A stretch of DNA of 64,000 nt. Source: an uncultured Actinomycetes bacterium. Lineage in GTDB: Bacteria; Actinomycetota; UBA4738; HRBIN12. Shown in pieces: positions 1 to 64,000 of this stretch. The notes beneath the pieces were generated by a model, which saw only the letters and a list, made by a program, of their open reading frames with translations, was not told the DNA's origin and searched no databases. Position 1 is the stretch's first letter; the number at the start of each line of letters is the position of its first letter. Made by a program: the position numbers and the translations under genes. The DNA is taken from assembly GCA_963734275.1 (NCBI GenBank), contig CAVTGO010000008.1, forward strand, positions 32,718 to 96,717. The letters are read 5' to 3'.

Positions 1-793
1 CGAGGTCGGTGAACTCGGGGACGCCGTCGCCGCCGTCGGACAGGCCGGGGTTCACGACCTGACCCGCGAACCCCGGGACCCCGGACGGGTTCTCCGCGGA
101 GAACGGCGGGAGCGCCACGTTGGCACCCGGCAGCCGCGGCAGCCCGATGAACACGGCGCCGACCGCGAGGGCGGCGACCACCGTCCACGAGGCGACCGTC
201 CGCGCCGTCGCCAGCCGCCGCGGCACCCGGACGCCGGAGGCACGTGGGCGCACCGCGACCACGGCGCCGAGTTCCTGCTCGGGCGGGCGGAGCGTCACGA
301 ACAGGTAGGCGCACGACAAGGCGAGCCACGGGAGCAGGTACACGAGGAACCCGGTGCCGAAGGACAGGGCGCCCGCCTCGCCCATCAGGATCACGCTCGA
401 CACCACCGAGAAGCCGAGGTCGCGACGGCGCGGCACGTCGAATGCGTGCAGCACCTGCACCCAGAGGAACAGACCCGCCAGCGGCTGCCGGGCCTCGTCG
501 AACGAGCTCGCGCCCTGCACGGCCTGCACGAACGAGCCGAGGGCGGCGAGCAGCCCCACCGACAGCGCCACCTTCGTGATGACCGATGGGCTCCGTCGGC
601 GCGCGAACGAGTAAGCGTAGCCGACCGGCGCGAGGACCAGGGCCGCGACGCCCGTGACCGCGTCGACGGCCCCCTGCGCCACGACGGCCGCGATCGCGAC
701 CTCGACCATCAGCGCCACGATCACGCGGAGCCGGAGCGAGTCTTCAGGTTCCCCGTGGCCCGCGCGGACACGTTCGGCGACGTTCGCGCTCAT
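1..793 (-). CDS. Transglutaminase-family membrane protein, N-terminal multi-TM (DUF3488-like) part; partial, runs off the window start
   Basis: Not in the ORF track because there is no stop in the window. ATG at 793-791 overlaps the DUF58 stop (ATGA). My hand translation is open to position 1: MSANVAERVRAGHGEPEDSLRLRVIVALMVEVAIAAVV...FLWVQVLHAFDVPRRRD. It is hydrophobic and sits in the usual third position of MoxR-DUF58-TGase operons. Confidence 0.55.
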   Translation of the reverse strand, partial: MSANVAERVRAGHGEPEDSLRLRVIVALMVEVAIAAVVAQGAVDAVTGVAALVLAPVGYAYSFARRRSPSVITKVALSVGLLAALGSFVQAVQGASSFDEARQPLAGLFLWVQVLHAFDVPRRRDLGFSVVSSVILMGEAGALSFGTGFLVYLLPWLALSCAYLFVTLRPPEQELGAVVAVRPRASGVRVPRRLATARTVASWTVVAALAVGAVFIGLPRLPGANVALPPFSAENPSGVPGFAGQVVNPGLSDGGDGVPEFTDL

Positions 794-2016
794 CGGATCG
801 CCCCCGCGGCGGCGCGCTGCAGGACCTCGAGCTCCGAGTCGGCGGCCAGGCGGTGCACGAGGACCCCGCGCGAGGCCAGCTCGTCCGCCAGCGCATCCAC
901 CGCTGCGGGCTCGAGCCTCGGGGCCCGGTCGGTGCCGGCGAACGTGTGCGCCTCGACGAGCACGGCGACCACGCGCGGGGCCCGACGGGCCAGGTCGCCG
1001 ACGGCTTCGGCGAGGGTCTCGGCAGCGTTCGCACGCCACGTCGGAAGGGCGAGCAGCACCGTCTCGGCGCCGAGCACCTCGCCACCGAGCTCCCCGATCA
1101 GCGCCGCCATCGTCATCCCGCCGCCGGGTCGCAGCTCGGCCAGCCAGCGGAGCGTGCCCGCGGGCTCAACGCGCGCCAGCGAGGCCGGCTCACCGCCGGC
1201 GGCCGACACGAGGCGGACCCCCTGTCCGGCGCCCTGCGCGGCGAACGCGACGGACGCCGCCACCGAGCAGCAGCGGTCCATGGGCGTCTCGCCGGCCCCG
1301 GCGTCGCCGACGGCGTCCACGACGACGACCAGCCGGCGCGTCTGCTCCCGCTCGAACTCGCGGACCATGACCTCGCCCCGCCGCGCGGTCGAGGGCCAGT
1401 GCACGTGCCGGAGCGAGTCGCCGGTGCGGTACTCGCGGATCCCCAGGTAGTCGGGGCCCGCGCCGCGCCTCGGCGCGGCGTGGAGGGCGCGCTCCGGTGT
1501 CGGAGAGGACTCCAGCCACGGGAGGTGGTCCAGGCGCACGAGCCGTGGGTACACGACGGTCTCGCCCGCCGCCTCCACCCGCCGGCGCCGCTCGGCCACG
1601 CCGAACGGGGCGGCGGAGGCCACCACGACCTCGCTCGCCGCGTGGACGCCGCGGCTCGCCGCGGTGCGGATCGTCTCGACGACGACCGCCGCACCCGGGG
1701 CGAGGGAGGGGAGGAACGCGCGGGCGGGTTCGACGTGCTCGTCGCGCAGGTCGAGCGCCAGCCGGACCCCGCGCGAACGGTTCGTCACGATCAGGTCGAC
1801 GCGGACGCGGTCGCCCTGGAAGGCCTCGGCCGGCGCGCGGCGCTCGATCTCGACGTCGCGGACCATCCGCCGAGGCAGGACGAGACCGGCGAGCGCCGCG
1901 CCGAGCAGGCACGACGCGATCGCGAGGAGCCAACCGGCCTGCACGCTGGTCCCGACGACGAACAGCAGGACGGCGCCGCCGACGAGTCCCAGCGCGCGGC
2001 GCCGCGGCCTCGGCAC
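790..2016 (-). CDS. DUF58 family protein (MoxR-associated)
   Basis: This is the C-terminal 408 aa of the 958-aa track ORF. It has an N-terminal TM pair and a YLGIREYRTGDSLRHVHW motif typical of DUF58. The first in-frame start after the moxR stop is GTG at 2016. Confidence 0.85.
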   Translation of the reverse strand: MPRPRRRALGLVGGAVLLFVVGTSVQAGWLLAIASCLLGAALAGLVLPRRMVRDVEIERRAPAEAFQGDRVRVDLIVTNRSRGVRLALDLRDEHVEPARAFLPSLAPGAAVVVETIRTAASRGVHAASEVVVASAAPFGVAERRRRVEAAGETVVYPRLVRLDHLPWLESSPTPERALHAAPRRGAGPDYLGIREYRTGDSLRHVHWPSTARRGEVMVREFEREQTRRLVVVVDAVGDAGAGETPMDRCCSVAASVAFAAQGAGQGVRLVSAAGGEPASLARVEPAGTLRWLAELRPGGGMTMAALIGELGGEVLGAETVLLALPTWRANAAETLAEAVGDLARRAPRVVAVLVEAHTFAGTDRAPRLEPAAVDALADELASRGVLVHRLAADSELEVLQRAAAGAIR

Positions 2017-2021
2017 GGCGT

Positions 2022-2987
2022 CTACCCGGGGACGCCGAGCGGCACGGGCACCCGCTCGAGGAGCTCCCGGACCACGTCGAGCGCAGTTCCGGAGGACACC
2101 GTGCCGCGGCTGCGCGGCACGATCCGATGCGCGAGCACCGCCGGCGCGAGCGCCTTCACGTCGTCGGGCAGGACGTACGCGCGCCCCATCATCGCGGCCC
2201 TGGCTTGCGCCGCATGCGTGAGCGCGACCATCGAGCGGGGCGAGGCACCGAGGAGCACGTCGCCGTGCTCCCGCGTGGCCTTCGTGAGCCCCACTACGTA
2301 CTCGATGACCGCGCCGTCCACGTGTACGCCGCGGACGGCGTGCTGGTGCTCGACGACCTCCTCGGCCGTGACAACGGCGCCGAGCTCGCCGATGGGATGC
2401 TCGAGGAGCTGCCGCCGCACGATCTGCGACGCCGACGCGTCGTCGGGATAGCCCACGAAGACCGTCATCGTGAACCGGTCCAGCTGACCCTCGGGCAGCG
2501 GGTAGGTGCCGTGCTGGTCGATCGGGTTCTCCGTCGCGACTACGAGGTATGGACGCGGGAGCAGATGGGTCACGCCCTCGACGGTGACCTGGCGCTCCTC
2601 CATCGGCTCGAGCAGCGCCGACTGGGTCCGCGGGGTCGTGCGGTTGATCTCGTCCACCAGGACGACGTTCGCGAACACCGGGCCCGGCACGAACCGGAAC
2701 TCGCCGAGGTGCTGGTCCCAGACGGAGACGCCGGTCAGGTCGCTCGGCAGCAGATCGGGCGTCGCCTGGATGCGGTTGAAGGTCCCGTCGATCGATGCGG
2801 CCAAGGAGCGGGCGAGCATGGTCTTGCCGACGCCCGGGACGCCCTCGAGCAGCAGGTTGCCCTGCGCGAACAGGCAGACGACGGCATCCTCGACCTGGTC
2901 GCGGGCGCCGGCGATCACCTGTTCGACGTTGTCGGCCACGCGCCGCATGGCGGCCGTGGTCGCGCCGAGATCCACCTGGGGAGGCAT
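2022..2987 (-). CDS. MoxR-like AAA+ ATPase
   Basis: 321 aa with Walker A GVPGVGKT and Walker B VVLVDEINR, and overall MoxR family similarity. Confidence 0.9.
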   Translation of the reverse strand: MPPQVDLGATTAAMRRVADNVEQVIAGARDQVEDAVVCLFAQGNLLLEGVPGVGKTMLARSLAASIDGTFNRIQATPDLLPSDLTGVSVWDQHLGEFRFVPGPVFANVVLVDEINRTTPRTQSALLEPMEERQVTVEGVTHLLPRPYLVVATENPIDQHGTYPLPEGQLDRFTMTVFVGYPDDASASQIVRRQLLEHPIGELGAVVTAEEVVEHQHAVRGVHVDGAVIEYVVGLTKATREHGDVLLGASPRSMVALTHAAQARAAMMGRAYVLPDDVKALAPAVLAHRIVPRSRGTVSSGTALDVVRELLERVPVPLGVPG

Positions 2988-3029
2988 CCCTTGGGCATCG
3001 ACCCGACGGCGGCCGGGCTTGAACCGTGC

Positions 3030-4616
3030 CTAGCGCGACAGCTTCCTGAGCTCGCCGAGGATCTCGCGGGCCGCGTTCGCGCCGGGGGCGCCCGTCACTC
3101 CCCCACCAGGATGGGCCCCCGAGCCGCACAGGTACAGGCCCGGCAGCGCCAGGCGGTACCGCGCGTGGCCGAACAATGGCCGCCACACGAAGAACTGGTC
3201 CAGGCCGGGCTCGGCGTGGTACACGTGCCCGCCCGACAGCCCATAGTCGCGCTCGAGGTCCACCGGCGTGAGGACCCGCCGGGCGGTCACCAGGTCGCCG
3301 AGCCCGGGCGCGTGCAGTTCCATCGTCTTCACGACGACGTCGGCGAGGCGATCGCGCTCGGCGTCCCATTCGCCCTCGCGCAGCGTGTGGGGCGTCCACT
3401 GCACGACGACGCTCATCACATGCGTCCCCTCGGGCGCGAGCGTCGGGTCCGAGATCGTGGGGATCGTCGCCTCGAGGTACGGCTCCTCGCTGATCCGGCC
3501 GAACTTGGCGGCGTCGTACCCGTGCTCCAGGTAGTCGATGGACGGGCCGATCACGATCCGGCCGGCCAGGCGCTCGGGGTCGCCGTCCGCGAACGCCGGC
3601 AGGCCCGACAGCGCCAGGTTCACCTTCGACGCGGTGCCCCGTGTGCGGATGTTGGCGGCCCGCCATCGCAGGTGCGGACCGATCTCGACCGGGTCGACGA
3701 GCTGCGTGAGCGTGCGCTTCGGGTCGGCCGCGGTGATCACCGCCCGCGCACGGAGCTCCTCACCGTCCGCGAGCGCCACGCCGACGGCCCGCCCCCCTTC
3801 CGTGAGGACGCGAGCGACCTCGGTGCCGGTCCGGACCTCGGCGCCGAACCCTCGTGCGGCCGTGGCGAGCGCCTCGGCGAGCGCGCCGGGGCCGCCTCGT
3901 GCGATCGTGGACTGGCCGGCCGCCCCGCCGTCGTTGCCGGCCGAGTCGTTCAGCAAGACGGCCGCCGTCCCCGCCGACCACGGCCCCATCGACGTGTACT
4001 GGACGGCGCGCGAGGCGATCGCGCCGCGCACGGCGTCGGTCTCGAACGTCTCGGCGACGTAGTCGGCGATCGCCATCGGCAGCGCGCGTGTCGACTCGCG
4101 GCCCGCCTTCGCGCCCAGTCGCCGGAAGGCGTTGCCGAGCTTCAGGCCGTTCATCGCGTCGGCGAGCGAGGGATCCTTCACGTCCGGCGGGGTGATCGCG
4201 TGCAGGTACGACAGGAACGTGCCGAGCGTGCGCACCCGGGCGTCGAACGCCGGGTACGCTTCGGCGTCCTTCGGCGAACGCTCCCGGAGCTCGGACGCCG
4301 TCCGCGAGGCGTCCGCCCACAGCGTGAGCGGCGGGCCGTCCGGCTGCGGGGCGAACACGCGCACCGCGGGGTCAACGGTCACGAGGCCGTGCTGCACGAG
4401 CCCCAGGTCCTCGGTCACCGATCTCCTCAGGCGTCCGATCGTGTGGACGATGCCGGGAGCCCGGACGCCCTCGGCGATCTCCAGCGTGTCGAGGATCCCG
4501 CCCACCTTCTCGCGGCGCTCCAGCACGACGACCGTGCGCCCTGCCTTCGCGAGGTAGGCGGCGGTCACCAGGCCGTTGTGGCCGGCGCCGATCACGATCG
4601 CGTCCAGCCGGGCCAT
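3030..4616 (-). CDS. NAD(P)/FAD-dependent oxidoreductase, phytoene-desaturase (CrtI/COG1233) family
   Basis: Begins MARLDAIVIGAGHNGLVTAAYLAKAG (GxGxxG dinucleotide fold). The C-terminus CGSGAHPGGGVTGAPG is typical of the family. The ATG at 4616 overlaps the upstream stop by 1 nt. Confidence 0.8.
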   Translation of the reverse strand: MARLDAIVIGAGHNGLVTAAYLAKAGRTVVVLERREKVGGILDTLEIAEGVRAPGIVHTIGRLRRSVTEDLGLVQHGLVTVDPAVRVFAPQPDGPPLTLWADASRTASELRERSPKDAEAYPAFDARVRTLGTFLSYLHAITPPDVKDPSLADAMNGLKLGNAFRRLGAKAGRESTRALPMAIADYVAETFETDAVRGAIASRAVQYTSMGPWSAGTAAVLLNDSAGNDGGAAGQSTIARGGPGALAEALATAARGFGAEVRTGTEVARVLTEGGRAVGVALADGEELRARAVITAADPKRTLTQLVDPVEIGPHLRWRAANIRTRGTASKVNLALSGLPAFADGDPERLAGRIVIGPSIDYLEHGYDAAKFGRISEEPYLEATIPTISDPTLAPEGTHVMSVVVQWTPHTLREGEWDAERDRLADVVVKTMELHAPGLGDLVTARRVLTPVDLERDYGLSGGHVYHAEPGLDQFFVWRPLFGHARYRLALPGLYLCGSGAHPGGGVTGAPGANAAREILGELRKLSR

Positions 4617-6220
4617 CACGCGGCCTTGCCCTTGCCGCCCCGCTGCGACTTCAGCAGCTCGAGCGCGGCGATCCGGCCGGGCGCGCCCATGATGCCTCCC
4701 CCCGGGTGGGTCGCCGAGCCGCACATCCACAGGTCTTTGATCGGCGTGCGGTACCGCGCCCAGCCGGGGACCGGCCGGTTGAAGAAGAGCTGCTCCAGCG
4801 ACAGCTCGCCCTGGAAGATGTTCCCCTCGGTGAGGCCGGTGATCCGCTCGATGTCGAGCGGCGTCAGCACCTGCTTGTGCAGGATCAGTTTGCGGATGTT
4901 CGGGAAGCGACCCTCGAGTGTCGAGATCACGGTCTCGCCGAACGCGTCCCTGCGCGCGTCGTCCCAGACCCCTCCGCCCTCCAGGTGGTACGGGGCGTAC
5001 TGGACGAAGCAGCTCATCACGTGCTTGCCGGGCGGCGCCATGCTCGGGTCCACGAGCGTCGGGATGATGCAGTCGATGTACGGCTCGCGCGAGAAACGGC
5101 CGTATTTCGCGTCGTCGTAGGCGCGCTCCATGTAGTCCACGCCCGGCGAGAAGCTGATGGCGCCACGGAGCCACTCGCCCACGCCGGGCTTGCACGCGAG
5201 CTCGGGCAGCGCGTCGAGCGCGAGATTCACCTTCCCGCTCGAGCCCCGGTACTTGTAGCGCTTCACCTCGTCCCGGAACGTCGGGTCCAGCTCGGACTCC
5301 TCGACGAGCTTGAGGAACGTCACGTGCGAGTCGACGCTGGAGAGCACCACCTTCGCCGCGATCTCCTGGCCGGACTCGAGCACCACACCGGTCGAGCGCC
5401 CGTTCTTGACCGTGATCCGCGCGACCGGGGCCTCGAGGCGGATCTGGACCCCGGCCTCGCGCGCGGCGGCGCCGATCGCCTCCGAGATACCGCCGGTGCC
5501 GCCGCGGGGGATGCCCCACGCGCGGAACGCGCCGTCGATCTCGCCCATGTAGTGGTGCAGCAGCACGTACGCCGTCCCGGGCGAGCGCACGCCCTGGAAG
5601 GTCCCGATGATCCCCGAGGCCGACATCGTCGCGATCAGCGGGTCGGTCTCGAACCACTGCTCGAGGAACTCGGTCGCGCTCATCGTCATCAGCTGGATGA
5701 ACGTGGCCTGGAGACGCTCGGGCAGGTCGCGGAAGGTCTTGGCCAGACCGAGCAGCGGCATCCAGTCGAACGGGTTGATCCGGCCCGGGTCCGGCGGGAC
5801 GACCGACAGGATCGGCTTGATGAACCGCGCCATGTCGGCCATGAGCTGGCCGTACTCCTCGTAGGCCTCGGCATCGCTCTTCGACCATCGGCGGAGCTCG
5901 CGGATCGTCTTGCCGTGATCGTTCACGCGCCACAGGTAGTCGTCGTCGAGCGGCGTGATCGTCCCGTCGAGCGGGAGGATCTCTAGGCCGTGCTTCGGGA
6001 GCTCGAGCTCGCGGATGATCTCGGGGCGAAGGAGCGAGACCACGTAGCTGAATTCGCTGAACCGGAAGCCGGGGAAGAGCTCCTCGGTGACCGCGGCGCC
6101 GCCCAGGATGTGGCGCTTCTCGAGGACGAGGACCTTGCGGCCCGCCCGCGCGAGGTACGCGGCGGCCGTCAGGCCGTTGTGCCCGCCGCCCACGATCACC
6201 GCGTCGAACCGCTCCGCCAC
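4616..6220 (-). CDS. NAD(P)/FAD-dependent oxidoreductase, phytoene-desaturase (CrtI/COG1233) family (paralog)
   Basis: 534 aa, begins MAERFDAVIVGGGHNGLTAAAYLARAG, with C-terminal CGSATHPGGGIMGAPG. It is a tandem paralog of the downstream gene. Confidence 0.8.
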   Translation of the reverse strand: MAERFDAVIVGGGHNGLTAAAYLARAGRKVLVLEKRHILGGAAVTEELFPGFRFSEFSYVVSLLRPEIIRELELPKHGLEILPLDGTITPLDDDYLWRVNDHGKTIRELRRWSKSDAEAYEEYGQLMADMARFIKPILSVVPPDPGRINPFDWMPLLGLAKTFRDLPERLQATFIQLMTMSATEFLEQWFETDPLIATMSASGIIGTFQGVRSPGTAYVLLHHYMGEIDGAFRAWGIPRGGTGGISEAIGAAAREAGVQIRLEAPVARITVKNGRSTGVVLESGQEIAAKVVLSSVDSHVTFLKLVEESELDPTFRDEVKRYKYRGSSGKVNLALDALPELACKPGVGEWLRGAISFSPGVDYMERAYDDAKYGRFSREPYIDCIIPTLVDPSMAPPGKHVMSCFVQYAPYHLEGGGVWDDARRDAFGETVISTLEGRFPNIRKLILHKQVLTPLDIERITGLTEGNIFQGELSLEQLFFNRPVPGWARYRTPIKDLWMCGSATHPGGGIMGAPGRIAALELLKSQRGGKGKAA

Positions 6221-6331
6221 CGCTGCATGCTAGACCGGCGGTTGGGGCTCGGCCACAGGGCCCGTGACCTGTGGTCAGCAGAGACCGTTCCCGCCCCACG
6301 GCCCGGGTGCGTACGCTGAGGCCGGCACCAC

Positions 6332-6420
6332 GTCGAGTCGAAGGTCGGCCCGAGGTCGAGCCGAGGGTCGAGCCGAGGGTCGAGCCGAGGGTCGAGCCGA
6401 GGGTCGAGCCGAGGGTCGAG
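6332..6420. repeat. 12-bp tandem repeat: GTCGAGCCGAGG x5 perfect (6355-6414) plus degenerate flanking copies
   Basis: Read directly from the sequence. It lies in the 210-bp divergent intergenic region between the genes starting at 6220 (-) and 6431 (+). The last partial copy runs into the GAGGAG Shine-Dalgarno of the + gene. Confidence 0.9.
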
Positions 6421-6430
6421 GAGGAGAACC

Positions 6431-7621
6431 GTGAGCGTCGGCACCGCGTTCCACCCGCGCACGTCGCAGCTCAACGCGAGGATGGCCTGGGGCGAGTGGT
6501 CGGGCTACTTCGCCGCCGCCGTCTACGCGGACTTCCACGACATCGAGTACAACGCGATCCGCGAGCAGGCCGCCCTGATCGACGTGAGCCCGCTGTACAA
6601 GTACGCGATATCCGGCTCCGGGGCCGCCGAGCTGCTCGACCGGGTCCTCACCCGCGACGTCGGCAGGCTCGCCGTGGGCCGCGTGATCTACACGCCGTGG
6701 TGCAACGAGGACGGCAAGGTGATCGACGACGGAACGGTCACCCGCCGCGCCCCGGACGAGTTCTTCGTGACCGCGGCCGACCCCTCGTACCGATGGTTCA
6801 TGCTGAACGCGAGCGGCCTCGACGTCTCCATCGATGACGTCTCCGAGCAGGTGGCCGGCGTGGCGATCCAGGGCCCGCGGTCGCGCGCGATCCTCGAGGC
6901 CGCCACGCGGCAGGACTGGGCGGACGTGGGGTACTTCGGCCACCGGCGCACCGAGCTCGGCGGCGTGGACGTGCACGTCACGCGCACCGGCTACACGGGC
7001 GACCTCGGCTACGAGGTCTGGGTTCCGGCGGACTCCGCGATCGAGGTGTGGGACACGCTGTGGGAGGCGGGCCGGCCGCACGGCATCCGCCCGGCGGGCA
7101 TCAACGCCCTCGACGTCAGCCGGGTCGAGGCCGGCCTGATCCTGATCGAGGCCGAGTACACGAGCGCTCGCCACGCGATGAGCCTCGAGCAGATGTACTC
7201 GCCGGACGAGATCGGCCTCGGGCGCCTGGTGGATCTCGGCAAGCCGGCGTTCGTCGGCCGGCGCGCCCTCGAGCTGGAACGGAAGTCCGGCGGACCCCAA
7301 CGGCGCCTGGTCGGGCTCGAGCTCGACTGGCTCGGCATCGAGGCGCTGTACGCGAAGCACGATCTGCCGCCGGGCGTGTCGGCGCTCGTGCAGCGACAGG
7401 CGGTGCCTGTCCACCGCCAGGGCGAGCAGATCGGTCGGGCCACCAGCATCGCGTGGGGCCCGACGATCAAGAAGATGGTCGGCTTCGGCTCGGTGCCCCC
7501 GACCGCCGTCCGAGCCGGGACGCGCCTCTCGGTCGAGTGGACCGTCGAGGGCGAGCGCGGCACCGTACCCGCGAAGGTCGTGCCACTGCCGTTCCTGGAC
7601 CTCTCGCGCAAGCGCGCGTAG
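6431..7621 (+). CDS. Aminomethyltransferase-family (GcvT-like) folate-binding protein
   Basis: 396 aa with a GTG start preceded by GAGGAG. GcvT-family similarity includes LIDVSPLYKYAISG and TRTGYTGDLGYEVW. Confidence 0.8.
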   Translation: MSVGTAFHPRTSQLNARMAWGEWSGYFAAAVYADFHDIEYNAIREQAALIDVSPLYKYAISGSGAAELLDRVLTRDVGRLAVGRVIYTPWCNEDGKVIDDGTVTRRAPDEFFVTAADPSYRWFMLNASGLDVSIDDVSEQVAGVAIQGPRSRAILEAATRQDWADVGYFGHRRTELGGVDVHVTRTGYTGDLGYEVWVPADSAIEVWDTLWEAGRPHGIRPAGINALDVSRVEAGLILIEAEYTSARHAMSLEQMYSPDEIGLGRLVDLGKPAFVGRRALELERKSGGPQRRLVGLELDWLGIEALYAKHDLPPGVSALVQRQAVPVHRQGEQIGRATSIAWGPTIKKMVGFGSVPPTAVRAGTRLSVEWTVEGERGTVPAKVVPLPFLDLSRKRA

Positions 7622-7660
7622 TCCGCCTCCCGCAGGGCGTCTGGGAGAATCGCACCGCCC

Positions 7661-9547
7661 ATGCGTTCCCGAGGTCTGCTCGCCCTGTTCGCCGCGGCCG
7701 GAGGCTTCGCCGCCTTCGTCATCGCCTTCACCGGAAGCCTCTCGGTGTCGCTGGTCGCCGGCCTCATCGTGCTCGTGACGGCCCTCGTGCTGATCCGCGA
7801 TCAGATCCCCGGAGGGGACCCGCCCGACCCATCGCGGCGGCGGCTCCTGCTCGGCGCCCTCGGCGGCCTCGGGCTCGCCCTCGTCGCCGGAGGGTCGGCC
7901 CTCGGCGCCGCGCTGCGGCGCCTCTCCCGTCCGGATCCACGGCCCGTCCTGGAAGCGAGCGCGCGCGACGTCGGCGCCGAGTATCTCCAGCTGGTAACCC
8001 GCGCCTACCACCCCGAGCGCTCGGGCGACCTCCAGCTCCTCGTGACGCCGTACTCGACCTCCAATTACAAGCAGGAGTCCGTGGACCTGGTCCCGAACGA
8101 TCCGCGGACGAGCCACGCGGTCGTGTGGATGTACGGCGAGCGCGTCCCGATCGTCGTGTGGGCCCCCGGCTCGGTGGAGCCGGCCACGTTCGACGAGCGG
8201 GTGACGCTCGCCGACGTCGCGCCGACGATCGCGAAGCTGTCCGGCTTCGACGAGTTCGAGGCCGCGGACGGCATCCCGCTCCCGGGGATCCCGGCGGTCA
8301 CGCCACCCGCGCCCCCGCGCGCGATCGTGGCCTTCGTGATCGACGGCGGGGGATGGAACGTGCTGCGGCGCTGGCCCGACGCGTGGCCCAACCTGAAGCG
8401 ACTGATGGGCGAGGGTGCGACCTACCGCAACGCGATCGTGGGCTCCTTCCCCGCCGTCACGGCCTCGTCCCACGCGACGATCGGCACGGGCGCGTTCCCT
8501 CGGACGCACGGGATCACCGGTCACAACGTCCGTCGGGGGGGCAGACCGGTCAAGGCCTGGGGCGAGCCCGGGAGCGTCGACCCGTCCTTCCTGCTCGAGC
8601 CCACGCTCGCGGACCGCTGGGTCGAGCACACCGAGGGACGCGCGTGGGTGGGCGAGATCGGCTACCAGGTCTGGCACCTCGGGCTCCTCGGCCGCGGCGG
8701 TCGCCCGAACGGCGGGCTCCCCGTCGCCGTGTACTGGGACGAGTCCGGCGGGACGGGCTGGCAGCCCCACAACCCCGAGCTCTACCGGCTGCCGCGGAGC
8801 GTCCCCAGCCTCGAGCGCCTCGACGAGCTCAGCGTGGGCTACACGCCGCCCGCACCGTCCCCGTACGACCCGACCGGGAAGAAGGCGATGTGCTGCTTCC
8901 CGCCGGTGGTGCGCTACCAGGGCGAGCTGATCGAGGCGACGCTGGATTCCGAGCCGTTCGGCGACGACGAGGTCCCCGACCTGCTGTTCATCAACTTCAA
9001 GGCGCCCGACTACTCGGGTCACGTCTACAACATGGACGATCCGCGCCAAGCCGAGGTCCTGGGCGCCGTGGACGACGAGGTCGGACGTCTGGCCGCGAAC
9101 CTGCTCGAGCGCTTCGGCGAGGGACGGTTCGCGATGATCGTGACGGCTGACCACGGCCAGTGCCCGCCGATCGACGCCAGCGGCGGCGTGCGCATCGACC
9201 CGATCCAGCTCCAGGAGGACCTCGAGTCCGAGTTCGGCCAGAGCGCGTTCGGCCTGATCGAGAACGTCGCGCCCTCGGAGGTCTACCTCGACCCGCGGGC
9301 GCTCGCCGACGTCGGAGCCACGGCCGAGGACGTCGCGGCGTTCCTGGCCGGCTACCGCTACGGCGAGAACATCGGCCCCTACGTCCCGCAGGCCGCGGTG
9401 AACATCGACCGGCTCGACGCGAAGACCTTCGCCGCGGTCCTTCCCACCTCGTTCATCGCCGACCTGGCCTCCAAGGACCTCTCAGCGTTCGGCGAGACCC
9501 GGTACCCGGAGGCCGACCCCGACGGGATCCCGCCGATCACCTGGTAG
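7661..9547 (+). CDS. Alkaline-phosphatase superfamily protein (type I phosphodiesterase/nucleotide pyrophosphatase-like), membrane anchored
   Basis: 628 aa. Two N-terminal hydrophobic helices are followed by SRRRLLLGALGG. The core carries FPAVTASSHATIGTG and TADHG, which resemble AP-superfamily metal/nucleophile motifs. Confidence 0.65.
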   Translation: MRSRGLLALFAAAGGFAAFVIAFTGSLSVSLVAGLIVLVTALVLIRDQIPGGDPPDPSRRRLLLGALGGLGLALVAGGSALGAALRRLSRPDPRPVLEASARDVGAEYLQLVTRAYHPERSGDLQLLVTPYSTSNYKQESVDLVPNDPRTSHAVVWMYGERVPIVVWAPGSVEPATFDERVTLADVAPTIAKLSGFDEFEAADGIPLPGIPAVTPPAPPRAIVAFVIDGGGWNVLRRWPDAWPNLKRLMGEGATYRNAIVGSFPAVTASSHATIGTGAFPRTHGITGHNVRRGGRPVKAWGEPGSVDPSFLLEPTLADRWVEHTEGRAWVGEIGYQVWHLGLLGRGGRPNGGLPVAVYWDESGGTGWQPHNPELYRLPRSVPSLERLDELSVGYTPPAPSPYDPTGKKAMCCFPPVVRYQGELIEATLDSEPFGDDEVPDLLFINFKAPDYSGHVYNMDDPRQAEVLGAVDDEVGRLAANLLERFGEGRFAMIVTADHGQCPPIDASGGVRIDPIQLQEDLESEFGQSAFGLIENVAPSEVYLDPRALADVGATAEDVAAFLAGYRYGENIGPYVPQAAVNIDRLDAKTFAAVLPTSFIADLASKDLSAFGETRYPEADPDGIPPITW

Positions 9548-9622
9548 CCGGCACACCCGCTCCTTCCAACGCGCAGTGGTACCGTTCGCCCACGGTCACC
9601 GTTCGAACGAGGAGGTCGCCCG

Positions 9623-10807
9623 ATGCCCCACCGGTTCGCCGAGACCATGCACCGGATGATCGACGTCGAGCAACAGCTGATGTCGTTCTTCGTCGATGGC
9701 CCGTGGGCGAACCGCGACGCATCGGATCCCGAGAACTGCGACTTCGTGGCAGGCAACCCGCAGGAGATGGTGCTCCCCGAATACGTCGAGTCGCTCCAAC
9801 GGTGGACCGTGCCGCAGGACAAGGACTGGTACGCCTACAAGTTCAACGAGCCCTACGCTACCGAGGCCGCGGCGGCGGGTCTCCGCGAGCGGCGTGGGGT
9901 CCCCTTCGAGGCCGACGACGTCCTCATGACCGACGGCGCCTTCACGGGACTCAACCTGTGCATGCGCACGGTGACCGACCCCGGCGACGAGGTGATCTTC
10001 CTGTCCCCGCCCTGGTTCTTCTACGAGGCGATGATCATCGGCGCCGGCGCGGAACCGGTCCGGGTGCGCGTGGATCAGGAGAGCTGGGACCTGGACCTGC
10101 CCGGGATCGAGGCTGCGATCACGGAGCGGACCTCGTGCATCATCGTGAACTCGCCGAACAACCCGACCGGCAAGATCTATCCGCCCGAGACACTCCGCGC
10201 GCTCGGCGAGCTCCTCACGGCGGCTTCCGAGCGACACGGCCGCCCGATCTATCAGATCTCGGACGAGGCGTACTCGAGGATCGTGTACGACGACCGGTCG
10301 TTCCCGAGCCCGACCGGGTTCCATCCGTACTCGTTCCTGGTCTACACGTACGCGAAGCAGCTGCTCACGCCCGGCCAGCGCTGCGGCTACATCGCGCTGC
10401 CCCCGACGATGCCCGACCGGCGGGAGATGCGCGAAGCGCTGATGATCTCCCAGCTCACGCACGGCGGGCACGGGGCGCCGAGCAACGTCCTCCAGCGCGC
10501 CATCGGCGACCTCGAGGGGATGAACGTGGACGTGAAGGCGCTGCAGCGCCGGCGCGACCGCATGGTGGAGTCCCTTCGCTCCGCCGGCTACGACCTCCAC
10601 AGCCCCGAGGGCACGTTCTATCTGCTGCCCACGAGCCCGGACCCCGACGACGTCGCGTTCGTCGAGCGGCTGGCGCGCGACAAGGTCTTCGTCCTGCCGG
10701 GCGCCGTGGTCGAGATGCCCGGCCGGTTCCGCGTCTCGATCACGGGCAGCGACGAGATGGTCGAGCGGGCGCTCCCGGTGTTCGAGCGCGCCGCGACCGA
10801 GGCCTAA
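9623..10807 (+). CDS. PLP-dependent aminotransferase, class I/II
   Basis: 394 aa with SPNNPTG and a YAK...G.R.GY lysine region typical of the fold-type I aminotransferases. Confidence 0.85.
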   Translation: MPHRFAETMHRMIDVEQQLMSFFVDGPWANRDASDPENCDFVAGNPQEMVLPEYVESLQRWTVPQDKDWYAYKFNEPYATEAAAAGLRERRGVPFEADDVLMTDGAFTGLNLCMRTVTDPGDEVIFLSPPWFFYEAMIIGAGAEPVRVRVDQESWDLDLPGIEAAITERTSCIIVNSPNNPTGKIYPPETLRALGELLTAASERHGRPIYQISDEAYSRIVYDDRSFPSPTGFHPYSFLVYTYAKQLLTPGQRCGYIALPPTMPDRREMREALMISQLTHGGHGAPSNVLQRAIGDLEGMNVDVKALQRRRDRMVESLRSAGYDLHSPEGTFYLLPTSPDPDDVAFVERLARDKVFVLPGAVVEMPGRFRVSITGSDEMVERALPVFERAATEA

Positions 10808-10814
10808 GACACCC

Positions 10815-12080
10815 GTGCCCGTCGAGCTCGACGAGGGCGATCGCGCCCTGCTGGGCGGCGCCGAGGGCACGGCCGCCGCGCTCGCGATGCGGATCGTCGT
10901 TGAGACCGCGGATGTCGCGGGCGCCGACCGGCTGATCGACGTCGCGTCGGCCCACGTCGACTCCTGCCTGTACCACGGGCGCGCGGGTCTCGATTTCGCC
11001 GAGCGGCTCGCGGCCGGCGGGGCCCGCGTCCGGATCCCGACCACGCTGAACGTCGGCACGCTCGACCTCCTCCACCCGGGGCTCAACCGCTCCGACCCGG
11101 AGGTCAACGCCGGGGCTCGCCGTCAGATGGAGCTCTACGAGGCCATGGGTTGCCGGCCCACCTGGACGTGCGCGCCCTACCAGCTGCCCGAGCGCCCGGC
11201 GTTCGGCCAGCACGTCGCCTGGGCCGAGTCGAACGCGATCGTGTTCGCCAACTCGGTCCTCGGCGCGCGGACCGACCGGTACGGCGACTTCATCGACGTG
11301 TGCGCGGCGATCACCGGACGGGCGCCGTTCGCGGGCCTGCACCGCGACGAGGAACGCCTCGCCGGACTCGTCCTGCGACTGGAGGCCGTTCCGGCCCGCC
11401 TCCTCGAGGCAGACGCGCTCTACCCGGTCCTCGGTCACGTGGCGGGACGCGAGGCGGGCAGCACGGTCCCGGCGATCGTCGGCCTCCCGCCCGGCACGTC
11501 GGAGGACCGGCTGAAGGCGCTCGGCGCCGCCGCGGCATCCTCGGGATCGGTCGCCATGTACCACGCGGTGGGTGTCACGCCCGAGGCTCCGACGCTCGAG
11601 GCCGCTACGGGCGGCGCGTCCGTGCCCGCCGTGGTGATCACGCCGGCCCGGCTCCGCGCCGCGCGCGACGAGCTCACCACGGCGAGCGGCGACGAGCTCG
11701 GCGCCGTCAGCGTCGGCACGCCGCACGCCTCGCTCGCCGAGCTCGAGCACCTGGCCGACCTCCTCGGCCGGGCCCGCGTCCGCGACGGGGTCCGCTTCTA
11801 CGTGAACACCGGCCGCGACGTCCTCGCGGAGGCGGAGCGACGCGGGATCACGCGGAGGCTCGAGGACGCCGGCGTCCAGGTCGTGACCGACACCTGCACG
11901 TACCTCACGCCGATGCTCGGCCATGTGTCCGGCGCCGTGATGACGGACTCGGCGAAATGGGCCTGGTACGCGCCGGGCAACCTCGGCGTGGAGGTAGTGT
12001 TCGGCGGTCTCGAGGAGTGCGTGCTCTCGGCCATGGCGGGCCGGGTCGTCCGCGACGAGGGACTCTGGGCCGATGCCTGA
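10815..12080 (+). CDS. Aconitase X catalytic subunit (DUF521)
   Basis: 421 aa with similarity to the AcnX large subunit (SAHVDSCLYHG, WAESNAIVFANSVLGARTDRYG). It overlaps the small subunit gene by 8 nt. Confidence 0.8.
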   Translation: MPVELDEGDRALLGGAEGTAAALAMRIVVETADVAGADRLIDVASAHVDSCLYHGRAGLDFAERLAAGGARVRIPTTLNVGTLDLLHPGLNRSDPEVNAGARRQMELYEAMGCRPTWTCAPYQLPERPAFGQHVAWAESNAIVFANSVLGARTDRYGDFIDVCAAITGRAPFAGLHRDEERLAGLVLRLEAVPARLLEADALYPVLGHVAGREAGSTVPAIVGLPPGTSEDRLKALGAAAASSGSVAMYHAVGVTPEAPTLEAATGGASVPAVVITPARLRAARDELTTASGDELGAVSVGTPHASLAELEHLADLLGRARVRDGVRFYVNTGRDVLAEAERRGITRRLEDAGVQVVTDTCTYLTPMLGHVSGAVMTDSAKWAWYAPGNLGVEVVFGGLEECVLSAMAGRVVRDEGLWADA

Positions 12081-12477
12081 GGCGCGCACCCTCGTGCCCG
12101 GCGAGGCCGAGGGCGAGGCGCTCGTGCTCGCGGAGGCGCTCAGCTTCTGGGGCGGTCTGGACCCGGCCACCGGCGAGATCGTCGACGTGCACCATCCGCA
12201 ACGAGGTGTCGTCGTGACCGGGCGGGTCCTCGTGATGCCGAGCAGCCGCGGCTCGAGCTCCAGCTCCAGCGTGCTGGCCGAGGCGATCCGCGCCGGCACG
12301 GGCCCCGTCGCGATCGTGCTCGCCGAGCCCGACCCGATCGTCGCCCTCGGCGCGATCGTCGCCCGCGAGCTCTACGGCGTGGCGGTGCCGGTCGTGGTGG
12401 GCGACGTCGCGCTCCCCGATGGCGTCCGTCTGCGGGTCACGGCCGATGAACAGCGTTCGGTGATCGAGCCCGCCTGA
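12073..12477 (+). CDS. Aconitase X swivel-domain subunit (DUF126)
   Basis: 134 aa with SFWGG.DP.TG.I and [10 protein letters not shown] motifs typical of DUF126. Confidence 0.8.
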
Positions 12478-12587
12478 CGCGCCTGACTGGGCGCCAGGAT
12501 CGAAGCTATCGTCTCTCGGCGCGGAGCTGTCGATTCCGTCGCTCCCCGTTTGTCTTATTGGCGACCCCGTCGAAGGAGGAGGAGACG

Positions 12588-12947
12588 ATGAAGTACATGC
12601 TGCTGATCCATCAGGGCGACGCCCCGACTCCACGGTCGCCCGACGCGTGGGCGAGCCTTTCGGAGGACGAGCAGAAGGCCGTCTACGCCGACTACCAGGC
12701 GATCAACGAGACCCCCGGCGTCAGCCCCGGCCTCCGGCTGGACGCCCCCGAGACGGCAACCACCGTGCGGGTGCAGGACGGCAAGACGCTGACCACCGAC
12801 GGCCCGTTCGTCGAGATCAAGGAGGCGATCGGCGGCTACCTCCTGTTCGAGGCCGACGACCTCGACACCGCGATCGAGCTGGCCGCGCGGATCCCGGCGT
12901 CGCGCCTGGGCGGCGCGGTCGAGGTGCGTCCGATCGTGGAGTGGTAG
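12588..12947 (+). CDS. YCII-related (DGPF-type) domain protein
   Basis: MKYMLLIH...TDGPF.E.KE.IGGY. The ATG at 12588 directly follows AAGGAGGAGGAG. The track start at 12558 is probably too far upstream. Confidence 0.8.
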
Positions 12948-14134
12948 CGACGCTCGAGCAGGTCTTCCGCGAACAGTGGGGACGTGTCCTCGCCGCGCTG
13001 ATCGGCTTCCTCGGCGACTTCGACCTCGCCGAGGAAGCCGCGCAGGAGGCCTTCGCGATCGCCGCGGAGCGCTGGCCGCGCGACGGAGCTCCCGCCAACC
13101 CGGGTGCCTGGCTGCTGACGACGGCGCGCAACCGAGCCATCAACCGCATCCGCCGTGATCGCACGCTGGTCGCGAAGACCCGCTTGCTCCAGGTGACCGC
13201 GACGGCGGAGGACCGGATGGACGAGACGACATTTCCGGACGAGCGGCTCGAGCTCATCTTCACCTGCTGCCATCCGGCACTCGCCACCGACGCGCAGGTC
13301 GCGCTCACCCTGCGGACGCTCGGCGGCCTGACCACCGGCGAGATCGCTCGCGCGTTCCTGGTCCCCGAGCCGACGATGGCGCAAAGGCTGGTGCGAGCGA
13401 AGCGCAAGATCAAGGCCGCCGGGATCCCGTTCCGGGTGCCTCCCGACCACCTGCTACCCGACCGGCTCGCCGCCGCGCTCGCCGTCGTCTACCTGATCTT
13501 CAACGAGGGCTACGGCGGCCGCGGCGAGCTTGCGGCCGAGGCGCTCCTGCTCGGGCGGGCGCTCGCCGAGCTGATGCCCGACGAGCCGGAGGTGCACGGA
13601 CTGTTGGCGATGATGCTGCTGCACGACGCCCGCCGCGAGGCGCGGTTCCGGGGCGACGACCTCGTCGTGCTCGCCGACCAGGACCCCTCGCTCTGGGACA
13701 CGGCGCAGATCGCCGACGGGAGGGCGGCGCTCGACCGGGCCCTCGCTCTGCATGGCCGCGGTCCCTACGTCGTGCAGGCGGCGATCGCATCGCTGCATGC
13801 CGACGAGTCGCGCGACTGGCCCCAGATCGCCGCCCTCTACGGCGAGCTGTCCCGTTTGACCGATTCGCCGGTCGTCGAGCTGAGCAGGGCCATCGCGGTC
13901 GCCGAGGCGCGGGGTCCCGAGGCGGGGCTCGACATCGTCGATCGCCTCGCCCTCGATGACTACCGCTACCTGCACTCGACGCGGGGCGAACTGCTGCGCC
14001 GGCTCGGTCGCATCGCGGAGGCCCGCGATGCCTACCGCCGGGCGCTGGCGTTGGTCCACGGCGACGCCGAGCGCCGATTGGTCCAGCAGCGACTGGCGGA
14101 GCTCGACAAGGCGACCGACCCCGCCGGGCGATGA
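12941..14134 (+). CDS. ECF-type RNA polymerase sigma factor with long C-terminal extension
   Basis: The in-frame GTG at 12941 overlaps the YCII stop. Sigma region 2 ([29 protein letters not shown]), region 4 ([31 protein letters not shown]) and a roughly 200-aa helical tail are present. YCII plus this sigma type is a known pairing. Confidence 0.8.
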
Positions 14135-14227
14135 CGGCTCGATGGTGGAGGTGGCGGGGACGATATTCGAACCGCCCGGATCTGGCGCAACTCGGGTCGA
14201 TCTGGGGGGGATCGATGACTCGGACCG

Positions 14228-14674
14228 CTACCTGGTCACCTTCCACGCGTCCGGTCCCTCGTCGACGACGGTCCGGCCATGACGCTCGGTGAGGGCCCGC
14301 CGGAGGAGCGGGTTCCACGCTTCGAAACCGTTCGCGAATCGCGACTCCCCCGCCACGGTCTCGATAACCAGGATGTCCCTCACGGTCAACTTCTTCACGT
14401 GCGAGACTCGGGTGATATCCGTAAGCGGGAAATCGACCATCGGGGGGCGTTCCTTGCGACGCCTCTCCAGCTGTTCGGCCAGCGCTCCGGCAAGCAACCC
14501 GCCGACCGCACGAGCCTGAGTCGGATCGAATCGCTGATCCATGAACAGCACCCGGTCGTTGGTGAGGTGCGCGTGGCCGCGCTTGTTCTTGAGCGGACCA
14601 CCGGATATGAGCACCGTGGCCTGGTCATGTAGGAGATCTTCCGGAGTTCCCGACTGGAAGGCTTGCTCGTCCAT
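14228..14674 (-). CDS. Hypothetical protein (possibly a PH/GRAM-like fold)
   Basis: ORF with good GC3 codon bias. The ATG at 14674 (MDEQAF...) is preferred over the track start. I recognise no family. Confidence 0.45.
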   Translation of the reverse strand: MDEQAFQSGTPEDLLHDQATVLISGGPLKNKRGHAHLTNDRVLFMDQRFDPTQARAVGGLLAGALAEQLERRRKERPPMVDFPLTDITRVSHVKKLTVRDILVIETVAGESRFANGFEAWNPLLRRALTERHGRTVVDEGPDAWKVTR

Positions 14675-14779
14675 GTCGACAGATGGTACTCGCCAGGAAG
14701 GCGTCGAGCCTCGCACATCGGACCTTCATCGCGCTGATCGCTGACTCGGTCAAGTCGGCGCTCAGTCGCGCGAGAGATG

Positions 14780-15129
14780 TGGAGGTGGGGGGATTCGAAC
14801 CCCCGTCCCAGGACGACCGACCAGGGCTTCTCCGGGCGCAGCCGGTGGGTAGATCTCGCCTCGAGGCTCCCACCGGCGGAGGACCTCTCGGCCAGCCCGG
14901 GTGCGATGTCCGGCGGCGGCCCCCGGACGGAACCGCCTCCGTAAGCCTGCTCACGACGCCCGACCCCGGGGAGCAGGCACCCCCGGGCGGACGGCTACCT
15001 AGCTAACTAGGCAGCGAGCGCGTATTCAGTATCGGCGCTTGTGTTGTCCCGGCTTTTAACGAGGCATCCGGGGACCTCGGCCCGCTTCCCCTGGACGGGA
15101 TCCGCCCAGGTCGAAGCCAGTACACCCCC
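14780..15129 (-). ncRNA. ssrA: tmRNA (transfer-messenger RNA)
   Basis: The 5' end GGGGGUGUACUGGCUUCGAC pairs with the 3' end CACCUCC-A, including a G3:U pair, and a GGUUCGAAUCCCCCC T-arm is present. The tag ORF at 15048-15007 reads GAC AAC ACA AGC GCC GAU ACU GAA UAC GCG CUC GCU GCC UAG, giving (A)DNTSADTEYALAA*. smpB lies 0.7 kb away. The 3' CCA is not fully encoded. Confidence 0.9.
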
Positions 15130-15170
15130 ATATGCAGTTGTCCGACCAGTATACGGTCGGGCCCGACCGG

Positions 15171-15740
15171 CTAGATCCCGGTCGTCGCGGCGACGTCCTC
15201 ACAAGCCGGCTCGCCCTGGACCGCCTCGGACAGCTCGGGGGTCTCGAGCTCCGAGAGCGAGTCGCCGATGCCGCCGAGCGAGGACTGGATCGCGACGCCG
15301 ATCTCGTTCAACTCGGTCGCGAACGCCTGCGGGTCATCGGTCGAGAGCGCCTCGACCTGCGTCTGGGCGTCTTCCAGGACGGTCTTGGCGTCCTGGAACG
15401 ACCCGTTGACGGCGGCCACGAGGGCCTCGGCGTCGTCCACGTCGGGGACGCCGGCGGCGTCAACGTCGGCGATCAGCGTGTCCGTCGCCCCGATCACCTG
15501 GCCGAGGTAGTCGACGACCGAGGCCTTCTGGTCCTCCAGCGGGGCCGCCGGATCGAGGCCGGTCGTGAAGTCCGTGGTGAGCGTCTGCACGCTCGTGAGG
15601 TACGTCTGGAGGCCGCCGCACAGGCCCTGCGCGTAGGCCTCGGGCGAGACGGAGTCCCCGCCGCCCCCATCGCTCGAGCACGCGACGAGCGCGAAGACGG
15701 ACGCGACGAGCGCGGCGAGCAGCTTCGAGCGGGTCTTCAC
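15171..15740 (-). CDS. Putative secreted lipoprotein
   Basis: 189 aa with a signal peptide and lipobox (LLAALVASVFALVAC|SS). The mature part is acidic and helical. Confidence 0.65.
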   Translation of the reverse strand: MKTRSKLLAALVASVFALVACSSDGGGGDSVSPEAYAQGLCGGLQTYLTSVQTLTTDFTTGLDPAAPLEDQKASVVDYLGQVIGATDTLIADVDAAGVPDVDDAEALVAAVNGSFQDAKTVLEDAQTQVEALSTDDPQAFATELNEIGVAIQSSLGGIGDSLSELETPELSEAVQGEPACEDVAATTGI

Positions 15741-15794
15741 GATCGGCTACCTCCCCTTCGGCCGGGCTCGGCCGTCGCGCAAGGATACCGTCCC

Positions 15795-16271
15795 CTAGCG
15801 CCGCCTCCCGGCAGCCCGGCGCATCTCGCGTTCGTGCTCACGCTCGGCGATCGCCTGGCGCTTCTCGAACTGCCGCTTGCCTCGCGCGAGCGCCAGCTCC
15901 ATCTTCGCGAGTCCGTGCGAGAAGTAGACGCGGAGGGGCACGAGCGCCAGCCCCTTCTCGGCCGTCTGGCCGACCAGACGCTCGATCTCCCGGCGGTGGA
16001 GCAACAGCTTGCGGGGCCTGACGGGGTCCAGCCGCGACGCACCCATCGCCTGCTCGTACGGCGGGATGTGGAACCCCTCGATCCACACCTCGCCGTCGCG
16101 GATCCGCGCGAACGCCTCCGACAGGGAGCCGTGCCCTCCGCGCAGCGATTTCACCTCGGCCCCGTTCAGCACGAGCCCGGCTTCGAACCGCTCCAGGATC
16201 TCGTAGTCGTGGCGGGCCTTGCGGTTGGAGGCGACGGTCTTCTGGCCCTCGGGGTCGGACTTCGGGCTCAT
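15795..16271 (-). CDS. smpB: SsrA-binding protein SmpB
   Basis: 158 aa containing NRKARHDYEILE..EAGLVL.G.EVKSLR, the canonical SmpB signature. Confidence 0.95.
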   Translation of the reverse strand: MSPKSDPEGQKTVASNRKARHDYEILERFEAGLVLNGAEVKSLRGGHGSLSEAFARIRDGEVWIEGFHIPPYEQAMGASRLDPVRPRKLLLHRREIERLVGQTAEKGLALVPLRVYFSHGLAKMELALARGKRQFEKRQAIAEREHEREMRRAAGRRR

Positions 16272-16275
16272 GGCC

Positions 16276-17172
16276 CTACACGTCGAGGAAGCGGCGCATC
16301 CCGACGAGCCCCGCGAGCAGCGACACGGCGGCGGCCGCCACGATGAGCCACGGGATCAAGGCGACCACGTCGGCGTTGGTCACCCACGGCACGAACGTCA
16401 CGGTCCCGTACAGCGGGTTGATGAAGGCCACCTTCATCCCGAACAGGAACAAGATGGCGGCGGCCGCGCCGATCAGGCTCTCGAACAAGCCCTCGACCAG
16501 GAATGGGATCCGGATGCGCCAGTTCGTGGCCCCCACGAGTTTCATGATGCCGATCTCCTTGCGCCGCGCGAACAGCCCCATCCGCACGGTGTTCGCGATC
16601 AAGATCGCGGCCGAGATCAGCATCACGAACGAGACCAGCAGCACGCCGACGCGGAACACGCGCGTCACCGAGAACAGCCGGTCCAGGAACTGGCTCTGAT
16701 CGACGATCCGGTCGACCCCGGGGGCGGCGCATCTGCCCTGCCGGTCGCACCCGAGCACGGCCGCGACCTGCGCGTACTGCTCGGGGTCGCTGAGCTTGAC
16801 GCGGAGAGACGCCGGCAGCGCGTCGCAGTCCACGTTGTCCACCAGGGCCTCCTGGCCGGCGAAGAGCTCCCCGAACCGCTCGCAGGCCTCCTCCTTGCTC
16901 TCGAAGTCCACGCTTTCGACGACGGGGATCTCCGTGAGCGTGGTCGTCAGCGAGGCCACGGTGTCGGGGTTCACCGGGTCCGAGAGGTAGACGGCCACCT
17001 CGACGTTGCCGGTGGTGGCCTCGATCAACAGGTTCACCTGACGGCTGATCAGGAGCGCCAGGCCGAACAGGAGCAGGGCGATGAAGGTGGTGGAGATCGC
17101 GGCGAACGCCACGAGGCCGTTCCGCCGCAGCCCCGAGGTGGTCTCACGGAACAGGTACTCGAACCGCGCCAC
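16276..17172 (-). CDS. ftsX: Cell-division ABC transporter permease FtsX
   Basis: The GTG at 17172 overlaps the ftsE stop by 1 nt. The protein begins [19 protein letters not shown], has four TM segments and the FtsX extracellular domain. Confidence 0.9.
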   Translation of the reverse strand: MARFEYLFRETTSGLRRNGLVAFAAISTTFIALLLFGLALLISRQVNLLIEATTGNVEVAVYLSDPVNPDTVASLTTTLTEIPVVESVDFESKEEACERFGELFAGQEALVDNVDCDALPASLRVKLSDPEQYAQVAAVLGCDRQGRCAAPGVDRIVDQSQFLDRLFSVTRVFRVGVLLVSFVMLISAAILIANTVRMGLFARRKEIGIMKLVGATNWRIRIPFLVEGLFESLIGAAAAILFLFGMKVAFINPLYGTVTFVPWVTNADVVALIPWLIVAAAAVSLLAGLVGMRRFLDV

Positions 17173-17849
17173 TAGCTGTAGACCCCGCGGGCCTGGTCGC
17201 GGATGACCCTGCCCTTGTCCAGCTCGATCACCCGGCGGCGCATCGCGTCCACGATGGCCTGGTCGTGCGTGGCCATGACCACGGTCGTCCCGATCCGGTT
17301 GACCTTGTCGAGCAGCCGCATGATCTCGACCGAGGTGCTGGGGTCCAGGTTCCCGGTGGGCTCGTCGGCCAGCAGGACAAGCGGGCGGTTCACACACGCA
17401 CGGGCGATGGACACGCGCTGTTGCTCGCCACCCGAGAGCTCGTCGGGGTAGTTGTTCAGCTTGTCGCCCAGGCCGACGAGGTCGAGGATCTCGGGCACCC
17501 GTTGGTCGATGACGTGCTTGGGCTTGCCGATCACCTCGAGCGCGAACGCCACGTTCTCGAACACCGTCTTGTCCGTGAGCAGCTTGAAGTCCTGGAACAC
17601 GGTGCCGATGTTCCGGCGCAGGTGCGGGGTCTTCCAGGCGGTGAGCTTCGCGAGGTTCTTGCCCGCGACGTAGATGTCGCCCTTCGTCGCGTCCTCTTCC
17701 TTGAGCAGGAGCCGGATGAACGTGCTCTTGCCCGAACCGGACTGGCCGACGATGAAGACGAACTCACCCTTCTCGACCTCGACCGTCACGTCCTCGAGCG
17801 CGGTCGTGCCGTTGCGGTAGACCATCGTGACGTGCTGAAGACTGATCAT
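17172..17849 (-). CDS. ftsE: Cell-division ATP-binding protein FtsE
   Basis: 225 aa with Walker [10 protein letters not shown], signature LSGGEQQR and Walker [12 protein letters not shown]. Confidence 0.95.
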
Positions 17850-17946
17850 GCTCAGGGATCCCGAGGGAAGGAGGGGTGAACCGCGCGGAGTCTAGCAGAC
17901 GCCCTACGGCAACGGAACGAAGGCCGCACGGGTAGCCTCTGGCCCG

Positions 17947-20382
17947 ATGGACACGGCCATCCGGGCACCCTCGCAGCCGGCGGCCGACCGGCAGACCCCC
18001 GGCATCTCGCGCGCTCGTCGGTTCCTCGCGGCGGCCGCGGGTCCCGCCCTGATCGTCGTCGCCGTCCTGATCGCCCTCCGCGGGTTCGCCTTCCTGCCGC
18101 GGCTGTCGAACCAGCACGCCGACCTCCTGTCCCAGTGGCTCCCGCGCTCCTGCTTCCTCGGGCGCTCGCTGGGGCAAGGCCACGTCCCGCTCTGGAACCC
18201 GTTCGAGCTGGCCGGCACCCCGTTCGCCGCGGACCCGCAGTCGGGGTGGCTCTCCCTGCCGACGATGCTGCTGTCTCGGGTCCTCGGGTGCGGCGCGGGC
18301 CTGCGGGCGCTGATCGTGATCAACCCGATCCTCGCCGGTCTCGGTCTCCGCTGGTTCCTGCGAAAGGAGGGTCTCGGGCGGATCGCGGCGACCGCCGGGG
18401 GGCTGTCGATCGCGATGGCGATGGCCGCCTCCACCGTGGCGATCAGTTTGCCGTTCTCGGGCACGCTGGCCTGGACCCCGCTCGTCCTCGTCGGGGCGTC
18501 CGGGTACTTCGGGACCCGCGGCTGGGGCCGGCTCGCCTGGCTGGCCCTCGCGGCGCTGGCGTGGGGTCAGGTGGCCACCGCGCACCTCTCGCACGGGCTC
18601 GTGATGTGCACCGGGCTCGCCGCCGCCTACGTCGTGGCGCGCTCGATCCGCGACGTGCGCCGGAGCGAGCTCGAGGCCCGCAGCGCGCTCCTGCTCTCGG
18701 TGGGGTTCTTCGCGTTCCTCCCGCTCGCGAACCTCGCGATCCTCGTTCCCCGGTTCGCGCTGATCGAGCGCTCCAGCCTGCGGGCGGGCTACGGGGTCCT
18801 CGAGGGCACCCTTCCCCGGATCGCCGGGGTGCAGGACCGCCCGATCCCGACGACCGGCGTGTGGAGCGCGTGGCCGCTCGCGCTCGCGTCCACGCCTGGC
18901 GCGTACCTCGGGGCCGTCACGCTGCTCGCGATCCCGCTCGCCCTGCGCGATCGCGCCCGCCGGTACCTGGTGCTCGCCTTCGCCGGGGCCGGGGTCATCG
19001 CGTACCTCCTCACGCTCTCGCTCCTGGTCGGCGCCGGGTGGTTCCGTGCGCTCGTGCTGCGGCTCCCCTTCGGCGACGTGTACCTCCACAACCCCTCGCG
19101 CCTCCGCTACCTCGCCCTGCTCGTCGTGCCGGTGCTCGGAGCCGTCGGGATCCACGGATTGCTCGAGGACCGTCCCCCGCTCCGGACGACCCTTCGGTGG
19201 TTCGCGGCCGGCGTGGGCGTGTTCCTCGTCTTCCCGCTCGTCGCAGGCGCGAACCCGGGGCGGCTCGTTATCTTCGCGGTGGGCTGCGCCGCAACGATCG
19301 GCGTCGTGTGGGCCCTGGCGCACCATCGTCGGTGGGCGCCGGCCGCCCTCGTCGGCGTGCTCACCGCCGAGCTCGTCGTCGGGGCCCTGTGGTCCTCGGC
19401 CTACGGGGGCGGCACCGTCTTCTACGGCCTCGAGGGGAAGGATCACCCGACCTTGGTCTGGGGCGCCCTGCGCTGGCCGACCGCGGACCTCGAGGGCTAC
19501 CTGCGACCCGGACCGATCGCGGTGGCGCTGTCGCGGGATGGCGAGGGCCGGTACCTCGCGTGGGTGCCGCCCGGCGCCTACTTCAACAAGGGGTACCTGT
19601 TCACGCAGGACCCGGCGGACTGGCCCGCGATGCTGCTCGGTCGGGCGGTGCTGTTCGAGGTCCCCGACGCGATCGGCGTCTCGCCGATCCAACTCCCGCG
19701 CTACTGGTCGTACATCCGCGCCACGAACCGACTGCCCGTCTTCTACAACGCTTCGGTGATCCAGGTCCCCTCGCCCGAGGACGTCCGGCTGCTCGGGATC
19801 CGGTACCTCCTCACGCACGAGTCGCAGCCGCTGCCCCCGGGCATCGCCGGCGAGGAGGTCGCGCGCGACGGCGGCTACCTCCTGCACCGGCTCGAGGGCA
19901 GCGGGGACCGGGTCTCGGTGGTGCCGGCGTGGACGGTCGTGTCGGACGATGCCGCCGCGCTCGAGGCGGTCCTCGAACCCGGCTTCGACCCCGCCGATGG
20001 CGCCGTCGTCGAGAGCGATCCGGGGATCGATCCGGTGCTGGGGGCTGCCGTCGGCATCGCGACCTACCAGGAGTCGGGTCCCGAGGACGTCCTGATCGGC
20101 GTCGAGGCGACCGCGCCGTCGCTCGTGCTCGTCCGCAACTCGTGGGACGAGGGATGGAGCGCCACGGTGGACGGGCGCCCGGCGCCGGTCCTTCCAGCCG
20201 ACGCGTTCGTGCAGGCCGTCCCGGTGGCGGCCGGAAGCCACGAGGTGCGGCTCCGCTACCGCGAGCCGTCGATCGCTCGAGGGCTCGCCCTGTCGGCGCT
20301 GGCCTGGATGGGGTTCGGGGGAGCACTCGCGTGGGCCCTGGTCAGCGGTCGCCGGGCTCGGGATCCGGGCGCTCCGCCGTGA
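17947..20382 (+). CDS. YfhO-like polytopic membrane protein (putative glycosyltransferase)
   Basis: 811 aa with more than 10 TM segments. The C-terminal soluble part ends NSWDEGWSATVDG...AG.HEV.L.Y.P plus a final TM, as I remember for the YfhO family. Confidence 0.65.
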   Translation: MDTAIRAPSQPAADRQTPGISRARRFLAAAAGPALIVVAVLIALRGFAFLPRLSNQHADLLSQWLPRSCFLGRSLGQGHVPLWNPFELAGTPFAADPQSGWLSLPTMLLSRVLGCGAGLRALIVINPILAGLGLRWFLRKEGLGRIAATAGGLSIAMAMAASTVAISLPFSGTLAWTPLVLVGASGYFGTRGWGRLAWLALAALAWGQVATAHLSHGLVMCTGLAAAYVVARSIRDVRRSELEARSALLLSVGFFAFLPLANLAILVPRFALIERSSLRAGYGVLEGTLPRIAGVQDRPIPTTGVWSAWPLALASTPGAYLGAVTLLAIPLALRDRARRYLVLAFAGAGVIAYLLTLSLLVGAGWFRALVLRLPFGDVYLHNPSRLRYLALLVVPVLGAVGIHGLLEDRPPLRTTLRWFAAGVGVFLVFPLVAGANPGRLVIFAVGCAATIGVVWALAHHRRWAPAALVGVLTAELVVGALWSSAYGGGTVFYGLEGKDHPTLVWGALRWPTADLEGYLRPGPIAVALSRDGEGRYLAWVPPGAYFNKGYLFTQDPADWPAMLLGRAVLFEVPDAIGVSPIQLPRYWSYIRATNRLPVFYNASVIQVPSPEDVRLLGIRYLLTHESQPLPPGIAGEEVARDGGYLLHRLEGSGDRVSVVPAWTVVSDDAAALEAVLEPGFDPADGAVVESDPGIDPVLGAAVGIATYQESGPEDVLIGVEATAPSLVLVRNSWDEGWSATVDGRPAPVLPADAFVQAVPVAAGSHEVRLRYREPSIARGLALSALAWMGFGGALAWALVSGRRARDPGAPP

Positions 20383-20389
20383 CCGCGCC

Positions 20390-21503
20390 CTACGCCGCCC
20401 CGGCCTCGGCGCGACGGCGGAGCTCGGCCTCGATCAGCTCGTCGATGTCGCCGTCGAGCACCCGGTCGACGTCGCCGATCTCCATGCCGGTGCGGTGGTC
20501 CTTCACCATGCGGTAGGGCGCGAGGACGTACGAGCGGATCTGCGAGCCGAAGTCGATGCCCTTCCGCTCCCCGCGCAGGCTGTCGATCTTCTCCTGTTGC
20601 TCCTCGCGCATCCGCTCGGCAAGACGCGACTTCAAGATCCGCATCGCGACCGCGCGGTTCTGCAGCTGCGATCGCTCGTTCTGGCACGCGGCCGACAGGC
20701 CCGTGGGCAGGTGCGTGATCCGAACGGCCGAGTCCGTCGTGTTCACCGACTGCCCGCCGGGACCGCTGGAGCGGTAGACGTCGATCCGCAGGTCCTTCGG
20801 GTCGATCTCGAACTCCTCCTCCGCGGTCTCCTCGAGCAGCGGGATGACATCGAGGTTGGCGAACGAGGTATGCCGACGCTTCTGCGCGTCGAACGGCGAG
20901 ATCCGCACGAGGCGGTGGACGCCGCGCTCGGTCGAGAGCAGGCCGTAGGCGTTCGGGCCGTGGACGACGAACGTTGCGCTCTTGATGCCCGCCTCGTCGC
21001 CGTACTGGGTCTCATCGACCTCGACGTCGAATCCCAGACGCTCGGCCCAGCGCAAGTACATCCGCATCAGCATCTCCGCCCAGTCCTGCGATTCGGTGCC
21101 TCCCGCCCCGGCGTGGAGCGTCGCCACCGCGTCGTTCGCGTCGTACTGGCCGCCGAGGAGCGAGGCGAGCTCGAGCCGCTCGACGTCGCGCTCGAGTTCG
21201 GCCATCGTCCGGGCGAGGTCGGCCGCCATCTCCTTGTCGGACTCGTCGGCCAGGAGCTCGGCCATCGCTCGAGCATCGGCGAGGCGCCGCTCGAGCTCGT
21301 CGTGGCGGTCGACCTCGGCGCGGAGCCGCGCGAGGCGGGTGGTTAGCTGCTTGGCGCGGTCGGCGTCGTTCCACAGGGTCGGGTCGGCGACCTGATGCTC
21401 CAGATCGGCGAGCTGCGCGCGTTTGCCCTCGACGTCAAAGGAACTCCTTCGCGGCGGCGATGCGCTTCGCGAGGAGGTCGAGGCGTTCGGCGTGGTCGCT
21501 CAC
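20390..21503 (-). CDS. prfB: Peptide chain release factor 2, requires a programmed +1 frameshift
   Basis: Frame 0 starts at GTG 21503: VSDHAERLDLLAKRIAAAKEFL then TGA. The +1 frame continues DVEGKRAQLADLEHQVADPTLWND... into the 291-aa track ORF, which carries SPF and GGQ. The total is 22+348 aa. Confidence 0.9.
21434..21449 (-). other. prfB +1 recoding signal: AAGGAG-TTC-CTT TGA C
   Basis: Minus-strand sequence GCG AAG GAG TTC CTT TGA C. It combines the CUU UGA C slippery/stop context with an upstream SD-like AAGGAG, as at the E. coli prfB site. Confidence 0.85.
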
Positions 21504-21549
21504 GGGACCCCATCGTACCCGGCGGCCGGGCCGCCGCTATCCTCACGCC

Positions 21550-22377
21550 ATGGCGGACCTGGGGCCCGGCGACCGGTTCGGGCCGTTCCGGCTGGAGGAG
21601 CAGCTCGGCGAGGGCGGCATGGGCGTCGTGTTCCGCGCGGTCCGCGAACCCGAGGGCGACGAGATCGCGCTCAAGGTCCTTCGACCCGAGCTCGCCGGGG
21701 ACGACACCTTCCGACGCCGGTTCGTCCACGAGGCGCGGGCCGCCGGCACCGTCCGCAACAACCACCTCGTCCCGATCCTGGACGCCGGCGAGGCGGACGG
21801 GCGGCCGTACCTGGCCGTGGCCTTCGTCCGCGGCAGCACCCTCGAGGATCACCTCGGGCGCGGCCCACTCTCGATCCGCGATGTGGTGCACGTGATCGGC
21901 CACGTCGCCGATGGGCTCGACGCTCTGCACGCCGCCGAGATCGTGCACCGTGACGTGAAGCCCTCGAACGTCATGATCGACACCGAGGGCGCGGCGAGCC
22001 TCACCGACTTCGGCCTCGCCAAGGGCCGCGCCTACACGGTGCTCACGAAGCCCGGCATGGTGATGGGCACGCTCGACTACCTGGCCCCCGAGATGCTCCG
22101 CGGGCAGGAGGCCACGCCGGCTTCGGACCTGTACGCGCTCGGGTGCCTCGCCTACGAGTGCGTAGCCGGGCACGCGCCGTTCGCCGACCGGACGATGTTC
22201 GACCTCGCCACCGCACACCTGAACGACGCCCCGCGCGACCCCGCCGAAGGCAGGTCAGACGTCGCGCCGGGCCTGTCGTGGGCGATCCTGCAATCTCTCG
22301 CGAAGGAGCCCTCGGAGCGCCCGCCGACCGCGACGGCCTTCTCCACGATGGTGCGCGCGGGCGCCGAGCAGCGATAG
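21550..22377 (+). CDS. Ser/Thr protein kinase (catalytic domain only)
   Basis: Starts at ATG 21550 and contains GEGGMGVVF, ALK, HRDVKPSN, DFG and APE. No TM segment or sensor domain follows. Confidence 0.85.
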   Translation: MADLGPGDRFGPFRLEEQLGEGGMGVVFRAVREPEGDEIALKVLRPELAGDDTFRRRFVHEARAAGTVRNNHLVPILDAGEADGRPYLAVAFVRGSTLEDHLGRGPLSIRDVVHVIGHVADGLDALHAAEIVHRDVKPSNVMIDTEGAASLTDFGLAKGRAYTVLTKPGMVMGTLDYLAPEMLRGQEATPASDLYALGCLAYECVAGHAPFADRTMFDLATAHLNDAPRDPAEGRSDVAPGLSWAILQSLAKEPSERPPTATAFSTMVRAGAEQR

Positions 22378-22393
22378 CCCGACCCGCTCGGCC

Positions 22394-24457
22394 CTACTGC
22401 GGGGGGATGGGCATCTCGCCGGTCGCGCGCGTCGCCAGCCAGGCGAGCCGCCCGTCGATCCGCCGGATCGCGTCTTCCCCCCCGAGGCGTTCGGCGACCT
22501 TGCGGGCGCGTGTCCAGAGCTGCGCCGCGCGACTCGGCGACTCGACCTCCACGGCGTGCTGGGCGGCGCGCTCCAGGTACTCGAGCGCCTTGGCCCGCTC
22601 GTCGCTCCGGTAGTAGTAGAACGCGAGCTGCTCGAGCCGCTCCCCCACCCCGTCGCCGAGGTGCTCGACCATCGCATCGCCGACGCGCGCGTACAGATCG
22701 CGCAGCGACGTGGGCGTGAGGGTCGACAGCGCGGCCTCCTGCAACAGCCCGTGGCGGAACGTGCACTCGAGCTCGGGGAACCGCCGAAGCTCGCGGACGA
22801 CATCGGCGCGCAGCAGCGCGCCGATGTCGCGCTCCGCCTCCTGGCTCCCGGCGACCGCGGCGGCCACGGACACGGGGAACTCGCGGCCGACCACCGCGGC
22901 GATCTGCGCGAGGCGCCGAGCACCCGGGTCGAGCCGGTCGATCCGCGCGACGAGCAGCGCCTCGAGCGCCGGCGGAAGCTCGGCCGCCGCCCCCGGCGTG
23001 ATCGTCCAGGTCCGGTGCCGGTCCCCACCCGCCTCGAGGAGCGCGCGCAGCAGCTCCTCCACGTACAAGGGGTTCCCCTCGGCCTTCGTCACGAGCTCGT
23101 CCTTCACGGTCTGCTCCACGAGCCCGGGGGGAACGAGCGCGTCGATCAGGCGGTGCCCCGCCTCCGGCGTGAGCGGCGGCAGCGGGACCTCGACCACGCG
23201 ATGCGCGAACTCGGTCTGCGCGGTCAACCGGAACGCCCAGCCCTCGGAGCCGGGATCGGGCCGCAGGGCGACGGTGAGCATCACGGCGGCCCGGTCCGTC
23301 AGACCGAGCAGGCGCTGCGCGAGCTCCCTCGTCGTTCGATCGGCCCAGTGCAGATCGTCGACCGCGAGCACGAGCGGCCGCCTCGACGCCAGCGCCTCGG
23401 CCCACGTGACGAACGCCTCCTGCATCCGTCCCGCGAGCTCGTCGGCTGACAACGCCAGCAGGTCGCGCTCGACGTCGGGCTCCAGCCGGATCGAGAGCAG
23501 GAGCCCGAGGTGGGGTACCACCTCATCCTGCGCAGCACCGAGCAGCGTCCCCGCCCGCGCGCGGAGCTTGGTGCGGACCGCGAGCTCGGCCTCCCCCTCC
23601 TCGAGTCCCAGCCACGTCCGCAACATCTCGACGAACGGCCCGTACGGCGATCCGGCCCCGTAGGACACACACCGGCCCTCGAGCCACGTCGCATCTTCAC
23701 CGGTGCGGGCGCGGAGTTCGGCGAGCATCCGCGTCTTGCCGAGCCCGGCTTCGCCGACGAGCACGAGCGCCTGGCCGCGCCCCGAGCGAAGGTCCGCGAC
23801 CGCCGTGTCCAGCCGTTGCAGCTCCCCTTCCCGGCCGACGATCGGTGTCCGCGACGGCGGCTCGGAGATCGGACGCGGGCCGACGAGACGCGAGGCCGTG
23901 ACCGCCCCGGTGCGACCCTTCACGGCAACCTCCCCGAGCGGCTCGAGCACGAAGCGCTCGGCGAGGCGAGAGGCGCTCCCCTGGCCGATCGCGATCGTCC
24001 CGGGCTCGGCGGCGCTCTGCAGGCGTGCGGCGACGTTCGTCGTGTCGCCGAGCGCGACGGTCTGGGCATCCTCGCCGCCCACCATGCCGACGGCGGCGGG
24101 CCCGCTGTTCAGCCCGACCCGCACGTTGAAGCCCTCGATCCCCCAGGCCGACTCGACCTCGGCGGCGTACTGCGTGGCCACGCCGATGATGCGGAGCGCC
24201 GCCCGCGCCGCCCGCTCCGGATCGTCCTCGTGGGCGGCCGGCACGCCGAAGTACGCGCAGATGCCGTCTCCCATGAACGCCTGGACCACGCCCCCGAACT
24301 CCTCGACGGCGCGGCTCATCCGGGTGACGCACTCGCCCACGAGGGCCTTCACCTCGTCGGGACCGAGGCGCTCGCCCAGGCCGGTCGAGCCGACGATGTC
24401 GGCGAACAGCGCCGTGATCGGGCGCATCTCGTCGCCGTACCCGCGACCCTCGCTCAC
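22394..24457 (-). CDS. Class III adenylate/guanylate cyclase domain fused to a STAND-type (AAA_16) NTPase and helical repeats
   Basis: 687 aa. The N-terminus reads ITALFADIVGST...GDG..A.FG...GDTTNVAARL and the P-loop is GEAGLGKT. The C-terminal helical region has no LuxR HTH. Confidence 0.8.
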   Translation of the reverse strand: MSEGRGYGDEMRPITALFADIVGSTGLGERLGPDEVKALVGECVTRMSRAVEEFGGVVQAFMGDGICAYFGVPAAHEDDPERAARAALRIIGVATQYAAEVESAWGIEGFNVRVGLNSGPAAVGMVGGEDAQTVALGDTTNVAARLQSAAEPGTIAIGQGSASRLAERFVLEPLGEVAVKGRTGAVTASRLVGPRPISEPPSRTPIVGREGELQRLDTAVADLRSGRGQALVLVGEAGLGKTRMLAELRARTGEDATWLEGRCVSYGAGSPYGPFVEMLRTWLGLEEGEAELAVRTKLRARAGTLLGAAQDEVVPHLGLLLSIRLEPDVERDLLALSADELAGRMQEAFVTWAEALASRRPLVLAVDDLHWADRTTRELAQRLLGLTDRAAVMLTVALRPDPGSEGWAFRLTAQTEFAHRVVEVPLPPLTPEAGHRLIDALVPPGLVEQTVKDELVTKAEGNPLYVEELLRALLEAGGDRHRTWTITPGAAAELPPALEALLVARIDRLDPGARRLAQIAAVVGREFPVSVAAAVAGSQEAERDIGALLRADVVRELRRFPELECTFRHGLLQEAALSTLTPTSLRDLYARVGDAMVEHLGDGVGERLEQLAFYYYRSDERAKALEYLERAAQHAVEVESPSRAAQLWTRARKVAERLGGEDAIRRIDGRLAWLATRATGEMPIPPQ

Positions 24458-24604
24458 GCACGAACCTCCTGGCAGCCGAGCCTAGCCGACCCCGCGAGCC
24501 ACCGGTGACCGATGTCACACCGCGCCGGTGCCCGGCGGCACCGCCGTCTCGCGGCCCCCTCCCTAGGCTGCAGACATCGAACCACCGAGCGGAAGGAGAG
24601 AGCG

Positions 24605-24835
24605 ATGAGCACCAGGACCGCGAGCCTCCCGATCGAGCGGGGATACCTGCTGAAGGCCTGGTTCGTCGTGGCGGGGATCGTGCTCGCCGCCACCGTGGCC
24701 ATCGTGATCGCCCTGAGCGCGGGATCCACTCCTGCCGGCGGCACGGGCCCCGAGCCCGTGTCCGACTTCGGACCCTCGAACGGCACCCACCAGCCGATCC
24801 TGGTCAACGGAACCGTTTGCGGACAGTGCCGGTGA
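24605..24835 (+). CDS. Small single-TM protein with C-terminal CGQC
   Basis: The ATG at 24605 is preceded by GGAAGGAGAG. 76 aa with one TM. No family recognised. Confidence 0.45.
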   Translation: MSTRTASLPIERGYLLKAWFVVAGIVLAATVAIVIALSAGSTPAGGTGPEPVSDFGPSNGTHQPILVNGTVCGQCR

Positions 24836-24858
24836 GGTAACCCCCCTCTCCGCACTCC

Positions 24859-24889
24859 GGGAGCCGGCCCGAACGGGCCGGCTCCTTTC
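24859..24889 (+). terminator. Candidate intrinsic terminator hairpin
   Basis: GGAGCCGGCCC-GAAC-GGGCCGGCTCC followed by TTTC. It lies between the convergent small gene (+) and secA (-). The U-tract is short. Confidence 0.35.
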
Positions 24890-24917
24890 ACGTTCCCTCG
24901 TCGCTGCTCCCGGCGGG

Positions 24918-27589
<2,672 letters not shown>

Positions 27590-27660
27590 ATCTGAGGCCT
27601 TTCGCGTGCCTGGGGTCCGACCTCCAATGGTACCGGAGGCCCCGCGGAGCCCCGGGAGCC

Positions 27661-28827
27661 TCAGGCGCGCCGGGGGTTCGGCGCGACGGCCTCGCGCACG
27701 CGGAGGACCGAGACCATGACGAGCAGCACGACGCCGGCCACACCGAGACCCAGCACGCGGAAGCCCGCCCCCTCGAACACGAACGCCCCCGTCAGGCCCG
27801 CGAAAGCCGACGAGAGGCTGACCAGCAGATCCGTGAAGCCCAGAGCGCCGGCGCGCTCGCCGGGCGCCGTCTGGTCGCTGATCACCGCGGTGGCGCCGAG
27901 GAAGGTGGCGGACCAGCCGAGGCCGATCAGGAACAGCCCCACCGCGACGACGCCCGGCGCCGAGTCCGTCGCGGCGAGCAGCGCACCAACGATGCTCGCC
28001 GAACCCCCGGCGACGAGGCCGGGTCGGCGCCCGAAGCGGTCGAGCGCGGCTCCGATGAACGGGGAGAACGCCCACATCCCCAGGATGTGGAGGCTGATGA
28101 CGGTGGATACGGCCGTGGAGCTCGCGTCGTGCTCGTGCAGCGCTACCGGGGTCACGCTCATGACGGCGACCATCGCCATCTGTCCCACCGCGGCGGCGAT
28201 CACGGCCATGCGCACCGCGGGGATACTCAGCAGCTCGCGCGGCCGCCGAGCGTGGCCGTCGGCCGGCGCGATCACGTCGGTCTGGACCGCGAGGTCCCTC
28301 GGATCGGGCCGCAGTGCCAGGGCGCACGCGAATGCCGATAACGCCCCGATGGGGACGACGATCCAGGGGAAGACCTGCGGGTCGCGTCCCCCGGCCTCGG
28401 CCACGTTCTCTAGGAACGCGATCAGGAACGGGCTGCCGACGGCCCCGACCGTGCCGGTGGCAAGGACGATCCCGAGGGCGCGACCTCGATGCTCGGGCGC
28501 ATACATGTCGGCCACCGCGCCGCGCGCCAGGTTGGCGCCGCCGAACCCGAGCCCGAACACCACGGCGAACACCAGCAGGAGCGGGAACGACCCGAGCGAG
28601 ACGGCCAGGGCACATCCACCGCCGGCCGTCGCGAGCAGCAGGTAGCCGCCGAGGAGCCCAGGCCGGCGGCCCCGCCGGTCCATCCACCGGCCGAACGCGA
28701 GGGCGCCCCCCGCGGCGGCGAGGAAGTAACCGGCGTTCATGATCCCGACGGCGCCGTCGCGTCCGGTCATCTCGGCCGCGGCCACACTGCCCAGGATCAG
28801 GAGCACCGGGAACGTCGTCTGCGCCAA
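27661..28827 (-). CDS. MFS transporter (start uncertain, probably upstream of 28827)
   Basis: 388 aa from TTG 28827, with the motif [12 protein letters not shown] and about 11-12 TM segments. The frame stays open upstream ([21 protein letters not shown]) and appears to hold the start of TM1, but it has no ATG/GTG/TTG. Confidence 0.75.
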
Positions 28828-28904
28828 GCCCTGCGCGAAGGCCAGCAGGATGGTGTTGCGCCGGATCAGCCGCGCGCGTCCCTCGACGATCGTGGCGGAT
28901 CGAC

Positions 28905-29591
28905 TCAGCGGATCTCGATCATCTTCTCGCGCACCGCGTACACGACCGCCTCCATGCGCGAGTGCAGGTGGAGCTTCTCGAGGATGTTGCGGATGTGGTT
29001 CTTCACGGTGTTCTCGGAGATGAACAGCTGCTTGGCGATGTCGCGGTTGTTCAGGCCCTGCGCCACGAGCCTGAGAACCTCCATCTCGCGGTCCGTCAGC
29101 CGGGGCGCCGGCATCTGCGGTTTCTCCTCGGATGCCTTGCTGATCGCCGCGAACTCCGAGAGGAGCTTGCTCGCCATCGACGGGCTGATCCGCGACTGTC
29201 CGGCCCAGACCGAGCGGATCGCGTCGGCGACCTCCTCGATCGGGATCTCCTTCAGCAGGTACCCGGAGGCCCCCGCCTTGATCGCCTCGTAGAGGTCCCC
29301 CTCCTCGTCGCTGATCGTGAGCATGAGGATCTTCACGTGGGGCAGGAGGTCCTTGATCTCGCTGGCCGCCTCGATCCCCGACTTCTTCGGCATCCGGACA
29401 TCCATCAAGATCACGTCGGGCATGAGCTCCTGCGAGCGCACCACGACCTCCTCGCCGTCCGAGGCCTCGCCGACGAGCTCCAAGTCCGGCTCTTGCTCCA
29501 GCACCATCTGCAGGCCTCGACGGAACAGGGCGTGGTCGTCGCAGACGAGCACGCGGAGCTTCTCCGGCTGCTGGGTCGTTTCCTCGCTCAC
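28905..29591 (-). CDS. Response regulator, NarL/FixJ family (REC + LuxR-type HTH)
   Basis: 228 aa with VLVCDDH...[10 protein letters not shown] and [39 protein letters not shown]. No adjacent histidine kinase. Confidence 0.9.
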
Positions 29592-29605
29592 GGGTCCCCC
29601 GTTCG

Positions 29606-30109
<504 letters not shown>

Positions 30110-30378
30110 CCCGCCTCCGATCGTCGCTCCGGAGCTCCATCCTGGCGCCCCGGACCACCACCTCGCTCGCGCCTCGAGCGGAAGAAGGGGGCCCGTGTCC
30201 GGCTGACCTGGTCTTTGACCCCACACCCGCCTGCGGGGGTGATCGCCGCCCGCGAGCGGCTTCGCACCCTCTCCCGCCGAGGTCACCCTCTCCGGGGCAG
30301 GACTGACATCTAAACCGCGCCATGCTCACCGACCAAGGGTCGGCTTACGTGGGTCGCTTCGCCCGCGGCTGGCATCGA

Positions 30379-31137
30379 CTACCGAGGAGCGACTCCCCGG
30401 GCAACCACAGACCCGGACACGGGCCCGGCGTCGAGTATAGGACCGCGGCCAGGCCGGTTGAGCGCGCGGGCGGCCGTGAGGAGGGAGACCTCGGCGGCTC
30501 CGGCGGCGAGCAGGACCTCGGCGCACGCTGCGGCGGTCGACCCGGTGGTCAGGACGTCGTCGACGAGGAGCACCCGGCCCGCAGGGCGCCCGGCCGGAGC
30601 GAATACGCCCCGCATCGCCTCTCGTCTCGCCTGGGCGCCGCGCCGGGCTTGCGACCCCGCGTCCGTCGCGCGCCGGAGCAGGGAGGCCGTCGGCAGCCCG
30701 AGGCGCGGCGCCACCGCGAGCGCCAGGACCCGCGCCTGGTCGTACCCGCGTTCGGCCAGGCGGCGGCGAGAGAGCGGCACCCACGTCACGACGTCCGTCC
30801 TGACGTCCGGCCCACCGGCCGCGTCAGCCCCCCACGCCTCCGACATCGCGGCGGCCAAGGCTTGGGCGACCGGCCGCCACCCCGCGAACTTCAACCGGTG
30901 GACGGAGCGACGGATCGGACCGTCGAACAGGAACGGCGCCCGCGAGCGGGTGATCGACGGCGGCGGACAGTCGCGGCACGACCCGACAGGAGGGGTGGCC
31001 GGCGCGCCGCACCGGTGGCACCACGGCGGCGCGAGCACGGACAGGAGCGCCCGGCAGCGATCGCAGAAGGGCCAGGGTCCCGCGCCGCACCCGGCGCAGC
31101 GCTTCGGGAACAGCGCCTCCACGAACGGGCCGAGCAC
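30379..31137 (-). CDS. ComF-family phosphoribosyltransferase-domain protein
   Basis: 252 aa with N-terminal Cys pairs (CAGCG...CDRC, CHRCG...CRDC) and the PRTase motif VLLVDDVLTTGST. Confidence 0.8.
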   Translation of the reverse strand: MLGPFVEALFPKRCAGCGAGPWPFCDRCRALLSVLAPPWCHRCGAPATPPVGSCRDCPPPSITRSRAPFLFDGPIRRSVHRLKFAGWRPVAQALAAAMSEAWGADAAGGPDVRTDVVTWVPLSRRRLAERGYDQARVLALAVAPRLGLPTASLLRRATDAGSQARRGAQARREAMRGVFAPAGRPAGRVLLVDDVLTTGSTAAACAEVLLAAGAAEVSLLTAARALNRPGRGPILDAGPVSGSVVARGVAPR

Positions 31138-31168
31138 CGGCGCACGCTAGCGCGCCCCACCGACATCC

Positions 31169-33925
<2,757 letters not shown>

Positions 33926-33926
33926 G

Positions 33927-34985
33927 TCAGGCCTCCGCGAGCGTCCGCTTGAGCCGTGCGATCGCGTCGATCGGCGAGGGGTCCACGCCCCGGGCGATCC
34001 CGAGGTACGTCGAGACGAGGTCGCCGACGAGCACCAGCGAGAGCAGGCGCGCCAGCGCCGAACGGCCGTGCGCCCACACCTCGTGCGTGCTGGCGCCGGC
34101 GGACCGGGCGATCTCGATCGAGGGCTCGAAACGGGCGGCGACGTCGGGCGGCTCCCCATCGTGGCGCAGCGCGACGACAGCGAACCCCTCGCCCCGCCCG
34201 GCCGTCCATCCGACGACCTCGTTGTGGTCGAGCTCGGGGAGCTCGGATGCGAAGGACGGGACCTTCGCGTTCTCGTTGAACTGCGTCTTCCACCGGGAGG
34301 CCGCGACGGCCGCCAGCCCATCGGCGCCCCAGACGACCGGAACGCGCTCGCCGATCGAGACGGCGAGGGTCTTGCCCGGGTTCGCCGCGAGCGGAACGGC
34401 GGGCCCCTCTCGCTCGAGCACGCCGCGCATCTCGGCGATCGCCTCGTCGACATCGTCCGCGAGCGGAGGTACGACACCCATCGCCTCGAGCGCGCCGAGC
34501 GCACCGAGCGTCATCGAGCCGAGCGCCGCTCGCGGCATGGCTCCGCCGGGCACGATCACCCGGCTGAGGTCCAACTCCTCGGCCCGCCGAGCGAGCTCGC
34601 CGCCGGACGTGATCGCGAGGACGCGGCACCCCCTCGCCACGGCCTCCTCGAACATCGACAGCGTCTCGCCGGTCGTTCCCGAATACGAAGACGCCACGAC
34701 GAGCACGTGCGGCCCGACCCATTCGGGAAGCTCCGAGCTCCGCACGACCACCACCGGCAACCGCAGCCGCGGGGCCGCGAGGGCCGCGAGGACGTCGCCC
34801 GCAACGGCCGAGCTCCCCATGCCGCAGAACGCGACCGCCGTGGCACCGTCGGCGCTCGGCAGGACCGGCACCGCGAGGCCCGATCGGTACCCCTCCCCAG
34901 CGCGCGCCGGGAGCGAGGCCACTGCCTCGAGCATCCCGCCCGGGTCGGCGGCCAGCAGCGCCGCCGCGTCGTCGAGATCGGTCAC
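33927..34985 (-). CDS. SIS-domain bifunctional phosphoglucose/phosphomannose isomerase family protein
   Basis: The GTG at 34985 overlaps the upstream stop (GTGA). 352 aa with GMGSSAVAG, SYSGTTGETL and a C-terminal PGI/PMI-type domain. Confidence 0.75.
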   Translation of the reverse strand: MTDLDDAAALLAADPGGMLEAVASLPARAGEGYRSGLAVPVLPSADGATAVAFCGMGSSAVAGDVLAALAAPRLRLPVVVVRSSELPEWVGPHVLVVASSYSGTTGETLSMFEEAVARGCRVLAITSGGELARRAEELDLSRVIVPGGAMPRAALGSMTLGALGALEAMGVVPPLADDVDEAIAEMRGVLEREGPAVPLAANPGKTLAVSIGERVPVVWGADGLAAVAASRWKTQFNENAKVPSFASELPELDHNEVVGWTAGRGEGFAVVALRHDGEPPDVAARFEPSIEIARSAGASTHEVWAHGRSALARLLSLVLVGDLVSTYLGIARGVDPSPIDAIARLKRTLAEA

Positions 34986-35176
34986 CGGCCCTTCTTCTTC
35001 TTGGGCGCGGACGGCTTCTCGGCTTCGTCGATCAGCATCACGGGGATCCCGTCTCGCACGGGGTACCGATAGCCGCACATCGTGCATTCGAGCACCTCGG
35101 GGTCCTGCTGGTAGTCGAGCAAGCCGCGGTCGTTCGGGCACACGAGGATCTCGAGCAGTTCCGCGTCGAGGGTCAC
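34982..35176 (-). CDS. Trm112-family small zinc-ribbon-like protein
   Basis: 64 aa containing LLEILVCP...L...CG..YPV.DGIP.ML. It has a basic tail and overlaps the manB stop (GTGA). Confidence 0.7.
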   Translation of the reverse strand: MTLDAELLEILVCPNDRGLLDYQQDPEVLECTMCGYRYPVRDGIPVMLIDEAEKPSAPKKKKGR

Positions 35177-36546
35177 GCTCCTCCTCCTTCGCTGGCTCCT
35201 TCGCTCCGGATCAGGTCGAGGATCTCGGCGGTCTTCTCCTTCAGCAGCTCGCCCATCCTCGCCTCCACGTTCAGGCGCAGCAGCGGCTCGGTGTTGCTCG
35301 GCCGCAGGTTGAACCACCAGTCGTCGAACTCTACCGTCAGGCCGTCGGTGCGATCCTGCCGGCCGGATGCGGATGCCGCCGCGACTCGCTCGATCGCCGC
35401 AGAGAGGTCCACGACGGGGGTGTTGATCTCGCCGGACGCCGCGTAGCGGCGGAACGGCTCCAGCAGCGCCGACAGCGGTCCGCCCGACAGCGAGAGCTGC
35501 TCCAGCACCAGGACCGCGGCGATCAGACCCGAGTCCGCGCCGTAGTTCTCGCGGAAGTAGTAGTGGCCCGAGTGCTCACCGCCGAACCAGGCCCCGGTTT
35601 CGGCCATCACCTGTTTGATGAACGAGTGCCCGACCCTCGTGCGCACCGGTGTGCCGCCGTGCTCGCGGATCACCTCGGGCACGGTCCACGAGGTGATCAG
35701 GTTGTGGACGATCGTCGCCCCGGGATGGCGTTCGAGCGTCGCCCGCGCGACAAGCGCCGTCACCTCGCTGCCCGAGACTCCCTCAGCGCGGTCGTCCACC
35801 AGGAAGACGCGATCGGCGTCGCCGTCGAAGGCGAGGCCGATGTCGGCGCCGCGCGCGAGCACCTCGCGCCGCAGGTCCTCCGTGTTGGCGGGATCGATCG
35901 GATCCGCCGGATGGTTGGGGAACGTCCCGTCGAGCTCCGCGAACAGGTGGACGACCGTGATCGGCAGACGCTCGAACACGACGGGGACGACCAAGCCGCC
36001 CATCCCGTTCGCCGTGTCCACGACGACGGTGAGCGGCCGCATGTTGTTCGGGTCCACGAACGACAGCACGTGGTCCGCGTAGGAGCGGAGCAGGTCCCGC
36101 CGTTCGACCGACCCGCGCGAGGGCGCGGCGGGGTAGGTGTCGGCCTCGGCGCGCTCGCGGATGTCGCGCAGACCGGTGTCCTCGCCGACGGGCCTGGCGC
36201 CGGCGAGGCAGAACTTCAGGCCGTTCCACTGCGCCGGGTTGTGGCTCGCCGTCAGCATCACGCCGGCTACGTCGAGCGAGCCCGACCCGAAGTACAGGAG
36301 GTCGGTGGAGGCGAGGCCGATGTCGACCACGTCGGCGCCCCGCGAGACGAGCCCCTCGCGCACGGCTCCGGAGAGCGCGGGCGAGCTCAGACGACAGTCA
36401 GACGCCACGGCGATCTTCGGGGCACCCGACCAGTCGGCGAAGGCGGCCCCGATGCGGCGGGCGGCGTCCTCGTCCAGCTCGTCGGGGACGACGCCGCGGA
36501 CGTCATAGGCCTTGAAGATGGAGGAAAGGTCACGCTGCGGCGGCAC
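35173..36546 (-). CDS. manB: Phosphomannomutase/phosphoglucomutase
   Basis: 457 aa with the catalytic loop TASHNP, the metal loop FDGDADR, and FKAYDVRG at the N-terminus. Confidence 0.9.
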   Translation of the reverse strand: MPPQRDLSSIFKAYDVRGVVPDELDEDAARRIGAAFADWSGAPKIAVASDCRLSSPALSGAVREGLVSRGADVVDIGLASTDLLYFGSGSLDVAGVMLTASHNPAQWNGLKFCLAGARPVGEDTGLRDIRERAEADTYPAAPSRGSVERRDLLRSYADHVLSFVDPNNMRPLTVVVDTANGMGGLVVPVVFERLPITVVHLFAELDGTFPNHPADPIDPANTEDLRREVLARGADIGLAFDGDADRVFLVDDRAEGVSGSEVTALVARATLERHPGATIVHNLITSWTVPEVIREHGGTPVRTRVGHSFIKQVMAETGAWFGGEHSGHYYFRENYGADSGLIAAVLVLEQLSLSGGPLSALLEPFRRYAASGEINTPVVDLSAAIERVAAASASGRQDRTDGLTVEFDDWWFNLRPSNTEPLLRLNVEARMGELLKEKTAEILDLIRSEGASEGGGA

Positions 36547-36577
36547 GGTGACCGCATCCTACTGAACCGGGTGGAGG

Positions 36578-36784
36578 CTACGACCGCTGCGTGAGGACCG
36601 ATCCGATCACCGACTGCAGCGGGACGGCTGCGCCGTCGCGGTACCACCATTTCGCCTCGCACATGTGGCAGGTCGTGAACGACAGATCGCTCCCGCTCAC
36701 GGCCATCGAGATGGAGATCAGGTCCCCCTGGAAGCAGACGGGGCAGGCGCCCTCGCGTGTCTCGTCCAAACCGTGTTCGTCCAT
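36578..36784 (-). CDS. Small Cys-rich zinc-ribbon protein (DUF3499-like)
   Basis: Starts at ATG 36784, 68 aa, with CPVC...CHMC. Its position between manB and the whiB cluster matches conserved actinobacterial small proteins. Confidence 0.5.
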   Translation of the reverse strand: MDEHGLDETREGACPVCFQGDLISISMAVSGSDLSFTTCHMCEAKWWYRDGAAVPLQSVIGSVLTQRS

Positions 36785-36930
36785 ACCTTGTACCTCGACC
36801 AGGGGCCACCCTCGAGCGCATAGCTCGACGTCCCCATTTCTCGGGGTCCGAGCAGGCGGCGTCCGTATGGGCCGTTCGGGCTGCGTCTCCCGCAGACGGG
36901 GGATGCCCGGGTGCCTGGAGGCCCGCCCGG

Positions 36931-37989
36931 CTAGGGCTTGACGATGACCGTCGTACCCATCTCGACCATCGGGTAGAGCTCCTCGGAGTCGCTGATATGC
37001 ATCCGGATGCAGCCGTGGGAGGCCGCCGTCCCGATGGAGGAGGAGCTCCACGTCCCGTGGATGCGGATCCCGGGGGCGTTCAGGTACATCGCCCGCGTTC
37101 CGAGCGGGTTGCCCGGTCCCGGGCCGATCGACAGCGGCAGGTCGGCGCCCCATCCGTCGGGGGCGGGGTTGTACCAGGTGGGGTTCTCACGCTTGTCGAC
37201 GATCTCGAAGGTCCCGACGGGTGTGGGGTAGGAAGCGGTGCCGGTCGCGACGCCGTACTCCTTGACCACCTTCAGGCCCTCGTACAGCCACAGCCGGTTG
37301 TCGGAGACGTCGACGACGATCGTCTGGCCGAGCGACGCCGTCGGGACCTCGGGCTCGACGGTCTTCACGGGGATGTCGACCTCGTCCACCCGACGCGACA
37401 GTGCCGTGAGGATCTTCGTGGTCGCGAGCTGCACCTTCAGCTCTCGTCCGTCCTGCGAGCGACGGGTCACGAGCTCGTCGTCGACGAGCGAGAACCGGGC
37501 ATCGACCGCCGGGACCGCGACCTCGTCGTAGGCCTGCTGGACGAACGCCTCGACGCTGGCCGGATCCGGCGTGTAGGACAGGGCAAGCGAAACGCCGACC
37601 GGCACGTCCCGCAGACGATGGTTCAGCCTCGACAGGAGCGACAGGTCGTCCGCCACCGCGAACGCCTTCGTCACGGCGGCGTCGACGTCGGCCGTCATGC
37701 CGAGCGATGCGGGCGTCATCGTCCATGAGAAGCCGGCGGCGCGCACGACGACGTCGTCGGACAGGGTGAGCTCTGCCTCGGCCCGGAGGGTGCGGACGGC
37801 CTCGTCCCAGGTCATCTGGCCGACGTCCACCCCTGCGACCGAGATGCCCGGCAGGATCACATCCGCCGAGCTCGCGTCGTAGCGGTAGGCCGCGTAGGCG
37901 GTGCCGCCGCCGAGGAGCGCGAGCACGCCGAGGCTCGCGGCGGCGATCTTCCAGCCGCGCGCCCGTCGCTTGTGCTTGGCCCTGGCCAT
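36931..37989 (-). CDS. L,D-transpeptidase (YkuD domain)
   Basis: 352 aa with an N-terminal TM anchor and a C-terminal YkuD domain carrying the catalytic SHGCIRM. Confidence 0.9.
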   Translation of the reverse strand: MARAKHKRRARGWKIAAASLGVLALLGGGTAYAAYRYDASSADVILPGISVAGVDVGQMTWDEAVRTLRAEAELTLSDDVVVRAAGFSWTMTPASLGMTADVDAAVTKAFAVADDLSLLSRLNHRLRDVPVGVSLALSYTPDPASVEAFVQQAYDEVAVPAVDARFSLVDDELVTRRSQDGRELKVQLATTKILTALSRRVDEVDIPVKTVEPEVPTASLGQTIVVDVSDNRLWLYEGLKVVKEYGVATGTASYPTPVGTFEIVDKRENPTWYNPAPDGWGADLPLSIGPGPGNPLGTRAMYLNAPGIRIHGTWSSSSIGTAASHGCIRMHISDSEELYPMVEMGTTVIVKP

Positions 37990-38055
37990 GTCAACGTCCT
38001 TCGCTGTCGGGGAACGGAAAGGCGGTTCCGCTTCGGAACATCATGATAAGCGAGC

Positions 38056-39435
38056 TCAACCGGACGTCGAGACCCACGCGTCCGGGATCGCGATCCCGAG
38101 TGCGACGGCGTAGGTCGCGAGGCCCTCGCGACCGAGCGAGTAGGACGCCGCCGCCGGAACGAACGTTCCCCGCCGCGCGATGACCGAAACGGCGGCGTCC
38201 GGCGCGATCTCGCGGAACTCGACCGGCGGGGTGGCGGTCCGCCCGGGCGGGATCGTGATCACGATCGATCCCTCGGCGGGAGCGAGGTAGGTGATCTCGA
38301 CCTCCGCAGCCTCGGACCCGGGGTTCGCGAGCGCGAGGTTCGGCACCGAGGGCGATCCGGCCACGGCGGGCAGCACGATCCACGCCGCCGCGGGGATCGC
38401 GCCGGGCGTCGACGCCTGGTCGGCGACGACCCCATAGGTCCGCCGCGCTGCCGCCACGCCCTCACCGTCCGCGCCGAAGACCACCGACGTCGGGCCGTCG
38501 GTCGTGGCGGGGAACGTCCGGGCTGACTCGGCGGGCGGGCTCGCGTCTGCCAGTCCGGCGAACACCTGCTCCGCCTCCTTCAGCAAGAGCCCGCCGGCGA
38601 GACGAACACGCTCGGTCCCAGCGCTCATCACGGCCAGGTCGGTTCGACCCGCGTCGCCACCGCCGGGCATCACCACCTCGAGCGGCGGCACCCCCAGGTA
38701 CCCGAGCGACGAGCGGATCCCCCCCGTCGTCGAGACGCCGAGGGTCGACGCCGCGACCCGCCCCACGGACACATCAACGAGGGTCGAGACCGTCCGCTCC
38801 CCGGCCACGATGCGGCCCAGGCGGAACACGGCGCTGTGGTGGGGCCTGAGCAGGACGTCGGTCAGGTCCCCCTGGCGAACGGGCGCCTGGCGGTCGGACA
38901 GGAGCACGAGCGAGAACACCGCGTCCCGTGCGAAGGGATTCATCACGACGACGACGTCGTCCTGCTCGTCGGTCTCCGTCGACCCATCGGGGAGGAACCA
39001 CGGCCCCCCGGCCTCGGGCGCACACGGTTCGGCGGCCACGCCGCCCTCGCCGCCACCCGCGTGCGAGATCCATCCGGCCGCGACCCACTGGTCGAACCAC
39101 TCCACCATCGAGGAGCGCTCGCGCCCTTCGGCCGGCACGGGAACCTGGATCATCGATCCGGGCTCCACGGTCAGCGTCTCCGGCGCAGTGGGCTTCCCGG
39201 AGCCGAACGTGCGTACGCGGATCGTCGCCGTGCCCGGACCGGGGTTCGCAACCTGGAGCCGAACGTCCCAGCCCACGGGGCCGCCACCGTGTGGGCAGTA
39301 CCACGCCCCCGAGTGCGCCGCTCCGGCCGGCGGGAGGCCCAAGGCCTTGTCGCCGAGCTCTCGATCGGCGTACGCGGCGCCGCCGACGAGGACGACGACG
39401 ACCAACACGCCGGCGATCACCTGCCCGCGTCTCAT
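38056..39435 (-). CDS. DUF5719-like secreted/anchored protein coupled to the upstream glycosyltransferase
   Basis: The ATG at 39435 overlaps the upstream stop (ATGA). 459 aa with an N-terminal TM and a beta-rich body. The assignment rests on context and recalled family similarity. Confidence 0.55.
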   Translation of the reverse strand: MRRGQVIAGVLVVVVLVGGAAYADRELGDKALGLPPAGAAHSGAWYCPHGGGPVGWDVRLQVANPGPGTATIRVRTFGSGKPTAPETLTVEPGSMIQVPVPAEGRERSSMVEWFDQWVAAGWISHAGGGEGGVAAEPCAPEAGGPWFLPDGSTETDEQDDVVVVMNPFARDAVFSLVLLSDRQAPVRQGDLTDVLLRPHHSAVFRLGRIVAGERTVSTLVDVSVGRVAASTLGVSTTGGIRSSLGYLGVPPLEVVMPGGGDAGRTDLAVMSAGTERVRLAGGLLLKEAEQVFAGLADASPPAESARTFPATTDGPTSVVFGADGEGVAAARRTYGVVADQASTPGAIPAAAWIVLPAVAGSPSVPNLALANPGSEAAEVEITYLAPAEGSIVITIPPGRTATPPVEFREIAPDAAVSVIARRGTFVPAAASYSLGREGLATYAVALGIAIPDAWVSTSG

Positions 39436-42400
39436 GCCGACCCCGGTTTCCGCGTGATCCAGAGCGCGGCGAGCCACAGGACGGCCAGGGCTGCCATCTC
39501 GGCGGTGCGGAGCCACTGCTCCTCGTAGACGACCCGGAACGGGCCGGACTCGACCGGAGCGGAGATGGCCCACCCGAACGCGCGCCGCGGGATGATCTGC
39601 TCGCCCCCACGCTCCACGCGCCACCCCTCGTCGAACTGGTCGCCCACCATGACCTCGGCGGGGGTGCCGGCGACACCCGACCACCCACCCTCGATCGGTT
39701 CGAGCGGCACCACATCCGCCTCGCGACGCGCCTGGAGGGCCACCGGATCGTCGATGATCGGGACCGGCTCCCAATCCTCGTCGGCCGACACGAACGCGGT
39801 CGGGAGCGCGTCGGCGACCCGGTAGATCGTGAGCCCGCCGGCCGGGACGAGGTCCATGTCCACCTGGGCGTCGAGCCGCTCGAGGGAGGCCGCGGGCAGG
39901 TCCCCCTCGTCGGCGACGACGTACCGGATGCCGTACGGCGCGAGCAACGCGCCGGCGTGGCTCGTGTCGCCGGCGAGCAGCTCCCCCATGGCGCGCTCGA
40001 GCGACGCGTAGCCGGGCCCGAAGACGCCGCGTCCGGTATCGAGCCCGGAGATGCCGTGACGGTCGGTCACGGCGAACCGCACGCTCGCCTGGCCGGCGGC
40101 GAGGAGGCCGGCGGGGTCGCCGCCCGGCGCCGGGAAGCGCCGACCGTTCGGCGTGCCCATCCACAGGATGCGAAACTCGCCGGGAGCGCTCGCGTCGATC
40201 ACGGGCCAGGCGGGGGGCAGCCCGTTCGGACGGACCTCCCACTCGGCCAGGACGGCCTGGAGCGCCTGCGCGCCGATCCCGACGGAGAGGACGAGGGTGA
40301 GCAGGGCCACGCCCACCTGACGGGCGCCGAACGCGTGGCGCTCGAGCCCCGAGCCGATCGAGGCCAGGCCGTACGCGACGAGCGCCGCCTCGGCGAGCGC
40401 GGCCACGGCGAGGTAGGCGGGAGCGTTGGTGAAGGCGTCGGGCAGGTAGCGCGCGGCCGAGGCCCAGGCGAGAACGGTGGCCGCCGCCGCGACCAGCAGC
40501 GCCCGCCAGGCTCGTCCACGATGCTCCGCGCCGGCGCTCATGAACCCGATCGCCGCCGCGATGGGCAGGAACGCCGCGACCATCCACGTTCCGGAAGCGC
40601 CGTCGGGCGCCAGCCGCAGGATCGACCAGACATCCGTGGTACCCAGGAAGGACGACAGGGTCGCGCCCGGATCGGCCACGGCGTCGCCGACGACCGGGAA
40701 CGCGAGGGCGCCGGCCGCCAGGGCCGCGAGGAGCGCGAGACCGATCCCCCGGTCGCGCCGCCGGCCGAGCAGGACGAAGACCGCCGCCATCAGCCCGAGG
40801 GGGAGGACCAACCCAGGCATGAACGCGATGCCTGCGGCCACGGCCACGCCGAGCCCCACGCCGTACCGGATGGGCCGCTCGGGCTTCCGTCGGGAGAAGG
40901 CGCCGTCGAGCCGGTCCCACGCGAAGGGCAGGACGACGAGGGAGACGAGCATCGGCAGCCGGCCCTCGGAGAAGGACCACATCGCTACGGCCGATAGCAC
41001 GTACGCGCCCGCCGCTACCACCGCGGCGCCCGGCCGGGCCGTCTGCCGGGCGAACGATCGGTAGGTGACGACCCCCGCGACGGGGAGCAGCGCGCCCAGG
41101 AGGAACTTCTGGGCCAATGCGGCGCTCCCGAAGGCGACCCAAGTGGCCGAGCCGAGCCCGGCGAGGGCGGGGCTCGCCGGTTGCGCGCCCCCCAGGATCG
41201 TGGTGCGCACCCCCGAAACGAGCTCGGTGAAGAACCCCTCGGCGGTGGGGGGGAACGACGCCAGGGCGCCCCCCGAGAGCACCTCGGGGCCGATCAGGTG
41301 CCGCAGGGAGAAGGCGCCCACGACGATGGCGATCGCCGTGCCCACCAGCACGGGGTGCCCCGCCGCCATCGACGCGGCGCGCCGGGGCAGCGGGCGACCG
41401 AACTCCTCGTCCTCGAGCTCCTCGAGCCCCTCGTCGAGGAACTCCTCGGCGCGCTCGAACCACCGCGGGAGGCGGAAGGTGGACGCCATGAACCGGCGGA
41501 CCGAACGGTCGCGCACCGAACGGACGGACTGCGCCCTCACCCGTCGTCGGATCGTCCCCGGCAGGTGGAGGAGGTTCCACCCCCACGCCGCGATGAGGTC
41601 GTACGCGTCCTCGAAGCGCCGAGAGAGGGCGAGGAACACCAGCCGGGCCAGGCCGAGCACCGTGTAGACGGGCAGGAGCCATAACAGGGTCAGGACCCCG
41701 TAGTCCTTCAACATGGAGGCGAGCGCCGCTCGCTCCCCGTAATAGCGGGAGCTGCGGCGGCGGCCCTCATCGCGCTCGCCGTGGGTCGCCGCATCCATGT
41801 GACGGGCGGTGGCGAGCGGCGTCATGAGCACGCGGAACCCCGCGAGGCGTGCCCGCCAACAGAAGTCCAGGTCGTCGTAGTGGCCGGCGTAGCGCTCGTC
41901 GAACATCCCGGTGCGCTGCCAGGCCTCGCGGGACACGAGCATCGCGCACGAGGAGACGAACAGGACCTCGAGTACCCGGTCGTACTGACCCTGGTCGAGC
42001 TCTCCGTCCTGCAGCGGTGTGTACGGGTGGCCGAAGCGATCGGTGGAGCGGCCGACTTCCCGCAGGACCCGGGGGTCCTCCCAGTCGACGACCTTCGGGC
42101 CGACCACGCCCACGCGCTCGACGCCCTTGATCCCCTCGGCGGCGTCCACGAGCCGCGCGACCGCATCCGGGGCGATCGCGGTGTCGTCGTGCAGGATCAG
42201 GAGGTAATCGGCCGCCTGCGCGGCCGGGAGCTCCGAGACGGCGCGCAGGGCCCCGGCGAGGCCCCGGTTCGCCTCGAGCGCGACGACACGGCCCTCGCCG
42301 AGCGCGTGGACGAGGAGCTCCCGTGTGTCGTCCGTCGAGCCGTTGTCCACGGCAACGACGCCCAGGCGCGGATGCGTCTGCGCGGCGAGCGACTGGAGGC

Positions 42401-42509
42401 ACTCGCGGAGCCAGCGTGCGGCGTCGTGCGTTACCAGGGCGACGAGGACGCTCGGGATCCGGACGGCGTCGGCAGCTGGGGAACGATCGGCTGTCGTGGT
42501 GATGGCCAT
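39432..42509 (-). CDS. Family 2 glycosyltransferase fused to a large polytopic membrane domain
   Basis: The likely start is ATG 42509 (MAITTTADR). The GT2 part carries VVAVDNGSTDDT and LILHDD. About 700 aa with many TM segments and a C-terminal soluble region follow. Confidence 0.8.
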   Translation of the reverse strand: MAITTTADRSPAADAVRIPSVLVALVTHDAARWLRECLQSLAAQTHPRLGVVAVDNGSTDDTRELLVHALGEGRVVALEANRGLAGALRAVSELPAAQAADYLLILHDDTAIAPDAVARLVDAAEGIKGVERVGVVGPKVVDWEDPRVLREVGRSTDRFGHPYTPLQDGELDQGQYDRVLEVLFVSSCAMLVSREAWQRTGMFDERYAGHYDDLDFCWRARLAGFRVLMTPLATARHMDAATHGERDEGRRRSSRYYGERAALASMLKDYGVLTLLWLLPVYTVLGLARLVFLALSRRFEDAYDLIAAWGWNLLHLPGTIRRRVRAQSVRSVRDRSVRRFMASTFRLPRWFERAEEFLDEGLEELEDEEFGRPLPRRAASMAAGHPVLVGTAIAIVVGAFSLRHLIGPEVLSGGALASFPPTAEGFFTELVSGVRTTILGGAQPASPALAGLGSATWVAFGSAALAQKFLLGALLPVAGVVTYRSFARQTARPGAAVVAAGAYVLSAVAMWSFSEGRLPMLVSLVVLPFAWDRLDGAFSRRKPERPIRYGVGLGVAVAAGIAFMPGLVLPLGLMAAVFVLLGRRRDRGIGLALLAALAAGALAFPVVGDAVADPGATLSSFLGTTDVWSILRLAPDGASGTWMVAAFLPIAAAIGFMSAGAEHRGRAWRALLVAAAATVLAWASAARYLPDAFTNAPAYLAVAALAEAALVAYGLASIGSGLERHAFGARQVGVALLTLVLSVGIGAQALQAVLAEWEVRPNGLPPAWPVIDASAPGEFRILWMGTPNGRRFPAPGGDPAGLLAAGQASVRFAVTDRHGISGLDTGRGVFGPGYASLERAMGELLAGDTSHAGALLAPYGIRYVVADEGDLPAASLERLDAQVDMDLVPAGGLTIYRVADALPTAFVSADEDWEPVPIIDDPVALQARREADVVPLEPIEGGWSGVAGTPAEVMVGDQFDEGWRVERGGEQIIPRRAFGWAISAPVESGPFRVVYEEQWLRTAEMAALAVLWLAALWITRKPGSA

Positions 42510-42608
42510 GAGGTGCGCGATGCGCGGCGCGCAGCCTAGCACGAGGCTGGTGCCGGAACGCGGAAGGGGGGCGAGACGCCCCCCTTCCACCGGATCGATG
42601 TCGGCGAT

Positions 42609-42956
42609 CTACCGCTTCTTCGCGGTCCGCCTCTTGGTCGTCCGCTTCTTGGCCGCCGGCTTCGCCGCGGTCCGCCGCTTCGCGGGCCGCCTCTTGGCTG
42701 CCGTCCGCTTCTTGGCCGCCGGCTTCGCCGCGGTCCGCCGCTTCGCGGGCCGCCTCTTGGCTGCCGTCCGCTTCTTGGCCGCGGTCTTCCGCTTCCGCGT
42801 CGCGGCCCCCTTCTTGGCGGCGGTCTTCCGCTTCGCGGTCGTCCGCTTCCTCGTGGCGGCCCCCTTCTTGGCGGCGGTCTTCCGCTTCGCGGTTGTCCGC
42901 TTCCTAGTGGCGGCCCCCTTCTTGGCGGCTGTCGACCTCTTCTTCGCTGGAGACAT
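42609..42956 (-). CDS. Highly basic Lys/Arg/Ala/Thr tandem-repeat protein (histone H1/HU-tail-like, putative nucleoid-associated)
   Basis: 115 aa made of 3x KKGAATRKRTTAKRKTAA and 2x KKRTAAKRRPAKRRTAAKPAA. The coding call rests on the long open frame and in-frame repeat periods (54 and 63 nt). Confidence 0.55.
   Translation of the reverse strand: MSPAKKRSTAAKKGAATRKRTTAKRKTAAKKGAATRKRTTAKRKTAAKKGAATRKRKTAAKKRTAAKRRPAKRRTAAKPAAKKRTAAKRRPAKRRTAAKPAAKKRTTKRRTAKKR
42641..42930. repeat. Intragenic tandem repeats: 63 bp x2 perfect (42641-42766) and 54 bp x about 2.6 (about 42790-42930)
   Basis: Read directly from the sequence. Both periods are multiples of 3. Confidence 0.85.
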
Positions 42957-42979
42957 CGGTCACCCCCTTCCCATCCTGC

Positions 42980-43207
42980 TCAGGACGCCATGCGCTTCAG
43001 GCGTCGTCTCTCCCGTTCGCTCATGCCGCCCCACACGCCGTACCGCTCGTCGCGGCGAAGGGCGTAGTTCAGGCACTCGATCCGAACGGGGCAGTCGGCG
43101 CAGATCCGCTTCGCCTCCCTCGATGACCCTCCCTTCTCGGGGAAGAAGATCTCGGGATCGTGTTCCCGGCACCGCGCCCGTTCCTGCCAAGGGATGTAGT
43201 GATGCAC
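42980..43207 (-). CDS. whiB: WhiB-family transcriptional regulator ([4Fe-4S] Wbl protein)
   Basis: 75 aa with a GTG start after GGGGGGAGAGA. It has four Cys (C-x29-C-x2-C-x5-C), GVWGG, and a basic C-terminal tail. Confidence 0.9.
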   Translation of the reverse strand: MHHYIPWQERARCREHDPEIFFPEKGGSSREAKRICADCPVRIECLNYALRRDERYGVWGGMSERERRRLKRMAS

Positions 43208-43221
43208 CGTTCTCTCCCCCC

Positions 43222-43243
43222 AGAATCACACGCGTGTGATTCT
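43222..43243. promoter_or_regulatory. Perfect 22-bp palindrome AGAATCACACG|CGTGTGATTCT in the whiB leader
   Basis: Read directly. It ends 2 nt from the G-rich SD and 15 nt from the whiB GTG. It contains TCACA/TGTGA half-sites spaced N4. Whether it acts as an operator or an RNA hairpin is not established. Confidence 0.5.
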
Positions 43244-43427
43244 GAAGCATCGTTCCCCTCTTTGACAAGAGGGAATCTCGAGATCCGGAGCAACTCTTCA
43301 TGCGTCCCCGTATGCATGGAATACAGGGGGAACGCGAAGTGCAAGAGATTTCGAGCAGAAAGTTGCCGGTCAAGGTGATTGACGGATATCGTCAATCAGA
43401 TGGACCAGATACCCCCGTTCGGCGCGT

Positions 43428-45947
43428 TCAGTCGTTGATCGCCGCGACGAGTGGGGCCGGACGCGTTTCGCCGGTGCTCTCGGAACCGTTGCCCTGCACC
43501 CGTCCGTACGTTGTGGTGCGTTGAGCCGGCGTGCGCTCGATCGAACGGATCGCATCGTCGAACGCGCGCGGCTCCATGCGGATCCCCCACTCGGCGCCGG
43601 CCATGCGGCTGATCGTTTCCTCCATCAAGGTGCCGCCGAAATCGTTCGCTCCGCCGTTCAGGATGGTGAGAGACGCGTCAACTCCCATCTTCACCCACGA
43701 CACCTGAACGTTGTGGATAACTCCGTCGAGCAGGATGCGCGCGACCGCGTGCATCCGCCGGTCCTCATCGCCGGTGGCCCCGGCGCGAGCCTTACCGGCG
43801 AGATAGATCGGCGCGTTCTGGTGCACGAAGGAGAGCGGAACGAACTCGGTGAACCCACCCGTATCACGTTGGATATCCGCGATGCGCCGGATGTGGAAAA
43901 CCCAGTGCGGAGGCGCATCGACGTGCCCGTACATGATCGTCGAAGAGCTCCGTAAGCCCAGGTCGTGGGCCGTACGGACGATCTCCTCCCACGTGTCCGC
44001 CGGGAGCTTGCCCTTCGTGAGGACCCACCGTACGTCGTCGTCGAGGATCTCGGCGGCGGTGCCGGGGATCGTTCCGAGGCCGTGCGCCTTGCACTCGGAG
44101 AGGAACTCGCGGAACGAGATCCCGAGTCGCGTGGCCCCGTTCAAGATCTCCATGGGGCTGAACGCGTGGATGTGGATATCGGGGGTGACGGCCTTCACGG
44201 CATCGAGCAGGTCGAAGTAGAACGTGCCCGGCAGGTCGGGATGGATGCCGCCCTGCATGCACACCTCGGTGGCTCCCCACGCCTCGGCCTCTCGCGCGCG
44301 CTCGGCGACCTCACCCAGCGTGAGCGTGTACGACTCGGGATCGATCTCTCGCTGCGCGAAGGCGCAGAACCGGCATCCCACGTAGCACACGTTGGTGAAG
44401 TTGATGTTGCGGTTGACCACGTAGGTGATCTCGTCGCCGACCGCCTCGCGGCGAAGGTCGTCGGCGACCTCGCAGAGCGCCTCGAGCTCCGGACCCTCGG
44501 CGCGGAAGAGCGCCAGGGCATCGGCGTCCGAAAGCGGGCGATGGCGAGCGGCCTTGTGGAGAGCCGAGCGGATCTCGGCGTCCAGGCGCTCCTGCTCGAC
44601 GCGTTCGGCATGCCAGGCGCGGGTCGCGGCGGGCAGGTCGGTCTCGCCGTAGACCACCTCGGCGTCGTCGCGGAGCCGGGGTCCCTTCGCGAACGTGAGC
44701 TCGGTCGACCGGGGCTTCCACGCGACCTCGGGATCCTGCCAGGGGACGGGCTCGGGCACGGCGCCGGGGCGCGCCCGTCCGTCCTCGGCGACCAGGGCGG
44801 CCACCGGCGCCCGCATCCGAGCGGCGAGGAACGGGTCCGGCCGAAGGGCGAACTCCGGGTACACGGTGAGGCGCTCGCGGAGCTCCAGGCCGCGCTCGGC
44901 GGTCCGGGCCGCGAGCTCCTCGATCGCCGGCCACGGCTTCTCGGGGTTCACGTGGTCCGGCGTGAGCGGCGAGACCCCGCCCCAGTCGTCGATCCCCGCC
45001 TCGAGCAGCCGGAGCTGCTGAGCGGGGTCCGACAGGTTCGGCGGGGCCTGGAGGTGCATCCTCGGGCCAAGCACGACGCGGGCCGTCGCAACGACGGCGA
45101 GGAACTCCTCGGGTCCGGGCGGCGGGGCCGCGTGCATCGCGGTCCCATGCTTCGGGACGAAGTTCTGGACGATCACCTCCTGCACGTGGCGGTACCGGCG
45201 GTGGAGGTCCCGGATCGCGAACAGCGACTCGGCGCGCTCGGCGAGCGTCTCCCCGATCCCGACGAGGATCCCGGTGGTGAACGGGATCGCGTGGCGCCCG
45301 GCGTCCTCGATCGTCCGCAGTCGAAGTGCCGGCGCCTTGTCCGGCGAGCCGAAGTGCGGCCCGCTACGCTCCGACAGCCGCGGCGACGACGTCTCGAGCA
45401 TCAGCCCCATCGACGCGGCGACGTGCTTGAGCCGTGCGAGCTGCTCATAGGACATCACGCCCGGGTTGAGGTGCGGCAGCAGCCCGGTCTCCTCGATCAC
45501 CTTGATCGCGACGGCGCGGACGTACTCGAGCGTCGAGCGATATCCGCGCTCGGCGAGCCACGCGCGGGCCTCCGGGTACCGCTCCTCGGGCTTGTCGCCG
45601 AGCGTGAACAGCGCCTCCTTGCACCCGAGCCTCCGACCGGCCTCGGCGAGCACAACGACCTGCTCCGGCGTGAGGTAGGGGCTGTCCAGGCGGGCGGGTG
45701 GTTTCGCGAACGTGCAGTAGTGGCAGTGATCGAGACAGAGCATCGTGAGGGGCACGAACACCTTCCGCGAGTACGTCACGATGCGGCCGTGGCCGATCTC
45801 GCGGAGACGCGACGCGACGGCGCACAGGTGGTCGAGCTCGTCGCCCTGGGCGGCCAGCAGGCCGGTGACCTCGCCGAGCGAGAGCGCCTTCCCGGACTCG
45901 GCTCGCGCGAGCGCCCGACGCAGGGACTGGGGGGTCGGGTCCGCCAT
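43428..45947 (-). CDS. fbiC: FO synthase (bifunctional CofG/CofH radical-SAM enzyme)
   Basis: 839 aa with two radical-SAM CxxxCxxC motifs (CHYCTF, CRFCAF) and full-length FbiC similarity. Confidence 0.95.
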   Translation of the reverse strand: MADPTPQSLRRALARAESGKALSLGEVTGLLAAQGDELDHLCAVASRLREIGHGRIVTYSRKVFVPLTMLCLDHCHYCTFAKPPARLDSPYLTPEQVVVLAEAGRRLGCKEALFTLGDKPEERYPEARAWLAERGYRSTLEYVRAVAIKVIEETGLLPHLNPGVMSYEQLARLKHVAASMGLMLETSSPRLSERSGPHFGSPDKAPALRLRTIEDAGRHAIPFTTGILVGIGETLAERAESLFAIRDLHRRYRHVQEVIVQNFVPKHGTAMHAAPPPGPEEFLAVVATARVVLGPRMHLQAPPNLSDPAQQLRLLEAGIDDWGGVSPLTPDHVNPEKPWPAIEELAARTAERGLELRERLTVYPEFALRPDPFLAARMRAPVAALVAEDGRARPGAVPEPVPWQDPEVAWKPRSTELTFAKGPRLRDDAEVVYGETDLPAATRAWHAERVEQERLDAEIRSALHKAARHRPLSDADALALFRAEGPELEALCEVADDLRREAVGDEITYVVNRNINFTNVCYVGCRFCAFAQREIDPESYTLTLGEVAERAREAEAWGATEVCMQGGIHPDLPGTFYFDLLDAVKAVTPDIHIHAFSPMEILNGATRLGISFREFLSECKAHGLGTIPGTAAEILDDDVRWVLTKGKLPADTWEEIVRTAHDLGLRSSSTIMYGHVDAPPHWVFHIRRIADIQRDTGGFTEFVPLSFVHQNAPIYLAGKARAGATGDEDRRMHAVARILLDGVIHNVQVSWVKMGVDASLTILNGGANDFGGTLMEETISRMAGAEWGIRMEPRAFDDAIRSIERTPAQRTTTYGRVQGNGSESTGETRPAPLVAAIND

Positions 45948-45976
45948 GGAGCGCGAGCGTACTACGCTGCGTGGCG

Positions 45977-46918
45977 ATGAGGGTGACGGCGCTCGCGGGC
46001 GGGATCGGCGGGGGGAAGTTGCTGCGCGGGCTCGTCCGGACGGTGGCGCCCTCGGAGGTGACCGTCGTGGTCAACACCGGCGACGACATCGCGATGCACG
46101 GGCTCCACGTGTCGCCGGACCTGGACTCGGTGACGTACTGGCTCGGCGACGCGTTCGACCGCGAGCGCGGATGGGGACGGCGCGACGAGACGTTCCGCGC
46201 GACGGAGGAGCTCCGCCTCTTCGATCCGGAGATGGCGTGGTTCAACCTCGGTGACTTGGACCTCGCGACGCACCTGTTCCGCTCGAACCTGTTGCGCGAG
46301 AACCGTTCGCTCTCCGAGACGACGGCGCGCGTCGCCGCGCGGTTCGGCATCGAGGCGACGCTGCTGCCGATGAGCGACGATCCGGTCACCACCCGCCTGT
46401 CGGTGGTCGCCGACGGCGAGGAGCTCGATCTGCACTTCCAGGAGTACTGGGTGCGCCGGGGCGCCCGCGACGAGGTCAAGGCCGTCCGCTACGAGGGCGC
46501 GGCCGCGGCTCGCCCGGCGCCCGGCGTACTGGATGCCATCGCCAACGCCGACGCGGTCCTGCTCTGTCCCTCGAACCCCGTCGCCTCGATCGGGCCGATC
46601 CTCGCGGTCCCGGGGATCCGCGAGGAGCTCGCGGCGCGGCGCGCCGACACCGTGGGGATCAGCGGCATCGTCGGCGGAGCGCCACTCGCCGGGATGGCCG
46701 ACAAGCTCATGCCCGTGGCCGGTGCCGAGGTGACCGCCGCCGGCGCGGCCGCGTACTACGCGGGTCTCCTGGCGGCCTGGGTCGTCGACGAGGCCGACCG
46801 CGAGCTCGTGCCGCGCATCGAGGCGAGCGGGGTCCGCGTCGGCGTGACCGACTCGATCATGACCGACGACGCGAAGGCCGAGGCCCTCGCGCGGTTCGCG
46901 CTCGGCCTGCTCCCGTGA
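45977..46918 (+). CDS. fbiA: 2-phospho-L-lactate (EPPG) transferase
   Basis: MRVTALAGGIGGGKLLRGL...VVNTGDD..MHGL.VSPDLD matches the CofD family. GTG 45971 is an alternative start. Confidence 0.9.
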   Translation: MRVTALAGGIGGGKLLRGLVRTVAPSEVTVVVNTGDDIAMHGLHVSPDLDSVTYWLGDAFDRERGWGRRDETFRATEELRLFDPEMAWFNLGDLDLATHLFRSNLLRENRSLSETTARVAARFGIEATLLPMSDDPVTTRLSVVADGEELDLHFQEYWVRRGARDEVKAVRYEGAAAARPAPGVLDAIANADAVLLCPSNPVASIGPILAVPGIREELAARRADTVGISGIVGGAPLAGMADKLMPVAGAEVTAAGAAAYYAGLLAAWVVDEADRELVPRIEASGVRVGVTDSIMTDDAKAEALARFALGLLP

Positions 46919-48204
46919 ACGTCGAGGTCCTCCCGGTGCAGGGCCTGCCCGAGGTCCGTCCGGGGGACGACCTCGCCGCGCTGATGGCGCCGGCGCTCGA
47001 GCGGCTCGGCGCACGCGACGGTGACGTGATCGCCGTCACCCAGAAGGTGGTGTCGAAGGCCGAGGGGCGGGTCGTGGCCGAGGAGGGAGAGAGCCGGACC
47101 GCATGGGTCGAGCGCGAGACGCGCCGCGTCGTCGCCCGCCGGGGCGACCTCGTGATCGCCGAGACGAGCCACGGCTTCGTGTGCGCGAACGCGGGGGTGG
47201 ACGCCTCCAACGTCCAGGAGGGGTTCCTCACGCTGCTGCCCGAGGACCCTGACGCCTCGGCCGAGGCGATCCGCGAGCGTCTGCGCGAGCGCCTCGGCGC
47301 CGAGGTCGGGGTCGTCGTGACCGACACGTTCGGACGTCCGTGGCGGCGGGGCCTCGTGAACGTCGCCATCGGGTGCGCAGGCCTGCCGGCGCTCGTGGAC
47401 CTGCGAGGGACCGTCGACCACCACGGGCGCGAGCTCGAGGCCACGGTGATCGCACTCGCCGACGAGGTCGCGGCCGCGAGCGGCTTGGTGATGACCAAGG
47501 CGTCGCGCGTCCCGGCGGCCGTGGTCCGCGGCGTCGCGGCCGAGGGGCCGCCGTCACCTGCCTCGGTCCTCGTCCGCCCTCCCGAGGAGGACCTGTTCCG
47601 CGAGTCGGCGCTGCTGTCGATCTCGGCGCGGCGGACAATCCGCTCCTTCGGCCCCGGCGAGGTCCCGCGAGAGGTCGTCGAGGGGGCGGTGCGCGCGGCG
47701 TGCACGGCGCCGGCCCCGCATCACACCCGGCCGTGGACCTTCACGGCGCTGTGGTCGGCGCCGGCGAAGCGGCGGCTCCTCGGCGCGATCGCTGGGGCCT
47801 GGCGCGCGGACCTGCTCGGCGACGGGACCTCGCCGGAAACGATCGAACGCCGCCTGGCGCGCAGCGACGCGGTCCTCGGCGCGGCGCCGGTCCTGATCGT
47901 CCCGTGGGTGCGCTTCGAGGGCTCCCACCCCTACGCCGACGCCGAACGCGCCGACGCCGAGCGCGAGATGTTCCTGCTCTCAGGGGGGGCCGCGATCCAG
48001 AACCTGCTCCTCGCGCTCCACGCGCAGGGATACGCGGCCTGCTGGATCAGCTCGACGCTGTTCTGCCAGGAGGAGTCGCGCGCGGCGCTCGGGATGGGCG
48101 ACGAGTGGCATGCTCTCGGGACCGTCGCCGCCGGCCCGATGCCGACGGGGGCCGCGTCCCCGCGACCCCCGCTCGACCTCGCAAGCCATCTCCGGGCCGA
48201 ATGA
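46915..48204 (+). CDS. fbiB: Bifunctional F420 gamma-glutamyl ligase (CofE) / nitroreductase-domain protein
   Basis: 429 aa. The GTG overlaps the fbiA stop (GTGA). The N-terminal half is CofE-like (VTQKVVSKAEGR, CANAGVDASN, TDTFGRPWR) and the C-terminal half is nitroreductase-like. Confidence 0.9.
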   Translation: MNVEVLPVQGLPEVRPGDDLAALMAPALERLGARDGDVIAVTQKVVSKAEGRVVAEEGESRTAWVERETRRVVARRGDLVIAETSHGFVCANAGVDASNVQEGFLTLLPEDPDASAEAIRERLRERLGAEVGVVVTDTFGRPWRRGLVNVAIGCAGLPALVDLRGTVDHHGRELEATVIALADEVAAASGLVMTKASRVPAAVVRGVAAEGPPSPASVLVRPPEEDLFRESALLSISARRTIRSFGPGEVPREVVEGAVRAACTAPAPHHTRPWTFTALWSAPAKRRLLGAIAGAWRADLLGDGTSPETIERRLARSDAVLGAAPVLIVPWVRFEGSHPYADAERADAEREMFLLSGGAAIQNLLLALHAQGYAACWISSTLFCQEESRAALGMGDEWHALGTVAAGPMPTGAASPRPPLDLASHLRAE

Positions 48205-48222
48205 TGGCCCGCGGTTCGTTCC

Positions 48223-49638
48223 TCAGATCACCCCGTGGACGAAGTACCAGGCGAAGATGCCGGCGACCACGTACAGGAGCGGGTGGACGTCCTTCCACTT
48301 CCCGCGCAGCACCGCGATCACGACGTACGACAGGAATCCCGCGCCGACGCCGTTCGTGATGCTGTACGTGAACGGCATGAGCAGGATCGTGAGCAGCGCC
48401 GGGATGCCGACCCCCGGATCGCTCCAGGCGATGTCCTTGACGATCCGCATCATGAAGTACCCGACGAGCACCAGCGCGGGCGCCGTCGCCTCGGGCGGGA
48501 TCATGCCGGCGATCGGCGAGAAGAACATGGCCAGCAGGAACAGCACCCCGACCGTGACGGCCGTCAGGCCGGTCCGGCCGCCCTCGGCGATGCCCGACGC
48601 GCTCTCGATGTAGGTCGTGTTCGACGAGGACGACGTCGCGCCGCCCGCGGCCGCCGCCACCGAGTCCACGAGCAGAACCCGCTTGATGCCCGGGAGCCGG
48701 CCTTTGTCGTCGAGCAACCCGGCCTCGCCGCCCAGCCCGACCACGGTGCCCATCGTGTCGAAGAAGTCCGACAACATCACCGAGATGACCGCCGCGATCG
48801 CCGTCGCGGTGCCGAGGGCCGAGAAGAAGTCGAACGAGAAGTCCCCGACCAACCCGAAGTCCGGCGACGCCACGACGTCGTCCGGAAGCGCGGCGATCCC
48901 GTTGGGCCAGATCGCCAGGTCCTTGAGCTCGTTGATGATGACGGCCAGGACCGTCGACACGACGATCCCGATCAGCAGCGCGCCCTTGACACGCCGCGAG
49001 ACGAGCGCGGCGCTGAGCGACAGGCCCACGACGAACACGGCGACCGGCCATGTGGTCAGCTCGGGCGCCAGGCTGAGCGGGGTCGGGCCCGTGTTCGTGA
49101 CCACGCCGGCGTTCACGAGGCCGATCAGCGTGATGAACGCCCCGATCCCGATCCCGATCGCGCGCTTCAGGTCCATCGGGATCGCGTTCATGATCATCTC
49201 GCGGACACCGGTGAGCACGAGCACCGTGATCAGCAGGCCCTCGACCACGATCACGCCCATCGCCTGCGGGTAGGTGAGCCCGTTCGTGGCGACCAAGGTG
49301 AACGCCACGAACGCGTTCAGGCCGAGCCCGGCCGCGAGCGCGAACGGGTAGTTCGCGACCACGCCCATGAGGATCGTCATCACGCCCGCCGTCAGGGCGG
49401 TGACGGTCAGCACCTGGGGGAACGCCAGTCCGAGCGGCTCGAGGTCCGGGATCCCGATGAACCCGAGGATCTGCGGGTTCACGAACAGGATGTAGGCCAT
49501 GGTCAGCCACGTGGTGATGCCCGCCATGATCTCCGTGCGGAAGGACGAGCCGCGCTCGCTGATGTGGAAGAACCGGTCGAGACCGGTGGGCGGCCCCTGA
49601 TCCACGCGGACGACCCTCCCTACGTCGGTGTCGGTCAT
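48223..49638 (-). CDS. NCS2-family nucleobase permease (adenine/guanine/hypoxanthine, AzgA-type)
   Basis: The ATG at 49638 follows AAGGGAGAG. The protein contains FFHISERGSSFRTEIMAGITTWLTMAYILFVNP and SSSNTTYIESASGI. Confidence 0.9.
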   Translation of the reverse strand: MTDTDVGRVVRVDQGPPTGLDRFFHISERGSSFRTEIMAGITTWLTMAYILFVNPQILGFIGIPDLEPLGLAFPQVLTVTALTAGVMTILMGVVANYPFALAAGLGLNAFVAFTLVATNGLTYPQAMGVIVVEGLLITVLVLTGVREMIMNAIPMDLKRAIGIGIGAFITLIGLVNAGVVTNTGPTPLSLAPELTTWPVAVFVVGLSLSAALVSRRVKGALLIGIVVSTVLAVIINELKDLAIWPNGIAALPDDVVASPDFGLVGDFSFDFFSALGTATAIAAVISVMLSDFFDTMGTVVGLGGEAGLLDDKGRLPGIKRVLLVDSVAAAAGGATSSSSNTTYIESASGIAEGGRTGLTAVTVGVLFLLAMFFSPIAGMIPPEATAPALVLVGYFMMRIVKDIAWSDPGVGIPALLTILLMPFTYSITNGVGAGFLSYVVIAVLRGKWKDVHPLLYVVAGIFAWYFVHGVI

Positions 49639-49817
49639 ACGCTCTCCCTTCCGGGACCGCGAGCAGGTCCCGTGCGCGGAACGGGGAAGGCGCCGCGAAG
49701 CATAGGGATAGGGTGCGCTCGCCCGCAAGCCCGATATCCTGGGGGTTCGCCCGGCCCCCGGCCGGGCGTCGATCGGATGCCCGCGGAAACCTCCGACGAG
49801 GAACGAGGACGAACGGC

Positions 49818-50564
49818 ATGGCGAACCGGCAGAGCGGCGCCCGCGCGACCCGCGACGAGCGCCGCGACCAGGCCCGGCGCGAGCGCGCCGAACTCCAGCG
49901 CAAGGTCGCGAAGGCCCGGCGGAACCGCCGGATGGTCATCGTGGTCTCGGTGGCCCTGGCCGCCGGCGTCGGCGCCTACGCCCTCACGCGCCCGCAGACG
50001 GCCGCGGCCGACCCGCAGGCGCTGCTGGCCTCGGCGGCGGAGGAGACTCGCGCCGCCGGGTGCGGCGAGGTGGAGAACGTCGGCCCGTACCAGCCCGAGT
50101 CCAGCGACCGGGCCCATGTGAACACCGACCAGGCACCACCGCTGTCCACCTATCCGTCGGTGCCGCCGGCCTCGGGCCCGCACAATCACATCACGTTCGG
50201 CCGGGGCGTCTACACGACGCCGCCACCGATCGACCGCGTCGGGCACTCGCTCGAGCACGGGGCGGTGGTCGTCTGGTACGCGCCCGACGCCGCCGGACCC
50301 GAGCTCGACCGCGTCATGGAGTTCTACGATCGCGACGAGGTGGGATCCCGCGTCATCGTGGCGCCGTACGACTACCCGGACCAGGGCGCCTCGGGACTGC
50401 TCCCGGCCGGCGTCGACATGGCCCTGGTGGCGTGGCACACGGTGCAGACCTGCCAGCAGGTGAACCTCGCGGCGGCGTTCGACTTCTCCAGCCAGTACGC
50501 CGCGCCCACGTTCGGCGAGCGCCAGTACCTCGGCGATGCCCCCGAGGCCGGCGCGGCCTTCTGA
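49818..50564 (+). CDS. DUF3105 domain protein, N-terminal basic tail + TM anchor
   Basis: Starts at ATG 49818. The core SGPH...LEHGAVVVWY...ALVAW is as recalled for DUF3105. Confidence 0.65.
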   Translation: MANRQSGARATRDERRDQARRERAELQRKVAKARRNRRMVIVVSVALAAGVGAYALTRPQTAAADPQALLASAAEETRAAGCGEVENVGPYQPESSDRAHVNTDQAPPLSTYPSVPPASGPHNHITFGRGVYTTPPPIDRVGHSLEHGAVVVWYAPDAAGPELDRVMEFYDRDEVGSRVIVAPYDYPDQGASGLLPAGVDMALVAWHTVQTCQQVNLAAAFDFSSQYAAPTFGERQYLGDAPEAGAAF

Positions 50565-50580
50565 TCACGGAGGACCCACG

Positions 50581-51405
50581 ATGCCCAAGAAGCGACGCAA
50601 GCCCCGCAACCGGCCGCGAACCCCGCCCCAGGGCGGCACCAGGACCGCGGAACGGCCGAAGCCGGACGGCGGGGCGAGGGCGAAGGCGCCGGACACCGAC
50701 GCGCCCGAGCGGAGGCCGCCGGCTCGCGAGGGCCGGCCGCCGCAGCGCCCGCGCTCGGAGAAGAAGGATCTCGCGCGCCACCAGCGCGAGCTCGTTCGCA
50801 AGCAGATCGCGCGCCAGCGTCGCACCCGTCAGGCGATCAGGGTCGCGGCCATCGCCGCGGTCGTGGCGGTCGGCGTCTACTTCTTCACCCGCCCCGACGC
50901 GACCCGCCCGGCCGGGCCGCTCCCCGGTGAGCTCGCCACCCAGGTCCCGTGGCCCGCGAACTCCGACCAGGCGATCGAGCGCGCGGACCTGATCGGCCTG
51001 CCGGCCGAGGGGACCACCCAGCACACGCATACGAACCTCCAGGTCTTCGTGAACGGCGTGATCCAGCCGATCCCGGCCAGCATCGGGTTCTCTGGCGACG
51101 TCGCGTCGCTGCACACGCACGAACAGGACCCGTCGCTCATGCACGTGGAGTCCCAGACCGTGCGCGACTTCACGCTCGGCGAGTTCTTCGACGTCTGGGG
51201 CGTGCGCCTGACCCCGAGCTGCGTGGGCGCCTACTGCAACGACGACGAGGCCCGGCTGCGGGTGTTCGTGAACGGCGTGGAGATCACGGGGAGCCCACGC
51301 GACGTGCTGCTCGAGGACCTCGACGTCATCGTCGTCACGTACGGGAGCGAGGACCAGCTCCCCGACCCCATCCCGGCGACCCACGACTTCAGCGGGATCC
51401 CGTAA
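50581..51405 (+). CDS. Hypothetical membrane-anchored protein with Lys/Arg/Pro-rich N-terminal tail
   Basis: Starts at ATG 50581 (MPKKRRKPRNRPR...). One TM, then a domain with HTHTNLQVFVNG...LHTHE...FTLGEFFDVWG. Confidence 0.55.
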   Translation: MPKKRRKPRNRPRTPPQGGTRTAERPKPDGGARAKAPDTDAPERRPPAREGRPPQRPRSEKKDLARHQRELVRKQIARQRRTRQAIRVAAIAAVVAVGVYFFTRPDATRPAGPLPGELATQVPWPANSDQAIERADLIGLPAEGTTQHTHTNLQVFVNGVIQPIPASIGFSGDVASLHTHEQDPSLMHVESQTVRDFTLGEFFDVWGVRLTPSCVGAYCNDDEARLRVFVNGVEITGSPRDVLLEDLDVIVVTYGSEDQLPDPIPATHDFSGIP

Positions 51406-51417
51406 GAGGTTCACGAG

Positions 51418-52134
51418 GTGGCCAAGCGCCGGAAGCGCAAGCCGCCGGCACGGCGACCTCCCGCCGGACCGAAGCCGGCCGCGCGAGGACGGGCGCGCGA
51501 CGCCGAGCCCGAACCCAGGGGGCGGCGCTCGCTCGCGGTCCGGGGCGCGATCCTCGTCGTCGTGGCCGTGCTCGGATACGTGCTGCTCGTACGGGCGCGA
51601 GGCCCGGGCGAGATCCCGGCCGAGGCCATCGCCGCGGCGCAGGCGGCCGGGTGCGACGACCTCGAGCGACCCGTGGAGCCCGAGCCGAGCCGGACGCACC
51701 TCGGGACCGGCGAGGCCTTCACGTACGAGGATCCTCCCGCCGCGGCCGGGCCGCACGCCTCGTCGCCGCTGCCCCCCGACCCGCACGTCCACGCCGAACC
51801 CGTCCCCGAGATCAGTGCGGTCCACAACCTGGAGCACGCGTACGTGCTGATCTATCACCGACCCTCGGCCGAGGGCGGCCCCTCCGCCGAGACGCTCGCC
51901 GCGCTCGAGGACCTCGCGAACGGACTCGACCGGGTGATCATGGCGCCATACCCGGACCTTCCCGAGGGGCGCGGACTCGCGCTCCTCGCGTGGAACATCC
52001 GGTGGATGTGTCCGTCCTCGGTGACGCCCGATCAGGCGGTGGCGATCGCGAGCGGGTTCATCGACGCCTTCGCGGGGACCACGGTCGCACCCGAGGCGCC
52101 GCGCGGGCTCCTCGGCCCGCTCCTCCAGCGCTGA
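51418..52134 (+). CDS. DUF3105 domain protein (paralog), N-terminal basic tail + TM anchor
   Basis: 238 aa beginning MAKRRKRKPPARRPP. One TM, then GPH...LEHAYVLIYH...ALLAW. Confidence 0.65.
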   Translation: MAKRRKRKPPARRPPAGPKPAARGRARDAEPEPRGRRSLAVRGAILVVVAVLGYVLLVRARGPGEIPAEAIAAAQAAGCDDLERPVEPEPSRTHLGTGEAFTYEDPPAAAGPHASSPLPPDPHVHAEPVPEISAVHNLEHAYVLIYHRPSAEGGPSAETLAALEDLANGLDRVIMAPYPDLPEGRGLALLAWNIRWMCPSSVTPDQAVAIASGFIDAFAGTTVAPEAPRGLLGPLLQR

Positions 52135-52137
52135 GGA

Positions 52138-53661
52138 TCAGTCGACGCGGCATGAGCCGCCCGGCACGCACGTGATCGCGCCGTGCTCGAAGCTCGCGCG
52201 CAGGTTGCCGTTGTCCAGCCTGCGGACGTCCGACGTGGGGAAGCCGAGCTTGCCGGCCGGCCCGCCCTCGTCGAGGTAGGCATCCAGCACCGCGCCGTCC
52301 AGCTGATGGGCTCCCGTCGCGTCGCTGCGGTAGATCGTGGCCTCCTCGAACCTCTGGCGCTCTCCCCCGGCGACCTGGACCTGCGCCGAGAGCGGCAGCC
52401 CGGCCGAGCAGCTCCGCTCGTCGTACCTCGCGCGGATGTCCCCGGTCACCTGCCGGTTGCGATTGATCCACACGCGGTCGTCGCGCAGGCCGAGGGACGA
52501 GCGCAGGGTCGCGCCGCTGATCGAGGTCGTCCCGCTCTGTCCCCTCACGGTCACGGTGAGGATCCGGCCGGAGACGCCCCGCACGGGGTCCACGAACCCC
52601 GTCACGGTCCCGATACCGAGGCCGAGCTCCGAGGTCACGTGGCCGGCCGTGAACGTGACGTCCCAGATGGCGCTCGGGTTGGCGGCGGTGTAGTCGCCGG
52701 GATCGCACACGCCGCGGAGGTAGCCGATCGGCGAGCCCCCCCACACGTCCTCGTTGTTCTCGGTGTGCCCGCCCGAGGACGACATGTAGAACGCCTGGAT
52801 CGTCTGCCCAGCGTCCCGCACGACGCGGTTGTCGGTCTGGTCGACCGAGCTCACCCACCGGTCGCCGTCGAGAGCGGCTTCCTTGTCCCAGCCCGCGTAG
52901 ACCTGGTCGAACGTGGTGGCGTACAGCGCGCAGTCGCAGACGGGACGGTGCTGGCCCGCCGCGGCCTTCGTGAACGCGTACGAACGCGCCGCGATCGCCT
53001 GCGCCTTCAGCGCGGACATCGGCCAGCTGCTCGGGACCTCGCCGAGCCCGTACAGGTACTCCTCGGCGTCCACGACGGCGATCAGGCGCATCTCGCAACC
53101 GGCGGCGCCGCACTCGTAGAGCCCGAACTCGACGTCGCCGCGTCCGTACGTGTGGGACGCCTCGGGGATCCGAACGCGTGCGCCCTGGGGCTCGTACACG
53201 GCGAAGATCGGCGTGTTCGTCCCGCCGACGCTGTCCACGGTGTCACCCGCCTGGTTCACGATGCGGTAGCGCGTGTCCGCGACGCGCACGCGCCAGGTCT
53301 CGCCCTCCGGGATCGTCGCGACGACGTTGCCGTCCCTCGGGTCACCGACCCGGATCTCGACGTCGCCGGCCTCCGCCTGCAGGCGGACTGCGTCCTGCCC
53401 TTGGATCAGCCCGACCCGGAGCGTTCTCGGCGGGTCCTCCGCCGCTCCCACCCGCGTCCCCGAGTAGTAGAGCGAGAGGATCCGCGACGGGCTCCAGCCC
53501 CGCTGGGCCAGACCATACGCCCCCCACTGCGACATCCCGAGCCCATGCCCGAAGCCCGAGCCGAACATGCGGAACTCCTTGTCGGCAGGCCCGGCGAGGA
53601 CCGGCGCGCCGCCGACGAGGAGGAAGACGAGGAGGGGAACGACGATGAGGGTTCGGCGCAT
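52138..53661 (-). CDS. SpoIID/LytB-domain protein with C-terminal LGFP-like repeat
   Basis: 507 aa with a signal peptide, GHGLGMSQWGA, YLYGLGEVP.SWP.[E/S]ALKAQAIAARSY, and AGKLGFP near the C-terminus. Confidence 0.85.
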   Translation of the reverse strand: MRRTLIVVPLLVFLLVGGAPVLAGPADKEFRMFGSGFGHGLGMSQWGAYGLAQRGWSPSRILSLYYSGTRVGAAEDPPRTLRVGLIQGQDAVRLQAEAGDVEIRVGDPRDGNVVATIPEGETWRVRVADTRYRIVNQAGDTVDSVGGTNTPIFAVYEPQGARVRIPEASHTYGRGDVEFGLYECGAAGCEMRLIAVVDAEEYLYGLGEVPSSWPMSALKAQAIAARSYAFTKAAAGQHRPVCDCALYATTFDQVYAGWDKEAALDGDRWVSSVDQTDNRVVRDAGQTIQAFYMSSSGGHTENNEDVWGGSPIGYLRGVCDPGDYTAANPSAIWDVTFTAGHVTSELGLGIGTVTGFVDPVRGVSGRILTVTVRGQSGTTSISGATLRSSLGLRDDRVWINRNRQVTGDIRARYDERSCSAGLPLSAQVQVAGGERQRFEEATIYRSDATGAHQLDGAVLDAYLDEGGPAGKLGFPTSDVRRLDNGNLRASFEHGAITCVPGGSCRVD

Positions 53662-53741
53662 ATCGGTGGGTTGTGGTGCGTTGCGGTGCGGTTAGCGGAC
53701 GGCTGCCGACGCTATCACATCGGTCTCGAGAGCCCGGAGGT

Positions 53742-54764
53742 TCATGCGGAGGAGACGGTCTCACCAGCGGAGATGCGCCCACCGTCGAGCGACACGCCCG
53801 CCTCGATGGCCGCCCCCTCCCCGAGGACCGAGTCCGTCACCCTGGCGCCCGGGCGCACGAGCGACTTCGGCCCGAGGACCGACCGCTCGACGGAGGCGCC
53901 GTCCTCGATCGCCACGGTGTCCAGGAGCACCGAGTCGTGGACGGTCGCGGCCCCGACCGCCGACCTCGGACCGACCACCACGTGACCCGTCAATCGGGCG
54001 GACGGGTCCACGCGCGCGCCGGGCGCCAGGTACGGGTTCGGGTACGCGGGCTCGCCCCGCACGCGGCCCTCGAGCAGGTCGACGTGTGCCTGCAGGTACT
54101 TCTCGGGCGTGCCGATGTCCAGCCAGTAGGCGTCGGAGAGGTAGCCGTAGACCGGCCGACCCTCGGCGATCAGCGCCGGGAAGATGTCCCGCTCGATCGA
54201 GACGGCGCCGGCGTTCGCCCACGCGCTCAGCGGCTCGGGGTCGAGGACGTAGGTGCCTGCGTTGATGTCGCCGGGCACGAGCTCCTGGGGCTTCTCGCGG
54301 AACTCGAGCACGCGTCCGTCGGTCTCGGTGGCGACCAGGCCGAACGGGCGAGCGTCGTCGACATGCGTGAGCGCGATCGTGGCGATCGCGCCGCGCTCGC
54401 GATGCATCCGAACCATCGTCGTGAGGTCCAGGTCGGTGAGGATGTCGCCGTTCAGCGCGAGGAGCGGCTCGGCGGTGTCGAGCACGCCGAGCGCGTTCAC
54501 GACCGCCCCGCCGGTGCCGAGCGGCTCGGTCTCGGTGATCCACGTGATCGCCGGGTCGCCTCCCCGGGAGGCGATGAACGCGCGGAACGTCTCCTCGAGG
54601 TACGAGCTGGACAGGACGACCTCGTGGACGTCGTGGCGGGCGAGGTGGTCCAGCACGTGATCGAGGCTCGGCCGGTCCATGAGCGGCAGGAGCGGCTTCG
54701 GGATCGTCTCGGTGAGCGGACGCAGGCGCGTGCCCTCGCCACCGACGAGGACGACCGCCTTCAT
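53742..54764 (-). CDS. manC: Mannose-1-phosphate guanylyltransferase-type NDP-sugar pyrophosphorylase
   Basis: 340 aa beginning MKAVVLVGGEGTRLRPLT...PKPLLP, with a C-terminal left-handed beta-helix region. Confidence 0.85.
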   Translation of the reverse strand: MKAVVLVGGEGTRLRPLTETIPKPLLPLMDRPSLDHVLDHLARHDVHEVVLSSSYLEETFRAFIASRGGDPAITWITETEPLGTGGAVVNALGVLDTAEPLLALNGDILTDLDLTTMVRMHRERGAIATIALTHVDDARPFGLVATETDGRVLEFREKPQELVPGDINAGTYVLDPEPLSAWANAGAVSIERDIFPALIAEGRPVYGYLSDAYWLDIGTPEKYLQAHVDLLEGRVRGEPAYPNPYLAPGARVDPSARLTGHVVVGPRSAVGAATVHDSVLLDTVAIEDGASVERSVLGPKSLVRPGARVTDSVLGEGAAIEAGVSLDGGRISAGETVSSA

Positions 54765-54789
54765 CGAGCGCCCCCGGGCGCGACCGCCG

Positions 54790-55647
54790 TCACCCGGACC
54801 TCAGCCGGTCGCGGAGCGAGACCAGCTCGGCGCGCGCACGCAGCGCCAGCCGCGCGAACGGCAGCGTGAGGCGCCACCACCCGTGCGCGCGATGCTTGCG
54901 GTAGTACCGGTAGATGCTGTCCGAGTGCAGTACGTGCATCCGCCGGGACCGGCCGGTGGACACGCCTCCCTCGTGGAGGATCTCGAGCTCGGGGGTGTAG
55001 AGGACCTTCCAGCCGGCACCGCGCAGCCGCGTGCAGAGGTCGAGCTCCTCGCCGTAGAGGAAGAAGTCCTCGTCGAACCGCCCGACCTGCTCGAACGCGC
55101 TGCGGCGCACCAGCATGGCGGCGCCGCTCACCCAGTCCACCTCACGCTCGCTCAGCCGGTCCCAGTCCGCCAGCTTGTACGCGCGGCTGTACGGGTTGTC
55201 CGGCTTGACGAGCCCGAGGAACGCGTGGCCGACCGCCTGGCCGACCGTCGGGAACACCCGGCCGCTCTCGTACATCGAGCCGTCGGCGTTGCGCACCACC
55301 GGGCCGAGGAGCGCCACCTCGTCCCGCTCCTGCCCCACCTTCACGAACGCCGCGAGATCGCCCGCCCAGGCCTCGGCGTCGGGGTTGAGGAACAGGATCC
55401 ACGGCGCTGCTGTCTGGGCGGCTCCCTGGTTCCAGGCGGCCGAGAGACCGCGGTTCGAGGGGTTCTCGATCAGCCGCGTCGACGGATGTGCGCTCGCGGC
55501 GGCCCGGGCGCTGCCGTCTGCGGACGCGTTGTCCACGACGAGGACGTCGAGGGCGAGACCGCCGGCGTGCTCGAGGACCGAGCCGACGCAGCGAGTGAGG
55601 TAGGCGCCGGCGTTGTAGTCGACGATCACGACGGCCAGGTCGGCCAT
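54790..55647 (-). CDS. Family 2 glycosyltransferase, WbbL-like rhamnosyltransferase
   Basis: The ATG at 55647 overlaps the upstream stop. The protein contains VVIVDYNAG...VVDNAS.DGS and FFLYGEELDLC. Its position next to manC matches Mtb wbbL1. Confidence 0.75.
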   Translation of the reverse strand: MADLAVVIVDYNAGAYLTRCVGSVLEHAGGLALDVLVVDNASADGSARAAASAHPSTRLIENPSNRGLSAAWNQGAAQTAAPWILFLNPDAEAWAGDLAAFVKVGQERDEVALLGPVVRNADGSMYESGRVFPTVGQAVGHAFLGLVKPDNPYSRAYKLADWDRLSEREVDWVSGAAMLVRRSAFEQVGRFDEDFFLYGEELDLCTRLRGAGWKVLYTPELEILHEGGVSTGRSRRMHVLHSDSIYRYYRKHRAHGWWRLTLPFARLALRARAELVSLRDRLRSG

Positions 55648-56024
55648 CAGTTGTGTGGGGTCCTCGAGATCAGGACGATGCCGACCGCGATGAACGCGAC
55701 CCCCGCCCAACGCAGTGGCGGCACGGTGTCGTCCAGGACGAAGTGGTCGAACAGCAGGATCAGCACGTAGGTCAGCGCCGCGAACGGGTAGGCGAACGAC
55801 AGCGACGCGCGCGAGAGCACGACGAGCCAGACGAGCGCGGACACACCGAACAGCGCGAGCCCGCCCCACACGTACGGTTGCACGACCAGGGCCCTCAGCG
55901 AGGCGCCGTTCAGGTCGAACCGGTCCGGGGCCAGCTCGGCGTTCACGTGGTTCATGCCGGTCTTGAGCGTGAGCTGCGCGACGGCCGCCAGGCCGACGGA
56001 CAGCAGGATGATGGCGATCAGCAT
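55647..56024 (-). CDS. Small 4-TM EamA/SMR-like membrane protein (possible lipid-linked sugar flippase subunit)
   Basis: The ATG at 56024 follows GAAAGGA. 125 aa, all hydrophobic helices. The function is inferred from context only. Confidence 0.5.
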   Translation of the reverse strand: MLIAIILLSVGLAAVAQLTLKTGMNHVNAELAPDRFDLNGASLRALVVQPYVWGGLALFGVSALVWLVVLSRASLSFAYPFAALTYVLILLFDHFVLDDTVPPLRWAGVAFIAVGIVLISRTPHN

Positions 56025-56077
56025 CGCGGGGGGTCCTTTCCTCGTCTGCGTTCGGTTCGCGTCGGTCCCGGTGGCGC

Positions 56078-57256
56078 TCACAGGTCCTCGACCTCGACGG
56101 CCACGGGAACCTCGACGCGCTCCTGCACCTTGGGGTACTCGTGGACCTCGAACAGGTACCGCTGCGTCTGGACGTGATACAGGTGACCGGTCCGGGCGTC
56201 CGAGAGCCCGATCGTCACCCAGTACTTGCCCGCGCCGTACGGGAAGCGCTCGATCCGGAACCGCACGCGCTTCTTCTCGAACCGGCCGAGCTCGATGCCC
56301 TCGCCCGAGGTCCGCGCCTCGAGGACCGGGTGGTTCGTGGCCCCGTCGAGGACCTGGAAGTCCACGTCGAGGTCGTCCACCGGCTGGTTCTGCCGGACGT
56401 CCACCTGGATCACGAGCGCCTCGTCCCGGAGCACCGGGCCCTCGCTGGCGCCGCTCGCGCGGATCAGGTGGACCTCGACGATCTCGGCCTCGCGCGTGCC
56501 CTGCTCGGGCACGAATCCCGGGTCCGTCACGCCGAGGAGCACGTAGCGCATCTCGCGCACCACGTCGTCGGGGGCGCCGAGCGCGTGGAGGCGCCCGTGG
56601 TGCAGCATCGCCGCCCGGTCGCAGATGTCGCGCACCGTGTCGAGCGCGTGGGTGACCAGGACGATCGTGCGGCCCTCGCGCTGGAACTCGCGGACGCGCT
56701 GGATGCACTTGGCCTGGAAGGCCTCGTCGCCGACCGCGAGGACCTCGTCGATCAGCAGCACGTCGGGGTCCACGTGGACCGCGACGGCGAAGCCGAGCCG
56801 GACCAGCATCCCCGAGCTGTAGAACTTCACCTGGTTGTCCATGAAGTCTCTCGAGCTCGGCGAACGCGACGATCTGCTCGTAGGCGGCGTCGGTCTGCTT
56901 GCGCGACAGGCCGAGGAACGACGCGTTCAGGTAGACGTTCTCGCGCCCGGTCAGGTCCGGGTGGAACCCGGCGCCGAGCTCGAGCAGCGCCGCCAGGCGC
57001 CCGCGCTGCGTGATCGTGCCGCTCGTCGGCCGCAGGATCCCGGCGATGCACTTCAGCAGGGTCGTCTTGCCCGAGCCGTTGTGGCCGATCAGGCCGAACG
57101 TGGAGCCCTCGCGGACCTCGAGCGCGATGTCCTTCAGGGCCCAGAAGTCCTCGGCGCGCGCGTGCGCCGTGAGGACGCGCTCCTTCACGAGGTCGGCTTC
57201 TCGCGGAAGACGCGGAAGCGCTTCGAGAGGTCGCGGACCTCGATCGCGGCGGCCAC
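56078..57256 (-). pseudogene. Wzt/TagH-type polysaccharide-export ABC ATPase with C-terminal carbohydrate-binding-like domain; 2 frame changes
   Basis: Three frame segments. The first is VAAAIEVRDLSKRFRVFREKPTS then TGA (57185-57187). The second is VKERVL...GHNGSGKTTLLK...IVAFAELE. The third is FMDNQVKFYSSGMLVRLGFAVA...DEVLAVGDE... to 56078. Breaks lie at about 57186-57190 and about 56846-56852. Confidence 0.85.
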
Positions 57257-58169
57257 TACAGCTCCTCCGCGAAGTCGCCCGAGCGGACGAAGAAGTACCC
57301 CCACGTGAGCCGCAGGGCGACGACGGAGACGACCAGGGTCACGGCGAGGACGGCCGCCATCCACCCGAGGCTCACGTCGAACAGGACGGGCGTCGCGGCG
57401 CCGTCGGGCTGCACCAACGCCGTAGAGGGCGCGCTGGAACCCGGCGACGACGTCGGCGAGCGGGTTCAGCAGGTAGAGCGCGAACCGCGGGACCCCGAGC
57501 CACTCCCCCGTCCCGCCGTCGGCGAGCAGCTGCGCTTGGTAGCCCGCGTACACGATCGGCGTGGCCCAGAACCACACGATCAGCGCGATGTTCAGCAGGT
57601 GACCGACGTCGCGGTAGCGGACGTTGACCGCCGCGAACCACAGCGACAGCGCGACGGTCAGGACGACCAGCGTGACGAACGCCAGCGGCCACAGCGCCAG
57701 CTCGGGGACGTGGAAGCCGTAGCCCGTGACCAGCAGGAACAGGAACAGGACCACGGTCTGGAGCGCGAAGTCCACCAGCGCCACGCCGACGGCCGACAGC
57801 GGCAGGATCTCGCGCGGGAACGCGACCTTCTTCACGAGGTTCGCGTTGTCCAGGACCGAGCGCGCCCCGCTGGTCATCGAGGCGCTGAACAGGTTCCACG
57901 CCAACAGCCCCGAGAGCAGGTACACGGGGAAGTCGGGGATGCCCGCGCCGAGCACCTTGGACGACGAACGTGAAGACCGCCAGGTAGACGAGCGGGTTCA
58001 GGAGCGACCAGACGGCGCCCAGGATCGAGGCCGCGTACTTCACCTTCAGCTCCTTGCGGATGAGGTTCAGCAGGATCTCGCGGTGCTCGGCGAGGACGCG
58101 CAGGCGCTCGCCGACCCGGAAGTGCGGCGGCTCGGAGGTGCGCTCGACGGTCTGGAGGGTCGCGGTCAT
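57256..58169 (-). pseudogene. ABC-2 type polysaccharide-export permease (Wzm/TagG-like); at least 2 frame changes
   Basis: Segments are MTATLQ...LIRKELKVKYAASILGAVWSLLNPLVYLAVFTFVV | VLGAGIPDFPVYLLSGLLAWNLF...FQRALYG | ALVQPDGAATPVLFDVSLGWMAAV...SGDFAEEL*. Breaks lie at about 57952-57966 and about 57405-57430. The span is 914 nt, not a multiple of 3. Confidence 0.85.
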
Positions 58170-58227
58170 CGCAGGTCGGCGGCGCGAACACCGCTGCGGC
58201 CGAGTGTAGCAACGGCCTTGCTGGCTC

Positions 58228-59562
58228 CTATGGAGAAGGCGTGAATTCGTCCAGGGCGCGGGCGTAGGAGAGGCCGTAGCCCTCGCGCAGGTGCTCCTCG
58301 GTGACGCCGAGGTCGACCAGCGCGCCGCCCCAGCGCGCGAGCGCCCGACGCGTCGGGATCGCGAAGCAGCGCGAGCGTCCCGTCGATCGCCTCCGCGTAC
58401 CTCCGCGCGGTGGCCTCGGAGCTCGCGAGCTCCGCCATGTGCGCGGCCGCGGCGCCGCCGATCCGTTGCGCGGAGCTCCGGGTCGTCGATCAGCCGCCGC
58501 AGCGTCGCCGCGAGCTCCTCGGCGTCGAGCCGGCCCGGGCGCGACGTGCACCACCCGGTCCTCCGGCACGTCGAGGTAGGTCCCCGTGCCGCTGACGACC
58601 GTCGTCACGCCGACCTGCATCGCGCGCGCGAGCGAGCCGCTCACCTCGCCGCGGTGCGGGAACCGCAGGTCCAGCGACGACGTCGGCCGCGCCCAGCCAG
58701 GCCAGGAAGTCCTCGTCGGACACGTCCGTGTGGACCGCGAGCCGGCCGCCGAGGCCGCTCGCGTGCGCCACGGCGTCGACGTCGTAGCCCTCGATCCGCC
58801 GGCCGACCAGGACGACGTGGACGTCCTCCGGGAGCCGCGCCGCCGCGGCCAGCACGACGTCGATCAGCTTCGCCTCGTTCAGGTCGCCGAACACGCCCAC
58901 GCAGCGTCCGCATCCCCATCGCGTCGAGCGGGGCGCGCACGACCGCCCGTCGCCCGTGCGCCCGCCGCAGGGCCTCGGCGGACTCGACCACCGGGTGCGG
59001 CGCCACGTAGACCGGCGTCCGGCAGCCGAACGCGCGCAGGTACCGCTCGACGAACGGCGAGTGGGCCACGATGCCCCGCGCTCGCCGCGCGGCGTGCGCG
59101 ACGAACGGGACGCGCAGCGGCTCGTTGCGGACGGCGTCCGGGAACGACTCGAGCCTCGGCGCGTTCGCGTGCCCCTCGCGCATCGCCTGGTGCCCGAGCG
59201 GGTCGCCCGCCGCGATCATCCCGCGCACGAAGTCGTCCAGCGCCAGGTCGTGGATCACCACGAGCCCCGGCGTCTGGATCGCGTGGCGGTAGACGTCGCG
59301 GTGGAACTCGACGTTGTTGCCCAGGTGGTAGACGCCCATCGTGTGCCACGGGATCGTGCCCTCGTGCTTCGGCTGCATCGGCCAGATCGGCTCGAACGGC
59401 GTGCCGGTACCCGATGCGCTGCAAGCCGTCCAGGACCGCCTGCGAGTAGCTCGCGATCCCGGTCTTCGCCGGCGGCATCGGCGAGAGCCACGCGATCCGC
59501 GGGTCCATCTTGTAGTCCCAGCGGATCAGGCGGCGCGCGGCGCCGACGACCGGGTTGCCCAT
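58228..59562 (-). pseudogene. GT4-family glycosyltransferase; at least 6 frame changes
   Basis: GT4-like sequence continues across all three frames: MGNPVV...LDGLQRIGY | PFEPIWPMQPKHEG...VYHLGNN...IVAHSPF | GVFGDLNEAKLIDVVL...VLVGR | DLRFPHRGEVSGSLARAMQVGVTTVVS | RLDAEELAATLRRLIDDPELR | AQRIGGAAAAHMAEL... | RALARWGG...DEFTPSP*. Breaks lie at about 59400, 58905, 58676, 58537, 58470 and 58357. Confidence 0.8.
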
Positions 59563-59564
59563 CG

Positions 59565-60971
59565 CTACTCCGTCAGCCGGGCGACGACGTCCGGCCAGCC
59601 CGGCACGCGCTCGCGCAGCACGCGCGTTGCCCGCCTCGCCCATCGCCTTGGCCTTCGGCCGGTTGGAGAACAGGACGTCGAACGCGTGCGCGATCGCCTG
59701 CGGCTCGGGCGGCGTGACGAACCCGGTCTCGCCGTCCGTCACGAACTCCAGCGGCCCGCCGGCGTCGGTCGAGCGTGACCACCGGCCGGTGCGCCGCGAA
59801 CCCCTCGAGCGTCACGTAGCCGTAGTCCTCGTCGAACGGCCCGTAGTAGACGCCGAGCGCCGAGCAGGTACAGCTCGTGCAGCTGCTCGTCGGAGACGCG
59901 GCCCGCGAGCTCGGATCTTGCGCTCGAGGCCGAGCTCCGCGATCCGCGCTCGGATGGCCGGCTCGTCGGGCCCGCCGCCGACCAGGACCAGCCGCACGTC
60001 GGTCTTCGTGTGCCGCATCGCCTCGACGACGAGCGGCTGGCGCTTCAGCGCCTCGAGGCGGCTCGGGAACACGATCGCAGTCGCCGTACGGGCCGGGCTC
60101 CATCGGCAGGAGCGCCTCGACGATCGGGCTCGGGTGGTAGAGCACCTCGGAGCTCAGCCGGTTCGAGTTCCAGAGCCGGTCCTGCACGTTGCGCGAGTTC
60201 GTGAAGATCCGCTTGGCCTCGCCGAGCGCGACCCGGTCGCTCTGCTGCACCATGTCGCGCACGGCCGGCCCCTCGACCTGCTTCGACAGGTCGGCGAACT
60301 CCGGGTGGTCCCACAGCTCGTACGCGCTGCGGTGCTGGTGGATCAGCCAGACGACCTTGCGCTCGTGCGGCACGAGGTACGCCGGGAACTTCAGCGCGAT
60401 CACCATGTCGATCGGCAGGCCGTTGGACTCGGACAGGTCGAGCGCGCGCCAGACCGCCATCTGATGGACCAGCTCGGTCGCCGGGTACCACTTGCCCGCG
60501 ACGACGACCTCCTCGGCCTCGTGCCCCGCCACCTTCAGCGCGCGGACGAGCGCCTCGGTGTGCGTCTCGGCGCCGCCGGCGCACGAACGGCGTCTGCGGG
60601 TGGACGACCGCGATCCTCACTCGCCCGCGCTCCTGCCTCAGGCGCGCCACCTCGGCCTCGAGCACCGCCACCCGGTCCGCGAGCGCCGCGTTCAGCTCAC
60701 CCAGGTCGCCCAGGAGCCGGTCGTAGCGCCACGAGATCGGCCGGAAGAGGCGGAAGAGGCGGAACTTCAGCCGCCGCCGCCACTTGGAACGGCTCGCCAG
60801 GTTGGGCTCGCCGCGCGGGATGAGCGCCTTCTCGTCGTCGCGCATGAGCATCGCGAAGTCGTGGAGCGCGTCGCGAACCTCGGCGGTGTCCATGCGCGAG
60901 CGCGGCGTGGCCTCCTCGGCCCAGTAGAGCTCGCGCTCGAGGGCGCCCCGCGCATCGTTCTCGCTGGTCAT
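59565..60971 (-). pseudogene. Coiled-coil N-terminal domain fused to a GT4-family glycosyltransferase; at least 6 frame changes
   Basis: Starts at ATG 60971. About 115 aa of helical/coiled-coil sequence (…LGELNAALADRVAVLEAEVARLRQERG) precede VRIAVVHPQTPFV | AGGAETHTEALVRALKVAGHE... | FPSRLEALKRQPLVVEAM..VLVGGGPDE | ELAGRVSDEQLHELY | ALGVYYGPFDEDYGYVTLEGFA | DAGGPLEFVTDGETGFV... | VLRERVPGWPDVVARLTE*. Breaks lie at about 60578, 60075, 59915, 59868, 59768 and 59620. Confidence 0.8.
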
Positions 60972-61072
60972 CGGGGGTGAGGGTAGCACCGGGGTCGCCG
61001 GCGCTCGCGGTTTCTCAACCACATCAGCACACGTCGGAAGCGTCCCATGCCCAGCTAGGCGATACTCCGGCC

Positions 61073-61994
61073 GTGCGCCCTGTTGACGAGGACGATGAGC
61101 TCCGCGCGGCGGCGTTCGCCTTCCTGACTGAACTGGCCGCGCGAACGGGCGGGGTCGCAACACGCCGGGACCTACGTCAGTTCGCCTTCCGGGGAGTGCG
61201 CACGTCCTTGGAACAGCACATGCGCGGGATTCGTGTGGTCGAGGGTCATCCGGCCGCACTGACGATCCTCACATCCTTTGCGGAGCACCCGGAGGAGCGG
61301 CCATACGAGGACGACATCGGGCCGGACAACTATCCACGCTACAAATGGCAAGGGAGTGACCCCTTAGCATCGGACAACGTTGCGCTGCGAACAGCCATGC
61401 AGCAGCAGAAGCCTGTGGCCTGGTTCCGCGGCGTTGCACCCGGTCTCTATGAGGTAGTACACCCAGTCTGGATCGTCGGCGAAGAAGTCTGACCAACAGC
61501 AGGTCGTGTTGGCTCTCGACGAAGTGACGCGGTCGGCCTGGCAGATGGACGTTCTCTTCAGCCCGATGGACGAAGTCCGCCGGCGTGAGTACGCCATGGC
61601 CGTGGTCCGCCGCCGCCTCCACCAACCGGACTTCCGGCGCAGGGTCCTAACCGCCTACGGACGCCAGTGTGCGATCTGCAGGCTACGGCACACTGAACTT
61701 CTCGACGCTGCACATATCAAAGAGGACGCACAGGGTGGAGAGCCCGTGGTGCCAAACGGGATCGCAATGTGCGCCATTCATCACCGCGCGTTCGACGCAC
61801 TCGTGGTCGGCGTCACGCCAGGGTACGCAGTCGAGGTTCGCAAGGACGTTCTGGAGGAGCGCGACGGCCCGACGCTGCAGCATGCGCTACAGGGAATCCA
61901 TGGAACATCGCTCATCTTGCCGAAGCAGGCCTCTCAAATGCCCAATTCTGAACTCCTCGAAGAGCGTTATGAGAGATTCCGGGAAGCTGGGTAG
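61073..61994 (+). pseudogene. Putative modification-dependent (type IV-like) restriction endonuclease: SRA/YDG-like N-domain + HNH (HNH_2-type) nuclease, split by a frameshift
   Basis: The N-terminal part (GTG 61073 to stop 61492) contains PYEDDIGPDNYPRYKWQGSDP...DNVALRTAM...PVAW. The C-terminal part (frame of 61506..61994) contains RLHQPDFRRRVLTAYGRQCAICRL...LLDAAHI...NGIAMCAIHHRAFD. The second frame is open back to about 61461, so one indel near 61480-61490 splits a single gene. The SRA-like assignment is from memory of the motif pattern. Confidence 0.6.
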
Positions 61995-62037
61995 ATGCTG
62001 ATCTGACGATCTGATCCTGGATCGCTACGGTTCGCGC

Positions 62038-62855
62038 ATGTCCGAATTGCAGCCGCCTCATCAGGCGCCGCAGCGACTCCGCGCTGACGGTGAGTGGTGG
62101 GTTCTCATGGTCACCGACGGCATGACAATTGAGTATCCGCCCGAGCTCTATCGCGATCGCGAACACGCTGAGCTCGAAGGCGAACGATGGGCACACCTCC
62201 TGTCGGCCATATCCGGCCAGCCCGTCGAAAGGCCTTTCGAGGGGCGGTGGGAGATTGGCGACAGGTGGGTCCGGCTTGTGTGCTCGTTCCTTCCCGAGGA
62301 GGGGTCCGAGATCTGGGTCGGCACCCACTGGGGCCGAGATGGTTCACCCGAGCCGGAGGCAGCGCTCTTCGCAGATGCAGCCGAGGCGAGAACGTGGGCG
62401 CTGAGCCACGCACCGGCGCCATCCCGTTCGAAACTCACGAGACTCCTTGGACTGTTGTCGTCGGCCACCGAGTTCGAGGCGGCGAGGAGGAATCCGAGGT
62501 CCATCGCGGCAAGGTCGTCGCCGACCTCATGGCCCCATCTATCGACGGGTCCTCGACGACGGTGTACGGGTTCGAGGTGAGTGAGGGCCTCATCCCACAG
62601 GGCCCTAACCTGTTCGCAAGCCGAGAGGTCCGCAACGAGACTCTCCGGCGACTGCTGGAGGCCGAGATGACCCATCGGGATTGGCGAGACCTCGTCTCGG
62701 CCACCGCAGCTGGAAACTATGTCGAGAACGACCTGCCATCGAACTGGCAAGAAATGTGGACTGACAGTGTGGGTCTGGAGTGGTTACTCGGCTTCAACTT
62801 CGTCGGCGACGGGGATGACTTTGAGATCCGCTGCTTCGAAACGGCAATCGGCTAG
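62038..62855 (+). CDS. Hypothetical protein(s): either one gene with a frameshift near 62405-62425, or two overlapping genes (62038..62580 and 62529..62855)
   Basis: Two track ORFs in different frames both have protein-like stretches. No family recognised. GC is about 60%. Confidence 0.3.
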
Positions 62856-63032
62856 GCGGGTGAGCCGACAGGCGTGACCTACCGGTGGGTTGAATTCACC
62901 AGGGGCTTCGGTTGAGGACTTGATCCGGATCACCGGCAACGTGATCATGCCCTCGTGCCGACTTCATACCCTCGGTGGCGCCACTACCCGCTTTGGAGAA
63001 CCCCCGGACCCTGGGTAGCCGAGATTGTGGGC

Positions 63033-63254
63033 ATGGTGTCTGCAGCGGAAACGGGCATCTCCTCGTCGAGCGCACATCTTGAGAGCAACAAGGTCCTTGC
63101 GCATCTGGGTCCGGGATTGGAAGGGATCGGATTCGAAGTAGAGAAACGCGGAACCAAACTCGCCCGTCCGGTCCTCTTTGGCGATGAGGGAACTGTCTCG
63201 AAGTCCTTCAACGTGGACGCATTCAGGCTGGGAGATGGCGTGGCTCTGGAGATT
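63033..63254 (+). other. 5' fragment of a possible PD-(D/E)xK restriction-endonuclease-fold gene, cut off at the 63254/63255 junction
   Basis: Starts at ATG 63033: MVSAAETGISSSSAHLESNKVLAHLGPGLEGIGFEVEKRGTKLARPVLFGDEGTVSKSFNVDAFRLGDGVALEI. The D...(A/V)LE(I/V) pattern resembles nuclease cores. The assignment is speculative. Confidence 0.25.
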
Positions 63255-63767
63255 GTGCGCACCGCACGAGTGCTGGTCGCTTCCTATGTCACCGTCATTC
63301 GAAATCTGCCGCTCCTGGTGATCGTCCTTTTCGCCTATTTCGCCCTGCCGCGACTTGGTTTGCGACTTGGTAAGGTCGAGAGCTTCATAGCCTCGCTCGC
63401 ACTCTATGCAGGCGCCTATCTGACGGAGGTTTTCCGCGCCGGATTGGTGGGCGTCCCTAGAGGCGTTGTTGATGCAGGACTTGCCATCGGCCTCACAAGG
63501 TCCAGGGTTGCTCTTTATGTGGTCTTGCCGATTATGCTGCGCAATTCGCTTCCCGCGCTCGGCACGACATTTATCTCCTTATTCAAGGACACTTCGCTCG
63601 CCGCAACCATTGCAATTCAGGAGCTGACGTTTGTCGCCCGCAAGATCAATGTCGAGACTTTTCGTGTGGCCGAGGCCTGGCTCGCGGCGTCGGTTCTTTA
63701 TATTGCAACTTGCCTGATTCTGGCTGCCGGCCTGCGGCGGCTCGAACGGCAGTTCCCCAAATTTTGA
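63255..63767 (+). pseudogene. Polar amino-acid ABC transporter permease (HisQ/GlnP/OccQ type), 5'-truncated
   Basis: Contains ...YVTVIRNLPLLVIVLFAYFALP...YAGAYLTEVFRAG...LPALGTTFISLFKDTSLAATIAIQELT..., including the EAA-loop region. About 50-60 N-terminal residues are missing and it has no start or RBS of its own. It is read through from the preceding fragment only by chance frame continuity. GC is about 57%. Confidence 0.8.
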
Positions 63768-63776
63768 GGCGTGCAT

Positions 63777-64000
63777 GGATGCTTTTGTTCGCGAACTGAC
63801 GATTGCCGCCGGGCCGCTGCTCGACGGCTTTACCCTCACCATTTGGATTTCCGTATTTGTGATCACCTTGGGCTCACTCGTCGGGATCCTGTTCGGTGTT
63901 CTTCTCACTTACGGTTTTCGGCCGCTGCGCTGGCTCATTCGCGGTTATGTCGATGCAATTCGCGGAACGCCGGTCCTCGTCCTGATCCTCGCTTCGTATT
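63777..64000 (+). CDS. Polar amino-acid ABC transporter permease (second permease, HisM/OccM type), partial at the window end
   Basis: The ATG at 63777 lies 9 nt after the upstream stop, with a GAGG SD. Hand translation gives MDAFVRELTIAAGPLLDGFTLTIWISVFVITLGSLVGILFGVLLTYGFRPLRWLIRGYVDAIRGTPVLVLILASY. Not in the track because there is no stop in the window. Confidence 0.8.

Follow-up and report, generated by a model that had tools for sequence, protein, structure and literature searches.

Frame breaks in a Wzm/Wzt surface-glycan locus of an actinomycete metagenome contig are very probably artefacts of a strain-collapsed long-read consensus

Four consecutive surface-glycan genes in the window, the 64,000-nucleotide stretch of DNA that we analysed (~72% G+C), are interrupted by 16 single-base frame breaks. 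The pattern of the sequence around these breaks argues strongly that they are not mutations but consensus artefacts, produced when closely related strains were collapsed in a long-read metagenome assembly. In the living organisms, all four genes are probably intact and would serve an ABC-transporter-dependent (Wzm/Wzt) pathway for a cell-envelope glycan.

Position of the breaks and repair of the four genes

Reading frames were tested with a GC3 frame plot and a 6-frame periodic-composition Viterbi segmentation. The segmentation was used in place of a GC3-based ORF filter, which let antisense shadow frames through. Between 56082 and 60972, it gave 17 segments with a mean length of ~290 bp, and at least 13 of them had no in-frame stop codon at their end. 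From 1 to 56 kb, it gave ~45 gene-sized coding segments, none of which had a convincing break by this test. The one break that the sequence-only reading had reported in these 56 kb was located in secA, at ~27165 inside a G7 run. The same reading had described the genes immediately downstream on the same strand as clean, and we found the EamA-like, GT2, NTP_transferase and SpoIID/LGFP genes to be intact by Pfam and Viterbi segments. The small EamA-like membrane protein gene (55650-56027, minus strand) and the GT2 (WbbL-like) gene (54790-55869, minus strand) each end at their own stop codon, with Pfam domains present. A scan of 60.5–64 kb found no tRNA.

To place each break, we aligned intact orthologous proteins of related MAG loci to the DNA, with frameshifts allowed. 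The four genes, all on the minus strand, aligned to their orthologues along the whole length with 73–85% identity. In the glycosyltransferase gene GT4-2 (59565..60971), which encodes a Glycos_transf_1 domain with an N-terminal extension of ~120 aa, alignment to the L046 and L018 orthologues placed six single extra bases at 60582, 60079, 59910, 59865, 59770 and 59623. GT4-1 (58228..59562) also has six single extra bases, at 59396, 58901, 58679, 58537, 58468 and 58354, and these were checked at residue level against four orthologues. The ABC-2 (Wzm-like) permease gene (57256..58169) has extra bases at 57963 and 57416. The gene for the Wzt-like ABC ATPase with its Wzt_C carbohydrate-binding domain (56078..57274) has two breaks: one base is missing at ~57187-57189, where GG is read as G, and one is extra at 56849. 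Thus 15 of the 16 breaks are a single extra base, one is a missing base and every event is 1 bp. An apparent "shared" break at ~60630 was rejected as an artefact of stop-to-stop reference ORFs, since in the window the frame that starts with the ATG at 60971 stays open across this point.

The 16 approximate break points listed in the sequence-only reading all agreed with this alignment to within ~5 nt. Alignment to the orthologues likewise bore out its statements that the four genes contain only indels, with no in-frame stop codons, and that most breaks lie outside homopolymers. The break sites contained neither simple-sequence tracts nor slippery motifs.

The alignment of frame-corrected proteins to homologues, which had been proposed as a check, placed each indel and made all four genes repairable. 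When 15 bases were deleted and one was added, four stop-free ORFs of 398, 303, 442 and 466 aa were obtained, with GC3 of 0.98-0.99. GC3 was already high before repair: of the 21 segments between breaks, 19 had values of 0.94-1.00 and two short ones had 0.85 and 0.90. Pfam confirmed the predicted families, and the domains are complete in all four repaired proteins: ABC_tran (1-135/137) plus Wzt_C in Wzt (~390-398 aa), ABC2_membrane (6-181/211) in the permease (303 aa), and Glycos_transf_1 in both GT4-1 (14-169/172; 442 aa) and GT4-2 (18-169/172; 466 aa). P0121, a 398-aa cluster mate, was considered as an intact Wzt and rejected, as it is the same C-terminal fragment fused to the EamA gene by another frameshift.

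Comparison with a second assembly

The same organism is represented by a second assembly, ENA ERZ25039588 contig_18439 (878,670 bp; hereafter L081). Cluster look-ups for a third assembly covering the locus returned only the window contig and L081, plus a 2.7-kb Logan contig that stops short of the locus. The nearest other Wzt proteins are at most 88% identical, and the closest relatives are Microflora Danica MAGs.

L081 and the window are 98.6% identical over 17.6 kb, with 70 gaps that are all 1 bp, and their flanks are ~99.8% identical. The four genes in L081 have ~12 breaks of their own, of which 11 are extra bases, and the positions differ from those of the window. Only two breaks, both in GT4-1 (~59396 and ~58468), are common to the two assemblies, and L081 lacks the other 14 of the 16. 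All six extra bases of GT4-2 are missing from L081, and those at 58901, 58679, 58537 and 58354 in GT4-1 are private to the window. Genuine pseudogene mutations should recur in independent assemblies of one strain, and for 14 of the 16 breaks they do not. By a rough estimate, about one shared break would be expected by chance. On our own reading of the sequence, each of these two sites is also compatible with a third-position doublet of the Arg codons CGG/CGC.

Damage of the same kind occurs elsewhere in L081, which has ~33 extra bases in cofD, an F420 ligase/nitroreductase gene and a permease gene whose window copies are intact. The window sequence is free of extra and missing bases over 54790..56027, where the sole indel between the assemblies is L081's own extra base at 55507. 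On the other side of the glycan genes, an HNH_2 endonuclease gene (61220..61994, plus strand) is split in the window by an extra A at 61485, where GAG is read as GAAG; by tblastn, the matches of the window to the intact 257-aa protein of L081 are divided between two frames. This break belongs to the same error cluster as those of the glycan genes, just beyond the 56078-60971 range in which the cluster had been noted.

The differences between the assemblies are concentrated in two polymorphic blocks. In cluster B (55451..61500), the window differs from L081 by 90 substitutions (1.5%) and 30 indels of one base; cluster A has 2.0% substitutions and 39 indels. The 6 kb downstream of cluster B, between the two blocks, has 0.18% substitutions and zero indels. 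The errors are thus restricted to polymorphic blocks, and the monomorphic stretch is clean. Cluster B adjoins a low-GC island. In the four genes, the substitutions fall on codon positions 3:1:2 in the ratio 63:13:5, and they are therefore genuine strain SNPs filtered by selection. The third-position bias is weaker in cluster A (36:28:10). Of the 177 substitutions in the full 17.6 kb of alignment, 92 are C/G exchanges.

The extra bases were then examined for codon phase. Local frame inference in 150 bp around each indel was too noisy near other breaks, and explicit repaired coding sequences were used instead. The four genes and the neighbouring GT2 gene together have 23 private insertions. All of them adjoin a third codon position, and 22 equal a synonymous alternative allele of the adjoining third-position base. 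Over all 43 isolated events, 34 were synonymous-compatible (17.6 expected) and 32 were non-homopolymeric (19.1 expected). Neither observed count was reached in any of 5000 simulations, which argues that the consensus very probably retained the two alleles of strain SNPs one after the other. Indirectly, then, the errors appear to sit at SNP sites and to carry the alternative allele.

Origin of the extra bases

We propose the following origin for the breaks. At least two very close strains would be present in the sample. Over a ~6-kb block, they would differ mostly by synonymous changes at third codon positions, and a single contig would have been built from their pooled reads. At some of the polymorphic sites, the consensus or polishing step would write both alleles in tandem, such that CTC and CTG become CTCG. 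Each such event would add one base and shift the frame. The cause may lie in the consensus error model: if a one-base deletion in a read is cheaper than a substitution, a two-base string would fit both read populations better. Both alleles presumably coexist in the reads of this sample, and consensus or polishing is presumably the software step responsible.

The frameshifts depend on the sequencing technology or pipeline, as seen in the Wzt and permease copies of related MAGs and in the homopolymer error in secA. Extra-base frameshifts were found in 5 of 58 copies from Flye-named long-read MAGs and, one compensated pair aside, in 0 of 94 short-read copies (hypergeometric p ~0.007, our own estimate). 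The break of the essential secA in a G7 run marks the contig as an unpolished long-read consensus, and we infer that its sequencing platform was long-read. The Microflora Danica MAGs come from Nanopore-only metaFlye assemblies with one round of Medaka (PMC12313526). According to a passage of PMC8302730, Flye merges strains that are ~98.7% identical into one consensus, and a passage of PMC8092372 states that polishers that are not haplotype-aware harm coding sequence in heterozygous regions. Our literature searches for a published description of the exact "tandem allele" insertion error gave only general statements.

Three explanations had been offered on the basis of the sequence alone. The merging of mixed-population variants into one consensus is the one favoured by the phase-aware insertions, their clustering with SNPs and the disagreement between the assemblies. 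The idea of a local collapse of consensus quality held only in part: strain heterogeneity is supported, whereas low coverage by itself is insufficient because simple low coverage would give phase-blind errors. A collapse of coverage that left random long-read errors uncorrected, with no strain mixture, would be consistent with the local character of the error cluster and with the classic homopolymer error in secA of the same contig. However, random errors would fall without regard to codon phase and would not copy synonymous third-position alleles, and the errors observed here co-occur with true SNPs. Nanopore errors are mainly deletions and homopolymer miscounts, unlike the non-homopolymer insertions that dominate at this locus. 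We consider such a collapse improbable.

Genuine decay, in which the glycan pathway was lost very recently and the four genes are accumulating frameshift mutations, is slightly less probable still. The breaks are limited to one functional unit with intact neighbours, two of those in GT4-1 are common to both assemblies, and surface-glycan loci are often lost or varied. But the spectrum is not that of a natural pseudogene cluster. All events are 1 bp, all but one are insertions, most lie outside homopolymers, nonsense codons are absent and GC3 remains high between the breaks. Insertions that follow codon phase and copy synonymous alleles are beyond any mutational process. The substitutions are strongly biased to third positions, and at most ~27 of them could be neutral, against ~30 indels; in bacterial mutation-accumulation studies, indels are about ten times rarer than substitutions. 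Decay would also require at least 12 independent frameshifts in each of two assemblies whose flanks are nearly identical, and the similar damage in the F420-biosynthesis genes is found in L081 only. With only two breaks shared, the earlier suggestion of recent wholesale pseudogenisation is not upheld.

Least probable of all, and by far, is a biological origin by programmed frameshifting or by slipped-strand on/off switching. Phase variation of glycan genes is well known in some bacteria, but the lack of repeats or slippery motifs at the sites effectively refutes this explanation. Moreover, 16 sites in 4.9 kb are incompatible with programmed frameshifting, and the positions differ between the window and L081.

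The two shared GT4-1 breaks (~59396 and ~58468) are a counterpoint, as they could be genuine. They fit the tandem-allele origin only if both samples hold the same haplotype pair. If they were genuine, GT4-1 would be a very young pseudogene or a split gene in this actinobacterial lineage, and the other breaks would remain artefacts. As a separate matter, the polymorphic block may mark a hotspot of recombination or diversification within a cell-envelope glycan locus. We regard this combination as unlikely, although somewhat less so than either decay of all four genes or coverage collapse.

IDEEL-type tests measure the false pseudogenes that indels cause in Nanopore and PacBio CLR assemblies, and tools such as proovframe repair them. 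As in those cases, the breaks described here are single-base indels that split otherwise intact genes, and they occur in long-read assemblies only. The secA break in the window is a textbook case. However, textbook errors are homopolymer miscounts scattered over the genome, whereas the glycan locus has non-homopolymer insertions at synonymous SNP sites in polymorphic blocks. The locus also resembles the products of strain-collapsed metaFlye-type consensus and haplotype-mixing polishers, as described in passages of PMC8302730 and PMC8092372, in the merging of two ~98%-identical haplotypes into one contig and in allele switching and coding damage within heterogeneous stretches. Those passages describe allele switching and lower identity; tandem alleles giving +1 frameshifts, as proposed here, are not described in them.

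Implications for the glycan pathway and for MAG catalogues

The locus contains a Wzm-like ABC-2 permease, a Wzt ATPase with Wzt_C, two GT4 and one GT2 glycosyltransferases and a sugar-nucleotide transferase. By their domains, the repaired proteins, together with the downstream GT2 and NTP_transferase, have the make-up of a Wzm/Wzt export system. This is the same gene content as in Wzm/Wzt glycan export loci of O-antigen and cell-wall polysaccharide clusters, and the repaired genes show nothing unusual in comparison with them.

The MAG should not be counted as having lost the Wzm/Wzt glycan pathway, and these "pseudogenes" should be kept out of statistics on decay or genome reduction. Non-homopolymer +1 insertions that adjoin third codon positions and equal a synonymous allele can be recognised from assembled sequence without recourse to reads. 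In catalogues of long-read MAGs, they would thus serve to flag stretches that are strain-collapsed and mis-polished. Such stretches, and with them false claims of gene loss, are most to be expected in hypervariable surface-glycan loci.

Position and nature of the frame breaks

At a G+C content of ~72% for the window, long spurious ORFs arise in every frame, so we used codon-position composition instead of ORF length. In a GC3 frame plot, the high-GC3 phase jumped frame repeatedly across 56.0-61.0 kb and was steady per gene elsewhere. A six-frame periodic-composition Viterbi segmentation, trained on the window's long ORFs, split 56082-60972 into 17 segments (mean ~290 bp), at least 13 of which had no stop codon at the end in their own frame; segments in 1-56 kb were gene-sized and terminated at stops. 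Pfam searches of the pieces returned ABC_tran with Wzt_C, ABC2_membrane and GT4. The genes downstream of the breaks (EamA-like, GT2, NTP_transferase and SpoIID/LGFP) were intact by Pfam, in agreement with the sequence-only reading, which had called the immediate downstream neighbours clean. When intact orthologues taken from 80 related loci were compared with the window by blastx, single proteins matched it across consecutive frames.

Breaks were placed with a purpose-written frameshift-aware protein-to-DNA aligner, using intact orthologues as references. There were 16 in total, all in minus-strand genes: 57189 and 56849 in the Wzt gene (56078-57274); 57963 and 57416 in the permease gene (57256-58169); 59396, 58901, 58679, 58537, 58468 and 58354 in the first glycosyltransferase gene, GT4-1 (58228-59562); and 60582, 60079, 59910, 59865, 59770 and 59623 in the second, GT4-2 (59565-60971). 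A 17th break at ~60630 was dropped, as it arose from stop-to-stop reference ORFs. Each of the 16 break points proposed by the sequence-only reading was reproduced to within ~5 nt, and no in-frame stop was found in the four genes by this alignment, as that reading had also stated.

Of the 16 breaks, 15 consist of a single surplus base; at the remaining one (~57187) a base is lacking, GG being read as G. Once the 15 were deleted and the lost base was restored, the four genes became stop-free ORFs, 398, 303, 442 and 466 aa long, whose GC3 was 0.98-0.99. Pfam domain matches run end-to-end in the repaired proteins, and the fragments lack such matches. Between breaks, GC3 was 0.94-1.00 in 19 of 21 segments (0.85 and 0.90 in two short ones), which means that the coding signal is essentially untouched. 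With its genes repaired, the locus is an unremarkable glycan export cluster of the Wzm/Wzt type.

At its N terminus, GT4-2 has an extension of ~120 aa (MTSENDARG...LEAEVARLRQERGR; 60620-60971, minus strand) that resembles a coiled coil and shares the frame of the GT domain. The homologous stretch in two loci of related MAGs (L046 and L018) sits upstream in another frame; a separate gene might be encoded there, or those long-read loci may contain errors of their own.

Comparison with a second assembly

The 254-aa Wzt fragment of the window is present exactly in the protein collection as P0001, encoded on an NCBI/ENA contig of 100,742 bp. The only other member of its cluster, P0121, has this fragment joined to the next gene by a different frameshift and is encoded on an 878,670-bp ENA metagenome contig (ERZ25039588 contig_18439, here L081), a second assembly of the same organism. 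Window 45675-63255 and L081 were 98.6% identical, with 177 substitutions and 70 gaps, every gap exactly one base long. These differences were unevenly spread. Cluster A (45.8-49.45 kb) had 2.0% substitutions and 39 one-base indels, and cluster B (55.45-61.5 kb), which spans the glycan genes, had 1.5% and 30. The values were 0.18% and 0 between the clusters (49.45-55.45 kb), and 0.06% and 1 beyond cluster B (61.5-63.25 kb).

Within cluster B, L081 lacks the bases that break the window's genes, except at two GT4-1 breaks, the only ones common to both assemblies. L081 has its own extra bases there, at 56131, 57159, 57656, 58400, 58454, 58759, 58970, 59899, 60786 and 55507. In cluster A, L081 holds ~33 surplus single bases (L081 ~17400-21000, window 45.8-49.4 kb), which break cofD, an F420 ligase/nitroreductase gene and a xanthine/uracil-type permease gene, all intact in the window. 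Cluster A is a second strain-collapsed block, and its damage in L081 shows that the artefact also strikes outside glycan genes.

Substitutions between window and L081 in the four glycan genes fell at codon positions 3, 1 and 2 in the ratio 63:13:5. C/G exchanges made up 92 of the 177 substitutions in the whole 17.6-kb alignment, the pattern expected of synonymous change at a GC3 of ~98%. We therefore rejected the possibility that the substitutions are errors; the clusters are stretches of genuine, selection-filtered strain polymorphism.

Identity with L081 ends abruptly at 63255 (L081 position 3591), with unrelated sequence beyond. The junction lies within an ABC permease ORF (62955-63767, BPD_transp_1), which the window has at full length; in L081 the ORF stops 47 nt past the junction. 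The cause is a rearrangement or insertion specific to one strain, or else one of the assemblies contains a chimeric join. Window 61000-64000 has a G+C of 57-63% (~72% elsewhere), shows no GC3 periodicity and was segmented as non-coding by Viterbi; no tRNA was found in it. This stretch, immediately upstream of the glycan operon, is probably an island of foreign origin. The abrupt structural difference beside this low-GC island indicates that strain-level variation exists near the locus.

Codon phase of the extra bases and the rival explanations

We mapped isolated private insertions on the repaired coding sequences and asked if the extra base was an alternative allele of its neighbour; for the null, the same bases were placed randomly in the same genes in 5000 simulations. 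Of the 23 insertions located in one of the four glycan genes or in the neighbouring GT2 gene, every one adjoined a third codon position and 22 matched a synonymous alternative allele, as where CTC/CTG is written CTCG, or GAC/GAT is written GATC. Among all 43 insertions, 36 had a third position as neighbour (23.6 expected), 34 were synonymous-compatible (17.6 expected) and 32 were non-homopolymeric (19.1 expected). None of the 5000 simulations attained any of the three counts. An HNH_2 endonuclease gene (61220-61994, plus strand; 257 aa and intact in L081) is split in the window by an extra A at 61485, so that GAG becomes GAAG, in line with the tandem-allele pattern of the glycan genes. On the simplest reading, the consensus would have retained, one after the other, the two alleles of a strain SNP. 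Neither a mutational process nor random read error senses codon phase, and this test is thus decisive.

The sequence-only reading had offered three explanations: collapse of consensus quality, recent pseudogenization, and merged mixed-population variants. Genuine decay is contradicted by the spectrum (all events 1 bp, 15 of 16 insertions, mostly non-homopolymeric), by the codon-phase signature, by the absence of nonsense codons, by the retained third-position bias of substitutions, and by the disagreement of the two assemblies on break positions. It would need at least a dozen independent frameshifts per lineage in the same genes, between flanks ~99.8% identical, and destruction of F420 biosynthesis genes in one lineage, which we judged not credible. 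The two common GT4-1 breaks could be real; on our reading of the sequence, both sites are also compatible with CGG/CGC Arg doublets. Pure low coverage, one form of the first explanation, would not yield insertions that follow codon phase and resemble alleles. Programmed frameshifting and phase variation are excluded, since there are no repeats or slippery sites at the breaks and the breaks are too many. Merged variants, the third explanation, are almost certainly the right one: nearly all insertions in and next to the glycan genes match synonymous alleles at third positions, within SNP blocks. The glycan-gene breaks are almost certainly not a real biological feature.

Sequencing technology and proposed mechanism

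We ran the same aligner over the 80 related loci and scored Wzt and permease copies, taking Flye-style contig names as long-read. Single extra-base frameshifts were present in 5 of 58 copies in long-read MAGs and 0 of 94 in short-read MAGs, bar one compensated pair (p ~0.007, our own hypergeometric estimate). Those in Flye-named Microflora Danica MAG loci were at 10631 (L015), 10466 and 10629 (L018), 9883 (L039), 9871 (L065) and 10993 (L073). The single break noted earlier elsewhere in the window proved to be in the essential gene secA (24921-27601, minus strand), where the SecA_DEAD N-terminal piece and a 787-aa remainder lie in different frames. This break, at ~27165, falls within seven consecutive G (ATGGGGGGGTG), at which SecA homologues such as PDB 1NKT need one more base; it is a classic homopolymer undercall of an unpolished long-read consensus.

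The closest relatives of the window are Microflora Danica MAGs, which metaFlye assembled from Nanopore reads, followed by a single Medaka round and no short-read polishing (PMC12313526). We infer that the window's own contig came from such a long-read pipeline. Published work documents that Flye collapses strains ~98.7% identical into one consensus (PMC8302730), and that polishers without haplotype awareness mix haplotypes and harm coding sequence (PMC8092372).

A single contig would have taken in reads of two strains that differ at synonymous sites in the glycan block. For some of the SNPs, the consensus step would then write both alleles, adding one base, presumably because its error model prices a one-base read deletion below a substitution; a two-base consensus would thereby explain both read populations better than a single allele. 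The block-wise pattern may mean that the strains truly differ in recombined tracts only, or that the assembler kept them apart elsewhere and collapsed them here.

The glycan-gene breaks belong to a known class, indel-induced false pseudogenes in long-read assemblies, of which they form a sub-type tied to strain mixture. Our literature search found no explicit description of this sub-type (tandem-allele insertions) in the portions of text it returned. The biological interest of the breaks is low, and the codon-phase signature is a practical, read-free flag for such regions.

Follow-up and report, generated by a model that had tools for sequence, protein, structure and literature searches.

An abrupt seam between actinobacterial and alphaproteobacterial DNA that is almost certainly an assembly or concatenation join

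The window, by which we mean the whole stretch of 64,000 nucleotides that was analysed, consists for the most part of a GC-rich bulk (positions 1–60,975; GC 0.715, GC3 ~0.95) that encodes SecA, LGFP/SpoIID and DUF5719 proteins together with a polysaccharide cluster of the ManC / GT2 / Wzt-Wzm / glycosyltransferase type. The SecA protein is 92% identical to a protein on the ENA contig 'contig_11405' and 85–88% identical to many proteins listed under the name Actinomycetota bacterium. The search with ManC recovered 80 loci from MAGs of uncultured organisms, many of which are Microflora Danica bins; all relatives above about 60% identity bear the name Actinomycetota or Actinomycetes, with Acidimicrobiia and Thermoleophilia among the weaker ones. 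By protein similarity the left 63 kb are part of the genome of an uncultured soil member of the Actinomycetota. The coenzyme F420 biosynthesis cluster at 43428–48204 fits an actinobacterial source of the bulk; in it cofD is accompanied by a fused FO synthase (fbiC-like, 839 aa) and by fbiB, a fusion of F420 ligase and nitroreductase. The window also carries a raiA RNA motif (30194–30421, minus strand; 148 bits) and a tmRNA (14777–15129, minus strand) with the tag peptide ADTEYALAA, both of which are ordinary for Actinomycetota.

At about position 60,976, in the intergenic space between two divergent genes, the bulk gives way to an island of restriction-related genes that extends to position 63,254 (Table 1). 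The product of its first gene matches the HNH_2 family of Pfam (E 1e-8), the HNH profile of PADLOC (E 1e-17) and the NCBIfam family PT-DNA_restrict (E 4e-22, which is below the curated cut-off), and it is related to the phosphorothioate-DNA-dependent restriction enzymes. The family match is confined to the C-terminal half of the protein, with none for the N-terminal ~170 aa. Homologues of 57–71% amino-acid identity are encoded in the Actinomycetota MAG loci L008 (5829–6839) and L027 (1–920), at a distance of 10 kb or less from the ManC orthologue, and the matches of this gene to plasmids are taxonomically scattered. The following gene, distributed over two overlapping reading frames, gave no family match in Pfam, NCBIfam or PADLOC, and its homologues (46–54% amino-acid identity) are found in L008, as an intact ORF of 155 aa (7723–8190), and in L009. 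In L008, too, the two genes lie near each other, and they may represent a conserved defence gene pair. Since their homologues occupy the same locus in L008, L009 and L027, the island belongs to the actinobacterial lineage, and the foreign DNA begins only at the seam described below. The 2.3 kb to the left of the seam had no DNA match in the plasmid collection.

The last gene of the island is represented by its first 100 codons only. A phmmer search with this fragment against 1.84 billion representative proteins yielded 266 matches at E<=1e-3, the best of them with 57% identity, and residues 1–100 of the query align to residues ~1–104 of proteins that are 175–185 aa long; some 75–85 C-terminal residues are thus missing. 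In the family D88 and E101 are invariant and E99 nearly so (a D-x10-E-x-E motif), and the window copy stops at ...ALEI, before the second Glu, which leaves the catalytic D...E-x-E motif incomplete. No sequence match to the family was obtained in Pfam, NCBIfam, PADLOC, PHROGs or the PDB (the latter searched by phmmer and with a profile), so its assignment comes from structure prediction only. The AlphaFold model of a full-length member (pLDDT 95.2) had as its best Foldseek match in the PDB the enzyme OkrAI (E 1.2e-4, probability 1.00, TM 0.59), followed by BstYI, BglII and BamHI. With high confidence the family is predicted to adopt the BamHI/OkrAI-like restriction-endonuclease fold with an E-x-E motif, and these 266 uncharacterised representatives may be regarded as a candidate, so far unannotated family of type II restriction enzymes. 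The predicted fold, the D-x10-E-x-E motif and an island shared with another restriction enzyme are what the family has in common with type II enzymes of the PD-(D/E)XK class such as BamHI, OkrAI, BstYI and BglII. It differs from them in that the identity in the structural alignments is only 11–15%, with no detectable sequence similarity, in that no methyltransferase partner is seen for it here, and in that the window copy covers only residues 1–100. No methyltransferase is encoded between 60.9 and 63.25 kb, and the DNA originally 3' of the gene has been lost at the seam. A weak tblastn match in Bacillus was the only one found for the fragment among plasmids, and the plasmid comparisons of the left side are no guide to its origin.

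To the right of the seam lie 746 bases of a different kind. They start inside a gene for a polar amino-acid ABC permease, whose 170 residues from 63255 to the stop codon at 63765–63767 are 98% identical to residues 50–219 of several 219-aa permeases from metagenomes and 91% identical to a protein from an Aestuariivirgaceae MAG, with more distant matches in Microvirga, Mesorhizobium and Nitratireductor. At the DNA level the comparison was made with the public metagenome contig LLBZ010021474.1 of GCA_002838105.1 (L001 below), which carries the intact 219-aa permease gene, a 98% relative. Among plasmids these bases matched amino-acid ABC permease genes only, with 68–70% DNA identity and nearly all in Rhizobiales. 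On the contig of another 98% relative the natural operon, which has a 7-base spacer, runs in the order LysR, SDR, SBP, permease (219 aa), permease (220 aa), ATPase. These similarities indicate that the right 746 bases are alphaproteobacterial DNA of an Aestuariivirgaceae-like (Hyphomicrobiales) organism. With the HisM/HisQ/GlnP-type permeases (BPD_transp_1) the window copy shares the 98% identity to 219-aa members and the second permease gene next to it; unlike them, it has neither the first 49 residues nor a start codon nor the upstream solute-binding-protein gene, and it is thus not a functional gene. L001 itself contains a run of 238 N at 2446–2683 with a copy of the same 16-base sequence (TGTTCGCGAACTGACG) on either side; this artefact of scaffolding belongs to the public record and not to the window.

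Table 1. Features at the right-hand end of the window.
Feature	Position	Strand	Evidence or remark
Frameshift-dense tail with Wzt/Wzm-type ABC transporter and glycosyltransferase genes	56100–61500	-	Intact orthologues in L019 and L014
HNH restriction-endonuclease gene, first of the 62% GC island, frameshift near 61,490	60977–61994	+	HNH_2, PT-DNA_restrict, PADLOC HNH
Island gene without assigned function, in two frames, frameshift near 62,400	62038–62855	+	Overlapping ORFs 62038–62580 and 62187–62855
First 100 codons of a nuclease-like gene of ~175–185 aa, ending ...DAFRLGDGVALEI at the seam	62955–63254	+	phmmer family, predicted BamHI/OkrAI-like fold
Seam	63254–63256	.	Identity to L001 98.8% rightwards from 63256 and 27% leftwards over 200 bases
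Permease codons 50–219 and stop, from a 219-aa polar amino-acid ABC permease (His/Glu/Gln/Arg/opine type)	63255–63767	+	BPD_transp_1, protein and DNA identity
Second permease, first 75 codons, cut by the window end	63775–64000	+	99% DNA identity to L001 2684–2898

The two kinds of DNA meet with no transition between them. A preliminary description of the window had placed an abrupt junction of two unrelated DNAs at 63254/63255, and the comparison with L001 bears this out to within one base. Homology to L001 begins at position 63256, and from there to 64000 the window is identical to it in 752 of 761 aligned bases (98.8%), which fall into two ungapped pieces (539/546 and 213/215 identical), while the 200 bases to the left of the seam agree with it in 27% of positions when compared in the same register, the level of random sequences. 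Across 63254/63255 the window reads ...GGCGTGGCTCTGGAGATT/GTGCGCACCGCA..., or in codons (63,240–63,272) GGC GTG GCT CTG GAG ATT on the left and GTG CGC ACC GCA CGA GTG on the right. The close permease relatives read ...SKLRTARVLVAS (SKL-RT-ARVLVAS), and the presence of RT-ARVLVAS in them shows that the codons for Arg and Thr to the right of the seam genuinely belong to the permease. The only ambiguous codon is thus the first one after the seam, which is GTG in the window, CTG in L001 and codes for Leu in the close relatives. In the family on the left the residue that follows LE(V/I) is the invariant Glu (GAR); G63255 fits this expected codon, so that this base may equally well be the last one of the left piece. 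The breakpoint accordingly lies at 63254/63255 or at 63255/63256, and the parental sequences share 0–1 base there.

In both genes the break falls within a domain: the permease gene is interrupted at residue 50 of 219, and the nuclease-like gene at residue 100 of ~180, a point between two conserved Glu residues. The earlier view of the left part as a gene fragment was correct, residues 1–100 matching a family of ~175–185 aa, and the point of entry into the permease, which had been put at about residue 50–60 with no start or first helices, is exactly residue 50, the first 49 residues being absent. The second permease gene, described as intact and normally spaced, begins with an ATG at 63775, 7 bases after the stop codon of the first. 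It cannot be called intact, since the window holds only 75 codons of it. The two truncated genes form a single ORF (62955–63767, plus strand; 270 aa) that runs uninterrupted through the seam and joins 100 codons from the 5' part of the nuclease-like gene to permease codons 50–219. That the fragments are in frame by position only, as had been proposed, agrees with the Pfam match to BPD_transp_1 (E 7e-15), which is confined to residues 98–265 of the fused ORF and starts at profile position 10. In our reading the 270-aa 'fusion protein' owes its open frame to an accident of position with odds of one in three, and no organism would express it.

The consensus on the left deteriorates as the seam is approached. 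Frameshifts were counted by mapping the intact orthologous ORFs of related MAG loci to the window in successive frames. The Wzt gene has one shift (~56846), the ABC-2 permease gene two (~57960 and ~57410), the glycosyltransferase gene at 58.4–59.6 kb four, that at 59.6–60.6 kb at least two, and the HNH gene and the gene at 62 kb one each. The total is at least 10 in the ~5.5 kb before the seam (window positions 56100–62400), compared with about 1 in 20 kb between 15 and 37 kb, and the frameshift density is raised ~40-fold in the last ~7 kb of the left side. In the 15–37 kb region the sole shifted gene is that of SecA (24924–27583, minus strand), which is split at a run of seven C near 27166 (CACCCCCCCATCC) in the manner typical of homopolymer sequencing errors. 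A split close to the N-terminus is present in the 92%-identical secA relative on L002, too. Homopolymers as the cause hold for SecA, but most of the shifts at 57–61 kb are not located at runs of 5 or more. The abundance of shifts in the tail (at least 10 in ~5.5 kb) is what one sees where a long-read contig runs out in thin coverage, and it suggests that the actinobacterial sequence has very low coverage, or a consensus mixed from several strains, towards its end. Because of the error-rich consensus with its many frameshifts, the gene calls between 56 and 63 kb are unreliable. The right-hand 746 bases have no indels relative to L001 and contain no homopolymers of 5 or more. The contrast between an indel-rich left and an indel-free right side is nevertheless not significant as proof of two data sources, with ~1.7 indels expected on the right at the error rate of the left tail and P(0) ~0.2.

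The base composition changes along the same stretch in smaller steps than the homology does. The GC content is 0.715 in the bulk, 0.624 in the island (60976–63254), 0.602 in the last 746 bases before the seam and 0.568 on the right side. The fall from about 60% (about 72% in the bulk) to about 57% that had been reported from line counts is therefore real. Directly at the seam, the contrast in composition is weaker than had been claimed: the change in GC is slight, and GC3 is nearly the same on the two sides (0.65 on the left and 0.64 on the right). What does change is the fraction of T, which rises from 0.20 to 0.29 across the seam, and, on small counts, the use of TAT, ATT and TTT. It is the homology that proves the break; composition alone would not suffice.

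The surroundings of the seam were also searched for traces of recombination. There is no tRNA at the seam, and no integrase, transposase or relaxase domain was detected in any ORF of 60,977–63,767 with Pfam, NCBIfam or PADLOC. Near the seam no repeat exceeds chance expectation. A 13-base repeat, GAGATTGTG(G/C)GCA, occurs at 63021 and 63249 with its second copy spanning the seam, and was dismissed as fortuitous, since about 20 pairs of 9-mers such as GAGATTGTG are expected in 3.5 kb. Microhomology is absent as well, the permease relatives and the left family sharing nothing around the seam; with an overlap of 0–1 base and no sequence common to both parents, a repeat-mediated misassembly was likewise rejected. 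None of the marks of a mobile-element insertion junction (a tRNA or att site, repeats, mobility genes) is thus found here, and the far end of such an insertion would be outside the window. The same join was not encountered elsewhere. The 80 related Actinomycetota loci contain neither the permease nor the left gene nor the fused arrangement. Exact DNA patterns ending at the seam had 0 matches in GTDB genome contigs, JGI metagenome contigs and IMG/VR. The exact-protein look-up with the HNH ORF and the permease fragment returned no identical proteins on record, and a word-based search of proteins found nothing similar to the left fragment.

Compared separately, the two flanks belong to different phyla, the left one to the Actinomycetota and the right one to Aestuariivirgaceae-like Hyphomicrobiales. 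Taken together with the abrupt break in homology, the truncation of both genes, the lack of a recombination signature and the error-rich tail, this leads us to the view that the join is not biological: the seam is almost certainly an assembly or concatenation join, and we infer that concatenation or the handling of records, not a cell, produced it. We lean, with moderate confidence, towards a spacer-less boundary at which two independently assembled sequences have been placed end to end. The left piece would be a contig end, ragged and of low quality, that comes from an uncultured soil member of the Actinomycetota and stops inside a restriction-endonuclease-like gene, and its error pattern and relatives make a long-read metagenome bin the most likely source. 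The right piece would be the start of another, Aestuariivirgaceae-like contig that begins at permease codon 50, and it would either contaminate that bin or just be the record that came next. The closest relatives include assemblies with Flye-style 'contig_N' names. The Microflora Danica (MFD) MAGs were assembled with Flye/Medaka from Nanopore data only, and contamination of up to 10% was tolerated in the bins (PMC12313526); by analogy the window itself may come from data of the Nanopore/Flye type. With MAG contig boundaries and contaminants of the sort screened for by GUNC or CheckM the seam shares the unrelated taxa side by side, the truncation of both terminal genes, the abrupt homology break and the poor consensus of the tail; it differs from them in that the window shows neither a spacer of Ns nor a break between records. 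This lack of Ns or any other spacer, the small GC step (0.60 to 0.57) and the fact that a chimeric join fits the same observations speak against the boundary reading.

Such a chimera, which we regard as possible rather than probable, would have arisen within a single contig, when either a chimeric long read or an erroneous link where the assembly graph was thinly covered carried the actinobacterial end on into alphaproteobacterial sequence. The chimeric read would consist of two unrelated molecules ligated or read in tandem, and the abundant alphaproteobacterial reads would then have polished the foreign tail. The frameshift-rich last ~7 kb point to very few supporting reads on the left, at the very place where one chimeric read could pass into the assembly. 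Like ligation chimeras, the junction is free of homology; the sequence to the right of it is clean, and the relatives come from Nanopore/Flye metagenomes. Chimeric contigs of Nanopore metagenomes resemble the window in having a homology-free junction in a low-coverage region and indel errors, one of them at a homopolymer, on the low-coverage side; the difference is that the foreign part in the window reads as cleanly as a consensus with good coverage. Assembly chimeras, however, usually form at shared repeats, and here there are none; only 746 foreign bases are visible, and nothing separates a chimera from plain concatenation. Of the three origins proposed in the preliminary description, the concatenation point and the chimeric assembly or contaminant are thus both in agreement with the phyla, the cut genes and the bad tail, and nothing supports the third, a real rearrangement.

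A real junction seems to us very improbable. It would require a very recent illegitimate recombination or horizontal transfer that brought a fragment of an alphaproteobacterial ABC operon into the actinobacterial restriction island, with the destruction of both genes and with the in-frame nuclease–permease ORF as a product of end-joining. The site does lie in a variable island of low GC content, where foreign DNA accumulates, and nothing in the sequence alone forbids such an event. Against it stand the 98.8% identity of the DNA across phyla, with the native alphaproteobacterial codon usage and no amelioration, the cutting of both genes in mid-domain with no mobile-element gene, tRNA, repeat or microhomology, and the absence of the junction from the 80 related loci and from the independent sequences searched. 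We consider it exceedingly improbable that the whole stretch from ~60,976 to 64,000 is a single foreign block, alphaproteobacterial or other, that was rearranged internally at 63,254. The GC content falls from 72% to 62% and GC3 drops sharply at ~60,976, and the GC content of the island (0.62) is nearer to that of the right side (0.57) than to that of the bulk. This change, however, falls in the intergenic region between divergent genes, and the homologues of the island genes (46–71% identity) adjoin the ManC/polysaccharide locus in related Actinomycetota MAGs, while the natural context of the permease in alphaproteobacteria (LysR, SDR, SBP, permease, permease, ATPase) contains no restriction genes. 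The k-mer profile of the island, moreover, resembles that of the last 746 bases before the seam (r 0.85–0.91) and not that of the right side (r 0.62–0.74).

If the junction were real, it would provide a rare snapshot of the capture of DNA across phyla, but nothing supports that. With the seam regarded as a join of assembly or concatenation, its value is that of quality control. The last 746 bases are foreign to the organism that supplied the other 63 kb and are to be discarded, and the 270-aa fusion ORF is not to be annotated. Any inference on gene content, horizontal transfer or composition of this organism that is drawn near the end of the window would be contaminated.
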